Shown here: positions 1 through 64,000 of the stretch, piece after piece | How positions within the stretch are numbered: the first letter of the stretch is position 1 | Layout of the letters: the number at the start of each line of letters is the position of its first letter | Assembly: GCA_977020255.1 (NCBI GenBank) | Contig: CDROCS010002161.1 | Span: 124,001-188,000 of the forward strand | Direction: 5' to 3' | DNA: 64,000 nt | Source: Obrimoposthia wandeli | Lineage: Eukaryota | Position numbers and translations under genes: made by a program | Notes under the pieces: model-generated | What the model saw: only the letters and a program-made list of their open reading frames with translations | The model's database searches: none | What the model was told of the DNA's origin: nothing

Positions 1-243
1 TGTGAGCTGAGTGCGATGCGGGATCTGTGTGGAAGGCTGGAGCAGAATAAGGACAATCTTCAGCGGCAGTTGTCGTCCCGATTGATGGAATTAGAACAGT
101 TACGCGCCGACAATAGCGAGCTGGAACGAATACGAGCAACCGACGCCGAGGAGTTGGAGTCACTGCGAGCTGGTCTACGAAACATGGAGACAGTTGTCAA
201 TGCTGGTCGACAGAAGGAGTACAGCACTCAGATGGATGCACAG
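1..243 (+). CDS. CEP135: Internal exon of a CEP135/TSGA10-like centriolar coiled-coil protein (C-terminal region)
   Basis: DLCGRLEQNKDNLQRQLSSRLMELEQL and METVVNAGRQKEYSTQM resemble, from memory, the CEP135 C-terminal motifs ELCIKLD..KD...QQL and LESLLA..R.KEF..HL. GC-rich segment ends at CAG|GT (donor 244), then AT-rich intron. Confidence 0.65.
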
Positions 244-597
244 GTTATCCCGAGCGAGCTCTTGATTTTATGGAACCATCTACAGAATGTTGTTGTTAGG
301 ATTATAATATGGCTGTCCATCTTAATGTATAACTTACATATTTTTTATTTTAATTCTGCTCATAGTTAATAACTAAACAGAACCAGCGTATATATATAGT
401 GTGTATTATTTCATGTTATTGTTATTTCTTAATATTTCAATTTTAAAGATATGATCAAGCTTTCTTCACAATAAATATCGAAAAAAAGGTATAAATTCAA
501 CAAAAAATTTCAAAAGTCATTTGAAAATCAAACTATTTTGAAAGTAGCTCATATGCTACATGTTATCCTTAAAAAAAGCCATTTCTTATGTCTGCAG

Positions 598-942
598 CAG
601 CGCATTGCGGAGCTGGAAACGGAGCTTGCAGCGGCGGGTTGTTTGCGGGCACAAGTGGACCGGCTGAGTCGTGATCTGGCGCGTAGTGGAGCCCACAACC
701 GCGAACTCGAGACGGAGTTAGAGCGATCCCGACGACAGCTCACAGCCGATAAATTTCAGCTGGAGCTAGCCAGTCAGGAGCTGCGACGTGCTCGGGAAAT
801 CACCCCATCTGCTGTGGCTACCCCAGCCCCCATCATCGGCTGTGGGAGTCACAATAACCCATATCTTGATGAAACCACCAATCGCGAGACCGACTATCTC
901 AGGTTTTACAGAACATATATTATTACAGTGTTGTTTTATTAA
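598..942 (+). CDS. CEP135: Next (probably last) exon of the CEP135-like gene
   Basis: Acceptor tctgcag at 597 (alternative cag at 600). RRQLTADKFQLELASQELRR resembles CEP135 KRQISTERYERERAIQEMRR. Stop at 940-942; an alternative donor at 903 is possible. Confidence 0.6.
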   Translation, partial: QRIAELETELAAAGCLRAQVDRLSRDLARSGAHNRELETELERSRRQLTADKFQLELASQELRRAREITPSAVATPAPIIGCGSHNNPYLDETTNRETDYLRFYRTYIITVLFY

Positions 943-1269
943 TAACTTGTTTATATTATATTCTATGAAGACTACAAAAATGTTCACTAACTATTCCGAC
1001 TTGAACGGGGATTTCGATAAAAAAAAGGTTGTGAGAACAAATACAACAGTGAGACTGAATATTTCCCAAACGGTAAACGGTCTCAAAAAGTGTAGTTATT
1101 TAAAAAAAATTATTTTTGCTTTGTGTGTTCAGAAAGTTTCGAATAGATATCCAAGAATTTAAACAGAGTCAAATCCAGATTTAATAAACATTTATTTATA
1201 CCTAGTCACCTAATAAATGTATAACACATGAAAAATGCATTATCATTGCACGCACAAATTTAGATTGAT

Positions 1270-2000
1270 TATTGCAATGCACTTTAAATGAAATCACTAA
1301 GTTCTTCTTCATCAACGAAAATACGTTGACTACGTAAGTTCTCCAACTTTTCAAACCACCAGAAGTCTTCAAGATTGAAATCGGAGCCTCTCGCTTGTTT
1401 CTTTATTCCTTTGAATCCAGAAACTGAGTCACTAATTGACTGACGTGAGGCCTCACATGGTCATGAACCGACCAGCTGCATCGCCATTCATTTGGATTAG
1501 GCATATGACTGAATTTCTGGTGCATGTTTTTCAGAAACTGCACATAAACCTGCCCATTTGTAATCTTAGTCTCTAAGCCGATTATTTGACATCAAAACTT
1601 AAACATCGCTATTTTTCAGAAGTCGTACCAAATATTTCAACGATTGTCATCTTCAAATTACAATTCAATCCGAATTTGCAGGGTTATTCTGGAGTCTAAT
1701 GAAGAACACTAGTATAACGGGTTCTGAAATTTTGATACAATGAAGAACACTTCAGCTATCTTCAGCAGTTTTTGTTAACTAGAATTGTATGGTTGTTATT
1801 CTTGAGACCGTGCTTGGAAAAGCCTTTAGATTTTTTTCCGTTTCAACGTCTTCATTATTCTTAGCAATTTTCAATGAAATCAGAGCTCTCAAATTCGATA
1901 CGTGTCTTGTAATCAATATTCTCAACTGCGCTGTTGACTTATTTCGAAACCAGTCTACTAATGGAACAATCAATTTTAAACTGAAATGTATTAATTATTT
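1270..2000 (-). mobile_element. Degenerate mariner (Tc1/mariner) transposase remnant
   Basis: Minus-strand frames give HDHVRPHVSQLVTQFLDSKGIK...SDFNLEDFWWFEKLENLRSQRIFVDEEEL, resembling the mariner HDNARPH...PSD..LF..L...L....F.DEEEL C-terminus. Many stops and frameshifts. Confidence 0.55.
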
Positions 2001-2430
2001 TTTAAACATTTTTCATCGAATCTCTCCCTAAATTTTACTAAAGAAATAAAAACATTAAAAACATATTAATTTAAAGTTATTATCAGTTCGTTGATTGCGT
2101 AAATAAATAAACAATAATTCTTGTATAAATCTGTAAACTTAATGTATATAAAAAGATGTAATATTGATCTAGTTACAATATAAAAGTTGTACTCATTTAT
2201 ACGGCGGAGTCTTATTAAATTGAAAATCATAACATCGAAAGCTTGTTAACTTTTTGATTTTCATTACACCGACAAATTTCATTGATATTTCTGGAAAAAA
2301 TAGAAAAGCTGAAAATAGTTTTTTTTGAATAAAACTAACCATTTCTTATTTTTTAAAAATGATGATTTCGGTATTATGACAAAGTGAAATTTACCTTTCA
2401 AGATAATTTGAAATTCTATAATTATGCTCT

Positions 2431-2928
2431 ATGGATAGTCCCGAATCCATGGCAATCAGTGGTGCCACTTCCGCGGGTTTTATCACAACTGATGACACGA
2501 CAAGCGGACAACACCATGATGAAAAGGAAGAGGAGGAAAACAGCAACAATGCACCAGTAGAGCCGTGTCACCACGGCTGCTTTCATAGTCGTGACTGCGG
2601 CTCTCAACTGATAGGCAAGTGCAGTCACGGCTGCCGACATTCGCCACAGTGTCTGGCTGCTAGAAGCCGTTTCCAACGTCAGAAGCAGCACAATCAACTC
2701 AATCAGCAACAACTGCAACAGTCCAATCATGGTAACAACAACAACAGTAGACGACGACAGTGTCCACAACACCAGGATAACCAACTGCCACCTCCACCGG
2801 AGTGCAATAGTCTCGAACTGGTAGACGCCACCGATGCCAGTGTCTCCCAGCGGCTCAGTCATAGTTTCTATGACTCTCCCACCACTGTCGCTACTTCTAC
2901 CACCACGTACGATACACCTATTGACTGA
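2431..2928 (+). CDS. Orphan Gln/Asn/His/Cys-rich coding segment (probable first exon of a host gene)
   Basis: GC-rich 165-aa ORF with ATG in AT-rich background. Contains CHHGCFHS and CSHGCRHS plus Q/N runs. Exon end uncertain. Confidence 0.5.
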   Translation: MDSPESMAISGATSAGFITTDDTTSGQHHDEKEEEENSNNAPVEPCHHGCFHSRDCGSQLIGKCSHGCRHSPQCLAARSRFQRQKQHNQLNQQQLQQSNHGNNNNSRRRQCPQHQDNQLPPPPECNSLELVDATDASVSQRLSHSFYDSPTTVATSTTTYDTPID

Positions 2929-3360
2929 CGTTGATGGTTGTCAAGTTCTTGTTCTTAAGTTGGTTTTATGATGAAATTGCCGATGAAATATCTGTTATAT
3001 TGATGCTTTCTATTTGCTATTTTTCTCTTGTTAATGCACACTGACAGGGAAAGTTACTGAAGTGGTAATCAAACATCTTCATATTTTCATAATACTCTCA
3101 AATTTATTTGTCCAGAAAATATTAGCTTTTCAAAATCACCAGATATTTAACCAAATCAAATGATTAAATTTCTATTTTTTTCTATTTATTGGTGAGTTTT
3201 AGTTTAAAAAATATGTCAAATTATTTAAAATAAATGTAATCATAATGTAAATTTTACTAACCAAGATGTTATATTATAATTAATTCATTTTAAAATATTA
3301 TAATGATCTGTGATTTTCCCTTCCTTTGTGAATGTTAATATCGATATTTAATCACTTCAG

Positions 3361-3672
3361 CTCATCGAGTGGAGTCCACACAGGTCGGTCACTGACATAC
3401 CAGTCCAGTTCAATAGCAACTATAATCAATGGTAATAATGTCGTCATGGAGCCGCAAGGTTCCGCTGATAATAGTAACCTAGTATCGCCCACAACAGCCA
3501 CAAGTCAGGTTAATACGGTCGCCAAGACAACCTTATCGTCATTGGGTTCAAGCAACCCAGTTGCAGCCAATGACGACACGATCAAGGTGACCGGATGTGA
3601 GGACGATATTGAAGATGACCTTGATGATGAGCTTGATGGTGGCGTTAACGAGGACGAATATGACGGGGAGCT
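3361..3672 (+). CDS. Internal exon, Ser/Thr-rich with acidic tail (same gene as 2431 ORF?)
   Basis: Acceptor ttcag ends at 3360; strong donor GTGAGT at 3673. 312 nt, symmetric phase 1, open frame ending EDDIEDDLDDELDGG. Confidence 0.55.
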
Positions 3673-5191
3673 GTGAGTGATTACAATTCACTATCGCCGC
3701 CAAATTATGTCAGCATTTGACTAAACACAGCCTCTTCTGTTCAAATTGTCTCATTTCCACATGATATATGTTTGTAATTCTGGATTAAAAATAAGTTTGA
3801 TTGGTTTAAACACCGAGATTCATCAAATATTCCCAAAACAAAATCTTCACTACACCATACGCCACTTTTATAAGATAGAATTCATCATATGTACAAGCCT
3901 TTCATACAAGACAAGTTTGCAACATTTTAAAAATCTTAAACCGCTCTCCCCATCCCAATAAATGCAGTTTCAGTTCGAGAGATTAATGTTATGTTTTCTT
4001 GTGCGCCCATCCTTTGTTATGCGGATCATAATTTCCCATGTTATATCAACTACTAATTAAATATGTTGCAATATATTATATAATTCATTTTATGTCGCTG
4101 TACCTTTAAATTGTGTTTTTCAGACTCACGTCTCGTTCTGTTGAAAAATCAAAAGTTTACATAATTAATTAGGCATTAAAACTCATGTATAATAGGATTT
4201 TTCAATTTATTCTTTGAGCTTCTTAATTATGTGATGCATTTTATCAATATAACTGAAATCATGTCATTTTTATGGTCTATATAGTAAATGATGTGATGCT
4301 GTATGTATATATTTTTGATTTTAATACATGCATGACGTGATAAGTATGGAGATGTATTGATTCAATAATATATTTTATCTTTGATTATTTTATTAGTAAA
4401 TGAGTGGGAGGTACTAAAAGCATCTATTATTTCTCCCTATACCTTCATATGCTAGATAATATTTCCAAGGCTAGATCGTAAATAAATATCCGAACATAAT
4501 TGGTCTGAACATCTCAAATTTATCTTTATGATTATATTAACCTGTAAAAAAAATTCAGATTCAGGAACATTGAAAATTGGCTAAACTTTGAATGGATTAA
4601 CATTTTTTATTTTGATCGTAGTTTTCGGCAAATTCTAAACTAATATTTTTAGAGATTACATGTATTTTCCGGTTTATAATGCAAACCTATATTTTTGATT
4701 GTTCATAACTTTTATACAGATCGATTTTTCATGGTGAGTGGACGATGATTGACTTTTTACTGGGCTTCATTTTAAGTTGTCTCAAAAGAATTGATGCACC
4801 AATACGAGCGTGTTGAAAATACTGAAGGTACAGTTAACTTTTTTATTAACTGGCTTTAATATCTGAATAGTTAATAAGTAGTTAGTGTTTTGAAATTTTG
4901 CAGGTTAATTTCTACAAATGATTTGGCATTAATTAAGACATTCCTTAAGTAAACACAGGTAGATTTCGGAATCAGTTTTCACTGTAATCTGAGTATGTGC
5001 TTGTGAAAACTGATAATAATTTTGTCGGTGTCATTTTAAGTGAATGTCAGGAATTGGAATCCTTACAACCATTCATACCTATTGTAGCTCTTAAAAATCA
5101 TATTTTTTTATTATTTAACTGATTCTAAATTATATGTTTATTATCTTATTTATTCTGATCAATAATACTTCAATAAATTTCAAGTAGAAAT

Positions 5192-6739
5192 ATGTTATGC
5201 AATCCTCCACTAAATAAACTTAGAACATCTTTATCAGATGAATCGAAAAGTTTCCTAAAAGATGCCTTGGCTGTGAGATTTAGGTTTAGTGAATACTTTT
5301 TCTTTAATCGAGAAATAATAAACAGGAAGAAATTGTTTTCTAACATGGAATCAGATGTGATGCAACTTTATCTTAATGTAATTAGAAACAGCAAAGTAAA
5401 GCAATCTGAATTTACAATAAAAGGTCTGATAAACTCCGGTTACTATGGAAACTGTTATCTAATGAAGCGATTAAAGAAGCTCTACTACTTTAAGACTGTT
5501 AGAGCGAAATTATTAAAATCAAAAACAAATAGTATGGATTTTATAACAATGAATTACATCGGTTTGCTTCGCGAGAGGGACACACTATTGAATTGCGGTG
5601 GTATTTGGTCACCGAAAGTGCTGCAGACTTTGAATCAACACAATCTTTCGATCATGATAGGCATCGAAGCCGTGACTGGCTGGAGTCTGTGTAACAGTGT
5701 TGCTATGATTCATGCTGGGAGCTGCTCAAAATGTCTGATTTACTCACGCCGCAATCAGATGACCGTGAGAGCTCAGAGTGCTCTGTTGACCGGTTCTGTA
5801 GATTATATTGAGCCACTGTCTGCGAACATTGTACCGTTTGTCAGGTTTTGGATAGCCGAACTGCTGGTTGCCATACGATTCATTCACAAACAAGGCGTAC
5901 TTCATCGTAATTTGCGACCGAACAACATCATTGTCTCTAGCCGAGGTCATCTGAAGCTTACAGACTTTGGAATCAGTTCTGAGCTTTATCGAATCAATGA
6001 CCGAAAGAAATCTGACACCAATATTCGAAACGACAATACTATTGCTTTTGAATGTATCAACTGTCTAACAGAATTACCAGAAGCAATTTTGCAACCAGAT
6101 CCATTCGATACCAGAAGATCAGTTTTTGCAAACAGGTATGCATATCCCTTTAAAATGTTCGGTTCGACCGCATATTCAGCACCGGAGTTGCACAGTAGCT
6201 CAACAATTGCAGAGTACACATCGAAATGTGATTATTGGTCTGCAGGCTGCATATTTTTCTACATGCTTTTCATGATTAGTCCTTTTGATGTCACAGTCTC
6301 AACAATGGAAGAGGCTAAGTTGGATCTTTCTAACAAGTCTTTGTTGAATGCGAAACTTGTGGAGAAACGATGTAGGAATATTCCATCAGCAACACAATTA
6401 CTGCTAGAAATTCTTTGTGTAGAACCATGTTCTAGATTAGATGACCATTTCGAAGAATCGAAATGGTTGCCAGAAAGTCTTGAATTTTTTAGAGGGTTGA
6501 ATTTCTATAACCTGTTGCAAATTGAGCCTCCTTTTAAGCCAGTGGTTATGGACCGAGAAATGTGTTTCGATACTAAGCCTATGGATGCTGAAGACAGTAT
6601 TTACGAAATGATTGGAGACTTGGGATCGAATTACATGGATCCTTATAAAGCTAGACCAAATATTAATATGAATGAATCCCCGTGCAATAGAAGTTCTAGT
6701 TTCGGCGGTTCTTCAAGATATTCAATGCAAGCATATTAG
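5192..6739 (+). CDS. Intronless NDR/LATS-family (AGC) kinase-like protein, probable pseudokinase
   Basis: LLRERDTLL, RFWIAELLVAIRFIH, HRNLRPNN, HLKLTDFG, long insert between subdomains VII and VIII typical of NDR/LATS, GSTAYSAPE, CDYWSAGCI, AGC tail PPFKP..D...FD. True start uncertain. Confidence 0.8.
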   Translation: MLCNPPLNKLRTSLSDESKSFLKDALAVRFRFSEYFFFNREIINRKKLFSNMESDVMQLYLNVIRNSKVKQSEFTIKGLINSGYYGNCYLMKRLKKLYYFKTVRAKLLKSKTNSMDFITMNYIGLLRERDTLLNCGGIWSPKVLQTLNQHNLSIMIGIEAVTGWSLCNSVAMIHAGSCSKCLIYSRRNQMTVRAQSALLTGSVDYIEPLSANIVPFVRFWIAELLVAIRFIHKQGVLHRNLRPNNIIVSSRGHLKLTDFGISSELYRINDRKKSDTNIRNDNTIAFECINCLTELPEAILQPDPFDTRRSVFANRYAYPFKMFGSTAYSAPELHSSSTIAEYTSKCDYWSAGCIFFYMLFMISPFDVTVSTMEEAKLDLSNKSLLNAKLVEKRCRNIPSATQLLLEILCVEPCSRLDDHFEESKWLPESLEFFRGLNFYNLLQIEPPFKPVVMDREMCFDTKPMDAEDSIYEMIGDLGSNYMDPYKARPNINMNESPCNRSSSFGGSSRYSMQAY

Positions 6740-7659
6740 CAGACAATATTACTTTTTAAGTATGAGATTAATTTATATTTGAGTGATACTATGTAATTAT
6801 TCTACCAGTATAATTTAATTTTTAACATATTTTGATTCATCATCGACGCTACGACCTAGTCCAAAACTGGGTAGTGCAGTTAGCTCTCATTTACTCACTG
6901 ACTAGCTACATACCGATGACGGGTTTGGCCAACCCAAGGCGAAACTCGATATATATTTAAGGGCTATCACCCTGTCTTAAAACTAACTAAATTCGATATG
7001 TCCCAAAATGGCCAAAAATTAAATACGAACATGTACTTTAAAGCACAAAATATTGTTGCCCTGGATGGATTAATATTCCTATCCATCCAATAGGTTTGCT
7101 TGTTTCAAATTATAATTAAGCTTGGTGATATGTTTTCTGCAAATATTAGTAAAACTATAACATTAGTTAAGCGAACTCCAAAATATACAAAGGAAATTAC
7201 CGAGATTGTATTATATGTGCTTCACATGTTCTAAGTAGATATAACATGTACAACAAGGCTTTTCCGGTAATTTTCTTTTAATTTATGTTATTTCTTAAAA
7301 TATCAATCACACAAGTCTTATGTTAGTTGATTGTTTCAAATCTTAAGATTTTTAAACCCAATCAGCGAAGGATTTTAACATTAGAACAATAGGAAGCCCT
7401 TATGTTTGTTGAGACTAGGAAATTTAAAAAATTATTAAATAAATAATTATTTATATTTAAGATTATGAAGGTTAAGAAAATTAATTTATTAAAATTAATT
7501 ATATAGAATTTTAAAAGTTTTGAAATAAATTGAAGTTTAAATAAGGACTTTGAAGATGTCATAAAATATGTAGATAAATTAAGAGAAAGTGTAAAAATGG
7601 GGCCGAAGAAATAGAATAGATAGAAACAAGAATTGTGTCTATATTCCGATTGGTGAATC

Positions 7660-7960
7660 GGCCACAGTGACCGCGAGACAAGAAGCAACGACGAGGAAAA
7701 TTTCTATCGTACAGGTAACAGCTGGAGTTAACATAAAACTATTGACTTGGTTACAGCGCAGTAACGTTGATTTATCGATCCAGTGAGCCCAGTGAGACAA
7801 AAAGTAGCGACGAGGAAAGTCTCTCTCGTGCAGGTAACAGCTAGAATTTAGTATAAATACCATTGAAATTGTTCATAGCTCAGATACGTTAATAATTAAT
7901 CAAGTGAACCACAGTCAGCCAAAGGCAACGTCGACGAAGAGAACTTCTATCGAGTGCCGA
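7660..7960 (+). repeat. Three diverged ~120-bp direct repeats upstream of the pPolB relic
   Basis: gacgaggaa...tatcgtacaggtaacagct recurs at ~7690, ~7810 and ~7930. Translates as degenerate ETRSNDEENFYRTGNS / ETKSSDEESLSRAGNS. Confidence 0.6.
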
Positions 7961-8399
7961 CAAGTTACTAATTGAAACAGAAAATCAAACTAGCGTTAGT
8001 CTCAAGACAGAGAGTTAGCGATCCAACAACATAACAGAGGACTAATCGATCTCGTAAATAGGACCAAGCCAGTGTAATATACCGCGATTTGAGAGAAAGA
8101 ACCCATCTCTCTCAATCAACATATTTACATTCAATAGGATTTCTAATGTACAAATGGATAGGGATATCTTTAAAAAGTTCCTATGTGGATGTAATTTATA
8201 GAACCACAAACCCGGACGCTACAGAAATCAATATTCTCCTTTAAGAAAAAAATGATAATTTTCATTATGCCGGTATTCCTAAACTCAATAGGCTATTTAA
8301 TTATAGGAATAAAGGTGCATCTAATCGCATCCAGTGTACTTGGTGCCATAAGTGTCCCCATGGGTTCTAGAGGCCAATAACTTACATCAAACACGTTCC

Positions 8400-10900
8400 A
8401 CTCTGTAGGATGAATTTGAAGCATTCAACACTTTATTCAATGCCTATAGAGAAGCATATTGAATTTAAGTACTTTTCAAAAACGATTTCTCCGCCTTTAG
8501 CTGTTTACGCGGACTTTGAGTCTGTGTAACCGCCACATGGAATTCGTCATCAGATCCAGCTACCAATTTCGGTCGGTATGCTCATGTCTCCCGTTGCAGC
8601 CACAACAGGGTACACACACATTACTCAGTCTTTACAGAAGAATCTTGTGTGGTATCATTTTTGCAGAAGTTAGGAGACTTGAAAGAGGTTGTTCTCCCAT
8701 AGTATAAAAATCATGGTATCGAGGTGATGCGTCAACTTACATGGGAACAGGTATCGAGTTTCGATGCTGCAACAATATGTTACCTGTGTAAGAAGAAACT
8801 GACAAACAAAGTTCAAGATCACGATCACATGACTGGGGAGTAACTCGAAACATGACTTATCAAGAAGAGTGAAAAGCTCTTTTCCCATCATGTTTCATAA
8901 TTTGATGGGTTGTGATATGTACCACATACTGAAACATGCACTGAGCAAGTTTCCTGACTGGAATGTCTCTGTGATGCCTCAATCAACAGAGAAATTGCAG
9001 GCTATGATGGTGCATATTGGAGGAGTCTGTATTCGTTTTATAGACTCCTTGCAGTTTTTGTATAGCAGGCTTGAGAAACTTGTTGAAAATCTGGGTGTTA
9101 CTCCTCTAACACATTCTGTCTTCCCGCAACATCTGGTAAGCGCTAAGAGCATCTTCCCATACGATATGGTAGTATCAGAGACTACTATGAGCGCTATCAC
9201 GAGCTTATCACCGATTTGGAGCGAGAAGATTAAACCAGCACAGTATGAGATGCGAAGAAGATCTGGACTCAGAGGGGCTGCATATCGCTCTGGGACTATA
9301 TGCTGGTCTACATGAAGATGGACATCTACCTACTAGCCGATGTTTTTACTACATTCCGGACCAAGGCCATTGAAAATGACTGGCTGGAATCACTCAATTT
9401 CTTCTCCATACCTGGTTTTGAATCTATATATATTTTACTAAGTTTTTCTAAGTAATGATAAGTAAATTTTTATTAAATACATTTTTATCAAATAAATTTT
9501 CAATAAGTAATGATTTTAGTAAATGGTTTATTGATATTTTTATATATATTTCAGTTTACAGGACTGACTTTTGCGAGTGCATTCAAGTCACTGCTTTGTC
9601 CGGATTCCTCTGCTTCTACCGTTGCTTCCACCTCTGCTGCTCATCCTGTACGAATCGAGCTCATCCAGGATTAGAAGATGTACCGTTTCTTCCGGTCCAT
9701 GATTCGAGGGGGTATGACCTTCGTGAATGAGCATAAGGTGGATGCTATCAATGACACAGAACTTTTATACATAGATGTGAACAATTTGTACGGGTGGGGA
9801 TGTCCCAGTTTTTACCTTGTGGTAACTTTTCCTGGGTAACTGATCAATTATAGTTGAAGAATATTATTTCTAGCTTAAAACAAGCGGATTTATCTTGTAG
9901 TCGCTTTGCTCATTTATTGGAATTAGATTTATCTATTTCCAATGAGCTACATAATAAATCCGAGGATCTTCCTCTAGATCCAATTAAACGACCTCCACCA
10001 TGGTGCAAAAGTAAGACTGCAAAATTATTACTTATACACTACCCTAAGAAACATTATGTTGTACATTCTAGATTGCTACAAATTCACGTTAGAGTCGGTG
10101 CTAATGTAGATTTTGTATACAGAGCAATACAGTTTGAACAAACTAATGTTTTTTCAAGACATATTGAGGAAAATTCTCTTAAAAGAGCTGCAGTTACAAC
10201 AGATTTCGAGAAAGATTATTATAAACTAAAGGTGAATTCTTTATTTTAAAACTCATTGAGAATCTAATGAAAATATTAATCTTCGGATTTGTAATACTCC
10301 ACAGAAGCTGGTAACCTATTGTAGTAAAGCTCACTTTTGTAGAACAATCGAAATCGATACGAATCTTATCGCAGTTCTACTGAATAAGTAAAATATTGTT
10401 TTGGATCGTCCTAGTTATATAGGCCAGGCAGTATTAGATTTAAGCAAACTTCGTATGTATGAGCTACAATATATGCAGTTGGAGAAATATCGAGCTCAAT
10501 TTAACTGTGGCATAAGAATTATAGCAATGTGACACTGATAATTTTTTTGTTGAATAATGTAATAATGTAAATGTTCAAGAATCATTGTTACCTACTATGA
10601 TCGCAGATGGACTGTTGCAAACCTCGAAATTTCCAAAAACCCATCCGCTTTATACAACACTTTATACAGCGATTGGAAAATTTTAAAACGAGAGCAATGG
10701 ATTATTTAGCTATAGGCAGGGGATTTTTCTACGTCCAAAATAATATAGATTGGAGACTACAGGAGGGGAATCTTAGATGAGAGCTGAAGATATTAGTCTC
10801 AAACAGGCAAGTATTAGACATTCTAATAACTTAGCTGTATATGAGAGTGGCGTTAGCTTGCTTGTACAAAACGTATAAGCTCGTTAAATCATCAACTTTT
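8400..10900 (+). pseudogene. Polinton/Maverick protein-primed B-family DNA polymerase (pPolB) pseudogene
   Basis: AVYADFES (ExoI), CYLC..KVQDHDHMTG, MFHNLMGCD (ExoII), IRFIDSLQFL, FPYD, IRGG, YIDVNNLYGW (motif A), YYKLKVNSLF (motif B), CDTDNFF (motif C, ~10530), LRPK.Y. Many stops and frameshifts. Confidence 0.85.
9415..9561 (+). other. 147-nt GT-AG intron-like insertion inside pPolB
   Basis: Removing GTTTTG...TTTACAG gives NFFSIPG|LTFASAFK...ELIQD*KMYRFFRSMIRGG in one frame. Insert is far more AT-rich than its flanks. Confidence 0.65.
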
Positions 10901-13359
10901 ACTGTAAGGTTAAGTAAAATTGCCTTAAGCAGTAGCGATATTAACACAAGTGAATAGCTAAAAATCGATCAGTTGCCTATGGACACTTTTTATACTCGGA
11001 CGAAAATGTATGATATTTTTATGTGTATATATTTTTACTAATCGTTTCTCTCTCTCCTTTGTGATTTTAAGGAATATATGTTTGAAATATATTTGTCTTT
11101 AATCTTTATTTAGAAATTATATAATACGTGATTAGTACTTACATAAAGTTACAAGTTTTTGCAATATAAATGCAGTACGTGACTGTCTTTGTTTGAGACA
11201 CTTGATTAGTAATAACATAAAGTTGCATGTTTTGCAATATAGATGCAGTACGTTACCGTCTTTGTTACACACACACACACGTATAAGAACATTTAAATAT
11301 ATTTAGCAAATTATATATTACTTATCTTTACAAGTAGATCATTTAATTGAATTTAGTGTAATTAAATTTAGGAAATTATATTATACTTATAAGCACTCGA
11401 TGCCGGGATAGGGAATCAAATCGTGAATCAGTATTAGTAAATTGGTGATAATGCTCAGTACCTCAGGTTAGTTGTCGTTATACTGCTTGACTGAATTCAA
11501 GTTCTAATATATGTTTAAAATACACAGGTAGTGAGACAAATATATCTTGATGGTTCTCTAAGAACGTTATCCTTCTATTGTGTTTTTCGAACACTATTGA
11601 AATAAACCTCATGCATGTTTCTAGCAGTGTGTGTAACGGTAAACCTTTTATAGATATCACATTTTGACTGTTGATAGAATACAGAATTTGATATGCTACT
11701 GATTTTCCGAATTATCACAGCCAAATTTGACGTTCAATGAAGAGAATATGCTGCGAGCTTATCCGCATCATGCACACAAACACGAGAAGAGAAAATATTG
11801 TCTTATGATTGAGTGACGTAATTGGATGTGAATCTTTCAAGACAAAGCTCTGACCTTGAGCTCATTGTGGGCATATGATGTCACGTGATGAGTCATGGTC
11901 TTTGTTTGATGAGTAATGGTATTTGTTCTCAAAACAGATTTCTAGAACAAAGGAATCTGGAAGTTACTTTGTGTACTCGGGTAACTTGATTATGTTTGTA
12001 TAAAAGCTAGCTTATTTCACTTGTTCCCGTGGTTGTGTAATCTCACTTAATTTGCATTGTGAATGTCTAAACTGCCATTTACGGGGAAGGGCTAAAATAT
12101 ATTTAATATGTGTGGCCGAACTGAGTTATTTTAACAATGCCAATTTTTCAAGTTAAAAGGGTTACCAACACTAATTTATGTAAACTTCAAAACACTTCCT
12201 TACGAATCCAATACTTTATAATAATTCCGAACATGGTTATAAGTCAAATACTTTATTATAAGCTTAAGAGATCGAGAAAAAGAAATAAAAAGAAGTGAAT
12301 AAATTAATCAAGTTTGTAGTTCGAAGTAAACGAAAATTGAATTATCTTTGAATACAAAAATATAATGTATGTTATTTGTAATTCTAGTAGATTTAAATGG
12401 GTATTTCTTCGTTTTCCGCGGGGAATTTAACTAATATACAGGGATTACTTATCGTATACTTGATGAGGTTCAAAATTATGTTTAATTGATTAAAATGTAG
12501 TGGAATTTTGACAATAATTTCATAATAGTAATAAGTTATAAGCACATATAAATATGTTCTTATAGTACATGTAGTACTCAAAATTCGGAATATTTTAATT
12601 AAACTAATTTAATATATTTCAAAAAGATTTTTATTTGAATTTTTCGATAATGGCAAATGATAATACTAGAATTGAAACAATTGAACTTGTGCAAATGGAA
12701 CAAAATATCCAAGTGGAATTTATTGTATTGTACCAACACACACATAAAAATAGGAAACCTGTTAAATAAAGTATTAAGAAAAATAAATGTGATATTCCAA
12801 GAATGTATGTCAGTTCAATTTTATTTAGATAGGAAAAACAGAAAGGCTACAAAACAAATTTTCTAACTATAAGATATTTAATTTTAGAAGAAAAAATCCA
12901 ACTTTTCTGTTATTTTTTAAAGTTTTTGCAATTAATTGACCTGAGACCGATTCCAATTTATCACCGTCTCTTTGTGTAAATCCATGTTCTTTTCGCTAAA
13001 AAGCAATATTTTCCTTAATATTCATCTGTTACATATTCGATACTTTAAGCAAATCAATAATTAGAGGTACAATTTTTAACACTCTTTTTCAAAATTATTT
13101 TTTTCTAAATTTTTAAATTAAATTGGAAAGTTTTTTCTAAATCCTTTTAACTTTTTGTTCCACGGTTACATTTTTAGACTTTTATATGAATTTCCAATAT
13201 TACAAAATTAATGCCGTACTTATTCACATTCAACTGTGATTCAATTGGAAATTTTAATCGGATCTTTTGATAAAAAAAATAAACTTACACTATGTATTGA
13301 AACAAAAAAAAGAAGCAAATATTAACAAATTGTACACAATCATTTATAACATTTAGTAA

Positions 13360-14055
13360 CTATTTCTTCGATAATATCTCCAACAGATGAGCGATTTTCT
13401 CTAAAGCATTGACCTTTCTTTCTTCGAGGTCAATCAAAACACAATGATCCTTGTATCCAAATAAGGGTTTCTGCTGTTCACACGTATTCGATGTTGTATT
13501 TTGTTCAGAATAGGACGCACTATGGTCTACGATACTCGTCGAATTTGTATCAATTCTAGTTGAACCGTCTGAAACATCCTGGTTGTTATTATTTGAAGAA
13601 TTCGAAAACTTCTTTTTATTACTCGGAAATTTCGATGGAATTTGGAATACATGATTTTTCATACGCTTTTCAACTTTTTCAGAACCACTGGAAGAAATTG
13701 TAATCAACGATTTAACTGGAGTAGCCGTTATGGTTCTCCTAGTTCTAGAGATCCCTCTATCTAGACTAGAAACCGAAATATGTGTCTTCTTTTCTAAAAC
13801 TTTTCTTTGATTGACTCTATTTGGACTTTCTTTGTCTAAATCAATACTTCTTTCAATTGAACCGTCCGACATAATCTTATCTTTGATAACTCTTTTTGAT
13901 TTGGAGATAAATGAATGAGGCATTTTACTTAATAAACGGACTGATTTCGCTCTCGGACTTAAAGAAAGCATCCGCTTCTTAGATATGGGGATTGTTTTGT
14001 TTTTACCAGATCTTTTAAGCGATGACGACTGATTAGAAATCTCATGTGTATTCAC
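13360..14055 (-). CDS. Ser/Lys-rich ORF, probable last exon of a transposon-associated gene
   Basis: Preceded on the minus strand by a TTTAG acceptor. Ends LEERKVNALEKIAHLLE, reminiscent of the coiled tail of Harbinger-type accessory proteins; family not established. Confidence 0.35.
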   Translation of the reverse strand: MNTHEISNQSSSLKRSGKNKTIPISKKRMLSLSPRAKSVRLLSKMPHSFISKSKRVIKDKIMSDGSIERSIDLDKESPNRVNQRKVLEKKTHISVSSLDRGISRTRRTITATPVKSLITISSSGSEKVEKRMKNHVFQIPSKFPSNKKKFSNSSNNNNQDVSDGSTRIDTNSTSIVDHSASYSEQNTTSNTCEQQKPLFGYKDHCVLIDLEERKVNALEKIAHLLEILSKK

Positions 14056-14499
14056 CTAAATTATAAAAATTAGATAATTATATAAAATACAAAAATCAAG
14101 CTAATTTCAAATAATTAAAATATTTTCATATATTCGACTTGTTTGTCAATTGAATTTCTGGGAATGTTTTTGTTTTTTCTCAATACATATAAAAAATTAT
14201 ACATAATCTATGTAAAGCTGTAATACTGATTGGCTATCGATAAAGCAAGAATTTAAATCAAAATTATTTTAATAAACTAAATGACATCAGAGGTTTGAAA
14301 ATATTTTCCAATTTAAATTTCATGACAACAGCTAAAGCCTCAACAAAAAAACAAAGTATGATTGTTTCAATTTTTCTTTTGGCACAGAAAACGCACTTTG
14401 ATATAAATTATTTTATTTCTTGAAACATTCCTTTTAAATATAAGTTATCTTTCATATAGTTATAAACTTTTTGCATTAACAGATGACAAAGATTTTGGT

Positions 14500-16690
14500 G
14501 AATTTCATTAGCGTTCTTCAATACCTTCAATGCGATATTCTAACTTAAAATCTGATATATTTGCCAGCCATGTTTAAAATTGAGGTCTGCTTTTTATTGT
14601 CCTTAAAAACTCGAAAGCTTTATGATCTGTTCTTGCCAAAATTTCTGTTCCATATAAATATTGTTTGAAATGCATAATAAATTTGTGTACAGCTAAAAGT
14701 TCTTTTCTAGTAACCTTTTTCATGAGAAGTCAAGTGTCTTGAAGCGTACACAATAACTTTTTAGTTACTAATTTTACCCAGTTGTCTCAATACTGTTCCA
14801 ATCGCACCAAAGCTTGAGTCTGTATCAATTATAAATTTTCTATTTCGCCTGGGAAAGTCTAATATGGGAGTTTTTTTTTCTTGGAGTGCAAAAATTGTTT
14901 TACAATCCGGTGACCAATGTATTAACTTGTTATCTCCGGAACCTGTCGCATTTAAAGAAGCTGCAATTTTGGCATAATCTTTAAAAAATCATCCATAATA
15001 GTTTGTCATATTTAGGAATGATGTTAGTTTTTCCCTTCAATTTTTTTTCTTTAAAATTTATAATTTCGTTGACTGAAGATGCAATTATTTTGAATGCTTA
15101 CCTTAATAATTTAATGTTCTTCTTGGTTGTTACTATAAACAAGGATATACAATTGTTCTTTTGAACAGCAAACCATCCAATATTTTATGCATCAGACTTT
15201 GGAATGTTGCAAGTGATGTAGCCAACCCTAGTGGCTATTGATTGAAACACAATTGTTCCAGTTTTGTACCGAAGGCAGTTTTTGTCTGACTTTCATTTTC
15301 TAGATCTACCTGGTAATAAACTTGTCCAAAATCTAGTGTCGTAAATATCTTTGCATCACCCAGGCAATCAAACAAGAGTTGTGCATTCGGTATTGGAAAT
15401 ATAAACTGCATGGTTACAGCATTCTATTGTCTAATCTAGCTTCTTCACAATGATCAATGGTGAGTTCCAAGGACTTTCACAACGCCTAATTACGTTTACA
15501 TAAAGTAAATTTTCAATCATTTCATAAAGTTGGTTTTCTAAATGCATTGGTTGTCACCTAGGATTTTGACAAATTGAATCTGCAATCGTCTAAATTTTAT
15601 GGGAGACAATTAAGGTATATCCTAAATGAAATTTAGAACACATAAATAGTTTCCCAAACTCCTCAATATAATGCCCTATAATTGAGTTTCTATTGCATTT
15701 TAAAGAATTACATATTTTATATGTTCTGTCTTTCGATGAAAACGTTTTCATCATGCAAGGCGAGTCCAAATTACATACTTCCTGCGGCTTTATCCTAAAT
15801 GTTTTCATTCTATCGATTCCACAAATAAAGTCTGGTTTAATTTCTTCTACAACGATTATTTCCAAAACTTTCTCCTTTCCATTCCATAACACTTTAGTAT
15901 TAAATCTACCTAAAGATTGTTGATGACTACTATAAGAAACTCCACTCAGATATAAATTACTCTCTCTCATTTGTGACATCCTACTTTCTTCCAACAATCT
16001 TTACTCATTACAGTAACTGATGCTCCGGAATCCCACAGCATTTCAAAAATATACATCATTAATCCTCATTATATTCCATTCACGACCATCATTCTTCATA
16101 TACTTATTTTCATTCCGATTTGGTTCTACATGCTCAATCCAACTGACGAAATGTGAGTCACTATTACAATATTCTAAATCTTCATTATTTTCTCTTACTT
16201 CTTCTGTTATACAAAGTACTCTTGAAGTTTTATGTGAGTTCTTTAAAAGCAGCTCTTGAAATTGTGATCTTTTCCACAAATCAAACATTTATGATTGAGA
16301 GGGCATTAATTTCGAAAATGACCTTTTTCACCGCAGCAAAAACATGCTTCTGGCTGAAGTTCTTCACTTTTTGTAACATGCAGTCTCTTGGCTAAGTTAC
16401 ATTTTCTTTTAGCTATTTGTTTTAAGGAAAACCTCGGCATTGGTTTCCTTTATTTTGGTTTTGTGCATCCCTATATATGTATATTTTTTCTTCATGATGT
16501 ACTTGTACTGGGTGTTTCTTCGTATTGTTTGAGAAATGAGGACAGTTGTATTTTCTTTTTAATGTATTAGCATATGTATTCTGAACTTGTACGATCTCGG
16601 TTTTCATTTTTTGTATACATGAGATTTTACAAACAGAAAAACCTGAGGCAAAACCATTGAATGGCATGATTACACAATAACTAAACACTC
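14500..16690 (-). mobile_element. Heavily decayed Ty3/gypsy element (gag-PR-RT-RNase H relic)
   Basis: Minus-strand frames give AKIFTTLDF.Q.YYQV...QTKTAF, PLGLATS.ATFQ.LM (RT), FIIDTDSSFGAIGTVLRQ and IVYASRHLTSHEKGY (RNase H), and DFICGID (protease C-terminus). Confidence 0.75.
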
Positions 16691-19600
16691 ACCGAATCGG
16701 ATCCGGGTGCGAAAATATCAGTAATTGGTATTATACATTCTTTGTCAAGGGAAATCTAAATAAGAAAAGAATCATTAATAATAAAAATCATACAAAATTT
16801 AATAGATTTAACGTCACTTGATTCATAACTAAAATCAACAAAATGCTAATTAGTTATCATCAAATTATTGTTATTTTTTAAAAAATATACACTTTACTCT
16901 CATTATAAGTGTATTATAAGTGCTTTAGGGTTACATCTGACTGTATGTACAACTATGACGAAACCATTATATATTACAACATTTTGTCGGACCAAACTGA
17001 CAAAATCTGAATCCCAGAGGCATGAAGAAATGCAAGTCAATAATATATGTTATCCTTTGTGTTAATTCCCAATGCCCTGTTTAGGAAAAAATGTTGGTAA
17101 TTGAAAAGATTAAAAAGCCCAAGGTGCTTCAAGCAATTCAATTCGAATATATATAGCAAGCAAAAAAGGTGTCGATAAATTTGATTATTTTTCTGGTGTG
17201 GCTAATCTTAATGTCAAATCTTAACAAAAAAAGTGGTATGACTATTAGATAATGCAACTAGTCATTGTGACATTGTACTCTCAAATGCTACAATTGTTAA
17301 ACTTCAAGATGACTTCGACTAGACAACCATGTAATGATAGGATAATTTGTAAAGGTCAAAGTCATTTACAGACTATTTCAATTTATGAGATTGGTTGATA
17401 TTATTCAGATTGACGACCCAAAGTCGTCAATGATCTTTCTTAAATAAGAAAATTCAATTCTACTATTTGATTCAAAACTTCATTCGACATGTAGGATTAG
17501 TGAATGGTCATATCCCTAAAATTTTGATCGTTTAACCACGCACAGCGAATGAATTTATTTGATGATTATTTTCTTTTTCCTACATTGCAGTTAACATACG
17601 ATGTTGATGTGTAAATAAATTTAGTTTTGGAGAATGATGTTGTCGAAGCTGAATTAAGTGTCGAAGGAAATGAAAACAATGAGCCGGAACCCATTAACTT
17701 CAACAGCTAATCCATTTTGACAAAAGTATTTTCTTTTTGTGAAGCTCAACAGAACACTCTAAAAAAGAATTTAAAATATTATCAACACTTTTCACATTTA
17801 TTTTCCGAATCTAAATTGAAACAGACATAAATCGGTGACATTTCCAAAAAATTAATCATTTTTAAAATTATGCTTTGGCAACCTTAGATTGAAAACAAAA
17901 TGTCAATATTTTGTCTTACAGAAAAGACGTAAAATTCAGCTTTAAAAAAACTTTGAAACAACATCTTTTTGTTTTCGATGTAACTCCATGTCAAATTTTT
18001 TGGATGTAAATAGTTCTGTTATTACCGGGTTTATCAGTAATAACATAAGTATATGGTTAATTATTTTATCTAAATTCGACATGACAAGAAGAAATAAAAA
18101 TTCAAATAAATATATAATATTCACCTTTCAAAATTATTGAAAAAAAAAAATTTAATTGGATTATTTATTTGAAAACTAAAATTATCTCAAACTTGAATTT
18201 TCAAGACGATTTTACCTTGGTTTATTTCACTGTTTGTCTAGATGAACTCTTGATAGCAAAAGTATGTTAAGGTTTCAATTTTCAAAACACCGAAAGTTTA
18301 ATTTATTTTTGGTGTGAAGAAATAGAATAGCTAAATATATTTTTGAGCAAAGCAAACAAATTTATTTTTTACTATAATTCCGAATATTTCAATAAGAATA
18401 CGTTTCAAATAAATAATTATAATATCATAGACCTAAGATTCCCAATTAATTTCATGTCACATTTTATAATTGCAACTTCCATATAAAATTTGAAGATTTA
18501 CTCAAAAAATGCATCTACATATTTTTTTTACAAATAAAACTTACTGATTCATCTAATTCTGGACTAGATAAAATTTCACAAATATTTGAAGTTTCTATAA
18601 CCTATAAATAAAAACAAAATGTCATAATATTAACGTAATGTAGAATTTATATAAGATAATAAATTTAACAAACGTTAAAAATGAGAATTAAATTATTTTC
18701 CTTAAAAATTCAATTTCACGATTTATAATGAAATATGTTAGTTACAAATAAATAAATGAGGGTTAGTTCAATTTTATTTACTTTCTTATTTGAAAAACAA
18801 AATTAAATATTTAACATTTCTTTTGAAAATGCCTTTGCATAAACAAAAGTACTCCAAATTAAACAATTGGCTCAGATATCGTTTAATCATAAAAGAGTGT
18901 TAATTACTACTTATATTTTGCTTCAAATTACAGAAATATTATTGAAATATAAAAATAACTAGTTTTATAAAACAACATTCTTTGATTTTCAAGTCAAATT
19001 TAGACAATGGTTGATAAATATATATGGCATCTTTAACTCATTTTAAGTCATTACTGTAATTAAATAAATGTACGATTTATGAAATACAAATAAAAACCAT
19101 TGCCATGTATTAAAGGACAAACCAAATCTCACCGTAAACCAAGCTTCTCTAAGGTAATTATATTCAAAAGTTAACGGCAGAAATTCCATGAATATTACAT
19201 TTTTAAAAAAATATTTACGACAAATAAAAAACTATATTCGTGAAACGACTTAATATTTTGTAAATTTTGCATGTGCTTCAGAATTTTTAAAAAATCTGGA
19301 TATCAAAATCTCAAGAAGTTATGAAAACAATGAAAAGTCTAAAGCATATTTCATGTACCTGGCAGGCTAACTGGCTAAAATAACGAATATGTTTCAAGCG
19401 AATGCATTGGAAAATAACCATGTCAGTTTAAACTGTTTTTGATAAATTTGTTAATTGAAAAGAAAATTAAGGCCCATTATTGATTGGCCCATACATGAAT
19501 ATAAGCGTATTAAAAAATTTTAATATTGAAAACTTTTTCATCAAAATAATTTAAAATGTAATTATCGCCAGTTGCATTATGTTTAATTTTGATTGAATTG

Positions 19601-21312
19601 CCTACGACACAGTGCGCTATATACAATATTATGTGTTATGCAACTAAACCGTACATTAATAATTTATATAATGTATAGAGTTTACAGATTAAAAAAGTAT
19701 TTTAATTACAAATTCTAAATCATTTAATAACCAAACTTAAAAGTAATCATAAACACAGAAACATAAACCCATGTACATTCATAATAAAATAACTGATGTT
19801 GATGAAAACTAACTTTCTTTGAACGCTTACTACTGGATGCCTTAATTTTCTAAATTGAAAAAAATGTTTTACAAATTTCAATTTGTTTACTGTACATTAT
19901 TGGACTAACAAAATAATTAACAGTTTTTTGGCATAAATATATAAAATACAAACTATAATTTGATCAGACTCATTTCATCAATTAGTAGCTTTCATAAATT
20001 GTAATTCAAAATTACATTACATGTTAAAACATTCTTAAAACTGACTGGAGCGAAAGCATTTATTATTAAAGATACTAACAGTACTAACCTTAGAGTCTTC
20101 ATTTTTCTCATTTCTTTTATTAACCATTATAAACGAATTATTTTTTAAAACAATTTTCAAAATGTTCAAACTTTATTTTTTGAAATGATCATTAGAAACA
20201 TTTTTTAAAATAAATATTTCATATTTTATTAAAAACCATTAAAAGTAAAACCTACTACTTAAATCTAAACGTAGTACTAAACAACTAAATTAAAAAGAAT
20301 ATTTAAAGAATTTTGTTTATGTATATAAGTTATGAAAACAATGAAAATATTAATGCATATTTCATGACCTGATAATATAAATATATTGTTGTAAAATCAA
20401 ATTAAAAAAAACGTTATTAGATGGAAAAAAAATTAAATTAACTGTTAGAGTTAAATTTAGTTTAACTATAAAAGTTTAAGTTTTGTTGCTTAAAGAGTAT
20501 TTTAAAAATATAGGATCATTTTATAGTAACATATGTATGAAATGTGTATGTTATATAGAGATAAAGTTATGTCATCACATTTAATGTCCGAAATTATCAA
20601 TGCATAAGACCAGAATTTCTTACTAAATTAATATTTTAATATATTTTGAATTAAAAGTTGCGCTATTAAAATTTCAAATTCAAATGACATGCACACAATT
20701 TAAAATTTAAAAATAAAAATACAACCTTCAAGTTGTTAAGTTAACACTTCTAAAAATTAATATGAATGTAATGGCTTATTCGACGAGTTAAAAAGACAAG
20801 TTAAGTACGATTACAAACGAGAAACCAATTTATCAGTGGCGACTGATAGTTCAACTTGATTCACTATCAACTGAAGGCAAACATATATCTTCAGTACCTA
20901 CTGACAAATGAACAGATGTTGTAGACTAGCAGGTATAGATAACAATATTTACGAAGTATACAAATTTCTTTACGACTAACATTTATGCATTTGAGCAGGT
21001 TTCACACACTAAAATAAATCAATAATGTACATTATTTCAATTACGATTATAAAACTGATGAACTACCATTGTGCTGAAAGCAAGCAAATTGTAAATCCAA
21101 ATCATTTCAAAGGCACAACCAAAGGTGTAAGGGTTGATAGCAAGATAGGTAATACAGATAAATTGGATAGACAACATGGACACTGAGTGGGATGATGTAG
21201 TCACCGTTATCGATTCGTTGCATCTGAAAAGTCTTCATATGTTGCGGTGTGGTCCTCGGCGTTTCCAGACAAAGAGCGAGACTTCACTCGACTTTGTTGA
21301 TATATGCGTATT

Positions 21313-21733
21313 CAGGCCCGGTTCTAGAACTTTTATGTGTGTAGGCGAGATGTATATTTGCCGCCCAAAAAAATTCAATTATTTTAAAATTGAAGAAAAA
21401 TAGAAAAACAATATAACCTAAACTTAATTATGTATATATATTTATTTAATTAGAAACATTATATAAAAACAAAAATAAACATAAATAAATTCAATTTATA
21501 CCAAAATAAAACATAACGCAAACAAATCATAATTAAAAGTGAATTTTCCTTCCTTTTAATTCTGCAAAATCTTTGACTAATTCTTCCATGGATTTACATG
21601 GATTTTGAAATTTATTTCGTTTCGTTTTGAAAAAGTATCAAAAATAAAATTAAGAAAATGCCGCCCTAAAATATTTCGGAAAAGTGCCGCCGTCGGCTAT
21701 CGCCGACGTCGCCTACGCCTAGAACCGGGCCTG
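21313..21733. mobile_element. Non-autonomous hAT element (MITE), 421 bp
   Basis: Perfect 15-bp TIRs CAGGCCCGGTTCTAG / CTAGAACCGGGCCTG. Perfect 8-bp TSD TGCGTATT at 21305-21312 and 21734-21741. Confidence 0.92.
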
Positions 21734-23339
21734 TGCGTATTCAATACGATTTACGTACCTCAATGCTATAAAAAATTCTAATAGCTTTAAAAGGAAATCT
21801 TGAAAGACTTTCATAAATAAAATATAGTGATGTTCGAAAATATATATTTTATTTAATATATAACTTATTTTTAAGTTGTAATAACAACTAAAGTAAATGT
21901 CAAAATAATTTTCAAGAAAGGCGTTTACATGTTATGAGAAATACACTGTATTTATGTATGAATATCAGGGAAATGAACTAAAAAAGTTCAGAATGATTTT
22001 TTTTATTTTTATAGGTTAGATTACAGATTTAATATGATATGAAAATATATTCAAAGTTTAATTTTAAATTAATAATGTTTGCTAATATATTATATATTTT
22101 ATTTATAATAACATTTTGTTTATTTGCTTATTTGTATCTCAATTTTTGTTAAAAAAAATATTTAAATTTTACAAATAGTTTTGATTAACAATAGTTACAT
22201 TTGTATAATAAAAAATTTAAATTTATGTCAACTTTTTAAAATTTAAATAAAATAATATTCATATGATAACTGATTTTTTGGTATTTATTTTATTATGACC
22301 GATTTCACATCAAAAAGTTGTCAGTAAAAACTCGAGTCCTGATCTAAAAATCGTGCCTACAATTTCAAAAAATATATATTTCAAATTTATAAAATATTAA
22401 AAATAATTAAGCTTCAAAAAATAATTTTTTTAAAATTATGTCAAATATATTAAAACTGAATAAAGCTCTTCAAAAGTCATTAGAAATTAGAAATTAGAAA
22501 TTTATGTGTAGATTTTATTGAATTCAAACCTTGGCAGTGAAATCAAAATCAGTTTAGCATTGCCATATATTGAAATCATTTTTGAAGTCATTCTTGAGAC
22601 GAACACAAGCGAGAACCACTGAAATATATTAAGAAAACCGTGTAATATATTAAAGAGGCATCAAATTATACGAGTTATGAATTCTGTGAAAATATCAAAA
22701 GTAGAGAATAAATATCTGATCGAAATTTTTACAAAATCTGATATTGATCAATTGAAAAATATTTTGGGATTTTACATTACCGATTATGCATATGAAGGAA
22801 ATTCTTTACAGCTTAAACTGATCCCAGTCTGGCTTTTAGAGATCTAGGATATTTGATTGCTCCAATTTTAAATGAAGAACTATGGAATATTTCAATATGT
22901 TTCAATGGATATTTTGCTGATGACGGGAAAATGCAGCTTCTTTAGACTTTGAGTGAAGCCAATATGGTGTTTTATGTTTGATTTAATAAATATTTTGACT
23001 CGTTTTTTCTCCTATAAATCTGATCTAAACGGGTTTTCTCCTATAAATTATATAAATCTTATTAATTTTTTTCTCTAATAAATTATATATTATATATTTA
23101 ACAAACGTAGTAATTTATTAATCTTTCTTAAAAATAGTAGTAATATATTCACATAAACATATTATTTGAAATCTCGTCTGCGATAAGCCCCCAGGGTCAA
23201 AATGGATTCCCATGGTCTTCTCTAATCACCTTTGAGATTAGCGGTAAAATTGAAGTAAAATAATTTATATTAATTTATTCAAAAATGAGTTAAAAATAGA
23301 TTATGAATTTGTAAAGTTATATATAGTATGTTTAGATAA

Positions 23340-23573
23340 AGTTAATGAAAAATACTGTTGCGGCCGGAGGGCGCGATTTTTTGGTAGTTATCTTCGCGCC
23401 CAAAGAGCTCGAAAATGATATTGATACTCGCGCCTTGAGGGTGCAAATTGTGGCCACCCAGAAGGGTACGTTGAGGCGGCCGCACCAGTTCCACCCCACT
23501 CCACACACATGCACTGTTTTAAATGACAGTGGTAGCTCCCGGGGTTGGATTAGACGGGACATATCCACCTACT
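23340..23573. mobile_element. Polinton terminus (right end, ...CACCTACT) abutting a pPolB fragment
   Basis: ccacacacatgcac..ttttaaa.gacag...ggattaga...acatatccacctact matches the terminus at 26561 and the reverse complement of the one at 42559. AG(T) start is typical of Polintons. Confidence 0.75.
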
Positions 23574-24400
23574 TGCACGCCACTCCCAAATATTACCCCA
23601 TAGCACGATCGTGATCTCTGACTAACTTAGACTGGGTACCACATAAATAACAGGATATACTAGAATTAAAAATAATCCAGTCTATGTCTGTCATGATCAT
23701 TGGTAGATGAGCATTAAGATTATACCACGGTTTGACAATTGTGGTTCCGAATTCCTCTAATTTTAACATAAAATCTAAAATACAATTTGAACCGGAAAAT
23801 TCATGATACTGAGATATATTGGGGCCTAAGAATAGTAGTCCTGCCGAAGCCGGTAGGTGAATACTCTCATACTGGTCGTCCAATGCTAGAAATGACTCAA
23901 ACTCAGCATACACCTTGAATTCCATGGGTATGCATTTTGCCCAACCCCTGATTTTAAATTCTTATCCTTAGGCATGGTGTATAACGTATTGTCATCAGGA
24001 TTCAGTGAACATAATGTCAGATGTTTGCTGTAAGAGAGCTCGGATCGGAATCCATGCAAACATCTATGACACCACTTACACCTTCGTCTGTTACATTAAC
24101 TGGGATATCAGTATTATATTTGAATACATTAATACACAAGTTATTAAGATGTTCAAATCTTGATATTGCAGTTAATTTAACAGGAAAATCTTTTCCATGA
24201 TACTGCAATTCATTTAAAAAAGGGGTATATTTACTGACACGCTCTCTATGCTCAGTAATTACATCCCTTTTGAGGATGGCCAACACTCTATACAGACAGC
24301 AAAGGTTATCACTGTTTTGTACGTTAACAATGGAACGTGAAAGTTGAAGAGATCTAGGTGAAGGAATGTATGAACTCCCCGAAAGATATATCATGTCAGT
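23574..24400 (-). pseudogene. N-terminal part of a second Polinton pPolB, truncated at 23573
   Basis: GSSYIP..IVNVQNSDNLCCLY..LA, RERVSKY, FPVKLTAISRFE..NNLCINVF, KVYAEFES, CYLC..LVRDHD then G*YLGVAC, where the sequence switches to the foreign terminus. Confidence 0.8.
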
Positions 24401-24424
24401 GAACTTTGTTAGAACAAAGCTAAC

Positions 24425-24538
24425 ATCGTGAATTCTAACTAGAGTCCATCCACTACTTAACTCGCTATAATTAGCAATTTTGCATCGTGAATTCTAACTA
24501 GAGTCCATCCACTACTTAACTCGCTATAATTAGCAATT
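24425..24538. repeat. Short direct duplication (~57 bp x2)
   Basis: catcgtgaattctaactagagtccatcccactacttaactcgctataattagcaatt occurs twice in tandem. Confidence 0.85.
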
Positions 24539-24899
24539 GCAGCTGATGTGGAAGGTGCTGCTATTGTTGATGCTGCCGATGTTGAAGGGGCTACTGTAGC
24601 AGGTGCTGCCGATGTTGAGGCAATTGCAGCTCGTGTTGTAGGTGAGGCATCTAATGCTGGTTTCGCAGATTATGCGCTTGTAGACGCCATGATCACTCGA
24701 TCATCAATAGCTGATGTCATAGAAGCGACTGTTGTGGACGTCGATGATGCATGTGCTGAAATTAATATATTAAAAAATAAATATATTTAAAAAAATTACC
24801 TCTAAGGCATGCTAACATTGATATATTTTATTCCTCCAATTAAAACTTTTGTTCATTTATATTTTAGGTATTTTGTAATTGGTTGAAAATGTTTTTTTT

Positions 24900-25450
24900 A
24901 TATATTGTATTTCTCGAATTAAAAGTATTGTTTATCTACATGTCAAGTAATAGTAAGATAGACTTAAACACTTTTTTTATGCGCAATGTTCACCATGATC
25001 GCGATATGGACAGAAAATATTTAGTAGAATTTTTAATAGATGATCACGGGAAATATTTAAGGTATTCAATCTCAATTCTGGAAAATATTTTTTAAAATCT
25101 TATACTTTTTGCCATCCATTTCATCTAAAACATAACAAATCCATTTTCAATATCAAAATTAGATTTAATTGTATCGAAAATACATATTTCACCTTCTTTC
25201 CATTTTAATAAATGAATTTTTCTTTCTTATCATATAATCTAAACTTCTAAATGGGATATCTACATAAAATATGAAATGCAAAGGATGAAAAACGTCGCAT
25301 ATATCCATAATACATAATTATTTTATAATGTAATCTCCATTTTGTTAATGAAAGCCTCAAAGTCTTCTTGCATATATTCTTGTATAATTACCCAAATATG
25401 TAGCAGATCCCTTTGTTTATAACGAATTAAAATAGAAACCAATAATCAAA
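24900..25450 (-). pseudogene. Degenerate paralogue of the DEDD-like Polinton ORF at 45692
   Basis: Reverse complement closely parallels 45710-46130 (gaggctttcattaacaaa...catcctttgcatttcata...gatgaaatggatggcaaaaagtataaga). Confidence 0.8.
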
Positions 25451-27527
25451 ATATTTTTAAATATCAAAGTAATCCGTATTCAATTTTTCTCGTTAAAATT
25501 GGTACATATTTTCAATTCTCCTATGAATATAAAAAATTAATTATATTAAATGTAAACCTACCTAAATATTTTGAATGTAAATTGCATATTTTATATGCAA
25601 CAATTTCTGGAGTATAGTTTTTTGAGAAATAATTTTTTCGAGATGTTCCATTAAATCTGGAGATAATTTAATATATAAATTATTCAGATTTTTTATCATC
25701 CATCTTATATAAACAATATATTTAAAATTGTTAATATTTAGTATGGTTATGTAAAATGTTTAGTCCATAATCTAACACTATAAATAATTAATTAAATCAA
25801 AATAACTATTATTTTTAAAAAAAAATTTAATCGATGGACCCTCTTAAGGTATAATTTGGGTGATTCTCTTTCTTTCAACTCGGCGATTGTTCTCCATCTC
25901 CACTATTTTTTTCATCCAATTGCTTTGCTCCAATTCGCGACCCTGTATTTATATTGCTCATCGGACCATCGCGGGCCCGAATGGCTTGATTTGGCCTTTA
26001 AATGGCCTCTAAGGCACTTCCTCAATCTGTGGGAACACTATGAGATTTTCAGTTTTAAAGAGGTTAATGGGGTTAATTAGTATTTTAGGGTGATGGACTT
26101 GGGGCAGGTAGAATAATAAAAGTATACGTTACTTTATATAATTCATAAAGTTATATATAGATATTTAGTGGCAGTGGTATGTGCGGACAAATTGATGAAT
26201 TTCAGAAGTCAAATGGTAAACCAGGAATCGCAGGGACCTGCTCGAAATCGCTCTTGACGGAATTCAAGTATAATATGCAAATTATTTTCCAATTTCATTT
26301 CCAAACCTTGACCACCGTACAATCCTCAGCCAGTAAACGGCACTTGTGCAGTTAAAAGGTGTATACACATCTCAGGCCATGTAAGGATTTTTAAACACTT
26401 ATTCCACACATATGAAAAAAAAATTCAATCCACACACACATACATCAAATTTCACTCCACACACATGCACGAAATTTTACTCCACACACATGCATGGTTT
26501 TAAAGGACAGTCTGAGTCTCCCGGGGGATGGGGTGGATTAGACCGAACATATCCACCTACTAACATAGTTGATGTGTTTGCAGCTTTGCGCACAAGCCTC
26601 GTATTCAAACATAATCGTTTTATTATAATATTATTATTTTAATATAATTTGGTTTTAGTCTTGTTATTATAAATTATATCTTATTTAACATAGTCATTAT
26701 AACTAACATTATAACATAAAAAGTCATTTTTACAAATACATTTATTTATCTTTGCGTGATTTACTTACACATTTTTGAAAACCATAAATTAAGTGAGTTA
26801 GAATCCCTTAAAATTACTTTATAACTTTGTCTTCTGAAACATGATTAGATTACATTCTCTAATTTTTTTGCAGTTTGAGTGGGGTAGATAAATTTAATCG
26901 TGAAATTCATAAAGGATAATTTTTCGGTTTTCGGAGTTCTGTTCATAAAGGCTATATACTAGCTGTTGTCGGACAGAGTTTTGAACACCGACAAATATAT
27001 TAAAAAGTAATCAATAAACAAGGCACAACTCAAATAATAAAAATTTTAAAATAAATTTCCAAATTTCCATTAAATTAGTTTATTAATATCTTGAATATCT
27101 TGAAGTCATACTATTATCTAATAGGCTATAAATTTGTAGAAGAGAATAAAATATCCAAGGGGTTCTATAAATATAATAGGATTTTAAAAGAAGCACTGAA
27201 TTTTGATTAAAATTAGAAGTTTATATTGATATCTAACTAATAAATCTGATTATGTTCGTGTATAAGGGGAACAATATTTCAACGATGATTAGCAATGTAT
27301 GTGTCATACGTAATAAGGTTAATTGATTTGACAATTACCAATATTGGCCACTCTTTCTCTTTCACAAACATAGATAGTTTTGATTAGTGGATTAATATCA
27401 TTAGCAGTCATAAATTGACTATCTGCTAAAGTAAATTGATTTCTGACATACAGTTTTTAACTTACCACATAGTATTGTTACTTTGTATAACTTGTTTGAT
27501 GAGAACTGCTAAATTTAGTAAAATTAA

Positions 27528-30500
27528 TATAAAACCATTTCATCATATTAAACTGAACTTTGATGCTGAGTATATCAAAATTAAAATGTATTATGTACTC
27601 ACTAATGAACCGATAACAGTTTCAAAGAGTTAATTTTTATTTATTTTATTGAAAAGTTCTTGTATGATTAAATATTTCATTTGTTTGAATATTATTGAGA
27701 CATAATGATACCTAAATTATGTTCTGCAGCGATTGTCGATGTTGTATATCTTTGGTTGTTCTGGATATCTACAATGGATTCACTATTGTAAATATTTTGT
27801 GTATGATTGATGATATATGTATGCACAAATTGCATATTTCACAATTTTCGTATTTTTCTTTATTTCATACAGTTTTATAATATTTTAATTTTAATCAGCT
27901 AATTATCGTTGAAGTAGTGTTTATCTAATATATTAGCATGATAAGGTTTTTTAGTTAGATATCAATATAGACTGTTCATTTTCTGAAGAATTCAGAAGAT
28001 TTTCGATATTTGGATAGACTCATGGTACTCTTTGTATTTTGCTCCACAATTCATCTCTATTCGTATAACCTTGCCCGTAATAAACTTCATATCTAAACAC
28101 TTCGAAACCATCCATTGAGAAATAAAATATTGCAACTATTGTATACCAGAATGACACGAGAATTGTTCAAAACAACCCGAGTTTGATGGGTAAGTGGGTG
28201 GGAACTATGCGCAATGTTCTGGATCTGAAAATAAAGTGGGTGGGGCAAAGTCGAAAACCTTAAATAAGTATGGGGAAATACAGATAACTTTAACCATAAA
28301 TTTTAATGGGTTGATGTGGTAATGTGTTAAAACAAGCGGAATTAGAACACTTGTTTGAACAACCATCCAGAGGAATCTTTAAGTGATTTTAATTAAACCA
28401 GAAAATAAGTCGGCTAATTGCCTGTTTGACCTCTGGCTATTTGATTACTGAATAAGCTAACGAATGTCATTGAAGCTAATTTATTTTAAGTAACTACTTT
28501 CCAAATTAAATGTTAGATACACACAACATCATTTTTATTGTATGTATATCTTAGGATTATTTTAGACTTATCCGAGAAAATACTGTTTTATCAGCGGACT
28601 TCAGCCACGGACTAACCTGGATAATTTTTTTTAAAATTAATTTTCTGATAAAGCAAATATATTTTTATTGTAAGAACTTTGAAGGATTACTCTGGGTTTA
28701 TCGGGAAAAATCAGTTTTATTTATCGGCAGCTCAAGACAAGAATTAGCTAGGGCGGTTAAATAAGCTAATTCACGGGAAAGGGTCAAAAAAAGGATATTC
28801 TTAAATATTTTAAAATCATTTTTGTTTAAAGAAAATTGAGAAAAATCGAATATTTTATCAGATAAAATTAACAAAACTTCATTTTTAAAGATTGAAAGTC
28901 ATTGCAAAACTCTCACCGAGACAGCTATCTTAAAAGAAAAGAATGCGCAAAAGAAAAGTATCATAACCAGAACTCATTTAATTACAAAGAATAAAAAAGA
29001 TTTATGTATCAAAGTATATTTATTTAACCTTTTAAATTTTATAGCATTGACTAAAGTTATTTTCTTATTTAAAATTAGATTTTTTCATATATTTTTGACG
29101 TTAATAATGCTTCCTTATGTATCATATAATGATTGAAAATTATTTGATGTTTAAATTTCATTATTTTAACTTTTAATCTATTTTTCTTCTGGAAATGCAC
29201 AATCAGTAAAAATTAACATACGATTAGATCATGATAGTTTATTTGTGTTAAAACAGTTTTTAAGAATTTCAAAGTTCTTCGCACCAGTTTCTCTTTCTAC
29301 ATGAGCTTTGAAACATATAATGTATTCAAATATATCTCCCGCACAACAAAATATTACGTATAAGTTGAGTAAGTTTTAAAATATCTGTAGTTTCATATAT
29401 TTGTATTGCAAAAACTTTCTAAATATCAAACGATTCAATACATTTGATTTTGTACTCTGCGATAGTCTGAAGATGTCGCGAAACTATAAGAGTATGCTTT
29501 GTAAATCTTTGCTGTGTGTTTCTCTGTAGATAATTGACACGATTTTATTGCAACAGGGATAACAAAAGATTCGCCAATAGAACTTAGCTTCATATATTTC
29601 CAAGTAAATATGAAACTTTCAACTATGCCTTTAAAACATGTTGTGGCACTGCAAAATGCTTTGCATGAAAGTTTTCTGATATTCTATATTATTGACACAT
29701 TTTTAAAAAAGCTTAAATTCTTATCAAATTGCCTATGAATTTTCGTTTCTAAATGTTTTTTAAATTTAATATACTTCATAATTTTGTTGTAAAATATTTG
29801 AAACACATAATGCATAATGAATTCTTATTTGATATATTTCTCTCGATATTTTCTACATTTTACCGTTCCTTTGATATAAGAAGACGAAAGCTCTTCACTA
29901 GCTTTTTGTGTCAGAATGACACTTGAAATACTAAAGTTCAAATTCTCACACTATATTTTTCTCTCTTTACTGTCTGTTACAGTTTCTTTATCAACATGAC
30001 TATCATCTTCGTTATTTTTAACCGACCTTTACTATTTACCTATTTATCCGTTGTATTATTTATTTTATCCATTTTGATTAAATAAATTTCAGCCTTTTAT
30101 GAGTGCAATAGGTCACAATTTTGATGTTTAATTATATGTACTTATCATACTTATAACTTCCTTAAGAACATGCGAAACTACTTTTACTTTTTGCTTAACA
30201 CAGCCTAAAATTATAATAGCCTTAGATATATGTATATGTAACAGTTTTTTTTGCAAATGTCTGCTTTTGTTATGAAACGACAGAACATCTTATCGTAAGA
30301 TTTTTTATTTGCATTTTTAATAATAGCTTAATTCCAAATAGGACTTAAAATTGGCACATGACAAAATTTTAACTTCAAACTATCTATTACCTTTCCAATT
30401 ATTTTATCGTAACCTCCATGACTTTGAAAATATGTGGTCTTGTATTATTCAGCTGAAAAATAGTATTGTCTGAATGAAAACTATCCAAAGTCATAATTAT

Positions 30501-33500
30501 TTCTTCAGATAAAGATTTATGATATTTTACTATGTTAAGAGTTTATTTGATTATTGTCATCCAAGCCATAATTTTGAAAATCAAAACATCCAGCCTTTAC
30601 CAGCTATATTATCTATAAAATCATTCTGAGTATATGAACTTAGGAAATTGTATAGTCAGGTACCAAAAAGCACTAGTCATTGACAAAAAATAAGGATTCT
30701 AAAGGTAGGTTTTGACGAAACCACTTTTTAATGATATTTATTAAGCTTTAAATGCGGTTGCAAACCTATTATTTTCAATTTTCACTATTTTAACCTAGAT
30801 CATTTGTAAAGAAACCTCTGAGGTGTTATTTGAGGTAAATGTTTGGTGAGATGACTATTTATAACTTTTGTTGTTCCTTGGCACCATAATTTCTTATCGT
30901 TTTGATAATTCCTAAATATTTATCTTGCTACTTTTTCAGTTTATTTACAATTGGTTTACGTCTCAATATAAGTTTTACATTTAAAACTTTATTTAATAGT
31001 CAATTTTTAAAATTATAGATCTTGATAAATTCCGTTATTTTAAAATTTTAAATATTGTAATAACAACGACTAAATGTCTCAAAAAGGCAATGTCATATCA
31101 TCTGAAATATCTTTGGAATATTTTGAAGTCATACTATTATCTAATAGACTATAAATTTGTAGAAGAGGATAAAATATCCAAGGGGTTCTATAAATATAAT
31201 ATGATTTTAAAAGAAGCACTGAATTTTGATTAAAATTAGAAGTTTATATTGATATCTAACTTATAAATCTGATTATGTTCGTCTATAAGGGGAACAATAT
31301 TTCAACGATGATTAGAAATGTATGTGTCATACGTAATAAGGTTAATTGCTTTGACAATTACCAATATTGGCCACTTTCTCTTTCACAAACCTAGATAGTT
31401 TTGATATTAGATTAATATCATTAGCAGTCATAAATTGACTATCTGCTAAAGTAAATTGATTTCTGACATACAGTTTTTAACTTACCACATAGTATTGTTA
31501 CTTTGTATAACTTGTTTGATGAGAACTGCTAAATTTCTATAATCTGTTTTTCCTCTATCAAATCCAGGAATTTAAATTGAAATAGAATCATATCAAATCG
31601 TCTTTTTAAATTTAATTTTAGAGACAACATTATTATTGCTGCTTTTTTGACCTTGATGAACAGAGATGCAAGAGGAGTTTACATTTCGTGAGAGTTGACA
31701 AAAAGGTCAAATATATTCTCAAGTTTCTTATTGTATCCAATAAAAGGGGTGAAATTGTTTAAAACAATCAAATAATTAAATTTTCATTTATTTGCTTACA
31801 AATTTGCCAAGGCTTATTTTGTGCAGATTTTTTTCGGGGTCGGAGGTGGGGTATAATCATTAGCGACAGTGTCTTCAGCTGGCACCGGGCTCTATTCATA
31901 ACACTCGTATTCGTATTTTATAATTCCTTGACAATATCTATAAGATTAAGAAAGTGATTTTTTATCACTTTCTACATAATATTTACAATCGTATACCTCC
32001 TTGGTTCTGACATAGCACATGCATATGCAATGTCCAGAATACAATTTGAAGATGAGAAAACGAATTTCACCATATGTCATGTTGAAAGTCTGTTATTGAT
32101 ATTATTAAAAAGTCTTCTATACTGCCTATTTTAGTAAAAGTTTCTAAATGTAATGTGTATTATTCAACTTTACAATACCTCGTTTATACTATTATATATA
32201 GTTGAGTTATTACATTAGTTATGTTAGCCTCTGATACGTGTACTATTAACAGAGTAGAACTCACTGAGGGTTATAGGCTAAATAATGACACTAACTATAC
32301 ACTAAAATGTGAAATATACAAGTATAAAAGTGGGAAATTAATAATTTGTTATTGTACTGTGCATCGACACTGTCGATTGGGTCGGACCGATGCTAAGATA
32401 GTCATCTGTGAAAATTTACTAAAAATGTAATAGATGCGATGATGAGATATTTGGTCTAAATAATTGAATGCTCACTTCAAACTAAGGTATTAGTAACGAA
32501 TGAAAATTACACATAAATATTTGAATTTGGTTATCACGTCTGCTGAATTCCAACCATATTTATTCCATGTTTTCAGGATATTTGCGAAAAGATTTTCGTA
32601 ATGAAAGTAGCTCAAAATTTCTAATATGTTACAGAAATTAGCTTATGCTAAATATGAAGTTAAATATACTTGCTTACGTGATAAATTTAAAGGGTGTTAC
32701 AAGTTCTGTAGGTAACTTTATTTTATTAAAATTGTCATAAAATTACTAACCAATATGTGACATTTCTTTCATTAAAACAACATACAAGCGAAATTAAATA
32801 TCCAAAAACTAAAATTCTTTAAAAAACAAAAGATTGCATAAATTTTGTCAAGGAACTTTTTGAAAACTATTCTTTCTTAGAAGAAAAAAGGATCTGAGTC
32901 TCTTAAAATTCGTTCAAAGCATAATGTAGTTTTTATTCCAGAAAGATTCAGCAAGAAGAAATGTATATTCAGAAATTACATCAGATAGTTAGCTTTAAAC
33001 GTTGCTCCCAAGAAAAATTTATTATTTAAACAATGACAACGAAAAATGATTGTTATTTCCCAATCCAATTTCATTGCCATTTTGCCATATATTTCTATTG
33101 ACTAAGTCAGGAAATAGACTTTTATGACATTTGTTTATGTAGTATTCACTAGACACGTGTGTATTTCATGTAATGGCGTACCGAAGGCATATTGGATTCG
33201 GAAGATGGCTTCAAATTCTAAACAGTTCCATGTACATCAAAAACCTTTACTCAACAAAAATTGTTTACAATATAATTGAAAAGAATTTAGGACGTTTCGG
33301 ACTTTTTTCTTCTAATTTTAAATTTATGAGATATTTTATATAATTTAGTTTAGTTGAAAATGGTGTTATAATAGGTTATTTTTTGGAATTCTAATAAAAC
33401 AGATTTGAATCAATTTATAAATTTTTTGGTCAATATTATTATAAAAGAATAAGATTTGAGTAAATTTATAATGAATAGTTATCTTTTTTTCTACGTCAGA

Positions 33501-33508
33501 CCTCAGCA
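27528..33508 (+). repeat. Copy 1 of a ~6 kb near-identical duplicated segment
   Basis: Colinear with 37233-42558 (copy 2 lacks ~29410-30120). A ~410-bp subunit also recurs at ~27100, ~31125 and ~40176. Confidence 0.9.
29130..30000 (-). pseudogene. Degenerate hAT (Buster/Charlie-type) transposase
   Basis: Minus frames give LKKHLETKIH, FAIQIYETTDILKLTQL (cf. FALQLDETTD), RETGAKNFEIL and IFTDCA (cf. TDGA). Confidence 0.65.
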
Positions 33509-35713
33509 ATCCTGCAATGGGCATTAACCCTGATTATAAAAAGATTCTAACAAAATGGGACATTCCATGATTTATGTTCACATAGATGACATCTTAATAA
33601 TTGATATAACAAAAGCACCAATGTGGGATTAAATTATATTTCGAAACATGTAATTTACAGATCAACCATGAGATGTCACTGTTAGTCCCGGTGCACAGAA
33701 TTACATACTGCAGTATGTTCATCGACCTAATTATGCAATACCCGGTAGAAATGGCCCACATGGGATGACATAATCCAATTATTCAAATCTAATTAATTTT
33801 CATATAAATTTACTGAAATCTTTCTTATTTTCTCTAAATTGACTCAACTTTATTTTAAAAAAACCAACTATGTATTTAAAATTTACTCAAATCTTATTCT
33901 TTTCTAATAATATTGACTCAAACGAGCTCATAAATTGACCAAAAACCCTATAAATTGGCAATAGAAAATCCAAAGATAACGAACTAAATTACAAAAAAAA
34001 TTAAAAATGTTATAAATTGACTAAAAATAACTATTAAAACTAAATCATTTTTAAATAAAATAAATGATTTGAAAACTAACAATTTCATATAAAATGGTTT
34101 ATATAAAAGTTTATCATAAAAAATCCAAAAAAAAACGAACAGTATCTTCAATTGAGTTTATAGTATAATACGTTATAAGATAAAAAATAATTTTAACATT
34201 GTAACTATATAATTTAATTAATCTGTATAAAATATTTAACTAAACTGTTCTAAGGGTATCCAAAATGAGAATATGCATATAAAAACATTCATTTATGTCG
34301 ACATTGAGGACCAGAATGTCCGCTGATTGCCCTTAATAAGATCAATCGAGTTTAACTAACATCCGAATACGATAAATCTAAACCCAGCCTTTGTACACTA
34401 CTGATTGGTGAACAGTAGCTCTTAAATCAAGCTATATGATCGATAAAACTATGAAATAGAGGTTCTTATGATAGGGGTAAATTATTGATTCTCATTAACT
34501 TATTTTTACGAGAGAACTTAGTTTACATTATTGTGTTAGCTGCAAAAAAATCAAATCAATCGAAACAAATATCAACATCACAAATAAAATAATTAAAAAT
34601 AAAGAAAAAAATAAAATCAATTTTAAAAAAATAAAATCAAAACAATGACTCTAAATTTCATCAGGTCAAACACTGTTACCGAATCACGACGTATGAATAA
34701 CAAAATATAAATCGAATCAGATTTGTTATTGTGAAAATAGAGACTTGGATTTTGGTGTTACATAAATTTTAAATATACATTATATTCGATTTGTTCGCTT
34801 GAAACTCAGCCTAGATATCCAGGACCCTTAAACCTAAATAAAGAATTAATACATTTTCGGAACGCTAAGACCCTTGAAAATCTTTGCATAATCAATTAGA
34901 TTAGTCGATCCACAAAACAGGCGATGTTGTCAACATAGATCAAGATTATTTATATAATAACTTATTACCGTTCAGAATTTTTTAACAAGAAATATCAAAT
35001 AAACACACAAAAGAAAAAAGAAAAAATTCGATCAAAAGCCTTAATTAGTAATACCTCTATCGTACTTATTTTAATAAAGTAATATTTTGATAAGGTAATT
35101 ATTCTAAACGTCGATATTTAAAAATGAGTTCGAATCAATTCGAGAGCAAAGTGAATCACATATATTTATATAGAAAAATGGAATTAAGCAGCTTTAAATT
35201 GTTTTTAAATTAATAAAATTTATAAGTTAAGAGTTATAAAATTTCTGCAAGTAATTAAAAATAAAATACAACTGTCGATTTTATGTAAACACAATTTCAG
35301 TTTTGAAATACTTTCGATATTTAGATTTTCGATTTGATATGAAGTAAATGATTTTAGATATCAAGCTGCATGAGAAATAAAATACACGTTGTTTTAAATA
35401 TATTTATGAGGAAATTTCATAAAATATAATTAAAGTGGGACTTAAAATAAAGAAACGATTATCAAAAATTTCTTATAATTTCACATTGAATTATACATTA
35501 AATTGTTCAGGCTAATTGAATAAAGTAGAATAAATTTATGTTTAAATTCATCCACTAATTTCTGATGTGTAGTTATTTTAATTCATCGGGACGTCTTGGT
35601 GCATGTGACACACACAATGTTAATTTGGTATAAATAATTCGTTATTTTACTCAATTTTCATTCTAAATTTTTTTAGCTATATATTCTATTTTTCCTAACT
35701 TCGACCATAGAGA

Positions 35714-36150
35714 ATGAAAACAACAGCGATTCTGACAGTGTTGGTTGTGTTTGTGATGTGCGTGATGTCGGAGGCATCTTTGAGTTCTGCCAGAGTGCAA
35801 GTTTCCCCAGACGGTACTTCTTTTTTTTCCCGCTCTCACAATCGAAATGCCCAGCCGGGGTAGTGTGTGTATGTGTTGATATCAGGGCTGCTCTACAGCT
35901 CAGATGACGCGCACACAAATACACCGACTGGTACAGATCGATGTAGTTTTGTGACGATGTACGTGTTTGAAACCGTGTAACCACCCATTCATCCAGGCAG
36001 CCGCTTCGTCTCTCTCAGAGGCAAGATCTACGACGCTAGCACAGACTACGATGTACGACTCGGTACCGGGGACCGCTGCACCATCTGCTACATCACGAAG
36101 GACGAGGACTCTGTGCTCTGTGTTGGGTATGATCATCATTATTAATTCTC
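35714..36150 (+). CDS. Possible small secreted Cys-containing protein gene (spliced or disrupted)
   Basis: ATG 35714 gives MKTTAILTVLVVFVMCVMSEA (signal-peptide pattern). Donor gtact at 35814. Downstream frame SRFVSLRGKIYDASTDYDVRLGTGDRCTICYITKDEDSVLCVGYDHHY*. GC-rich island with AATAAA at ~36361. Exon structure unresolved. Confidence 0.35.
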
Positions 36151-37232
36151 ACAGTTGACATCGCTGTCGTTGTACATCTATATAATTCTCATTTCACATT
36201 CAGACCGTCTCCAAGCATGATCAATGGAAAAGTCCGGTACCACTCAAAATGTTAGGAGGGACATCTAGAGTATCTAGAAGAACTTCCTGACATCATGTTC
36301 CAATTGTTTAGCGACAGAACTTCATGACTCATCGAGGAAGTTTTCTTTGTTTATGGAAGTAATAAAACATATTAATAATTTTGCTGGAATACAATTGTAT
36401 TTTTATTTATACTTTTCATTTTAAACAAATGAATAAAGCGAAAATACCATGGAGCTCCATAAATTATTATTCACATTGAAATATTTTCAGTACTTAATGA
36501 CCTAAGGCGTTACTATAATAATAGTATTTTAAATTTACCTAATATATTTCCTAGATAATTTATTTTCACATTTTAAGGTGTATTATTTTTTAACTTTCTA
36601 AAATTATTAATGAATAAAGGCCATTTTGAAAATATTAAAATTTATTCTATTCATCTTGCGAGTTTATCTAAACGCGGCTTCTTGTGAGGTGCCAAAATAT
36701 TTTAGATGTTGCAGAGAAAATGAAAAGTACTTAGAAATGTTCATACGGTGCAAAACAGTAATGCTAATATTTAAGAATAAATTTTATTCCATTAAAAGTA
36801 CAATATTTTTGACATGTAGTTCATTGTGTATAATGCAAAATATGGTCGAAGCTGTAATTTTCCTTTCATCAAACCAAGATTAGTAATTCATTAAAAATTG
36901 ATAGTCTGTGATCCGCGGTTCAAATTGTAAATAACCAAATATTCCAGCTCTAGCTTCTATCCACAAATACGAATATGAAAATCAGAATTTATTGAAATAA
37001 ATTCTGTGATTCATATATAATTTTTACTATATTTACTAAGTTTGTATGAAATAGTACTAGTAGGTACCACACCCAGAAAAGGTTGAGAAGCCCTGATATA
37101 TAGTAATTCAAAATTATCCAGTAATATATTGAGATAAATTTTTTCATTCAGTACTGGTTTTCTGGGTCATTGCAGTTTATTTGGGTTTTATCTTCACTCG
37201 ACACAAAATTTACGTGCTGATAGCTCTGTTAG

Positions 37233-40200
37233 TATAAAACCATTTCATCATATTAAAGTGAACTTTGAGGCTGAGTATATCAAGATTAAAATGTATTATG
37301 TACTCACTAATGAACCGATAACAGTTTCAAAGAGTTAATTTTTATTTATTTTATTAAAAAGTTCTTGTATGATTAAATATTTCATTTGTTTGAATATTAT
37401 TGAGACATAATGACACCTAAAGTATGTTCTGCAGCGATCGTTGATGTTGTATATCTTTGGTTCTGGATATCTACAGTGGATTCACTATTGTAACTATTTT
37501 GTGTATGGATATCTACAGTGGATTCACTATTTTAAATATTTTGTGTATGATTGATGATATATGTATGCACAAATTGCATATTTCACAATTTTCGTATTTT
37601 TCTACAGTTTTATAATATTTTAATCAGCTAATTATCGTTGAAGTAGTGTTTATCTAATATATTAGCATGATAAGGTTTTTTAGTTAGATATCAATATAGA
37701 CTGTTCATTTTCTGAAGAATGCAGTCATCTTTTAAAATCAGTAGATTTTCGATATTTGGATAGACTCATGGTACTCTTTGTATTTTGCTCCACAATTCAT
37801 CTCTATTCGTATAACCTTGCCCGTAATAAACTTCATATCTAAACATTTCGAAACCATCTATTGAGAAATAAAATATTGCAGCTATTGTATACCAGAATAA
37901 CACGATAATTGTTCAAGACAACCCGAGTTTGATGGGTAAGTGGGTGGGAACTATGCGCAATGTTCTGGATCAGAAAATAATGTGGATGGGGCCAAGTCGA
38001 AAACCTCAAATAAGTATGGGGAAATACAGATAACTTTAACCATAAACTTTAATGAGTTGATGTGGTAATGTGTCAAAACAAGCGGAATTAGAACACTGGT
38101 TTGAACAACCATCCAGAGGAATCTTTAAGTTATTTTAATTAAACCAGAAAATAAGTCGGCTAATTGCCTGTTTGACCTCTGGCTATTTGATTACTGAATA
38201 AGCTAACGAATGTCATTGAAGCTAATTTATTTTAAGTAACTACTTTCCAAATTAAATGTTAGATACACACAACATCATTTTTATTGTATGTATATCTTAG
38301 GATTATTTTAGACTTATCCGAGAAAATACTGTTTTATCAGCGGACTTCAGCCACGGACTAACCTGGATAATTTTTTAATATATTAATTTTTTTTAAAAAT
38401 AATTTTCTGATAAAGCAAATATATTTTATTGTTTGAACTTTGAAGGATTACTCTGGGTTTATCGGAAAAAAACAGTTTTATTTATCGGCAGCTCAAGACA
38501 AGAATTAGCTAGGGCGGTTAAATAAGCTAATTCACGGGAAAGGGTCAAAAAAAGGATATTCTTAAATATTTTAAAATCATTTTTGTTTAAAGAAAATTGA
38601 GAAAAATCGAATATTTTATCAGATAAAATTAACAAAACTTCATTTTTAAAGATTGAAAGTCATTGCAAAACTCTCACCGAGACAGCTATCTTAAAAGAAA
38701 AGAATGCGCAAAAGAAAAGTATCATAACCAGAACTCATTTAATTACAAAAAATAAAAAAGATTTATGTATCAAAGTATATTTATTTAACCTTTTAAATTT
38801 TATAGCATGACTAAAGTTATTTTCTTATTTAATATTAGATTTTTTCATACATTTTGGACGTTAATAATGCTTCCTTATGTATCATATAATGACTGAAAAT
38901 TATTTGATGTTTAAATTTCATTATTTTAACTTTAAATCTATTTTTCTTCTGGAAATGCAGTAAAAATTAACATACGATTAGATCATGATAGTTTATTTGT
39001 GTTAAAACAGTTTTTAAGAATTTCAAAGTTCTTCGCACCAGTTTCTCTTTCTACATGAGCTTTGAAACATATAATGTATTCAAATATATCTCCCGCACAA
39101 CAAAATATTACGTATAAGTTGAGTAAGTTTTAAAATATCTGTAGTTTCATATATTTGTATTGCAAAAACTGATGTTTAATTATATGTACTTATCATACTT
39201 ATAACTTCCTTAAGAACATGCGAAACTACTTTTACTTTTTGCTTAACACAGCCTAAAATTATAATAGCCTTAGATATATGTATATGTAACAGTTTTTTTT
39301 GCAAATGTCTGCTTTTGTTATGAAACGACAGAACATCTTATCGTAAGATTTTTTATTTGCATTTTTAATAATAGCTTAATTCCAAATAGGACTTAAAATT
39401 GGCACATGACAAAATTTTAACTTCAAACTATCTATTACCTTTCCAATTATTTTATCGTAACCTCCATGACTTTGAAAATATGTGGTCTTGTATTATTCAG
39501 CTGAAAAATAGTATTGTCTGAATGAAAACTATCCAAAGTCATAATTATTTCTTCAGATAAAGATTTATGATATTTTACTATGTTAAGAGTTTATTTGATT
39601 ATTGTCATCCAAGCCATAATTTTGAAAATCAAAACATCCAGCCTTTACCAGCTATATTATCTATAAAATCATTCTGAGTATATGAACTTAGGAAATTGTA
39701 TAGTCAGGTACCAAAAAGCATTAGTCATTGACAAAAAATAAGGATTCTAAAGGTAGGTTTTGACGAAACCACTTTTTAATGATATTTATTAAGCTTTAAA
39801 TGCGGTTGCAAACCTATTATTTTCAATTTTCACTATTTTAACCTAGATCATTTGTAAAGAAACCTCTGAGGTGTTATTTGAGGTAAATGTTTGGTGAGAT
39901 GACTATTTATAACTTTTGTTGTTCCTTGGCACCATAATTTCTTATCGTTTTGATAATTCCTAAATATTTATCTTGCTACTTTTTCAGTTTATTTACAATT
40001 GGTTTACGTCTCAATATAAGTTTTACATTTAAAACTTTATTTAATAGTCAATTTTTAAAATTATAGATCTTGATAAATTCCGTTATTTTAAAATTTTAAA
40101 TATTGTAATAACAACGACTAAATGTCTCAAAACGGCAATGATGTCATATCATCTGAAATATCTTTGGAATATTTTGAAGTCATACTATTATCTAATAGAC

Positions 40201-42558
40201 TATAAATTTGTAGAAGAGGATAAAATATCCAAGGGGTTCTATAAATATAATATGATTTTAAAAGAAGCACTGAATTTTGATTAAAATTAGAAGTTTATAT
40301 TGATATCTAACTTATAAATCTGATTATGTTCGTCTATAAGGGGAACAATATTTCAACGATGATTAGAAATGTATGTGTCATACGTAATAAGGTTAATTGC
40401 TTTGACAATTACCAATATTGGCCACTCTTTCTCTTTCACAAACATAGATAGTTTTGATTATTAGATTAATATCCTTAGCAGTCATAAATTGACTATCTGC
40501 TAAAGTAAATTGATTTCTGACATACAGTTTTTAACTTACCACATAGTATTGTTACTTTGTATAACTTGTTTGATGAGAACTGCTAAATTTCTATAATCTG
40601 TTTTTCCTCTATCAAATCCAGGAATTTAAATTGAAATAGAATCATATCAAATCGTCTTTTTAAATTTAATTTTAGAGACAACATTATTATTGCTGCTTTT
40701 TTGACCTTGATGAACAGAGATGCAAGAGGAGTTTACATTTCGTGAGAGTTGACAAAAAGGTCAAATATATTCTCAAGTTTCTTATTGTATCCAATAAAAG
40801 GGGTGAAATTGTTTAAAACAATCAAATAATTAAATTTTCATTTATTTGCTTACAAATTTGCCAAGGCTTATTTTGTGCAGATTTTTTTCGGTGTCGGAGG
40901 TGGTGTATAATCATTAGCGACAGTGTCTTCAGCTGGCACCGGGCTCTATTCATAACACTCGTATTCGTATTTTATAATTCCTTGACAATATCTATAAGAT
41001 TAAGAAAGTGATTTTTTATCACTTTCTACATAACATTTTCAATCGTATACCTCCTTGGTTCTGACATAGCACATGCATATGCAATGTCCAGAATACAATT
41101 TGAAGATGAGAAAACGAATTTCACCATATGTCATGTTGAAAGTCTGTTATTGATATTATTAAAAAGTCTTCTATACTGCCTATTTTAGTAAAAGTTTCTA
41201 AATGTAATGTGTATTATTCAACTTTACAATACCTCGTTTATACTATTATATATAGTTGAGTTATTACATTAGTTATGTTAGCCTCTGATACGTGTACTAT
41301 TAACAGAGTAGAACTCACTGAGGGTTATAGGCTAAATAATGACACTAACTATACACTAAAATGTGAAATATACAAGTATAAAAGTGGGAAATTAATAATT
41401 TGTTATTGTACTGTGCATCGACACTGTCGATTGGGTCGGACCGATGCTAAGATAGTCATCAGTGAAAATTTACTAAAAATGTAATAGATACGATGATGAG
41501 ATATTTGGTCTAAATAATTGAATGCTCACTTCAAACTAAGGTATTAGTAACGAATGAAAATTACACATAAATATTTGAATTTGGTTATCACGTCTGCTGA
41601 ATTCCAACCATATTTATTCCATGTTTTCAGGATATTTTGCGAAAGATTTTCGTAATGAAAAGTACTTCAAACTAATATGTTACAGAAATTAGCTTATGCT
41701 AAATATGAAGTTAAATATACTTGCTTACGTGATAAATTTAAGGGTGTTACAAGTTCTGTAGGTAAACTTTATTTTATTAAAAATTGTCATAAAATTACTA
41801 ACCAATATGTGACATTTCTTTCATTAAAACAACATACAAGCGAATTAAATATCCTTATCAAAAACTAAAATTCTTTAAAAAACAAAAGAATTGCATAAAT
41901 TTTGTCAAGGAACTTTTGAAAACTATTCTTTCTTAGAAGAAAAAAGGATCACAGAGTCTTAAAAATTCGTTCAAAGCATAATGTAGTTTTATTCCAGAAA
42001 GATTCAGCAGAAGAAATGTATATTCGAAATTACTCAGATAGTTAGCTTTAAACGTTGCCCCAAGAAAATTTATTATTTAAACAATGACAACGAAAAATGA
42101 TTGTTATTTTCCAATCCAATTTCATTGCCATTTTGCCATATATTTCTATTGACTAAGTCAGGAAATAGACTTTTATGACATTTGTTTATGTAGTATTCAC
42201 TAGACACGTGTGTATTTCATGTAATGGTGTACCGAAGGCATATTGGATTCGGAAGATGGCTTCAAATTCTAAACAGTTCCATGTACATCAAAAACCTTTA
42301 CTCAACAAAAATTGTTTACAATATAATTGAAAAGAATTTAGGACGTTTCGGACTTTTTTCTTCTAATTTTAAATTTATGAGATATTTTATATAATTTAGT
42401 TTAGTTGAAAATGGTGTTATAATAGGTTATTTTTTGGAATTCTAATAAAAAAGATTTGAATCAATTTATAGATTTTTTGGTCAATATTATTATTAAAGAA
42501 TAAGATTTGAGTAAATTTATAATGAATAGTTATCTTTTTTTCTACGTCAGACCTCAGC
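37233..42558 (+). repeat. Copy 2 of the duplicated segment, ending at the Polinton insertion point
   Basis: Near-identical to 27528-33508. Diverges exactly after ...gacctcagc, where AGTAGG begins. Confidence 0.9.
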
Positions 42559-42596
42559 AGTAGGTGTATGTGTCCGGTCTAATCCACACACCCCTT

Positions 42597-42678
42597 CCCC
42601 CCTGTCCTTTAAAACCGTGCATGTGTGTGGAGTGAAATTTCACTCCACACACATGCACAGTTTTAAAGGACAGGGGGG
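42597..42678. repeat. 82-bp near-perfect palindrome in the Polinton terminus
   Basis: Two 41-bp arms centred on AAA|TTT (42637/42638), with one mismatch (42616/42659). Confidence 0.95.
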
Positions 42679-42713
42679 GTCCCAAACATTTTTTTCGCGC
42701 CTATTAGCGCGAA

Positions 42714-43080
42714 AGGCTCGGGACTGGTGTATATCACAGACTTCCTTGGGTGATGGCCGAAAGTCTCGGGACTCGTGTATATCACAGACTTCCTTGGGTG
42801 ATGGGGCGAAAGTCTCGGGACTGGTGTATATCACAGACTTCCTTGGGTGATGGGGCGAAAGTCTCGGTACTCGTGTATATCACAGACTTCCTTGGGTGAT
42901 GGGCGAAAGTCTCGGGACTCGTGTATATAACAGACTTCCTTGGGTGATGGGTGAAAGTCTCGGGACTCGTGTATATCATAGACTTCCTTGGGTGATGGGT
43001 GAAAGTCGACGGATGATGGGTGAAAGTCGTTGGGTGACGGGTGAAAGTCGTGGGTGACGGGTGAAAGTCGACGGGTGATG
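42714..43080 (+). repeat. Subterminal tandem array: ~6 x 48-49 bp, then ~4 x ~19 bp
   Basis: Unit aaagtctcgggactcgtgtatatcacagacttccttgggtgatgggg(cg), followed by gggtgaaagtcg..gtga units. Confidence 0.9.
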
Positions 43081-43275
43081 GGTGTTGGTTGGGGATTGTT
43101 GGTGACTACACATGTAGACGACCCGTGTCATACCCAAGATCCTAACATACACCACCCGCCCCTTCGGGGCGGGCTTCATTCTTGATCTCCAGGCACGAAA
43201 AACATTACAAAAAATAAATTATTTGAATAAGAGGCTCTCATTGGACAATAAAAGAGGGTTAGTAAGATGTTTGTG

Positions 43276-43284
43276 TATATAAAG
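43276..43284 (+). promoter_or_regulatory. TATA box of the first Polinton gene
   Basis: TATATAAAG ~35 nt upstream of ATG 43318. Confidence 0.4.
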
Positions 43285-43317
43285 ACACCTCCGTTCATTA
43301 TTTTTCATAAATCAACA

Positions 43318-45005
43318 ATGCCATTCTACAACAACGTTGACCTAGACGAAGATACGGAGGTTCAACTCTATGGGGATCTCTCTCTAGTGCAGCAGCGAAC
43401 GCCACCACCGTCGCAATACATTGACTTACATAGTAAGACTCATCGGTGGTGAGCGAAGGAGAAGCAGCAGCAAGAGCGAACCTGTTGGAAGAAGAAGCCT
43501 CATTGGCCAGCTCAACTCCAAGAGAAGAACCAATGGACGTGAGAGGCGGGGTACATAGATCCCAATATATTGACCTGACTAGTCAGGATTCGATTGAGAA
43601 TTGGGAAGACTGTACTCCCAGGCAAAACACAAAACCCAATCGTCCGGCTACTTCAGCAGTAGCAGCAAGGAGATCCAATCTCTTCCAGAATTTTGAGGCG
43701 GCAATCAAATGCCCCTGGAAATTGATCCCGCTGTCTCAACCGGAGAAAGTCCTCGCACCAGACTCAGACGAGGAGCTATTCACCGATGACGTTCCGTCGG
43801 GTGGGGAGGAGGACTTGACGCCTGAACCATTCAAAAGGCCGAAATCTCCTGTTAGGAGAATAAAAGCGACGAATGAGGTTAGACATCATTTATTTTAAAT
43901 GTTTTTTAATTTCATTTTCAAAAACTTCAACTGGATTTGGCACCGTCAGTGACCATGGCGGAGAGGCTGATTGAACCGCAGTACTTGGCGAGTCAATGCA
44001 GCCAGGAGCTGCCAAGGAGTCAGCTCCGATACCTAGCGTCTTCAGATAATTTTAAGGTAAATTATTTAGATATTAAATTTAATAATTCACATAGATGGAG
44101 AACATTCTCGAAGAGGCGACGCCTATTCAACCGGTGGATAGGAAGCAAGTGGCAGTTAAGAAACTGCAACGCCATCGGGTCAAAACCCACACTCGGAAGA
44201 AGGTCAAGTTGGTGAAACAGGCTAACCTGCCCATCATTGAGGTAAAATATTTATATGTTTAAATTTTATTAATATTTTGTAGGAACCCGTTCAGATAATT
44301 GAGGAGAAATGGGGAGAAATTACTCCTTTCCCGCGGAAACGGACGAAGCGAGCAGATGTGAAGAAGACGAAGCGCTCGAGAAAATGTTCCACCTCAATTG
44401 GCAATTATTCTGAGACGGTGATTGGACGGCAGGAGATTCTCCCATATCCTGTGGACGACGGGCCAATTCTATACGAGAGGATCCCAGTCTCACCGATCGA
44501 GATTAGTCCGCCATCAAGTCAACGACGCCTACAGGAGACATCAAATTTGGCCAGGGCTTGGGAGACTGCATCTCCAACAACCAGTCAGAACTTGAAGAGG
44601 GCCTCGGATGAAGCTGGATTGGATGAATTCCTGGCAGAACTGGATACACCGGCAATGCTTCCAGAATCGCGAGGGCAACATGATGCCGTCTCACGCCAGC
44701 TTCAGCATGTGAAGGAGGAGAAACAGAAGAAAGCTCCGCGGAAGAGGAAGGCTACTGCTTCTATGTCGGGGCTATCACCATCGGCTGCACCTCCTCCCAA
44801 AAAGTTGCGACAACTATTACCAAAACCTGAGGGAAGGACAATTGCTACAAACCAACCGGTGAAGCCGAAAAAGAAACTGGGCCGGCCAAAGAAGAATGAA
44901 CCAGTACCGCTTTTTCCATTAATACTTAGTCGAAGGGATTTCGATCCAGATGATCCCAATGATGACCTCGTAAAGATGTTTAAGAATATAATTTATAAAA
45001 ATTAA
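43318..45005 (+). CDS. Four-exon Polinton gene for a ~518-aa low-complexity nuclear protein (SIM-like motifs, AT-hook, NLS); disrupted in this copy
   Basis: Exons 43318-43877, 43931-44056, 44095-44241 and 44283-45005 join in phase 0 across AT-rich introns (GT..AA, GT..AG, GT..AG). One frameshift at ~43430. Motifs SQYIDL(T) x2, KLGRPKK, PPKKLR. Confidence 0.65.
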
Positions 45006-45207
45006 TTTCATATGTTTTCTTCTTAATATTTTTTTTTTTTTTAATTTTAAATTTAGAAATACTATCTTTAAGTTTATTTGCAATGATAAGTTATAGATTT
45101 ATTAAACTCTCATTTGATAAATAAAAATATATCATTTAATTGGATTAAAATATATCTTAAATTTATATATATAGGTTCAAAATTATGAACCTCTTCATAA
45201 TTAAAAA

Positions 45208-45528
45208 ATGGAATTCATTAAAATGAAGAGTCTGGTAACGAAGATTGAAGCAAACATCAGAATAAATTAGAAGAAATGGTACTTAAGAAAGAGGGTCCTC
45301 AATCAGAATCTGTATGCTGCTGTCGCGACCGAGTGGAATCATCGGGTGGAGATACAAGATAGGAGGCTATCAGAACGACGTCGAATCGTGGAGTGTAATA
45401 AGAAGATCGAAATGGAAAAGAAGAAGGTGGATGAAAAAAGAAGAGAAGAGATGGAGGATAATCGTCGAGCAGCAAGAAAGAGAATCCTCCAGATAAAACC
45501 GGAAGAGGGTCCTTCTACAAAAAAATAA
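45208..45528 (+). pseudogene. Small charged coiled-coil Polinton ORF with one internal stop
   Basis: MEFIKMK...*...EIQDRRLSERRR...MEDNRRAARKRILQIKPEEGPSTKK. Homologous relic in copy A. Confidence 0.55.
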
Positions 45529-45691
45529 AATTTTGATTATTATTTTGTCTTTATTGATTATGTTACATAGGAGAATTGACAATATATACCAATCTTAACA
45601 TGAAAGATTGAATCCTGAGTACTTTGTTATTTTAATAAATTTTTGATTTTTTCGTTATAAACAACGGTATTTGCTGCAAATTTAGATAATT

Positions 45692-46180
45692 ATGCAGGAA
45701 TATATTATAGATTTTGAGGCTTTCATTAACAAAAATAGTGATTATATTATAAAAGAATTATGTATTATGGATGTATGCGACATTTTTCATCCTTTGCATT
45801 TCATATTTCAAATAGATATCCCGTTTAAAAGTTTAGATTATAAGAAAAAATTTACTAATTTATATCTAACTAATTACTTTCATTTATTAAAATGGAAAGA
45901 AGGACATAAGGCTTTTTGTGAAATATGTATTTTCGATACAATAACATCTAATTTTGATATAGAAAATGGAATTTTTTATGTTTTAGATGAAATGGATGGC
46001 AAAAAGTATAAGACTTTAAAAAAATATTTTCCTAAATTGAGATTGAATACTTTAAATATTTCACGTGATCATCTATTAAAAATTCCACGAAATATTTGCT
46101 GTCCATATCGTAATCATGGTGACCATTGCGCAGATGAAAAATGTTTAGGTCTATCTTATTATTACTTGACATGTAGATAA
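45692..46180 (+). CDS. Polinton-associated DEDD/DnaQ-like nuclease-fold protein
   Basis: N-terminal YIIDFEAF..YIIKEL (DxE motif); C-terminal CCPYRNHGDHCA, a Cys/His cluster seen in Polinton ORFs of this type. Confidence 0.55.
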   Translation: MQEYIIDFEAFINKNSDYIIKELCIMDVCDIFHPLHFIFQIDIPFKSLDYKKKFTNLYLTNYFHLLKWKEGHKAFCEICIFDTITSNFDIENGIFYVLDEMDGKKYKTLKKYFPKLRLNTLNISRDHLLKIPRNICCPYRNHGDHCADEKCLGLSYYYLTCR

Positions 46181-46349
46181 ACAATTCTTCTAATTCATAA
46201 TTTTCATTCAATTACAAATAATTCTTTTGATTGGAGAAATAAAAAATATTTTTTTCGACCATTTAACAGATAAACAATCCTTCTCAATTTTTTTAATCCA
46301 ATAGGAAAAGAGCATGTGTGCGTAAATTTTAGTTATAAGCAAACACTTT

Positions 46350-47386
46350 CTTCATTAAAATCCCCGACTATTTGAAATAATGACTATGATAAGAATCTAT
46401 ACTTATTATTTCATTATTAATATTTATTATTTCAGATTACTAGTTTATAGAAAAGAGAGAAACTGGAAGATACATTGGTTGATCTATACACATACCGACC
46501 GCGTCCCTATCTCTAGTTTCATTTTTAGATATCCATATTGTTCTCAAAAGTGGAACTCGCTGTCCTCCTACAAGCGTTGGTTCTATTAAATTAGTATAAA
46601 TATATAAATGAAAAACAGCATTTAAAAGTTTTGCCTTATTTTTAGCTTTTATGGTTTTTATTGTATGGGTTTCAAAGGTATTTCTGTTTAAACCAAGGTT
46701 TTTAGCGAGTTTATCATCAAATAAAACTCGTATTATATTGCTCTTTACTGTAAACGTTATTTTACCATTTTTTAATGTTACACATTTATCGAAATATTCA
46801 CTACATTCCTGTATTAATTTACATAAATTCACTTCACTATCTAATTTATAATCTTTTGAAAACATTTTCAGTTCCACTACATACTTTGGTCTCGTTTCAA
46901 CTAAAAACAGTTTTGTTACTCTATCAGGAACATTTTTAAACGATTTAGATGAGGTTATATCAGATCTCTTCATACCTACTACATGTCCACTGTCAAAACC
47001 GAATTGAAGAGCTTCTCTATCAGATCCAAATATAATTTGAATGGTTTTAAAAAATGTTTTAGTCTATTTTTAAATCTGACTTTGTTTTTTTCATATATTA
47101 CTTTCACTTCTTTATCTATACAATTGTAATAGAATTTTCCTTTACTATCAAACCCAATCACAACTTCAATTGATTTTTCATGATCAACTTCTTTTGTAAA
47201 CGAAATATGTGAGTTTTTTCTGATAGTAATTGGAGAATAATAAAAGGAAAATTATGTTAAAGCCGCTTCCCATTCTCCTTGGAGATTTATAGGATTTTCC
47301 CAATCGATAATAAAGCTACTAGCGTAATTATCTGGTTGAGTCTTTGGACATCCGTTACTAGGTAAAACCATATACATAGAATTCAT
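46350..47386 (-). pseudogene. Polinton minor capsid protein (penton)
   Basis: Starts MNSMYMVLPSN...NYASSF..NPINLQGEWEAAL and ends LYIYTNLIEPTLVGGQRVPLLRTI...QPMYLPV, the typical penton termini. Frameshifts and stops. Confidence 0.75.
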
Positions 47387-48412
47387 ATTATATTAGATGC
47401 TGATATCCAAGTTGGATCTGAATAACCATGCCATTTAACATAGTATTGTTTATGTTAACCGTCACCCTTAGATTTTAATATTTTTTGAATACGGAAAACG
47501 CTAGGTTTATTTGATATTACTTGTAGTTTTCGCTCGTAAAATTTACCGTGAACGATATAATTGTCAGCATCTTTAATAGTATACATTATTGGATTATTCT
47601 TTTGATCAATTTTACTTATACAAAATATTTCATCACTCCAATTCTGATCAAAGTTTTTAATAAATGGAGTAGAGCTAATTTTCGAAATTCGGACATATTC
47701 GTTTTTCTTATATTTAGCTTTTTTAATATTTTCTTTTTTATTCCTATTCATCCAAATATCCATAGAATTTTTATTAGTAACATCGACAGGTCTCATTCCC
47801 ATGAGAAATCTATGTTCAGATTGATTATAGGCATGTATTATTTTAGGTAAAACTTGGATCCATTTTTTATTTCCTTCTTTTGTGAAATACTTTTTTATTC
47901 GATCTCTTAAAGTACGATTAAATCTTTCTATTACTGCTGCTTTATACTGTGAAAACACAGAGTAGTGATTTATATTATTTTGTTTAAATAAAGATTGTAC
48001 TTGCTTATTATAAAATTCTTTTCCTAAATCAATTTGCACATTTTGTGAAATGTCCTCTTTTAATATTTCTTTAATGGCTTCAAGCATAGCTATTGAAGAC
48101 TTTGCTTTAACTGGAATTGCACGAGCAAACCTGCTAAATACATCAATACATGTTAAAATATATCAATATCCCTTATTAAAGGAAGAATATGGGATCATCT
48201 CCATCAAATCCATTTGCCATAAATTATTAGGGCCGCTGGTTTTTATAAGCTCTAGTTGGAAACCTTGTTCTCATCGGCTTGTTCAGACTGTAGGCTAACT
48301 GGTCACTCAGCCATTTCTGCGTTTTCTTGTTATTTTGTTTTGTTCTTTTTGATAATTTTGAAACTCCGGTGTAGCCAATTGGATCTTTTGGATTGAACCA
48401 TATCTTCTCCAT
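47383..48412 (-). pseudogene. Polinton retroviral-like (rve) integrase with C-terminal chromodomain
   Basis: NLWQMDL, YILTCIDVFSRFA (D1), QIDLGKEFYN (D2), KAAVIERFNRTL (E), FYERKLQ, YYVKWHGYSDPTW (chromo). Its stop overlaps the penton ATG (ATGA). Confidence 0.9.
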
Positions 48413-48498
48413 TACAACAATTTGAATAGAAAGAAAATTTAAATTTAGGTAAAGAAGGGTTAGCACCCATATCTTTAACTGATTTTATAAATAATTGT

Positions 48499-48828
48499 TT
48501 ATGAACGTGTTGCAGCTATAATACTACTGATATTTGAAGCAACAACTGGAATAACAGCCCCTATGAAACCACCATTCTGTTTAAGAATAATATTTCGTTT
48601 CCTTTTTTTACTTTTTACATTAGCAATATCTAGAAGAGTTTTTCTATATTTCTTTAATATAATTTTCCGATTTCCAACTTTTACTCGACCCAAAACTATA
48701 TTATACAAAACTTCCAATAAATCATCTACAACAAAAGATGGAAATGCTTTAAGAATAATCATTCTCTTATGAGAACAGGCTTTGACTAAAGCATTTAAAT
48801 AGGGTATGCTTCTTTGTATTTTCTTCAT
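48499..48828 (-). CDS. Small basic Polinton protein with QNGGFIG motif (putative core protein / adenain substrate)
   Basis: Lys/Arg-rich 109 aa. KQNGGF followed by a hydrophobic tail resembles the xxGG cleavage motif of adenovirus-type proteases. Confidence 0.6.
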   Translation of the reverse strand: MKKIQRSIPYLNALVKACSHKRMIILKAFPSFVVDDLLEVLYNIVLGRVKVGNRKIILKKYRKTLLDIANVKSKKRKRNIILKQNGGFIGAVIPVVASNISSIIAATRS

Positions 48829-48859
48829 TTTAATAAAAAAGGTTCAATTTGAATAATGT

Positions 48860-49000
48860 TTATATTCGAAGCCATTTAAGTTTTTTTTTATTTCTAACTA
48901 CAGATTTGATTAATTTTTTCACTTCTTTTTTCTTAATGATTCTTTTTATTGATTTCTTAGGATTTGCTTTACGTTTTACTATAAACTTCTTAAAAGGCAT
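48860..49000 (-). CDS. 46-aa Lys-rich ORF (putative DNA-condensing core protein), below ORF-track threshold
   Basis: MPFKKFIVKRKANPKKSIKRIIKKKEVKKLIKSVVRNKKKLKWLRI*, between the ATPase and the GGF ORF, same strand. Confidence 0.45.
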   Translation of the reverse strand: MPFKKFIVKRKANPKKSIKRIIKKKEVKKLIKSVVRNKKKLKWLRI

Positions 49001-49049
49001 TATAAATTTATCTTTTATGATTGTTATCTATTTGTTTATAAACAGTTAC

Positions 49050-49664
49050 TCCCTTAGAATTAAATATATGGGTTAAAACACGTAAATCATCTTGGCAAGC
49101 TTGTGTAAAGTCAATAAATATATACCCATGTGCTTGTTTAGCAGCATCGTGGAATGAATCAACTAGAAAGTTCTTATTTTAGGGAAATGCCTGTCTGGCC
49201 ACAAAATCAACAACTGTTTGATCTCTAGGATTTTTAAATAAAACTAAGTAATGCACATTAAAATTTCTAGTTCTATGGTGACCTCCTTGGTGAAAAGGAT
49301 TTTGAGTGATAAATATAACTGTTACTTCACGATGTCTTGCAATCTCGTAAATAAATTATTAAAGTCCGATTCCTTGTTAGCTTCCTGATACAAATCATCA
49401 ATTATTTTTACATCTTCTTTTTTCAATCTTTCCCACCAATTTGCATCAAATCCTTCTGTTGGGGTTTCTATATGAAACTTATAGATCCTCTTGAATGTGG
49501 AGGGCCCCAACGTGAGTTCTTATAGAAGCAGGACTTAAGGATGGTTGTGGCCTACTTAATGTTATAGTTGCCTGTCTCAATTCTTATCTGAAAGTGTTTG
49601 TTTTCCGATGTCTTTTAATCTGAAGGGTTTAGAACAACGCTTTCTAATGTAGGAAATCGTTTAT
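49050..49664 (-). pseudogene. Polinton FtsK/A32-like packaging ATPase
   Basis: Degenerate Walker A (VVLNPSD*KT), Walker B IIDDL, NLFTR-(fs)-RHREVTVIFITQN, HYLVLFKNPRD, RQAFP, HGYIFIDF. Confidence 0.85.
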
Positions 49665-49818
49665 TGTTAACACACTAAACTAGCACAAAGCAATACGTTT
49701 ACGTACGTATTTCTAAAAAGTTACAGTAAATTCCTAAGACTTCTGTAAGTCTCTACACAAGTGGGGATGAACCACGTATCGATTCTAATTTAGGTTTGGT
49801 TAATTTCGTAGAGTCTTT

Positions 49819-50430
49819 ATATGGGCAATTCAAGTTATTCAAAATTTCACGATTTACTTTAAACTCTTTCAATATAGGCAATTCAAGTTATTCAAAATTT
49901 CACGATTTACTTTAAACTCTTTCAATATAGGCAATTCAAGTTATTCAAAATTTCACGATTTACTTTAAACTCTTTCAATATAGGCAATTAAAGTTATTCA
50001 AAATTTCACGATTTACTTTAAACTCTTTCAATATAGGCAATTCAAGTTATTCAAAATTTCACGATTTACTTTAAACTCTTTCAATATAGGCAATTCAAGT
50101 TATTCAAAATTTCACGATTTACTTTAAACTCTTTCAATATAGGCAATTCAAGTTATTCAAAATTTCACGATTTACTTTAAACTCTTTCAATATAGGCAAT
50201 TCAAGTTATTCAAAATTTCACGATTTACTTTAAACTCTTTCAATATAGGCAATTCAAGTTATTCAAAATTTCACGATTTACTTTAAACTCTTTCAATATA
50301 GTCAATTCAAATTATTCAAAATTTCACGATTTACTTTAAACTCTTTCAATATAGGCAATTCAATTTCACAATTTACTTTAAATCAATATATGACAATTCA
50401 CTTTCACAATTTACTTTAAATCAATATATG
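49819..50430 (+). repeat. 53-bp tandem array (~10 near-identical copies) plus two degenerate ~38-bp units
   Basis: Unit gcaattcaagttattcaaaatttcacgatttactttaaactctttcaatatag at 49825, 49878, 49931 ... 50302. Confidence 0.95.
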
Positions 50431-51448
50431 ACAATTCACTTTCACAGTTTTACTTTGAATTGTTATACTTCTTACACGAAATGGAAAGCCGTCCGTTGTT
50501 CGATTCGCAAGAGTCCTGGTATCAGTGGTGCTGCTCGCGCTGCGTATGAGATTGAGAGCCGTTCGATCCTTCCTGGCTTGGCTCCGACTTGTCTGAGGGC
50601 GCGATTCGATTTTGTGTTGTCTTCTTCTTATCGACTTATATTCTGGCTATTCTTGTTTGTTTCTGGCCATTTATATAAGTCCAATTTTCCTCCATATCCG
50701 CCCCTCCTCGAGTGATAAGTGCTTCTAATTGATTCCTGTCTGCACTTGCTCAGCAGGCTCGGCTGCTCGCCTTCTCAGTTCCTAGAATGATCTAAAACAG
50801 AGCACTTAACAAAAGCACTTACTTGTAGACAGCCGTCCAAGTTCCCTGTGCGGCTCTGTACAGTAATGGATTATTGCTGGATTTCTTCTTAATTGAGTGA
50901 CTGACTCAACTCTCCAAAATGAGTTAATTAATTCCTTAAATTCGTTTAATTTGGACTTTCTTAACCGGCTAATTCTGTTTTTTGGGGCCCTTTTTGTTAA
51001 CGTTAACTTCTATAAATACTTACACATCACACACGACCTTCGTGGTCCCTAAATATTTTATTACAATTTTAATCTCATCAATTTCAATTTTGATATTAAA
51101 TTTATCTAATTCTAACCTTGCTTTCAAGGATTTCTATTTCACTATAAAATCAATTAATTATTTAATTTATTTCAAAACCTAAACCTAACATATCTCGGGG
51201 GTTCTAAAAAAGTTACGTCCCCGGAACGTATCGATTAAATTTACTAGCCTCTGGACTACTGATTTTAAATCATCCCCACTAATTTCAATCATTCAAAACT
51301 CATCAACATGTCTAATGTTCAACAAAATTCGGAACTACTGCCAAGATAGTGAATAAATCGGACGAAGTCACAAATATTCACTACATATATTATACACAAG
51401 TGTTTTAGAAAAGGAAAGGGGCAGGAAAGGATGAAATGTAACGTTTTA

Positions 51449-51978
51449 TCAGTTGTCGCAGGTGAGGTCAATTGTTACTGTTGGCTGGTTCCGACTGTCC
51501 AAATAGAGCATGACCTGCTCCAGGGGTAGGTCTGAGAAGGACGGAATGTCCCCGAGGAGTAGGTCCATCTGCTGGAACGGGGTCAGGTGTGGGCTCTCGA
51601 CAAATAGATCGAAATCCTGCCCGTACAGCTCATTGTTCTCTATCCATAACCGTCTGGCCTGTTGCCATGAACGGCAGTCGCGGCTAGACCGCCACCGTTC
51701 GCGGATGCCAATTTGCACATCGCGACGGCGCGCGAGGCACACCGAGCATTGGCAATGCTCGCCACCAATGCAACTGGTGGGTGAGTGGGTGCCCTTGGGT
51801 CGTCCACGGCACTGGAGCGTCCACTCGGAAAAGGGTACCGGCACATCGGGCATGTGATGTGGCCGGGGGGTCGAGCCTTGGCCCACAAATAGAGGCAGGA
51901 CTCGTGGAATTTGTGCCGGCACCCGGCAGGGGAAGCCGACTCTGCCCAGATTTTCTCGAGGCAAATTGAGCAAAGCAT
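51449..51978 (-). CDS. RING-H2 E3 ligase-like protein 3, with a -1-frame C-terminus (Cys cluster + SIM-like TIDLT)
   Basis: CSIC..CRHKFH..C..CPMC in ORF 51640-51978. The Cys cluster shared with the other two RING ORFs (C....HCQCSVC..RR) lies in ORF 51449-52012, the -1 frame after CCCTTTT. Confidence 0.75.
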
Positions 51979-52269
51979 CTGCGCAATAATTACTCTTTAA
52001 TTTGGGGTTCAATTGGGTCTAATATTAATTTATGAATTTAATATTTTAATTTTAATATTATAAGCCTTAGCATTTAATCCTACCGAATTCTGCTCTGATT
52101 TTAGGCATGTTTCTCACATTCATACTAAGCATAAAAATGGTAATGGTCATTTTACAGTTTCACAAGATTATACAATTATGATTACAATTATGGTAGCTAA
52201 TTTATCGCGGTATGCGATACACAGGGGTAGTTCATGATGTCACGTTTTAAGTCAGAAAGTTACCTTCGG

Positions 52270-52575
52270 TTACTGCTGGCTGTTGGGCTGGCCTGCGCGT
52301 CGCTCCTCTACGCAGAACGAACACCAGCAGTCGCAGATGTTTTTCCAGCAGTGTACAATGGGTACCACTGCTTGGAGGCTGTCCCGGTTGTAGACATAGT
52401 GCACCGAGAAGGTTGCTCTGCACATCGGGTAGTTTGGGTAGTCGAGGGGATTGTTGTTGTTGGCGATTGGGATCCATGTCTCGAGGCATTCGACGTGGAA
52501 CTGGTGGTCGCAGTTGTTGGGTTTGGTGTAGAGGTCCACGATGTTCTCGTAGCAGATTGAACATTCTCCAGACAT
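52270..52575 (-). CDS. RING-H2 protein 2 (7th ligand Cys->Tyr)
   Basis: CSIC-x11-CDHQFH..C...NYPMCRATF; C-terminal HCWKNICDCWCSFC..ERR. Confidence 0.8.
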   Translation of the reverse strand: MSGECSICYENIVDLYTKPNNCDHQFHVECLETWIPIANNNNPLDYPNYPMCRATFSVHYVYNRDSLQAVVPIVHCWKNICDCWCSFCVEERRAGQPNSQQ

Positions 52576-52635
52576 TACTGTGAGAGGGTTGATGTTGAAT
52601 TTGGGCTCGATTGAGGGCTGATGGTTTTGTGATGT

Positions 52636-52935
52636 TTACACAAAAGTGGTCGGATTTTGTCGTTCTGACAGACAGTAATAACACCAACATTCTCTCAAAT
52701 TCTTCCAACAGAATATCACTTGTACATCTACATCCTCTTGGTTGGTTTCTATTCTGATTAACCTTGTGAATTGTCTTCTGCATACAGGGCAACGAGGGTA
52801 TGTTGGATAGGGAGTTTCTCCATATGTTCTGATCCATTTTGATAAACATTCCTCGTGGTGTAAGTGGTTGCAGGTATCGGGTCTTGTTCTTCGTTCGGTT
52901 AAATCTTCGAAACATATTGGGCATTCTTCGGACAT
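52636..52935 (-). CDS. RING-H2 protein 1
   Basis: CPIC..CNHLHH..C..CPVCRRQF; C-terminal FCWKNLRECWCYYCLSER. Confidence 0.85.
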   Translation of the reverse strand: MSEECPICFEDLTERRTRPDTCNHLHHEECLSKWIRTYGETPYPTYPRCPVCRRQFTRLIRIETNQEDVDVQVIFCWKNLRECWCYYCLSERQNPTTFV

Positions 52936-53046
52936 TCTAAATACATGATGACAATTAATTTCTACACGAGTTTTACATATTTCTACTTATTTGTACAATC
53001 ACTTCTAAATATTTCTACATATTTTTTACACACTAATTTATCTACA

Positions 53047-53055
53047 ATCTCCTCT
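53047..53055 (-). promoter_or_regulatory. Candidate polypurine tract
   Basis: AGAGGAGAT on the minus strand, 6 nt after the stop of the 791-aa ORF and directly before TGTAGA. Confidence 0.45.
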
Positions 53056-53061
53056 GACTTA

Positions 53062-55437
53062 TCATGTCTTGATGGGAGGCGGAGGTAAGGGTCGCAATTC
53101 CACTTCCTCCATTGTGGGTGTGTTACAGCATCGCAGTCCTTCGCATTTCCGTCGTATTCTTGGGCATACCTGACAGCCTTTCACGCACACGACTGTCAAG
53201 AGAACTACTGCTGTTGACACTACTGCCATTCCAATTAGAGCATTGACCGCTGTTATTCCGCTGTCCGATGATTGGTAATCATACTTCATTTTGTTGTTTG
53301 TCGGTTTGAATGGCGTTTCCATTGGTGTTGATCGGTTTCCATGTATTATGTCCGATTTTCTAATAACTCGCGGATTTGGATATTTTGTTTTCGGTCTAAC
53401 AGGTATTATTAATTGAGATTGGAAATGATATTTGGGATCTAGTGGAATCGTTCCCTTCACTCTTGTCCTCTTAATAATTGTACTTTGGTTTCTGGGATCG
53501 AGCTCTTTTCCTTTCACTTCTGCCTTTGTTATGATTACTTTTGGCTTCTCGGAATGGCGTTTACTTCCGTTTACCTTTGCCTTCTTTTTGACTATGATTG
53601 GTTTTTTGGAGTAGCGTTTACTTCCTTTCACCTTTTCATTTTTTATGACTATGATTGGTTTTCCGGGAATGATTTTCCTGGGTTTGATATTTATACTGAG
53701 TCCACGAAATCGACGTGTCTGGTATCTTAGAGTTATGTAGTATATTTCACCTGTTATTAATATGATTATGGTAGAGGTCTCTCTAGCATTGCTGGGAATT
53801 CGGTTACATAGACATTCTGTATCAAAATGTGGTACTAACATTTGGTTTTGAATTTCAAATCTGATTCCACCATCTGGATTGGGACACGACACTGTTACTT
53901 TGTCAGTTTCTAACAATCTGAAGAATAATCTAACGGAATTCCATACGGTTTTACGTCGTCTACCTGTGATCATAATCCTGTCGACAACTTTCCAGATGTG
54001 CTCGTCGTTAGGCAATATTAATGACTTTGTTCGGATAAATTGAATAATCCGTTTCCTTTTTGATATTGTTATTCGTAGGTATAATACATTTTCATGGTAG
54101 AATAATATCAGTCGGTAGTAAAGTTTGTGTTGGTCAATCTTTATTTTGATCTGGCGAATGACATACGATTTCTGATCGACATTTTCGGTTGCTGATGTTT
54201 GTAGGTGAATGTCTATTACGTAATTTGCTTTTATTAGAGGTATTTTTATGGATAACGCCCGTATCGTATCTTGTCTCCATTTACTGATCATGATCTCATA
54301 ACCAGCCTCGGTCGTGGTGATTTGCATGATCAGCATGATTCCTATGATCGTCTGGTTCCTAATCTCAGGAACATCTCTAGGATAACTCAAGTTACTCATG
54401 TAGTATGGTTTTTCCTCGATATGTTCGTATATCGTTGGCTGATACTCTGGTGCTGGTTCATTTAGGAATGCTGGTCTTGGTATCATTGTGTTGAATTTTT
54501 GTAAATTCATTTGACCTGCTTGTCTTGCGAGATCATGACGTTTCTTTTTCGATCTCAACTCTATCTTTGTACAACAAAACAAAATGAGCAATATTATTAT
54601 TATGACTCCGATAGTCAATGCTAGTATTGGATTAACCAATTCTAGAATACCATAACGTATTGCTGGTATCCCTTTACTCTTGATGGTTAATATTTTAAAT
54701 TTATGTGTACTTTGGTTGGACATGTCACTGAGAAGTACTATTTTAGTTTGTCCAAATGTGTATCCTTCACATGTGACAACACTAATTCCATAATGTCCAT
54801 TTAGTGTTTCCATTTCGGTCGCTGGGATTACACATATTCGTCCTGGACATCCTTTCACACACATGATCATCACGGCTTTACTATAAGACGTCTTGATTAT
54901 TTCTAGGGTGTTGTCTAGATTTCTCAGATGTAGATTATATCCAGGTAGCGTCATCAATTCAGCTTTACTGGTTGGAATGGCTTGTAGTACCAATCCAATT
55001 ACTACTCTGTAGATCAATCCTTGTGTAACAGTGCACAGGGCCTTGATTGTCCTTTTGCAAAGGGTTTTGATTATTATTCGTTTGAGAGACATCTGTTTCT
55101 GGTTAGGTCGTTTTGTCTGGTTTGTCTGTCGTTGCTTTGACATTTCTTCAATTCCAGTTTTCCTGATAATCAACTGTACCTGTTTTCCTTGTATCATCAA
55201 CTTTCCGAATCCATTTTTGGCGGACAAGCATGTTTTATGTCCTTCCATCGTTTCGATTATCACTCTCTTACTTCCATACTCACGTGTTTTGATGACATCG
55301 CCGTCGAATATGTACGTCGTACCTTTTGTATCCGCATCTTTTTGTATTTCCTTTACAATTCGTTTTCTTTGCCTGCATCCTGTGAACATTGCTGATATTC
55401 TATCAAGTGTGCGTTGTCGGTCAGCTTCATAATCCAT
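53062..55437 (-). CDS. 791-aa multi-segment membrane protein in the env position (not a recognised env class)
   Basis: Hydrophobic segments VVIGLVLQAIPTSKA, LALTIGVIIIILLILFCC, IIGIMLIMQITTTEA and ALIGMAVVSTAVVLLTVVCV. Cys-containing ~105-aa segment between the first two; basic KVKGSKR repeats. Confidence 0.7.
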   Translation of the reverse strand: MDYEADRQRTLDRISAMFTGCRQRKRIVKEIQKDADTKGTTYIFDGDVIKTREYGSKRVIIETMEGHKTCLSAKNGFGKLMIQGKQVQLIIRKTGIEEMSKQRQTNQTKRPNQKQMSLKRIIIKTLCKRTIKALCTVTQGLIYRVVIGLVLQAIPTSKAELMTLPGYNLHLRNLDNTLEIIKTSYSKAVMIMCVKGCPGRICVIPATEMETLNGHYGISVVTCEGYTFGQTKIVLLSDMSNQSTHKFKILTIKSKGIPAIRYGILELVNPILALTIGVIIIILLILFCCTKIELRSKKKRHDLARQAGQMNLQKFNTMIPRPAFLNEPAPEYQPTIYEHIEEKPYYMSNLSYPRDVPEIRNQTIIGIMLIMQITTTEAGYEIMISKWRQDTIRALSIKIPLIKANYVIDIHLQTSATENVDQKSYVIRQIKIKIDQHKLYYRLILFYHENVLYLRITISKRKRIIQFIRTKSLILPNDEHIWKVVDRIMITGRRRKTVWNSVRLFFRLLETDKVTVSCPNPDGGIRFEIQNQMLVPHFDTECLCNRIPSNARETSTIIILITGEIYYITLRYQTRRFRGLSINIKPRKIIPGKPIIVIKNEKVKGSKRYSKKPIIVKKKAKVNGSKRHSEKPKVIITKAEVKGKELDPRNQSTIIKRTRVKGTIPLDPKYHFQSQLIIPVRPKTKYPNPRVIRKSDIIHGNRSTPMETPFKPTNNKMKYDYQSSDSGITAVNALIGMAVVSTAVVLLTVVCVKGCQVCPRIRRKCEGLRCCNTPTMEEVELRPLPPPPIKT

Positions 55438-55680
55438 TCAGAATTGATTCAGTAGTCGGTTTTGTGGATAAAATATTGCTTCATTCACTATGTTATCCTC
55501 GATCCTTTCGTCTAAATACACAAGTACTTGGTTTGTTGGTCCATTTGGTCTCTTCATCTTTACAAACTGGAATCTTTTACTATCGGTTCTCATAGATCGG
55601 AGACATTTTCGGATAAGCCAAACATCAATTAGTCCTATCAACACTAATAGCATCATCAGTGCCGGTGTATTGTACTGCAT
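55438..55680 (-). CDS. 80-aa ORF with N-terminal hydrophobic segment
   Basis: ALMMLLVLIGLIDVWLIRK. Same frame as both flanking large ORFs; its stop abuts the next ATG (TGAATG). Confidence 0.5.
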   Translation of the reverse strand: MQYNTPALMMLLVLIGLIDVWLIRKCLRSMRTDSKRFQFVKMKRPNGPTNQVLVYLDERIEDNIVNEAIFYPQNRLLNQF

Positions 55681-55737
55681 GATTTAGTTGTTGATTTCTT
55701 TGAACCATGAACTATTTCCGTGGTTGGAGCCTATCTC

Positions 55738-58700
55738 TTATGCTCCCGTTATCGGCATTAGACAACTTAACAAGCCTAGTGCTAGCAATCTTTGGTATTG
55801 ATAGCTGGGCACTGATGTTGTAGCTTCATTTGTTTCTCGTTGTTGCTTCCTCTTTTCGGAGTATTTCTCTATTTCTCGAACGAGTAACGGTTTGAATTCC
55901 GTATCTGGTCTATTCTGTTTGGTGTAGACCATCGCTTCCTCTGGTGTATGACCATGGTACTCTACCAACAAGGATACACCTATGGTAGGCGCTAACATTG
56001 TACCTTTTTTCTGATATATCAGAACGCCGTTTCCTTCTGTGACTTCGGCTTGGATGGTTTGAGTCAGTTTCATCAGATGTTGTTGTGCATCGTTTATCTC
56101 CCGATTGGAAGCATGTATGTATCGAGTTGTGTCATCTTCAGTATTTTGACACAGGCTGATTATTTCATTTCCGACTTCAACAATGTTAATTACTCGGTTG
56201 ATACTGTGGAACTTTAATCCAGCAGTATCTATATCTCCTGGATGACATAGAAATACTTTCGGCATTATCTGAGTAATTTTGTCGACTCCGGCTAAGAATA
56301 AACCGGTCAACGATAGTGATTGGAGGAAATTCTTTTCCTTTGGATCCTCAGGGATGTCATCCATCCGTCTCTGTTCTTGCAACAGGAGTTGGTAATTTGA
56401 CAATTGTCCCAAAAAATTAAGGTTTGGGTTCGCGATACTTCGTTTTTCCTGTAGGTATTTCAGCGCTTCTAGTACCTGCATTCGTCTAGTCTTTATTAGA
56501 TATGCTAATACTAGGGTTGCTGATCGGGAGATTCCTTTCTGACAATGTACCAACACTTTTCCTTGGTTTTGGAGTTCTCTGTGAAGTATCTCGTTTGTTT
56601 CTACGAACCATTCGAGAAGATTAGCCTCCATTGAGTCTTTTACTCTTAATGTCATAGCTCTGATAGTCTGATATTGTGATTTGTGATTCATTGTAACATT
56701 GATCACGTATGTTATCCCTTGTTCCAACAGTTTCTTTTCGTCTGTTGCATCTTCCACATTTCCGAGGTATAACTTATCTGGAATGATCTCACTCATTGGT
56801 GGCATTAATTCTGACTCTTCAAGTTTTAGTCTTTCTAATCTCTTCTCTAGTTGTTCGTCGACGATGGATAATTTCGCCAGTTTCCTTCCTCTCAGCATTC
56901 GTATCGCTGGAGAGATATTCGTCTTTGTCTCTGATGTCTGTTCCTTTGTTGGTTCCTCTTCCGACTCAGTCTCTTCTGCGGATTTAATTCGTCTTTCTTG
57001 TATATTATGTTTCACGAATTCTATGATTCGTCTTTTTCTACTCTCTTTAGCTAATTCAACCTCCATGGTTCTTCCGAAACGCTCTATTATGTTATCTTCG
57101 GATTCTGTTGACTCTGGATCGCTACTTTCAAGTTCGCTATCTTGACTAGACTCGCTCGAAGGGTATTCTGGTATGTCTGTCTGAACTGAAATTAATGAAG
57201 GGGTTAGAATAATTGGATTGACTGGTCCTGCGTGTCTGAGAATCGGATACGGTATTTCACTATCCTTAAGTATCTCAACTTGGAACTGTGCTCCATAGCA
57301 CATGACAATTGTTTCCAATTTACCCATGATGGACAATCCATCAAAATAGGTGACACTCAGCTTAGATATCGGTGTTTTCGCATAATTAACTAAATGGACT
57401 CGTATCTCGGTTGATGACGGCCATCGATTTTTTAGTAAAATTATAATTTCGTCCTTTATCGATGTAATCACACTTGGCGCGGATGATACTATTTCAGCAT
57501 GATATTTTGGTTTGATTGAGGTTGTCACTTGTTCTCGGATCATATTGATTCGTTGTGGTTTATTTTTAGCTTCCCACTTCCGGTATCCGCTGTCAATGCG
57601 TAACTCTGCCGTTGCTTTAATGATTTTATTGTTTGTTATTTCTGGTTGGGTTGGCGAATGAAATACTTCTATTACGCTCAACCTTACAGATACTTCCGTT
57701 TGATCTGTGTTTAATTGGTGAGATTCCGGTATACTACATACAATGGTCTTTCCGTCAAAGTATTTGGTGTCCATCTGACATATTATCTTTTCAGTGTCAG
57801 CGTCGATTAAATGAACTCTCATTATGTCTCTTCTCCCATGTGAATTACGTAATACCATTATTACATCGTGGTATTCTTGTTTGAGTCTTTTTAGTGTACC
57901 ATGAAGTATGTGACCACCGGTCGGTTCTTTTTCTTCCTGACTGGCTAGTCCTGCTTCAGTACTGTCATAGTTCTGCCATGCAACTATGTTTGGTGTTAAT
58001 GTGATTTCGATTATCACTTTCTCAGTTGTAAACACATTGGAGTTTAGATGCAGTTCTGCAACTAGTGTATTTCCGTCGAAGTATGACACTCTAAGTTCGC
58101 ATAGAAATTCGTTTGTCAGTGCATCTTTCACAATGACTTCTTTCGCCACATCTGTTGGTTGTGTTTTTTCGAAAACGACTATGATCTCTTCGTTTTCTTC
58201 CAATATCTCTTGTGGTGCGATGTGTCTGATCTTTTCTTTTTCCTCTTGGTGCTTCATTCTGAGCATGCCAATTCTTGCTGGTTTTTTCTCGTTACCACTT
58301 GTCATCGTATTTATGTAGTTTCGATCACTTACCATTCGTGTAAGTTTAATGGTATTGGTATTCGGCTTCAATTTCTGTGATCTTAGCTCATATCGTGACG
58401 CATTATCTTTATTCGGTACTAGTTTACATCGATTCGCATGTACAATCATTGGTTCCTTGTTCCGGTTCTCCTCGTTGATTACTTTCAAGTTCGTTGAGAT
58501 TGTCTGTATCACCTTGTATGGTCCTTTGTATGGTCTATGAAGTTTAAACGATAGACCTGGTTCGATGACTGGATAAAATATCATCACTTGATCTCCGACT
58601 CTAAATTCAAGTGGTTTTGCCTTTTTGTCATATTGTTCCTTGTAACCTTCTTGATTGAATTTCAGTTTCAATCCTGCTTTAGTCCAAGCATCTTGTAATC

Positions 58701-59511
58701 TTTCTTTCATAACGACAATGTATTGTTCAGTTTCTAGATACTGAGATGTTGGTTCAGTCCACTCCAGATCCATTGGCATATTGTTCTGTCTGAGATACAT
58801 CAGATAGAATGGTGTGTGACCCGTCGCCTCTCGAACTGAATTCCTGTAAGCATATAAACATGAAGATAAATATTTATCCCAATCCTCTGAGCAATAGGAT
58901 TGTACCATCATACATAAAGTTTTATTAAACCTTTCTACTAGACCATCGGTTTGTGGGTGATATGGTGAAGTTTGTAACTTCATGATTCCGAATATCTTCG
59001 ATACTGCTTTTATTACTTCTCCGGTGAAGTTCTTACCTTGATCCGTTAACAACTTTCTAGGCACTCCGTATCGAAATATTATATCTTCCACTAAGATCTG
59101 CGCTATTGTTTCAGCCTTCTGGTTTTGCATGGGATATGCTTCTACCCATCTCGTCATGTAGTCCGTAAATACTATGACGTACTTGTTTCCTTTACCTGAT
59201 TCTCTCAATAGTCCCAATATATCCATCGCTGTGAATTCCATTGGTGCCAAAGGAACTGGCATTGGTTTCAGTGGAACTTTAGTACGAGTTCCAGTGTCTT
59301 TTCTGGTTAAACATACTTTACATTGTTTACACCATTGTTTTATGTCGTCTTCCATACCATCCCAATGGTACTTCTCTTTGATTCTGGCTATTGTCTTTCG
59401 TCCTGACAGATGTCCTCCTAGTGTTCCATCGTGATACTGGATCATCACTGCTGTTTTCAATGACTTCGGAATTACTACTACTATCTTTCCGACATTGTTG
59501 ACAATATACAA
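55738..59511 (-). CDS. Ty3/gypsy integrase fused to 3 x YFDG domain, dual-specificity phosphatase, pseudophosphatase and a hydrophobic C-terminus
   Basis: H..GGH...C..C zinc finger, AMDILG / TDQGKNF / TDGLVERFN (DDE), YKGPYKV (GPY/F). DSP core LYLGN...VLVHCQKGISRSAT...NPNLNF; second DSP-fold copy with VLIYQKKGTMLA. Confidence 0.92.
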   Translation of the reverse strand: MYIVNNVGKIVVVIPKSLKTAVMIQYHDGTLGGHLSGRKTIARIKEKYHWDGMEDDIKQWCKQCKVCLTRKDTGTRTKVPLKPMPVPLAPMEFTAMDILGLLRESGKGNKYVIVFTDYMTRWVEAYPMQNQKAETIAQILVEDIIFRYGVPRKLLTDQGKNFTGEVIKAVSKIFGIMKLQTSPYHPQTDGLVERFNKTLCMMVQSYCSEDWDKYLSSCLYAYRNSVREATGHTPFYLMYLRQNNMPMDLEWTEPTSQYLETEQYIVVMKERLQDAWTKAGLKLKFNQEGYKEQYDKKAKPLEFRVGDQVMIFYPVIEPGLSFKLHRPYKGPYKVIQTISTNLKVINEENRNKEPMIVHANRCKLVPNKDNASRYELRSQKLKPNTNTIKLTRMVSDRNYINTMTSGNEKKPARIGMLRMKHQEEKEKIRHIAPQEILEENEEIIVVFEKTQPTDVAKEVIVKDALTNEFLCELRVSYFDGNTLVAELHLNSNVFTTEKVIIEITLTPNIVAWQNYDSTEAGLASQEEKEPTGGHILHGTLKRLKQEYHDVIMVLRNSHGRRDIMRVHLIDADTEKIICQMDTKYFDGKTIVCSIPESHQLNTDQTEVSVRLSVIEVFHSPTQPEITNNKIIKATAELRIDSGYRKWEAKNKPQRINMIREQVTTSIKPKYHAEIVSSAPSVITSIKDEIIILLKNRWPSSTEIRVHLVNYAKTPISKLSVTYFDGLSIMGKLETIVMCYGAQFQVEILKDSEIPYPILRHAGPVNPIILTPSLISVQTDIPEYPSSESSQDSELESSDPESTESEDNIIERFGRTMEVELAKESRKRRIIEFVKHNIQERRIKSAEETESEEEPTKEQTSETKTNISPAIRMLRGRKLAKLSIVDEQLEKRLERLKLEESELMPPMSEIIPDKLYLGNVEDATDEKKLLEQGITYVINVTMNHKSQYQTIRAMTLRVKDSMEANLLEWFVETNEILHRELQNQGKVLVHCQKGISRSATLVLAYLIKTRRMQVLEALKYLQEKRSIANPNLNFLGQLSNYQLLLQEQRRMDDIPEDPKEKNFLQSLSLTGLFLAGVDKITQIMPKVFLCHPGDIDTAGLKFHSINRVINIVEVGNEIISLCQNTEDDTTRYIHASNREINDAQQHLMKLTQTIQAEVTEGNGVLIYQKKGTMLAPTIGVSLLVEYHGHTPEEAMVYTKQNRPDTEFKPLLVREIEKYSEKRKQQRETNEATTSVPSYQYQRLLALGLLSCLMPITGA

Positions 59512-60310
59512 GATTTCTTATTTTATCGAGTATTTTTTTCATCATTTCATCATTTAGATCTCCTTTCACTAACAATTCTTTGATTAGACTCAGTTCTTCA
59601 TCTTCTTTCTGTTCCTTTATGATTTCTTTGTCTATTTTACCCGTCTTCAGCAAAATCGTTAGTAGATTTGCATCTCCTTTTTGGTCGTTGGTTTCATCTT
59701 CTTCTGGAATTATGTTTCCTTTCTCGTCTACATTTGTCAACCTCGACAAACAGTCTGCGTTGCCATTCGACTTTCCGGTTCTATAACGGATTTCTAGATA
59801 GAATTCGGCCAATTTCAGAAACCATCTGTTTAATCTACTCATCTCGTCTCTATGTTTATACAAGAACTGTAGTGGTTTGTGGTCTGTATACAGGAATACC
59901 TTTTGTCCTAGCAAGTATTGTCTGTACTGTCTACATGAATATACTATGGCTAGACATTCCTTTTCGATGACAGAGTATCCTCTTTCGGCTCTGTTTAATC
60001 CTCTACTCGCATACGCGAAGACGTGTTCTCTTCCTTCGTCATCCTCTTGTCCCAATACTGCTCCTACAGCATAGTTACTTGCATCTGTCATTAGTATGAA
60101 TTGTCGGTTTATATCTGGAAACGCTAATATTGGTGCTTTTATCAGTCTTTCTTTTAAATGCTCGAACGCTTGTTGTGTTTCTTTTCCCCATATGAACTTC
60201 TCATCTTTTCTCGTCAACTTTTTCAATGGTGTTGCTATATCTGAAAAATGTTCAACAAATCGTCTATAATAGTTCGGAAGACCTAAAAAACTCTGTATTT
60301 CCTTAACAGT
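59327..60310 (-). pseudogene. RT connection and RNase H of the Ty3/gypsy pol (disrupted)
   Basis: VKEIQSFLG, ILMTDASNYAVGAVLGQ, YSVIEKECLA, YTDHKPL, YRTGKSNGNADCLSR. TAG at 60311-13 and a frameshift near 59535. Confidence 0.92.
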
Positions 60311-61540
60311 CTATGGCGCTAAATGCGCTTTTACTTTCTCGATCTTTGCTGGATCAGGTCGAATACCTTCTTTCGATACTATATGTCCTAAAAATGTTAC
60401 TCGCTCTTTAGCCCATTCGCATTTTGTAGGTTTAACTTTTAATTTAGCGTTTTCCAGTCTTTTAAATACAACTTCAAGATTTTTTAAATGTTCTTCGAAC
60501 GTCTTCGAAAATATTATTATGTCATCGATATAAACCATCGTGTTTGCACACGATGCGAGTACAAAATTCATGCAACGCTGAAATGTTGCTGGTGCTCCTG
60601 TCAGTCCGAATGGCATTTTTTCGCATTCGTATAGTCAATCTCCGCAGGAAAAGGCTGTTTTGTGTTTATCCTCTTCCTCTATCTCGATTTGCCAGTATCC
60701 ACTCTGCAAATCCAATGTCGTGAAATAATCTGAATTACCTAATTTATCAAGCATCTCTTCAATTCTAGGTAATGGATACACATCTTTTCTTGTGATCTTG
60801 TTCAGTTCTCTGAAATCTATACAGAATCTTATTTTTACATCCTTCTTTTTAACCAACACCATAGGTGCTGAGAATGGTGAAAAATTCGGTCTAATTACTC
60901 CTGTTTTAGACATATCTTCAATCTGACTTTTTACTTCATCTTGTAACTGTAATGGTACTCGATATGGTCTTCTTCTGACTACTTTGTCTTCTGTCAGCGG
61001 TATTGTGTGTTTTATGACAGGTGTTTCTCCTATGTCATATGGATTTTTTGCAATTACTTTTGGAAATTTATGTATTAGATCAAGTAATTGTTTCTTTTCT
61101 CTAGTTGTCAGTCTTTCTGATTGGATTACTATTTCTTCGTAATCATTCGTGTCTTTATCGAGTTTCATAGCACACACAGTGGGATTCTCCATCTGTGCTA
61201 TCTTTCCCAACCTCATTCCTCTGTATAACAGGACGTCGTTGTTGGTTGTATTCATCAGTCTAACTGGTATTTTGTGGTTTTCAATCAGATATACTGTACT
61301 CACAATTGGTAATTCATATTTTTCTATGAAATCCCGTGATGGTTCGAACACAACTGGTCCTTTATCTTCTGATAATGTGTGGCCTTGAATAAGAAATTGT
61401 GATCTTTTACCGATTTTTATAGGATTTTCTATAATTACATCAATTTGATTTATCTGTCTGTTTGACGTACTATCTTTCAATCTTGGATCTTGTAAATCGA
61501 TACTTATCACTTTGAGTTGTGATAGTACATCCATTCCCAA
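60311..61540 (-). pseudogene. Reverse transcriptase of the Ty3/gypsy pol (one in-frame TGA)
   Basis: RRRPYRVP, FCIDFRELN, YPLPRI, LDLQSGYWQI, TAF...MPFGL, YIDDII. TGA at 60635-37. Confidence 0.95.
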
Positions 61541-61623
61541 ATTGTAGGTTCAGGACATTCTTTCATGATTCTAACTGGTATAGTGATCGTATTACGTCCA
61601 ATTATAAATGTACATGGTAATAT

Positions 61624-62330
61624 TCACGTCACTTTTACAGGGTCTCCGTTGACCGATACCAAGAATTCATCTGGTTCTGCCATTGTTCGTTTCTGTTCCT
61701 CTGTCAAACAATCTTCACTTACTATCGAAGCTACAGCACCTGTATCAATTAAGGCTTTTACTCTTAAATTATTTACTCTAATGATAGCTGCTGGTCGCTG
61801 TGCTCCATTTATATTTCCCATATGGTATATTGTATTTATTGAGTTATTAAATTCTGTCTGTCCACTTCCTTTGTTTGGATAGTGAAATCTAATATTTCTC
61901 ACTTTTCGATCTATTATCCTTCTACAAATCGGACATGATACCATTTCCTTCGCACATCTCCGACATGTTCTCACATGTCCGCATGGTAAAAAGGCAACTT
62001 CTATTTTGTTGACCATGCAAACTGCGCATTCCGGATCTTCTAGTACGTATTCTAGTTCGTTTATGTACTCTTTCTCTTTTGTTTCAATTGTACTGTCATC
62101 TTTATCTTTTAGTAATTCAAAAATTGATCCGTATCCGTTTCGCGTAGTTTTTATTTTTAATTCTACCAAATCTATGATTCTTTCTGCTTCTTTTGGATAT
62201 AGTCTTCTCACGAATGACACTACCGGTGTGTCTTGTTGAGCCAAAATCTCTTTCCGTGTGATTTGGTATTCGATTATACATTCGGTTTTTTCTGTTCTTT
62301 TTGCTTTATTTTGTTTTTAAAAATACAAAA
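61624..62330 (-). CDS. IAP-type RING finger directly followed by retropepsin protease
   Basis: CAVCMVNKIEVAFLPCGHVRTCRRCAKEMVSCPICR (C3HC4, IAP/MDM2 type), then VKALIDTGAVASIV. Frame open upstream to ~62330. Confidence 0.9.
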
Positions 62331-63163
62331 TTCGCAAAATTCATGATGTAAAGTTTTCTTAGGCAACTCGAGAGTATATCTGTCTTTGATTCGTTCTTTT
62401 TTACACTTGTGGCATTTAATCACGTCTTTACCATCCTTTTTATAGCAAAAAGTCCCTTTTTTGCCAATTTTTTAAGTCTTGGATCTTTGAAAGTTACTTC
62501 TCGATATTGTTCGTCACATTCGTTTACTTCTCGCATTACTTCGAATATGTCCTCAATTTGACTGTTTGTTATCACTCTGCCTACTATTAAAGCTGATTCT
62601 CCTTCTGGAATCTCATCACTGTTATCGAAATCGGGTGCTTTCCCCCTTTGAATTTCTGGTACGTTTGAAGTTTTCAGTTTCAAAAGGAATGGACAATTTG
62701 GTGCATCTCTTTTATGACGTTTCATTGGGTTTTCATTGTTTTCCCAATTTCTAAATTTTACTCTACACCATACGCATCGTACTACTCTCTCAGAACCATA
62801 ACTATTTGTCGTGTCTAACATTTGCAACCCTGTTCTCGCCATTTTACGTGACATTTCTTTTGAATAGTACGGTTCTAGTGATCTTCGTCTATTTCTCTCG
62901 AATCTAAGAGGATCTCTTTCTAATAGATTCACATATGTTATTTTCCTCCTCGTCGTAGTTTGTAGTTCGTCGTCTACTCCTTTGTAGTGAAGTATCGACT
63001 TTACTAGCACTTCCTGTTTCCTGTTTTGGTACGGATTTCCCATACGGAACATAGTGTATTTTTCCTTTTCAACTATAGGTCCTCTCAACATTTTTATCTC
63101 TCTCACTGAACTGTCGTTCTTAAAACTCTTGTTGTTTGGTAATATTATTATTCCTTCAAACAT
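62330..63163 (-). CDS. BIR domain(s) of an IAP module in the retroelement polyprotein
   Basis: BIR1 has the exact C-x2-C-x16-H-x6-C spacing (CVWC...H-KRDAPN-CPFL). A second, degenerate BIR (LAKKGLF..[fs]..DVIKCHKC...HHEFCEF) spans a frameshift at ~62435. Confidence 0.85.
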
Positions 63164-63231
63164 TCGTATTACTCCATTCCAATCATGACTGGACTACCAC
63201 AATCTGTGAATATTCTAGCATTTAACTGCAA

Positions 63232-64000
63232 TGTATTATTCAACTTTACAATACCTCGTTTATACTATTATATATAGTTGAGTTATTACATTAGTTATGT
63301 TAGCCTCTGATACGTGTACTATTAACAGAGTAGAACTCACTGAGGGTTATAGGCTAAATAATGACACTAACTATACACTAAAATGTGAAATATACAAGTA
63401 TAAAAGTGGGAAATTAATAATTTGTTATTGTACTGTGCATCGACACTGTCGATTGGGTCGGACCGATGCTAAGATAGTCATCAGTGAAAATTTACTAAAA
63501 ATGTAATAGATACGATGATGAGATATTTGGTCTAAATAATTGAATGCTCACTTCAAACTAAGGTATTAGTAACGAATGAAAATTACACATAAATATTTGA
63601 ATTTGGTTTAAAAAACAAAAAAATTGCATAAATTTTGTCAAGGAACTTTTGAAAACTATTCTTTCTTAGAAGAAAAAAGATTCACAGAGTCTTAAAAATT
63701 CGTTCAAAGCATAATGTAGTTTTATTCCAGAAAGATTCAGCAGATGAAATGTATATTCGAAATTACTCAGATAGTTAGCTTTAAACGTTGCCCCAAGAAA
63801 TTTTATTATTTAAACAATGACAACGAAAAATGATTGTTATTTCCCAATCCAATTTCATTTCCATTTTGCCATATATTTCTATTGACTAAGTCAAGAAATA
63901 GACTTTTATGACATTTGTTTATGTAGTATTCACTAGACACGTGTGTATTTCATGTAATGGCGTACCGAAGGCATATTGGATTCGGAAGATGGCTTCAAAT
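63232..64000 (+). repeat. Third partial copy of the duplicated segment
   Basis: Matches 32156-~33215 and 41212-~42260, with an internal deletion of ~290 bp. Confidence 0.9.

Follow-up and report, generated by a model that had tools for sequence, protein, structure and literature searches.

A giant Burro-like retroelement of Obrimoposthia wandeli with conserved host-control-like cargo, probably exchanged in part with Polintons

The window, a 64,000-nt stretch of the Obrimoposthia wandeli genome, contains the 3′ half of a Ty3/gypsy LTR retroelement of about 24 kb that is very abundant in this flatworm genome, and every cargo segment of the element was under purifying selection. We think it probable, as one joint reading of the sequences, that the window copy is a decayed member of a recently very active Burro-like element, that the giant polyprotein of this element carries conserved host-control-like cargo, and that its IAP, and likely its phosphatase too, has been exchanged with Polintons.

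Structure, extent and copies of the element

Assignment to Ty3/gypsy follows from the order protease, reverse transcriptase, RNase H and integrase (PR-RT-RH-IN), the LTRs, a tRNA-Met PBS complementary to the 3′ end of genomic tRNA-Met genes, and 4-bp target duplications (TSD), which among the eight copies checked are exact in three and match at three of four positions in one. First-look searches returned 2,533-3,768 candidates, so that copies number in the thousands. Copy C2634 is 23.4 kb long, and copy C636 measures about 25 kb with a 2.2-kb nested LTR included. The domain order is kept in ten of ten copies, five of which have all 20 segments; this bears out the giant multi-copy gypsy lineage proposed in the first-pass annotation and speaks against a local mosaic whose order no other copy shares.

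Features within the window are listed in Table 1. The domains named at first pass do form one co-oriented unit, all on the minus strand and in the order given then, and over half of the coding capacity is indeed non-canonical (about 2,500 of 3,700 aa by hand-assigned lengths). However, the bounds drawn then, 49665..63230, are too narrow: the real end is at 49457, and about 13 kb more lies beyond the window, past an insertion at 63232. A second copy of sequence 62650-63232 stands beyond this insertion, and there, outside the window, follow Env, PR1, the ubiquitin-like region, Gag, the PBS and a truncated 5′ LTR, to which the last 355 nt of the 3′ LTR are 97.5% identical.

Table 1. Features of the window copy and its surroundings
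Positions	Strand	Feature	Match or remark
42559..49456	-	Polinton-like element, hit by the retroelement in the TBP-like/ATPase region	rve, pX matches
49457..51190	-	3′ LTR (TGTT...AACA), 1.7 kb	53-bp tandem array at 49819-50460
51449..51978	-	RING ORF3: N-terminal RING-H2, acidic C-terminus, presumably SIM-like TIDLT end	zf-RING_2 E 2.5e-8
52270..52575	-	RING ORF2, RING-H2, 101 aa	one zinc ligand lost in window copy
52636..52935	-	RING ORF1, RING-H2, 99 aa	E 5.6e-10; dN/dS 0.39
53062..55800	-	membrane tail of polyprotein	three stops in window copy
55831..56301	-	pseudo-DSP without catalytic Cys/Arg (IYQKK)	DSPc E 1.3e-5
56388..56772	-	dual-specificity phosphatase (DSP), MKP-like, loop HCQKGISR intact	DSPc E 3.6e-40
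57181..58260	-	three beta-rich YFDG repeats of about 100 aa
58400..59520	-	integrase (H2C2, rve, C-terminal)
59521..61030	-	reverse transcriptase (YIDD at 60532) and RNase H	two stops
61031..61850	-	second aspartic protease (DTG at 61746) and PR-RT linker
61880..63010	-	IAP module: BIR, degenerate second BIR, linker, RING	frameshifted in window copy
63011..63231	-	first aspartic protease, end
63232..64000	.	4.9-kb non-coding repeat, start; inserted into the element	97% match to window 32818-37308

A Gag region, CCHC and Env lie upstream of the half seen in the window. The polyprotein is one reading frame of about 5,460 codons, running through Gag, CCHC, ubiquitin-like, weak BCL2-like, Env, protease, IAP, protease, reverse transcriptase, RNase H, integrase, three YFDG repeats, phosphatase, pseudophosphatase and membrane tail, with the three RING-H2 ORFs following. 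From CCHC to pseudo-DSP the frame of one natural copy stays open over 4,633 aa, and in copies C3158 and C2634 the frame runs on from the DSP into the membrane tail; what had been taken for separate membrane proteins is therefore part of one polyprotein. Env (PF24664, E 1e-59) stands in frame between gag and pol, and a single CCHC was found (E 4e-6). Upstream of Env, in the expected order, lie a ubiquitin-like match (E 0.004-0.006) and a Bcl-2 match (E 0.11), both below the Pfam cut-off; the BCL2-like region had no PDB match, and the Gag region matched no gag in Pfam or PDB. The conserved 140-aa PR-RT linker (dN/dS 0.05) sits at the position of the dUTPase-like region of Burro, and searches gave no match for it. 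In the window copy the roughly four pol stops noted at first pass were located within PR2-IN at 61626, 60637, 60313 and 59520, with frameshifts near 61540 and 59535.

Selection and the nature of the cargo

dN/dS per cargo domain, a check suggested in the first-pass annotation, was calculated from shared variants over 33 copies and came to 0.05-0.39 for cargo versus 0.03-0.12 for pol, with bootstrap intervals below 1 in all 21 segments. Because 21 of these copies were chosen as top DSP scorers, the DSP figures are biased. Stops over the 33 copies were shared in 8 cases versus 133 private. The long cargo ORFs of the window copy, first described as intact, are not: the tail has stops at 55740, 55686 and 55440 (read through in other natural copies), the IAP and RING ORF3 are frameshifted, and RING ORF2 has lost one zinc ligand.

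The YFDG motifs lie at 58083, 57762 and 57348, and the repeats are 23-26% identical to the first one, with a dN/dS of 0.14. No homologue was found among 1.84 billion representatives. The ESM atlas suggested a TIG fold at 0.85-0.90, but with low recognition scores; AlphaFold models were of low confidence (pLDDT 49 and 36), and a Foldseek search gave nothing at E<=0.001. A TIG/IPT-like (Ig-like beta-sandwich) fold is a lead only. In the membrane tail, hydropathy places hydrophobic segments in alternation with ectodomain-like regions, and about three membrane proteins are predicted from it. No Pfam family scored above cut-off in the membrane tail, and no database homologue was found for the tail. 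RING ORF1 and ORF2 are paralogues (34-39% identical), the latter with a shared-variant dN/dS of 0.13. Of the 17 copies that have both ends of RING ORF3, 13 carry it in a single frame, and the TIDLT motif, which we take to be SIM-like from the SIM consensus, is present in all 14 alignments that reach its end.

The top PDB match of the DSP is DUSP10 (E 6e-26), and its best match is a spliced host gene on contig C934 (112 bits), which aligns as three exons. No viral VH1 chain was present among the 59 PDB matches at E<=1e-10. A VH1 or baculovirus origin of the DSP, as the DNA-virus hallmark set proposed at first pass would have it, finds no support in these matches and is rejected, and the element likely acquired its phosphatase from the host. 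In the pseudo-DSP, IYQKK is found in 26 of 26 readable copies, with a dN/dS of 0.05.

Cargo genes common to the retroelement and Polintons

Polintons of this genome carry, beside the ATPase, an IAP, a TBP-like gene and a DSP, and the cargo link with them that was suspected at first pass is found in the genes themselves. Against four Polinton IAPs the retroelement IAP (BIR E 2.5e-12; RING of IAP type) scores 119-131 bits in its RING half and 61-74 bits in its BIR half, versus at most 60 and 48 bits, respectively, against 13 cellular IAPs and two host BIRs. The homology is full-length, as the N-flank, the linker and the C-terminal end align besides BIR and RING. In the IAP tree, retroelement and Polinton sequences form a clade (support 100/99) on a long stem (1.39), with no flatworm BIR-RING IAP as outgroup. 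Of the 30 top-scoring BIR loci in the genome 28 stand in Polinton context, and the only host BIRs found are survivin-like and Bruce-like, names that we assume from domain layouts. A host BIR-RING IAP was not found in a weak search scoring 76 of 17,145 candidates, and a further weak search gave one canonical-BIR match versus one control match; viral contigs yielded no match to the Polinton IAP. The retroelement BIR is divergent (47.6 bits) and may not bind caspases.

The Polinton DSP is catalytically degenerate and has the retroelement DSP as its best match, at 62 bits versus at most 36 for eight host DSPs and 38 for PDB chains. In the DSP tree the clade of the two is unsupported (57/0, long branch). 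With an IAP close to the Polinton gene and a phosphatase likely captured from the host, exchange of host-control genes is likely, and we regard gene exchange between retroelement and Polintons as the best reading of these alignments.

Nesting of the window copy in a Polinton, once proposed as a route for such exchange, is real: its 3′ flank is an ATPase/pX/integrase block, in a gene order seen in other Polintons. Nesting is no evidence for such a route, insertion there being at chance level. Polinton proteins were matched by 1 of 17 LTR flanks, the window copy itself, versus 31 of 116 control pieces (from 9 of 20 stretches), and Polinton targeting by the retroelement is rejected; the 17 flanks were those left of 30 LTR-end loci after seven without the anchor motif and six 5′ LTRs were dropped.

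Were the retroelement and the Polintons each to have taken IAP and DSP from the same host genes, the retroelement DSP could well be nearer to the host gene (112 bits) than to the Polinton DSP (61-67 bits), as it is, and the DSP tree would stay unresolved. Adintovirus-type Polintons with IAP and Bcl2 homologues have also been reported (PMC8502044), and intron-bearing host genes are hard to find in this genome. Such independent capture nevertheless seems to us improbable, at perhaps one chance in four: the IAPs align outside BIR and RING, the only host BIRs found look survivin-like and Bruce-like, and the score of the Polinton DSP against the retroelement DSP is almost double that against any host DSP tested. 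Far less credible still is cargo as functionless passenger sequence or local mosaic. The window copy is broken throughout, but the order kept across copies stands against this, the dN/dS intervals largely refute it, and a subfamily at 62-80% protein identity retains both DSP and pseudo-DSP.

Under gene exchange, the retroelement would likely have taken the phosphatase from host mRNA and later handed it on to a Polinton, in which the catalytic arginine was lost, and the IAP would have moved between retroelement and Polintons in either direction. The genomic RNA would be translated as one polyprotein. Cleavage by its two proteases and by host signal peptidase would yield equal amounts of Gag, Env, Pol, IAP, phosphatases and membrane proteins. 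The IAP could then hold off caspase death, the MKP-like phosphatase could damp stress-MAPK signalling, and the RING+SIM ORF could ubiquitylate SUMOylated repressors; together these would let the producing cell survive and transcription of the element go on. More tentatively, and with somewhat less than even confidence, we propose a host-control gene pool shared by a giant enveloped retroelement and dsDNA Polintons of one animal genome, in which a MAPK-type phosphatase went from spliced host mRNA to polyprotein to Polinton pseudophosphatase, a complete IAP crossed, and the post-integrase slot of the retroelement holds an orphan TIG-like repeat and ICP0-like RING-SIM ligases.

Transfer of genes between reverse-transcribing elements and DNA viruses is mostly deduced over deep evolutionary time. 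In this case a putative donor, intermediate and recipient share one genome at high copy number, and direction and timing therefore become testable through sister species. In planarians, PIWI keeps LTR elements as well as Polintons silent, and the two lose this silencing during differentiation (PMC8532177), which would offer a plausible cell context for exchange.

Comparison with Burro and other known systems

Baculovirus IAP, PTP and IE2-PE38 and herpesvirus ICP0 are a functional parallel to the combination of IAP, phosphatase and RING ligase with a SIM-like motif. However, sequence evidence of a baculovirus origin is absent, the DSP being MKP-like and host-derived in all likelihood and the RINGs H2-type. 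IAP homologues and captured cargo link the Polintons described here to Adintovirus-type and other Maverick/Polinton elements (PMC8502044, PMC10680173). In the portions of these papers used here, neither reports a phosphatase or cargo shared with an LTR retroelement, and the word "phosphatase" does not occur in PMC8502044; our literature search likewise found no paper on retroelement-Polinton cargo sharing.

The RT phylogeny proposed at first pass was run as an RT-RH tree and places metagenome protein P0010 as sister (63% identity, SH-aLRT 100). P0010 has a post-integrase membrane tail, as does the element, and a second metagenome protein, P0008, has an integrase, extra protease, ankyrin repeats and membrane segments. 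Their tails share no sequence similarity with that of the element and contain neither DSP nor YFDG, and the post-integrase region thus appears as a variable cargo slot. None of 65 metagenome RT loci carries any cargo segment.

In its core architecture the element matches a characterised family, an outcome that the first-pass annotation had named as refuting its reading: Burro/GYPSM1, giant gypsy-like LTR retrotransposons of dugesiid planarians (Jurka 2007, Grohme 2018, per PMC6431247). Both have one ORF of about 5,000 aa with BIR and PR-RT-RH-IN, a mononegavirus-glycoprotein-related Env in frame between gag and pol, tandem repeats in the LTRs, thousands of copies and a flatworm host. Gag-CCHC and the ubiquitin/SUMO-like and BCL2-like regions upstream of Env in Burro have candidate counterparts at the expected place in the element, the latter two below the Pfam cut-off. 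Section 7 of PMC6431247 lists MATH, Smc, ankyrin, BIR, BCL2, SUMO-like, dUTPase-like and midasin domains. Burro, however, exceeds 30 kb and has a retrotrans_gag motif with two to three CCHC knuckles, whereas the element has about 24 kb and one CCHC; MATH, Smc and ankyrin of S. mediterranea Burro1, which vary between species (PMC6431247), had no Pfam match in the element ORFs scanned, and the IAP of the element lies between two proteases. YFDG repeats, DSP, pseudo-DSP, membrane segments and the three RING-H2 ORFs are absent from the Burro description in PMC6431247.

These likenesses in order, ORF, Env, BIR, LTR repeats and copy number, together with a host mitochondrial code of flatworm/echinoderm type, would also be expected if the element were already described, as a Burro-2/3/4 or other planarian Burro, with only the Polinton link being new. 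This supposes that Grohme et al. 2018 or Repbase already records the phosphatases and RING ORFs, and we consider it rather unlikely, though less so than independent capture. Section 7 of PMC6431247 has no occurrence of "phosphatase" and mentions RING solely within the AIR1 motif, the tail lacks a database homologue, and a literature search that covered Grohme 2018 as summarised in PMC6431247 found no paper with this tail; the figures and supplements of Grohme 2018 may list further Burro domains. We call the element Burro-like and do not file it as a member, the comparison with Burro being by description. An anti-apoptotic protein of Burro1 is reportedly the subject of a recent paper on planarian stem cells. 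Burro cargo has been proposed to meddle with apoptosis and ubiquitination (PMC6431247). To this picture the element adds population-level evidence that every cargo domain was maintained by selection, and its cargo would extend the putative targets to MAPK signalling and SUMO-dependent silencing.

Architecture, abundance and age of the retroelement

The retroelement is about 24 kb long with LTRs of 1.7-2.4 kb or more, as read from neighbouring DNA and six other copies. Its 5' half contains a Gag-like region, a CCHC knuckle, a ubiquitin-like domain, a weak BCL2-like region, an Env of the Monjiviricetes fusion glycoprotein type (E 1e-59) and the first protease. An open frame of 4,633 aa, running from the CCHC knuckle through the pseudo-DSP, survives in one natural copy, and in two others the frame continues from the dual-specificity phosphatase (DSP) region into the membrane tail, giving a polyprotein span of about 5,460 codons. 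The membrane proteins listed as ORFs of their own in the first-pass annotation are parts of this single frame. The domain order, which that annotation had singled out as decisive if other copies failed to share it, was kept in 10 of 10 copies.

Searching the 1.35-Gb assembly with 1 kb of cargo yielded 3,768 first-look candidates, and the 40 that were scored are 98-100% identical; with the LTR end as query the number was 2,533. In 20 stretches picked arbitrarily, which total 194,303 bases, the family makes up 26,958 bases and is present in 7 stretches, a rough figure given the few stretches and their position near contig starts. Over their last 355 nt, paired LTRs are 97.5% identical in the window copy and 98.3-99.4% in six others, which suggests recent activity. 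Target duplications of 4 bp were exact in three of eight copies, near-exact in one and unreadable in four. The primer site corresponds to tRNA-Met genes of the genome. A tandem tRNA-Met gene array (L302, contig C2252 of G000; ~284-bp spacing, 39 pattern matches) has a 3' end matching the primer site, and 7 of 7 genes in its scanned stretch were called as tRNA-Met. An older subfamily (L364, 62-80% protein identity) likewise carries DSP and pseudo-DSP, and the copy on contig C636 (L028-L030) has a related 2.2-kb LTR nested within its gag.

In the multi-copy COX1, AAA stands where Asn is conserved and ATA where Ile is conserved, as in the flatworm/echinoderm code. The window is A+T-rich; taken with this code and the Burro-like elements, this suggests a flatworm host, probably a planarian. 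Bacterial-type COX1 genes are also numerous in the assembly, and one animal COX1 uses another mitochondrial code (G000 contigs; L300), so foreign contigs are included.

The window copy and selection on the cargo

All domains claimed for the element are present in the window copy, and its pol is broken as described, with four stops between the second protease (PR2) and integrase plus frameshifts when natural ORFs of four other copies are aligned. The statement that its long cargo ORFs are intact is contradicted: in the same alignment the tail has three stops and the IAP is frameshifted, and RING ORF3 is frameshifted as well. The 5' LTR is truncated.

Features of the window copy and its surroundings (window coordinates)
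Position	Strand	Feature	Observation
5177-6739		Intronless 520-aa ORF	Divergent protein kinase domain (E 5e-25); a fragment of Polinton polymerase lies ~2 kb away; may be a host retrogene or cargo
42597-42678		82-bp near-perfect palindrome	Apparently head-to-head Polinton ends; followed by a 48-bp tandem array
49.5-63.2 kb	minus	Retroelement copy	BIR, IAP-type RING, protease, RT, RNase H, integrase, three YFDG repeats, DSP, pseudo-DSP, three RING ORFs
51190-51230		Region immediately 5' of the 3' LTR	No obvious polypurine tract; short G-run/T-run/C-run motif conserved in five copies
54560-54620		Transmembrane segment, then two cysteines and a basic run	Weak reovirus p10 fusion protein match (E 0.0036, below cut-off); tyrosine/proline-rich motifs on the cytoplasmic side
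63232		4.9-kb repeat	Interrupts the copy

Selection was estimated as dN/dS from variants common to at least two of 33 de-duplicated copies, 21 of them chosen as top DSP scorers, with site counting that ignores transition bias. Values were 0.03-0.12 for pol, 0.15 for Env, 0.25 for IAP, 0.14 for YFDG, 0.16 for DSP, 0.05 for pseudo-DSP, 0.19-0.38 for the tail and 0.13-0.39 for the RING ORFs; every bootstrap interval lay below 1, with the caveat that values under 1 (0.22-0.72) are seen among private variants too. Eight stop codons were shared and 133 private. Both protease DTG motifs are intact in 27 of 28 copies. RING ORF3 itself diverges to about 60% between subfamilies, yet its RING and a terminal I/V-D-L-T/I motif are retained in all 14 alignments reaching the end.

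From the sequence we infer a single polyprotein that would be cut by the two proteases and, at predicted internal hydrophobic segments, by host signal peptidase, supplying structural, enzymatic and host-control proteins jointly; the RING ORFs would have to be expressed on their own. In this model the IAP and BCL2-like region would keep the cell that makes the element alive for longer, the phosphatase would turn down stress-MAPK signals, and RING ORF3 may act like a SUMO-targeted ligase.

Origins of the cargo and the Polinton link

The retroelement DSP is MKP-like. Motif searching located 13 host DSP-type loci, one of which aligns with it across three exons of a gene with introns, at 112 bits vs 94 for human DUSP10. 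The YFDG repeat had no homologue among 1.84 billion representatives; a TIG/IPT fold is a lead only.

Nesting in a Polinton had been proposed as a route for cargo exchange. Such nesting is uninformative, as Polinton proteins match 31 of 116 control pieces vs 1 of 17 LTR flanks. The control pieces (1.5 kb, from stretches L061-L080) have their matches in 9 of 20 stretches, a load unusually high for an animal genome. Polintons in these stretches include some with IAP and DSP adjoining TBP-like and ATPase genes. The TBP-like gene (Pfam TBP, E 1.7e-12) stands beside the ATPase at L076:6892-7221, in L064 and L072, and in L012 beyond the window. Whether it is flanked by IAP and DSP varies among at least three Polinton families.

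Sequence comparison nevertheless provides evidence that the retroelement and Polintons share genes. The surroundings are those of a Polinton at 28 of the top 30 Pfam BIR loci, and the other 2 loci are host-like. Alignment of retroelement and Polinton IAPs extends outside the conserved cores, and to the RING half of the retroelement IAP the Polinton IAPs score about twice as high as 13 cellular IAPs. In a maximum-likelihood tree, a branch with 100/99 support sets four retroelement and four Polinton IAPs apart from the rest; the stem is long, and the outgroup lacks flatworm BIR-RING proteins. All 25 Polinton-DSP loci examined adjoin a TBP-like gene and IAP RING (23 the ATPase as well), and in all 25 the DSP lacks the catalytic arginine. 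The best match of the Polinton DSP is the retroelement DSP (62 bits; eight host DSPs reach no more than 36, PDB chains no more than 38); the pairing is unsupported in the tree (57/0). Apart from IAP and DSP, no cargo segment of the retroelement matched the Polinton loci examined. Animal Polintons with IAP homologues are already known (PMC8502044); literature searches found no report of cargo common to Burro-like elements and Polintons.

Relation to Burro

The Burro elements of PMC6431247 (section 7) encode Gag, SUMO-like, BCL2, in-frame Env, BIR and Pol in one ORF of 4,873-5,140 aa; that source proposes that they are proviruses and that they interfere with apoptosis and ubiquitination. Much of the earlier headline, a giant, possibly infectious retroelement with host-control genes, was therefore already in print. 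The family itself is real and selected. Two metagenome proteins, one of them sister in the RT tree, have post-integrase tails unlike that of the retroelement. Metagenome gypsy elements (L229, L231, L240, L244, L245) have a third ORF of more than 1,000 aa with ricin-type beta-trefoil lectin domains. Phosphatases, separate RING ORFs and a membrane tail are unlisted for Burro in PMC6431247 section 7, the description used here, and by that description we regard the retroelement as a Burro-like family set apart by a new cargo set.

Follow-up and report, generated by a model that had tools for sequence, protein, structure and literature searches.

A cargo-rich Ty3/gypsy copy with small RING-H2 genes at an interrupted Polinton-type ATPase gene of Obrimoposthia wandeli

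Gene content of the locus

The window analyzed here is a stretch of 64 kb of DNA from Obrimoposthia wandeli, and all coordinates are positions within it. Leftward from 63193, on the minus strand, Pfam domains occur in the order BIR, RING, aspartic protease motif, reverse transcriptase (RT), RNase H (RH), integrase, and dual-specificity phosphatase; the succession of protease, RT, RH, and integrase is that of the Ty3/gypsy elements (Metaviridae). The BIR-domain frame (62420–63193; E = 2.5e-12) is followed by a RING of the C3HC4_3 type and then by the protease motif (61624–62316). RT and RH are present in pieces (59327–61549), and the region 55738–59517 encodes the integrase, a spacer, and dual-specificity phosphatase domains, the first of which (approximately 56389–56772) has an intact HCxxGxSRS motif. 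The closest PDB entries of the phosphatase are DUSP10/MKP5 (E = 1e-24). The RT/RH piece has 412 relatives at E ≤ 1e-30, and none of the 120 that were listed carries a DSPc, BIR, or RING entry of Pfam. For the integrase-phosphatase frame no relatives were detected in viral contigs or genome contigs, and its residues 400–1259 have none among proteins of 692–2204 aa.

Beyond the pol cargo, again leftward, follow a short hydrophobic frame (55438–55683), an ORF of 791 aa (53062–55437), three further RING frames, a TATA word, tandem arrays, and decayed genes of the Polinton type. The integrase, the hydrophobic frame, and the 791-aa ORF all lie on the minus strand in one reading frame, where they are separated by stops at 55740, 55686, and 55440. 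The 791-aa ORF occupies the position of an env gene and has two strong predicted transmembrane segments (hereafter membrane ORF). It has no confirmed relative: its single match (11 stretches in the K/I-rich part) was treated as compositional, and the weak feature scores against tails of class II fusogens (0.76–0.84) constitute a lead only. Its structure model is unusable outside the helix, and single-sequence structure models were of low confidence (pLDDT 35.9 and 51.1).

The gypsy copy is dead. Its pol is fragmented, and another repeat cuts the element at 63233, as evident from repeat comparison and from loose contig ends in three public sequencing runs (X1, X2, and X3). These loose ends indicate that the family continues past the cut, and gag, the PBS, and the 5′ LTR of this copy consequently lie outside the window. 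No second copy of 50460–63200 is found within the 64 kb, Rfam yields no matches in 49000–53500, and no RNA data sets are listed among the public runs that contain the stretch.

The three small RING frames, also on the minus strand, belong to the RING-H2 type (Pfam zf-RING_2, E = 5.6e-10, 5.1e-6, and 2.5e-8). An earlier, sequence-only reading of the locus had described them as three E3-ligase genes; all three frames are real, but not all are intact. RING1 (52636–52935; 99 aa) and RING2 (52270–52575; 101 aa) share 34% identity over 102 aa, and each combines the RING-H2 domain with a second cysteine motif, C-x6-C-x-C-x2-C, located 23 residues past the last zinc pair of the RING. RING3 (51449–51978) starts at 51978 and encodes a complete RING, shortly past which it is frameshifted in this copy. 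A C-x5-C-x-C-x2-C motif follows in the other frame, 68 nt past the last zinc pair, and a second cysteine motif approximately 23 codons after the RING is thus common to all three genes, which we infer to be paralogs. The C3H2C3 pattern of zinc ligands is complete in RING1 and in the RING3 domain, and the seventh ligand is missing in this RING2. The other frame of RING3 ends with V-T-I-D-L-T, which we take to resemble a SUMO-interacting motif (SIM). Judging from their domain family, the encoded proteins may possess E3 activity.

The interrupted ATPase and the probable 3′ end of the element

Adjacent to the element lies a decayed Polinton A32-type packaging ATPase (49026–49456, minus strand), of which only residues of approximately 67–210 are present, in pieces 66–83% identical to the closest relatives among those listed. 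A search with a 58-aa piece returned 226 relatives among 228 candidates, 120 of them listed, and the closest of the listed relatives align only from residue 67/68, which corresponds to positions 49456/49453 downward. The Walker A part is missing. Residues 1–66 of the 93 of 120 listed relatives that are full length and contain Walker A were combined into a profile, which gave no credible match in the six frames of the whole window (best, −4.9 bits). Since the N-terminus is not matched and the relatives align only from residue 67/68, the ATPase must be cut about one third into the gene. An rve integrase is encoded nearby, and together with the A32-type ATPase and a weak match to protein X it suggests that the target is a Polinton; neither this integrase nor the ATPase piece has relatives in viral contigs.

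The break in the ATPase coincides with the heptamer CCCAACA (49457–49463, minus strand, ending at 49457), and this motif fits the right-hand part of the integrase-end consensus of animal Metaviridae, TGTTRNR…YNYAACA, as stated in the text of PMC3601003. Because YNYAACA has a background of only 0.8 per kb, chance is an unlikely explanation for an att-like motif so near the break (a few bases at most), and 49457 probably represents the 3′ end of the retroelement. A segment picked by eye at the putative U5 end (49457–49511) is predicted to form a stable hairpin (−17.8 kcal/mol; z = −3.66; 0 of 200 shuffles). In the sequence-only reading, the element ended at 49665 and abutted the N-terminus of the ATPase. 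The letters on which this was based, GTGTTAACA ending at 49665, are present; the proposed terminal ACA is the start of AATAAA (49660–49665, minus strand), a candidate poly(A) signal. The junction is found 208 bp further left, at approximately 49457 and in mid-gene. The element thus does interrupt the ATPase as had been supposed, but not at its start. A GT-rich word comes after the AATAAA at 49665, and this succession is the usual R/U5 layout according to the text of PMC3601003.

The best candidate for the 3′ LTR is the segment 49457–51190 (1734 bp, minus strand), which was deduced from end motifs and contigs and whose partner LTR, like the target-site duplication, would lie outside the window. 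Its two ends fit the published TGTTRNR…YNYAACA consensus, with TGTTRNR occurring at four sites in the 3.7 kb of 49400–53100. Both features noticed previously in this region, a TATA box and a tandem array, are there: TATATAA is found at 50677 (50670–50677, minus strand), and the array consists of 10.3 units of 53 bp (49819–50363) joined by 3.6 units of 38 bp that extend to 50460. A second TATA-like word (49816–49821, minus strand) is located at the downstream end of the array. The most likely arrangement therefore has the 3′ LTR at approximately 51190–49457, with the arrays and TATA words in U3/R, the AATAAA at 49665, and a U5 of about 190 bp. The tract upstream of 51190 contains a C-run and no clean polypurine tract (PPT), and a hairpin at 51190 is no better than those of shuffled sequences (z = −0.23). 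The motif CG(A/G)GGACG, which may precede the PPTs of gypsy elements, is found at 51216–51223, and two matches are reached by 7 of 100 shuffles; in two scans of viral contigs, none of the loci matched pol. At 49760/51270 there is an 11-bp inverted repeat, which was rejected as a pair of LTR ends, as 51 of 200 shuffles give one.

Family contigs and the position of the RING genes

Five public runs contain the stretch, and contigs of four of them were aligned to 50470–63240 at 85% likeness, with the presumed R/U5 part (49457–50470) outside the aligned range. X1–X3 derive from one sample; X5 belongs to a second study and offers thin cover, with none over 50470–51747. Approximately 245,000–289,000 contigs per run were aligned from X1–X3, which indicates that the family is very abundant in the sampled organism. 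Summed contig depth is not equivalent to copy number and was weighed lightly. At several positions no contig has the letter of this copy, and the sample thus probably represents another individual or a close species. In the codon for the seventh ligand of RING2 and at one of the three stops, the family contigs differ almost uniformly from this copy, so that these defects look private to it.

One X5 contig spans 52730–53112 without a break and ties RING1 to the membrane ORF. The depth over RING1 and RING2 is 1.13–1.21 times that of the membrane ORF (whose own bins vary from 0.73 to 1.30) and 0.66–0.68 times that of pol. Twice the depth of the internal region, or more, would be expected of an LTR, and no doubling is seen. 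The bridging contig and a depth like that of the internal genes bear out the view that the RING genes belong to the gypsy element and not to the Polinton. At 52130, loose ends are listed for X2 (50), X3 (37), and X5 (1), hence in two studies, and most family copies appear to continue with other sequence from this point. Beyond it, depth falls to approximately 2% of the RING1/RING2 value in the bin of RING3, which is a minority variant in the contigs, and to approximately 0.1% in the bin 50470–50895. Within this variable DNA, the depth at 51219 in X1 reaches 439,906, compared with a bin mean of 95,078. These figures imply a shared island of approximately 90–140 bp, with limits derived by arithmetic. 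It lies beside the TGTTRNR motif at 51190 (51184–51290 with the estimated limits of the island, minus strand), and such a short block of conserved sequence within variable DNA would be expected at a PPT/att junction. An LTR that starts at 51190 would include the bin 50470–50895 in its U3, and since this bin is about 20 times shallower than RING3, such an LTR requires that the U3 has been swapped or is rare.

We consider it probable, with a clear remainder of doubt, that the sequence represents the 3′ two-thirds of a dead, cargo-rich Ty3/gypsy copy from an abundant family, which interrupted a Polinton ATPase near codon 67 and has its 3′ LTR at approximately 51190–49457, the RING genes being internal accessory genes located between this LTR and the membrane ORF. 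Most likely, RING1 and RING2 are then standard for the family, and RING3 is a third paralog in an exchangeable slot that begins at 52130. The earlier placement of the RING genes in U3 is leaned against by depth, loose ends, and end motifs; the other LTR lies outside the window.

Alternatively, the copy might be a chimera in which family sequence ends at 52130, while RING3 and the remainder (49457–52130) stem from another subfamily or element by template switching or nested insertion, the LTR of the donor excluding RING1 and RING2. The sharp loose end at 52130 and the steep loss of depth over RING3 and 50470–50895 would be explained in this way. However, RING3 is paralogous to RING1 and RING2 and has the same motif spacing, which makes the donor a relative, and the chimera would differ from the preferred reading only in its history. 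We regard it as unlikely.

A single long LTR of approximately 3.6 kb (53046–49457) also appears rather improbable. Its U3 would start with RING1 and RING2 and be variable from 52130, and every insertion and solo LTR would carry the ligases. The letters from which such a start had been deduced, AGAGGAGAT followed by TGTAGA (53055–53041, minus strand), are present: eight purines, one T, and TGT occur within 15 bp after the last large ORF. The slight excess in depth of RING1 and RING2 over the membrane ORF in X1–X3 is consistent with this reading, and comparable lengths are known from Ogre LTRs, for which the text of PMC6431247 gives 1.9–6.5 kb. Pattern counts and contigs nevertheless suggest that the purine run with its TGTAGA is at chance level and probably not an LTR start. 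As a PPT the run carries little meaning, with the same pattern present 11 times in the 10.1-kb internal region; it fails a filter of nine purines in 10 that eight other sites pass, and six TGTA(G/C/A)A words, TGTAGA among them, occur in 53046–52966, beside a 10-bp repeat. Positions 53046 and 49665 are each one letter off the consensus of animal Metaviridae, to which TGTAGAT is no fit, and when paired with the end at 49457, 53046 matches at four of seven positions versus six of seven for 51190. Contig depth is not doubled and shows no step at 53046, and no loose end is listed for this site, with 7175 loose ends lying outside the listing; the missing loose end is weak evidence, because contigs of the flank overlap a true LTR start by approximately 30 letters and may escape alignment. 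The long LTR would, moreover, leave the shared island near 51219 unexplained.

The 3.4-kb LTR of the sequence-only reading is therefore probably wrong at both ends, given that the consensus fits 51190/49457 and not 53046/49665 and that the family diverges at 52130. As its left boundary is wrong and its right boundary probably so, the proposal that each insertion delivers two copies of the RING cassette, which solo LTRs spread further, is unsupported. Equally doubtful is a U3 that acts as an exchangeable ubiquitin-ligase cassette in a 3.6-kb LTR, with RING1 and RING2 fixed and a SIM-bearing RING3, similar to SUMO-targeted ligases, as an optional part.

A scan of metagenomes with RING1 retrieved 40 loci with generic RINGs at 29–48% identity, none of which has pol, membrane-ORF, or BIR matches. 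It is very improbable that the RING genes are cargo of a Polinton or another DNA virus that adjoins the gypsy element, with the junction at 49457 reflecting a deletion instead of an element end: by language-model features, the closest neighbors of RING1 are indeed mostly small viral RINGs (Nucleocytoviricota and Preplasmiviricota; 0.92–0.94), but RING1 and RING2 are linked to the membrane ORF in the contigs and covered as deeply, the ATPase break coincides with an att-like motif, and a second cysteine motif or an A32 ATPase occurs in 0 of the 40 metagenome loci. The viral look-alikes offer a lead on gene origin only, and the RING genes may have been captured earlier from a virus.

Known systems and the possible role of the cargo

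Giant gypsy elements with BIR and RING-type cargo, attributed to apoptosis and ubiquitination, are known from planarians as Burro or GYPSM1, where they are very abundant according to the text of a review (PMC6431247). The present element resembles them in its gypsy pol, in the BIR and RING cargo of the polyprotein, in its high abundance, and possibly in the combination of one long polyprotein with separate accessory ORFs. The layout differs: the env-like region of Burro, as described there, is situated between gag and protease, whereas here the membrane ORF follows the integrase and the sequence that would precede BIR is absent; furthermore, Burro as listed in PMC6431247 is without the phosphatase and the 3′ cassette of small RING-H2 genes, both of which the present element has. 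Conversely, MATH, BCL2, ankyrin, and dUTPase domains of the Burro type were not found in the visible part of the present element, and between protease and RT (60638–61549 and 61627–62316) Pfam gave no match to a dUTPase-like domain at E = 0.01. As this domain was not found and the two were compared by description, we do not file the element as Burro.

The LTR elements of bdelloid rotifers possess family-specific ORF3s (env, GDSL esterase, DEDDy exonuclease) and LTRs of 159–551 bp, as given in the text of PMC5408684. In these elements, too, accessory ORFs follow pol and precede the 3′ LTR, but with different cargo; that some of them carry RING ORFs was not borne out, the word RING being absent from PMC5408684. 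No published account of the present combination of cargo was found in a search that had most subscription papers and Repbase outside its range and covered Burro via the review.

Large DNA viruses encode counter-defense proteins such as the IAP, PTP, and IE2/PE38 RING proteins of baculoviruses and ICP0 of herpesviruses. The same kinds of domains, namely BIR with RING, dual-specificity phosphatase, and small RING ligases, are combined in the present element, and RING1 weakly matches the RING domain of equine herpesvirus (E = 0.0075). Here, however, the carrier is a retroelement, and among PDB entries the phosphatase more closely resembles cellular MKPs; the likeness is one of domain kinds. In retroviruses, accessory genes that overlap U3 include sag of MMTV, nef of HIV, and bel of foamy viruses. 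They share the position at the 3′ end with the RING genes, for which a location in U3 is leaned against by the evidence.

In a functional copy, genomic RNA starting in the 5′ LTR would be translated into one long polyprotein that comprises BIR, RING, pol, and phosphatase. An AT-rich or non-coding spacer precedes each of the 3′ RING genes, which would be expressed from RNAs that are spliced or initiate internally, with one set of genes per insertion. By analogy to characterized proteins of these families, the small RING-H2 proteins may recruit host E2 enzymes and thereby cause the ubiquitination or removal of host restriction or cell-death factors, the BIR-RING part might block caspases as IAPs do, and the MKP-like phosphatase could damp JNK/p38 signaling. 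Cells with an active element would then survive. A duplicated and exchangeable RING slot, as predicted here, would fit an arms race between host and element.

Retrotransposons usually are lean. Burro showed that some of them carry apoptosis and ubiquitin domains; the present element differs in layout and adds a phosphatase fused to the integrase as well as small paralogous RING-H2 genes in a variable cassette, in a family that is apparently very abundant. The most striking part of the initial claim, E3 genes inside an LTR, is probably untrue. Should the long LTR be real after all, a gypsy element equipped with a virus-style kit of IAP, MKP-like phosphatase, and E3s would seed E3 genes with each insertion and solo LTR. 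If the cargo serves counter-defense, the targets of RING1, which is intact and small enough for an assay, and of RING2 would point to host factors that act against retroelements.

Duplications and Polinton-type fragments

Large, near-identical duplications lie within 27085-42559, where 30122-33508 matches 39170-42559 at 98.5% and 27524-29416 matches 37229-39170 at 93%; pieces of them reappear at 63232-64000 and there cut the cargo-rich gypsy copy. Elsewhere in the window, other fragments of one and the same Polinton-type element are present in inverted pairs (24916-25937 with 45408-46196, and 12265-12361 with 48856-48959) that share 76-81% identity. An 82-bp palindrome (98%) is followed by GC-rich arrays of 48/49-bp and 21-bp units (42559-42678 and 42709-43084), and the whole could be the terminus of this Polinton. 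Words related to this region recur at 23497 and 26471.

Other genes and gypsy relatives

An intron-free ORF (5192-6739, plus strand) encodes a 515-aa protein kinase (Pfam, E 4.9e-25). A second gypsy RT/RNase H remnant (14532-16000, minus strand) is unrelated to the cargo-rich gypsy and has decayed further. Among the RT/RNase H matches listed for the cargo-rich gypsy, the relatives P0008 and P0047 are gypsy pol proteins with added domains, namely PF12796/PF13606/PF13857 (ankyrin) and PF01661 (Macro).

Cargo frames of the gypsy copy

In several public runs, family contigs have loose ends, departing from the window copy at 58886-58888 and 63172, and at these sites the copy differs from its family by blocks of sequence. 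The membrane ORF (53062-55437, minus strand) is apparently built of two or three signal/ectodomain/TM units; downstream of the first TM, its tail contains P-E-Y and I-Y-E-H words resembling sorting or phosphotyrosine motifs. The spacer between integrase and phosphatase (57148-58215, minus strand) contains, by eye, three alike blocks of ~45 aa, each with a Y-F-D-G word near its end; it had no Pfam match, and its predicted fold was of unusable quality. Pfam counts two phosphatase-like stretches in this frame, the second of which (55738-56390, minus strand) seemingly lacks the catalytic Cys. The pair thus appears to be a tandem of a predicted active phosphatase and a pseudo-phosphatase.

Follow-up and report, generated by a model that had tools for sequence, protein, structure and literature searches.

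A decayed, 5'-truncated Ty3/gypsy element of the Burro-like clade lies on the minus strand of the window, the 64,000-nucleotide stretch of Obrimoposthia wandeli DNA that was analyzed. The surviving 13.7 kb shows the Ty3/gypsy pol order of protease (PR), reverse transcriptase (RT), RNase H (RH), and integrase (IN), the last with H2C2 and DDE motifs. At 63232 the element abuts the middle of another repeat, two more copies of which are present in the window, and this truncation has removed gag, any env, and the 5' LTR. The first surviving ORF (62420 to 63193) encodes a BIR, or IAP repeat (Pfam BIR, E = 2.5e-12), followed after a frame change by a BIR-like Cys/His piece that matches the first with an E value of only 0.17. 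Next come a C3HC4 RING (zf-C3HC4_3, E = 4.5e-13) and the N-terminal half of an aspartic protease with its DTG motif (gag-asp_proteas, E = 5e-4), both at 61624 to 62316, and then a further frame change. The segment from 60311 to 61549 holds a PR-RT insert common to the clade, followed by RT with stops at 60637 and 60313; the insert is homologous in 14 of the 15 nearest relatives (described below) and occupies the slot of the dUTPase-like domain of Burro elements, and searches of Pfam, PHROGs, and NCBIfam gave no dUTPase match to it. The end of RT and the RNase H (RT_RNaseH, E = 8.6e-38) follow at 59518 to 60310.

Beyond these lies a long open frame, which is described below and ends at a stop at 55740. 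Past this stop and two others, at 55686 and 55440, the same reading frame continues as ORFs of 81 and 791 amino acids (aa) with three membrane-like segments (53062 to 55683); an Atlas lead from this region to viral glycoproteins was weak (0.83, recognition 1650), and comparison with the ectodomains of relatives gave only one weak stretch (E = 0.009 to 0.013). Three short, paralogous RING-finger ORFs recognized by Pfam (52986 to 52636, 52635 to 52270, and 51996 to 51640) occupy 51640 to 52986, and a purine-rich tract (50709 to 50697) and a putative 3' LTR (50696 to 49496) complete the element at 49496 to 50709. Of the end features of an LTR retrotransposon (two LTRs, PBS, PPT, and target-site duplication), the copy shows this tract as a putative PPT and the putative 3' LTR. 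The LTR assignment is inferential, since a second LTR was not found in the window; the 1.2-kb sequence has the ends TATGGAGG...CCTCCACA, which are complementary at 7 of 8 positions, and contains a 53-bp tandem array. In all, this copy has five stops (60637, 60313, 55740, 55686, and 55440) and frame changes near 62420, 62316, 61549, and 59517. With its upstream pol frame broken and its 5' end missing, it could not make the polyprotein by the normal route. In its pol, 16 of 206 invariant columns depart from the state found in relatives (9/82, 3/43, and 4/81). The flanks have about 28% G+C.

The minus-strand frame from 59517 to 55738 comprises 1259 codons without a stop; it lacks its own start and opens at the frame change that leaves the RNase H region. 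Pfam found Integrase_H2C2, rve, and two DSPc stretches in it (E = 3.6e-40), and the domain order is Ty3/gypsy integrase, three TIG/IPT-like repeats, a first dual-specificity phosphatase domain (DSP1), and a second (DSP2). The H2C2 and rve integrase spans aa 16 to 368 (58414 to 59472), with an H2C2 motif, a DDE core in which the triad is present, and a C-terminal domain, according to Pfam and alignment. About 540 aa separate it from DSP1, and both DSP domains are free of introns and frame breaks. The ORF ends in a hydrophobic, signal-peptide-like stretch (55741 to 55791), recognized by eye and from relatives and falling below the hydropathy threshold, at the place where relatives begin a membrane protein. 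The original prediction described an unbroken integrase ORF of 1257 aa; the open frame is real, its length is 1259 aa from stop to stop, and its being unbroken is unremarkable, as stop-free runs of at least 1259 codons arose in 15% of simulations with 9 breaks in 3377 codons. The idea that selection held the long ORF open was rejected as unsupported, the length being within chance (P = 0.15).

The three middle repeats (57982 to 58236, 57643 to 57921, and 57238 to 57507), which the original prediction did not mention, are units of about 85 aa that resemble one another beyond all 1000 shuffles; the first is beta-rich and has a YFDG motif. They gave no match in Pfam, PDB, or PHROGs, and their identification as TIG/IPT-like is a lead only, from Atlas (0.87, with the best family matches falling 10/10 in one clan). 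Repeat 1 matches residues 1326 to 1412 of P0222, a polyprotein of a sister element, beyond all 1000 shuffles; repeat 3 did not match P0222, 72 of 1000 shuffles equaling its score. By sequence comparison, then, at least one cargo unit beside the DSPs is shown to be common to the element and its sister.

DSP1 (aa 907 to 1049; 56371 to 56799) is an intact dual-specificity phosphatase by its motifs, Pfam, profile, and an AlphaFold2 (AF2) model. A profile built from 155 DSP domains among this analysis's own matches gave it a score of 168.5 bits; it kept 25 of 27 conserved columns (the family median is 25) and all 37 hydrophobic columns, and was at most 46% identical to any match among those listed. 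The HCQKGISRS loop (56547 to 56521) and the upstream general acid in VKDS (56643 to 56632; Asp961) are where the original prediction placed them, in one stop-free frame, so that the Asp and HCxxGxSRS of a DSP catalytic domain are both present. DSP1 also has an LNFL motif (56421 to 56410; aa 1033 to 1036) that conforms to the F/L-N-F-L/M docking pattern of MAP kinase phosphatases (MKPs), and no rhodanese domain was found in the ORF with Pfam at E = 0.05. Given the full set of catalytic residues, we predict that DSP1 is catalytically active.

DSP2 (aa 1080 to 1226; 55840 to 56280) keeps the DSP fold and has lost the catalytic Cys, Arg, and Asp, as expected of a pseudophosphatase. It aligned end to end with the 155-domain profile at 30.9 bits; the isolated piece scored 36.5 bits, compared with 9.9 for the best of 1000 shuffles and 1.9 for the reversed sequence, and DSP2 alone matched Pfam DSPc at E = 1.1e-5. 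The retained fold and the missing Cys and Arg had been foreseen correctly; the peptide cited for them, IYQKKGTML, does lie in the frame of DSP1 (56019 to 55993), but HCQKGISRS aligns in register with a different 9-mer, YQKKGTMLA (56016 to 55990). Relative to DSP1 the loop has changed from His to Tyr, Cys to Gln, Arg to Leu, and Ser to Ala, the general acid is replaced by Asn1138, and the PNxxF motif is gone as well. DSP2 keeps 8 of 27 conserved columns and 29 of 37 hydrophobic ones. The codon at the catalytic Cys position differs from that of DSP1 at all three bases, and this, with pol changed at so few of its invariant columns, indicates that the loss of the active site is older than the decay of the copy. 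We infer that DSP2 was probably dead already in the active element and was retained for its fold. The comparison does not show an origin of DSP2 by tandem duplication of DSP1, since DSP2 stands no nearer to DSP1 than it does to the other DSPs (rank 46 of 156). The two are identical at 23 of 141 residues, and the best PDB match of DSP2 is DUSP28, a weak one (E = 0.002). An AF2 model of the DSP region from a 26-row alignment had a mean pLDDT of 85.6 and a DSP-like order of strands and helices in both halves; as it was built on DSP alignments it is no independent proof of the fold, and its pTM of 0.60 leaves the relative orientation of the two domains undefined. The structure searches used DSP1, the first domain, only.

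The best 120 of 5387 matches in an RT-RH search were listed and examined, and among these the nearest to the element were 15 single-RT polyproteins (RT 57 to 64% identical). In a quick RT-RH tree of 34 rows (the element, the 15 relatives, and 18 chosen outgroups), element and relatives grouped with an SH-aLRT of 98. One of the 15 is labeled as coming from a bacterial bin. Nine of the 15 carry an in-frame Monjiviricetes-type fusion protein before the protease. Of the 14 relatives with an integrase, 4 have an extra protease after it and 11 a membrane-like stretch, by eye usually a signal peptide, an ectodomain, and an anchor. P0222 has the homologous TIG-like unit and then ankyrins in this position (in PDB searches only its RT and integrase, and not the ankyrins, were among the matches listed), and P0249 and P0255 have Ig domains there. 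These varied modules suggest that the region after the integrase is the cargo slot of a processed polyprotein.

The DSPs themselves were not seen in the same slot elsewhere. None of the 120 listed pol matches carries a DSP, including all 14 integrases of the close relatives, an outcome consistent with the possibility, raised with the original prediction, that the fusion is limited to this copy. Conversely, neither an integrase nor the middle region was found among 168 DSP-matching proteins. The 416-aa DSP region gave 20,944 matches among 1.84 billion representatives, the best 150 of which were listed; this was the only search to cover proteins shorter than 692 aa. Against proteins of 692 to 2204 aa the DSP region had 18 matches, all to cellular-type DUSPs, and residues 300 to 1235 were found in 0 of 3106 candidates of 2205 to 5000 aa, which is weak evidence. 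The pairing of integrase with DSPs is thus known from a single defective copy, within protein searches only.

What the original prediction called a fusion to integrase is more plausibly a polyprotein linkage, because relatives run their integrase in frame into proteases and signal-peptide or membrane proteins. A lasting integrase fusion is therefore unlikely, and linkage within a polyprotein, as opposed to a mature fusion, is the most likely reading of these architectures. The motif I-x-M-[LIF], which was picked by eye, occurs at module borders at aa 416, 657, and 872, before TIG1, TIG3, and DSP1 (4 found compared with 1.6 expected), and in P0222 it precedes the protease, TIG, ankyrin, and second protease modules. 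When a cleavage motif was learned blind from the relatives, linkers were not preferred (they held 2 of the top 10; P = 0.8). It is the architecture of the relatives, and not any mapped site, that speaks for release.

The original prediction brought up the phosphatases of poxviruses (VH1) and baculoviruses (PTP), a connection that the identities do not bear out: DSP1 is 21 to 24% identical to pox- and baculovirus DSPs and 38 to 40% identical to MKP5, and its identity to the viral DSPs listed does not exceed 33% in any case. These values point to an independent capture inside a retroelement polyprotein. The best PDB match was MKP5/DUSP10 (E = 3.7e-25), and the best single-domain match among those listed was P0027, a rhodanese-DSP protein (46%). 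The origin of DSP1 is a cellular DUSP, which may be of the MKP or of the atypical class; the profile test leans toward atypical. The element's domain shares with MKP5/DUSP10 and MKP7/DUSP16 the catalytic triad, the fold, and the L-N-F-L docking motif as set out in PMC4802042; it differs in lacking the N-terminal rhodanese domain and in being followed by a dead second DSP, and trees place it, without strong support, outside the MKP group. That paper reports that the catalytic domain by itself docks JNK1 by way of its F/L-N-F-L motif, with Leu at the first place in MKP5; that the rhodanese domain is not required for JNK, which the MKP5 and MKP7 catalytic domains bind unaided; and that the MKP7 catalytic domain reduces UV-induced apoptosis (PMC4802042). 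On these docking results, an element could capture a catalytic domain that lacks rhodanese and still have a JNK phosphatase. A targeting unit, the role that the original prediction gave to DSP2 by analogy with STYX and Cdc14, would not be needed and is not supported by this analysis; in Cdc14 the domain order is reversed, and the identity to it is 15 to 16%.

The DSP domains are very probably long-resident cargo of the element and not a late chimera. As to their function, we consider it an even call that they were released, host-directed, anti-stress and anti-apoptotic cargo beside an IAP-like module. The polyprotein would probably have been cut, leaving the DSP1-DSP2 tandem to work apart from the integrase; perhaps the hydrophobic tail, which would be the signal peptide of the next protein, anchored the tandem to a membrane on its cytosolic side. 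DSP1 may then have dephosphorylated JNK, and perhaps p38, by way of LNFL and, together with the BIR and RING, helped the host cell to survive with a subdued stress or immune response during expression of the element, a step to which we give slightly less than even credence. DSP2 might have served as a noncatalytic partner (a scaffold, stabilizer, or decoy), which is the least supported step. That the element's phosphatase damped stress signaling, as originally proposed, fits the BIR, the RING, the three RING ORFs, and LNFL, with the activity itself predicted.

It is rather unlikely, although a reading in which DSP1 would still be host-manipulating cargo, that DSP1 is an atypical DUSP with a host phosphoprotein target other than a MAPK, its LNFL having arisen by convergence. 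Trees of 156, 43, and 31 rows (for the last, 12 rows were dropped, including long branches and P0109, the previous partner of DSP1) placed DSP1 among atypical domains, outside the MKP group and without strong support; a two-class profile put it on the atypical side at -64 bits, a value above that of 1 of 49 MKP-type domains and below those of 33 of 79 atypical ones; the atypical DSP P0109 ranked first, above P0027, in the sharing of rare residues with DSP1; and the rhodanese domain is missing. On the other side, the best matches are MKP-type, and PNxNF[LM]GQL (PNLNFLGQL in DSP1) is enriched in domains from rhodanese-bearing matches (37/56, compared with 16/99 of the others). A tree holding DSP1 and P0027 together also surpassed the free tree, by 1.79 log units, and the tight MKP profile gives a score of only about 0 even to P0027, which does have a rhodanese domain. 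AU tests were neutral (P = 0.47 for DSP1 with MKPs and 0.55 for DSP1 with P0027). A further phosphatase function, that of an RNA 5'-triphosphatase like BVP or PIR1 that would let RNA of the element escape triphosphate sensing or the small-RNA pathways, belongs to the same superfamily and would presumably suit an element that packages RNA; we hold it to be very improbable, given that the structural matches of DSP1 to BVP (1yn9; Z = 16, 19%) and PIR1 (4mbb; Z = 14.8, 15%) are far below that to MKP-2 (Z = 26, 34%) and that DSP1 has the loop and the C-terminal motifs of a protein DUSP.

The phosphatase might stay on the integrase or in the particle and dephosphorylate the element's own integrase or Gag to control integration or uncoating, with DSP2 and the TIG repeats as a tether. 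Ty3/gypsy integrases are known to accept C-terminal modules such as chromodomains, DSPs and integrase share one open frame, and the blind cleavage-motif test was negative; nonetheless, the roughly 540 aa between integrase and DSP1, the absence of a DSP from 14 of 14 close integrases, and the continuation of the relatives' frame into membrane proteins and proteases that need cleavage from the integrase make this arrangement improbable. The DSPs could instead be a passenger, a host DUSP caught in frame, by this lineage or copy, without benefit and with DSP2 decayed, or else a chimera of the assembly. This would be in keeping with a single copy amid nested repeats, 5' truncated at 63232, and with the lack of a second example in protein searches. 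But DSP1 is conserved like a typical family member while being at most 46% identical to any match listed; DSP2 has lost its active site and kept its length and core; the A content of both domains (0.38 to 0.39) is that of RT, RH, and IN; and the adjoining TIG-like unit has a homolog in the sister element. We therefore judge a passenger or chimera to be improbable too.

A broader reading, rather less likely than not, is that this clade of giant enveloped gypsy elements carries after its integrase a swappable cassette of host-signaling antagonists and surface proteins. The cassette would here comprise TIG repeats, a JNK phosphatase with its pseudophosphatase partner, and IAP-like and RING modules, and in the sister element TIG and ankyrins, a combination that we presume to resemble the NF-κB/IκB pairing. 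Viruses carry comparable antagonists: VH1 in poxviruses, which acts on STAT1, PTP and IAP in baculoviruses, and PTPs and vankyrins in polydnaviruses. The logic of these kits is like that seen here, with a phosphatase and IAP-like cargo in one element and ankyrins in its sister. If this is true, retroelements would possess an immune-evasion kit like those of baculoviruses and polydnaviruses, and DSP1 would be the first signaling phosphatase known in LTR elements.

Among known elements, Burro/GYPSM1 is the closest in type, as the original prediction suspected, although the section on Burro in the review lists no phosphatase (PMC6431247). Burro likewise has one long polyprotein with the order PR-insert-RT-RH-IN, BIR and RING cargo, and tandem repeats; its ORF is about 4,900 to 5,100 aa long in an element of more than 30 kb in a planarian host, with an in-frame env that separates gag from PR, Gag CCHC knuckles, and a dUTPase-like domain between PR and RT (PMC6431247). 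Relatives of our element share the in-frame env before PR, and one has ankyrins. Differences are that the Burro RING is AIR1-type and that of our element C3HC4/IAP-like, and that the review lists neither a phosphatase nor a TIG domain (0 occurrences of "phosphatase"; PMC6431247). The MATH, BCL2, Smc, and ankyrin cargo of Burro was not found by Pfam in the surviving 13.7 kb, from which the upstream part of the element has been lost, and no named Burro sequence was among the 120 listed RT-RH matches. GAG-ENV-POL errantiviruses with class III env have the same env-before-pol order as 9 of the 15 relatives, and in the accessible text and 7 supplements "phosphatase" occurs 0 times, nor did the accessible text show cargo after the integrase (PMC13524379); env is absent from the truncated copy of our element.

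Term searches did not find "phosphatase" in the accessible text of PMC6431247, PMC6338049, PMC5408684, and PMC13238120, and in the literature searched no LTR element was described as carrying a phosphatase, though Grohme 2018, its supplements, and Repbase might do so. Apoptosis- and ubiquitin-related cargo of giant gypsy elements was known; a phosphatase with a pseudophosphatase as gypsy cargo appears new and would extend the list of LTR-element cargo by a phosphatase. That giant gypsy elements meddle with host pathways has been proposed, and the idea was deemed difficult to test (PMC6431247); an enzyme that is small, soluble, and open to assay brings it within reach of experiment.

The DSP1-DSP2 tandem is also a natural pair of an active and a dead DSP for the study of pseudophosphatases. 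Phosphatase folds with a dead domain include Cdc14 A/B, receptor PTP D1/D2, and STYX. The order of an active domain followed by a dead one is that of receptor PTP D1/D2, while in Cdc14 the dead domain comes first; STYX has a single Cys change, and DSP2 has lost more (Asp, His, Cys, and Arg).

The 15 nearest RT-RH relatives among the 120 listed matches (P0216, P0218, P0219, P0222, P0224, P0234, P0237, P0243, P0244, P0247, P0248, P0249, P0252, P0253, and P0255) belong to one clade of long gypsy polyproteins, whose features include a class III env in frame, as many as three protease domains per polyprotein, C2H2 fingers preceding the protease, and, after the integrase, a protein with a signal peptide, ectodomain, and anchor; we found no description of such a tail. 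In the window, three TIG/IPT-like repeats (57238-58236, minus strand) lie between the integrase and the phosphatase DSP1. A homologue in the relative P0222 stands before ankyrin repeats, a pairing that we regard as reminiscent of NF-kB/IkB.

Three short paralogous RING ORFs (51640-52986, minus strand), higher in G+C content than pol, separate the long ORFs from the putative 3' LTR, which contains a 53-bp tandem array (49814-50460; most units 98-100% identical). Polinton/Maverick-like remnants (45400-49495) adjoin this LTR end and include an rve integrase (47455-48162) and a weak adenovirus pX-like ORF (48499-48843). The gypsy element seems to have inserted into a further remnant, a broken frame at about 49070-49495, which we take to be packaging-ATPase-like, an identity for which searches gave no confirmation. 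An inverted copy of 45400-46196 lies at 24916-25937, and a fragment at 8833-9315 (plus strand), which matches DNA_pol_B_2 weakly (E 1.2e-4), is probably of Polinton origin.

Another, more distant gypsy element is represented by RT/RNase H fragments (14532-15667, minus strand; 29-38% against the DSP-bearing element). The near-identical duplications (93-100%) at 27085-33508, 37229-42559, and 63232-64000 are recent, and 42597-43084 holds a palindrome with tandem repeats of 48 bp after it. An uninterrupted 520-aa protein-kinase ORF (5177-6739, plus strand; Pfam Pkinase, E 5e-25) has divergent-looking motifs.

Follow-up and report, generated by a model that had tools for sequence, protein, structure and literature searches.

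The window, that is, the whole 64-kb stretch of DNA analysed here, contains a surviving element of about 13.6 kb, in which Pfam matches give the PR-RT-RH-IN order of Ty3/gypsy (Metaviridae) and an IAP-like cassette lies directly ahead of the protease. The BIR-RING-protease feature is on the minus strand throughout. The surviving order is protease′–IAP–protease–RT–RH–IN, where protease′ is the remainder of a second, upstream protease, and about 3,400 codons of broken ORF are left. From the 5′ side of the element onward, the features are as follows.

63232..64000, no strand assigned: host repeat ending the element on its 5′ side; copy of 41210–42267 with an internal gap of ~290 bp
63172..63231, minus: C-terminal end of an additional aspartic protease lying upstream, cut by the junction; frame break at ~63172
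62684..62860, minus: BIR1, canonical zinc ligands at 62776–62693; positions 76/80 are R/D
62328..62510, minus: BIR-derived second unit, C-x2-C-x18-H-x3-C at 62414–62334; frame break at ~62456–62438
62086..62256, minus: UBA-like helical domain of IAP type, preceded by a second frame break at ~62316–62301
61924..62028, minus: IAP-type C3HC4 RING (zf-C3HC4_3, E 4.5e-13)
61828..61842, minus: putative protease cleavage motif at the IAP/protease boundary, proposed from its position and its likeness to relatives
61460..61806, minus: RT-proximal aspartic protease, DTG at 61752–61735; stop at 61626, frame break near 61545
59560..61459, minus: clade-conserved spacer between protease and RT, followed by RT and RNase H; interrupted by stops (60637, 60313) and by a frame break ahead of the integrase
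58350..59517, minus: integrase (H2C2 and core), 52–61% identical to the nearest gag-env-pol giant polyproteins
56830..58299, minus: 490-aa region of the integrase ORF with no assigned domain; weak IPT/TIG fold lead (Atlas score 0.84)
55741..56829, minus: within the integrase ORF, a dual-specificity phosphatase (DSP) whose catalytic motif is intact (unbroken domain at 56829–56370), then a second, degenerate DSP
53062..55683, minus: same-frame continuation past stops at 55740, 55686 and 55440; 791-aa ORF, hydrophobic, with likely membrane-spanning stretches
51640..52986, minus: three short RING ORFs, two of them best matching zf-RING_2; codon usage unlike pol
49648..50694, minus: putative 3′ LTR of ~1 kb; purine tract at 50709–50697, TG...CA ends matching at 8/10, 53-nt tandem array inside

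As read from its sequence, the cassette is composed of a BIR (BIR1), a BIR-derived unit (BIR′, or unit 2), a UBA-like domain and a RING. A profile search with the RING-protease ORF against 1.84 billion representatives gave 4,224 proteins at E 0.001; among the best 150, which were examined, the similarity of the top three (P0098–P0100) and of P0160 extends to the sequence ahead of the RING. BIR1, unit 2, the UBA-like domain and the RING are colinear in these single intact relatives, across all three frames. The exact zinc-ligand spacing attributed to BIR1 in the preliminary description is borne out: the domain, in ORF 63193–62420, matches Pfam BIR with an E value of 2.5e-12 (47.6 bits), and its ligands at 62776–62693 follow C-x2-C-x16-H-x6-C, the spacing of the IAP (BIRP) family. 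BIR1 gave no match in a phage collection.

A second BIR-like unit had been described as emerging across a frameshift near 62435, with another slip near 62330. The unit is real, and its break at ~62456–62438 is close to the first of these positions, but its ligand spacing is non-canonical; the second frame change also exists, although it is placed at ~62316–62301. Both positions were set by colinear alignment of P0098 and P0100 to all three frames of the window, and in the element as summarised here unit 2 spans the two changes, its first half lying in the frame of BIR1 and its second half in another. When the break is read as X, an HMM built from 45 canonical BIRs gives unit 2 a score of 15.2 bits, confined to the N-terminal half; the highest of 2000 shuffled sequences reached 9.3 bits, and BIR1, as positive control, 44.2 bits. 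An HMM of the corresponding unit in four relatives gives 26.3 bits, against at most 10.4 bits for a shuffle. The second half alone has no BIR match in Pfam. The variant unit is common to P0098, P0099, P0100 and P0160 (4/4). In AlphaFold models of the intact relatives P0100 and P0099 (mean pLDDT 71.6 and 73.9), BIR1 matches solved BIRs with Z scores of about 10 and unit 2 with 5.8–6.9, the latter possibly biased towards the BIR fold by the canonical BIRs held in the alignments. Unit 2 is thus BIR-derived but non-canonical, and does not amount to a second canonical BIR.

The helical domain was compared as a family with five Pfam-annotated IAP UBA stretches by hhalign, which gave a probability of 94.9% and an E value of 4e-8. 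The window stretch alone scores weakly (6.5 bits, with 2/2000 shuffles higher) and has no Pfam match by itself. A high-confidence helical bundle precedes the RING in the models of P0100 and P0099; fold searches on these models returned no UBA structure among the matches for the helical domain. Among solved structures, the RING is most like those of cIAP1, cIAP2 and XIAP (E 3e-11 to 1e-10). The cassette had been called BIR-BIR-RING, the baculovirus and insect layout; BIR1 and the RING stand, whereas unit 2 is a variant and a UBA-like domain has to be added, and the architecture is closer to the XIAP/DIAP2-type BIR-BIR-UBA-RING. The whole-protein fold of P0100 (AlphaFold model) matches viral IAPs, at only 12–20% identity in the best rows, and with six relatives the window IAP forms a group distinct from other IAPs, weakly supported (SH-aLRT 85).

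The RING is continuous in frame with the DTG protease, as had been proposed: both lie in one ORF, 62316–61624, with 57 open codons between them. This linker is open only in the RING-protease frame and, with stops making up 7.8% of off-frame codons in the element (197/2514), would be stop-free off-frame by chance in about 1% of cases. Just ahead of the protease, a hydrophobic motif resembles those found in relatives at the same place and at the usual distance, and a release of the IAP by cleavage would fit this motif (61842–61828). Cleavage there would leave a tail of ~30 residues after the RING; the tail measures 11–13 residues past the last cysteine in 102 of 143 RING matches among those listed. 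The RING is thus of IAP type, but would be C-terminal only after cleavage and then with a longer tail than usual. A long tail after the RING might impair RING dimerisation.

On its other side, the IAP is also bordered by protease sequence. A motif from the C-terminus of a protease is encoded in the 60 bases that separate the junction from the IAP ORF, and the layout is accordingly protease′–IAP–protease. The tail was first spotted by eye and then tested by profile: it aligns with HMM positions 77–110 of 130 (iE 0.085) and ranks second of 127,900 six-frame 16-mers against a profile of 40 clade proteases, rank 1 being the true protease tail of another element. A by-eye candidate for a tRNA primer site near 63200 was rejected, as that stretch encodes the protease tail.

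Upstream of 63231 the element is cut off. The adjoining sequence, 63232–64000, is a near-identical copy of 41210–42267 (100% over 377 nt, then 97.7% over 394 nt), and the 5′ part has therefore been lost; HMMs run over six frames of the window gave no match to gag or env, and the 5′ LTR is absent from this copy. The copy is decayed, its coding sequence changing frame about five times and carrying stops at 61626, 60637 and 60313, and as it stands it cannot make an IAP-containing protein. The IAP-protease join is known from this one broken copy. The earlier reading of a complete IAP in pol holds for the domain set, not for the copy, which is broken, and it overlooked the UBA-like domain.

Downstream, the protease-RT spacer is conserved across the clade and has no Pfam match; the dUTPase-like domain of Burro sits at this place. 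Following the integrase, the DSP region matches Pfam DSPc with E 3.6e-40 in two stretches, the second, degenerate DSP alone with E 3.1e-5, and the best solved relative of the DSP is DUSP10/MKP5 (E 4.3e-25). The MKP-like phosphatase and the degenerate DSP beside it, in frame after the integrase and absent from 28 relatives, are possibly a more novel cargo than the IAP. Codon usage is pol-like in both 53062–55683 and 56830–58299 (minus strand). The 791-aa membrane ORF was considered as the gB-type env of the clade and rejected, because the env HMM over six frames found no match. The three short RING ORFs are richer in GC than pol (GC3 0.52–0.63) and are perhaps later captures. The putative 3′ LTR adjoins a Polinton-type ATPase remnant and is the single candidate LTR of the copy.

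That remnant belongs to a Polinton-like stretch at 42560–49647 comprising an integrase, a pX-like gene, an ATPase and a 48-nt array, as well as a terminal repeat with a head-to-head inverted copy at 42597–42678; the retroelement seems to have inserted into it. Its genes include Pfam rve and Adeno_PX matches, beside which we take the ATPase and integrase to be of Polinton likeness. The empty site lies at 33508, related Polinton ends at 23497–23573 and 26471–26561, and PolB pieces near 8833 and 24017. The segments 27085–42559 and 63232–64000 are recent segmental duplications of AT-rich host DNA, 93–100% identical, and the junction at 63231/63232 may mark a 22-kb tandem duplication. Repeats of 5 kb at 27.5–42.6 kb were rejected as LTRs; they are host duplications interrupted by the Polinton end at 42560. 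Elsewhere in the window are a second, more decayed gypsy-like pol fragment (14500–16000, minus strand) with protease tail, RT and RNase H, and an intronless protein kinase ORF of 520 codons (5177–6739, plus strand; Pfam Pkinase, E 5e-25) with unusual catalytic motifs.

Two integrase searches, in which 97/6,727 and 77/1,049 candidates passed, yielded relatives at 47–60% identity, many of which are single ORFs of 2,400–4,060 aa. In a quick tree of 80 of the 161 fetched proteins, the window integrase falls in a clade of 26 rows that contains 12 gB-env polyproteins (SH-aLRT 98); by this tree, the pol clusters with the GAG-ENV-POL gB-type errantiviruses. Among 14 giant relatives scanned, 13 carry a gB/Monjiviricetes-type env (PF24664) in frame before the protease. 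Their build is Burro-like: a CCHC gag, a SUMO-like domain (PF11976; P0257 has this domain, noted for Burro), a mononegavirus-like env before the protease, and ankyrins. Their env shares motifs with the env of a Schmidtea mediterranea errantivirus in the supplement of PMC13524379, an entry that we infer to be a Burro element. Ankyrins (P0257), C2H2 fingers (P0249, P0255) or extra proteases occupy the stretch from env to the RT-proximal protease, a slot whose content varies among relatives; the window IAP thus fills a place already known for cargo. In the gag-env-pol polyproteins P0249–P0262 and P0167, we also observed from two to four protease domains, with varied cargo (ankyrin, C2H2, Ig, ubiquitin-like) on both sides of pol.

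These data lead us to regard the element, with reasonable though not high confidence, as the decayed 3′ portion of a giant, Burro-like Ty3/gypsy element of the GAG-ENV(gB-type)-POL kind, whose ancestral polyprotein would have carried a captured cellular IAP as cargo, freed as a pro-survival RING E3. That the IAP belongs to the polyprotein of the element is upheld by the two flanking protease domains, its pol codon usage and the cargo slot of the relatives. In the mechanism that we propose, the ancestor would have taken a cellular IAP into the cargo slot between two protease domains of one long polyprotein and translated it in the same chain as Gag, Env and Pol, following the pattern of the relatives, at Gag-like levels. 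The protease of the element would then cut at motifs flanking the cassette and release a free IAP with a tail of the length given above, which as a RING E3 ligase would keep the expressing cell alive. MKP-like phosphatases act against JNK/p38 signalling, and the one encoded after the integrase could damp this stress response alongside the IAP.

The original proposal, an anti-apoptotic E3 freed by the protease, finds favour in the polyprotein cargo, in the motif that fits cleavage and in the Burro1 precedent described below; its caspase-blocking part is less secure, and cell death provoked by retrotransposition would be only a possible motive. According to the text of PMC8917759 available to us, type II BIRs, which bind the IBM and hence caspases, have E/Q76 and W/H80. 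BIR1 carries R76 and D80 and lacks the type II groove residues, and BIR2 is non-canonical, so that direct caspase blocking by the window IAP is uncertain on sequence grounds; the protein may act more by ubiquitylation than by classic caspase binding through the IBM groove. E76 is present in 30 of 49 canonical BIRs in the fetched matches from the best 150 of 4,224. The same residues bear on a somewhat unlikely alternative, in which the cassette, though genuine cargo, encodes an E3 for signalling or for countering restriction, directed at NF-kB/TAK1/JNK-type targets or host defence proteins, and not a death inhibitor. None of the three relatives with a BIR1 has both type II residues and one has the type I-like L80, and type I BIRs bind TRAF/TAB1, not caspases (PMC3972657 and PMC8917759, available sections); the MAPK-phosphatase-like cargo points the same way, as do the three further RING ORFs of the element. 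Against it, the best single-domain matches of BIR1 are DIAP1 BIR1 and cIAP BIR2, and the BIR and RING region of Burro1 is reported, in the accessible part of PMC13465017, to be active against caspase-mediated apoptosis. Signalling and anti-death roles are, moreover, not mutually exclusive.

It is less probable still that the in-frame join is specific to this copy, the IAP of working elements being a separate or C-terminal ORF, or else tethered to the protease and controlling Pol turnover. What speaks for such a state is that the seven closest IAP relatives (from the best 150 of 4,224) all end 13–29 residues past the RING, and that the joining of BIR-RING to a protease in intact proteins, which the preliminary description would lead one to expect, was not found: RING and a protease motif occur together in 0 of the best 150 of 4,224 matches, BIR or RING is detected by Pfam in 0 of the 14 giant relatives, and a RING or DSP motif occurs in 0/28 relatives. 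A word-based search with the RING-protease ORF among proteins of 404–2000 aa passed 0 of 807 candidates, which is weak evidence; nor do the closest IAP relatives resemble the polyproteins of the clade. The join in the window is nevertheless unlike a chance one in that the linker is open in a single frame and carries the pre-protease motif of the clade at its usual distance, and a protease tail lies directly upstream of the IAP. Least of all do we credit, and regard as largely refuted, the idea that the BIR segment is a separate insertion (a host retrocopy or a Polinton IAP) or an assembly chimera brought into pol by chance: although Polinton genes adjoin the element, the region has been rearranged and duplicated, and mollusc and insect gene models that combine an IAP with retro-domains can be chimeras produced by annotation (PMC8917759 and PMC13159474), the IAP resembles pol and neither Polinton nor host DNA in base composition and strand skew (A3 0.48 versus 0.47 in RT-RH), its codon usage correlates with RT-RH at r 0.88 and with Polinton genes at 0.44 and 0.65, which points to long residence, and it has protease sequence on both sides and domains that are colinear in single relatives.

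Returning to the captured-cargo reading, a bolder version of it is possible, although we hold it only tentatively: a gB-env lineage would have captured an XIAP/DIAP2-type IAP independently of Burro1, together with a working JNK/p38-type MAPK phosphatase and a pseudophosphatase, all in one protease-processed polyprotein, and P0098–P0100 and P0160 would form a mobile IAP subfamily with a variant second zinc site. Were this so, a retrotransposon would carry a two-arm anti-death and anti-immune kit of the sort found in large DNA viruses. From Burro1 came the suggestion that a transposon can benefit the stem cells of its host by way of an IAP that it has captured. Another such arrangement, in which the IAP occupies the slot from env to protease and a MAPK phosphatase follows the integrase, would show a recurring strategy of gB-env giant retroelements and not a one-off, and would supply testable proteins. 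GAG-ENV-POL gB-type elements are reported in Nematoda, Bryozoa and Platyhelminthes (PMC13524379, available text), and RING-bearing IAPs are reported to be missing, through loss, from the host genomes of nematodes and flatworms, two of these three phyla (PMC13159474, available text); such elements could therefore resupply a lost function.

Comparison with known systems places the element nearest to Burro. Burro/GYPSM1 is a planarian giant gypsy with BIR, ankyrin, MATH and BCL2 domains and an in-frame env (PMC6431247, as far as available), and, as cited from Lee et al. 2026 in the available text of PMC13465017, the B-IAP of Burro1, which comprises a RING and a BIR, is reported to shield the stem cells of planarians against apoptosis mediated by caspases. 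By analogy, the window IAP might work in the same way. The element resembles Burro1/GYPSM1 and Burro-2 to -4, as described in the sources at hand, in its gypsy pol, in what would have been one huge reading frame that had taken up domains of apoptosis and ubiquitin pathways, BIR among them, and in having BIR cargo in the polyprotein; the likeness is one of build and description. Burro exceeds 30 kb, with long LTRs and one ORF of ~5,000 aa; of the present element, the lengths given above survive. MATH, BCL2, SUMO-like and ankyrin domains are missing from the surviving part, and in Burro MATH, SUMO and BCL2 lie upstream of env, in the region lost here. The apparent differences from Burro are a BIR-BIR′-UBA-like-RING cassette directly before the protease and between two proteases, and DSP domains after the integrase; the portion of PMC6431247 available to us does not mention ‘phosphatase’. 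In the largely open-access literature that we searched, we found no description of this layout beyond Burro and no gypsy element with a captured dual-specificity phosphatase.

With the GAG-ENV-POL HSV/gB-type errantiviruses of PMC13524379, the element shares an integrase clade, and the env motifs of its relatives match the S. mediterranea member; env and gag are, in contrast, absent from the window, where the element is cut off at 63231, and the main text of that paper, to the extent available, does not mention BIR, RING, apoptosis or phosphatase cargo. The BIR fold, the IAP-type RING and the UBA-like domain are held in common with cellular XIAP/DIAP2/cIAP-type and baculovirus/nudivirus IAPs, from which the window IAP differs in its non-canonical unit 2, in a BIR1 without type II residues and in a RING that does not end the ORF. 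Because the B-IAP of Burro1 has already been reported as protective, the concept of a cell-protecting IAP on a retroelement is known; the novelty here lies in a more complete IAP, in where it sits and in an MKP-like phosphatase that follows the integrase.
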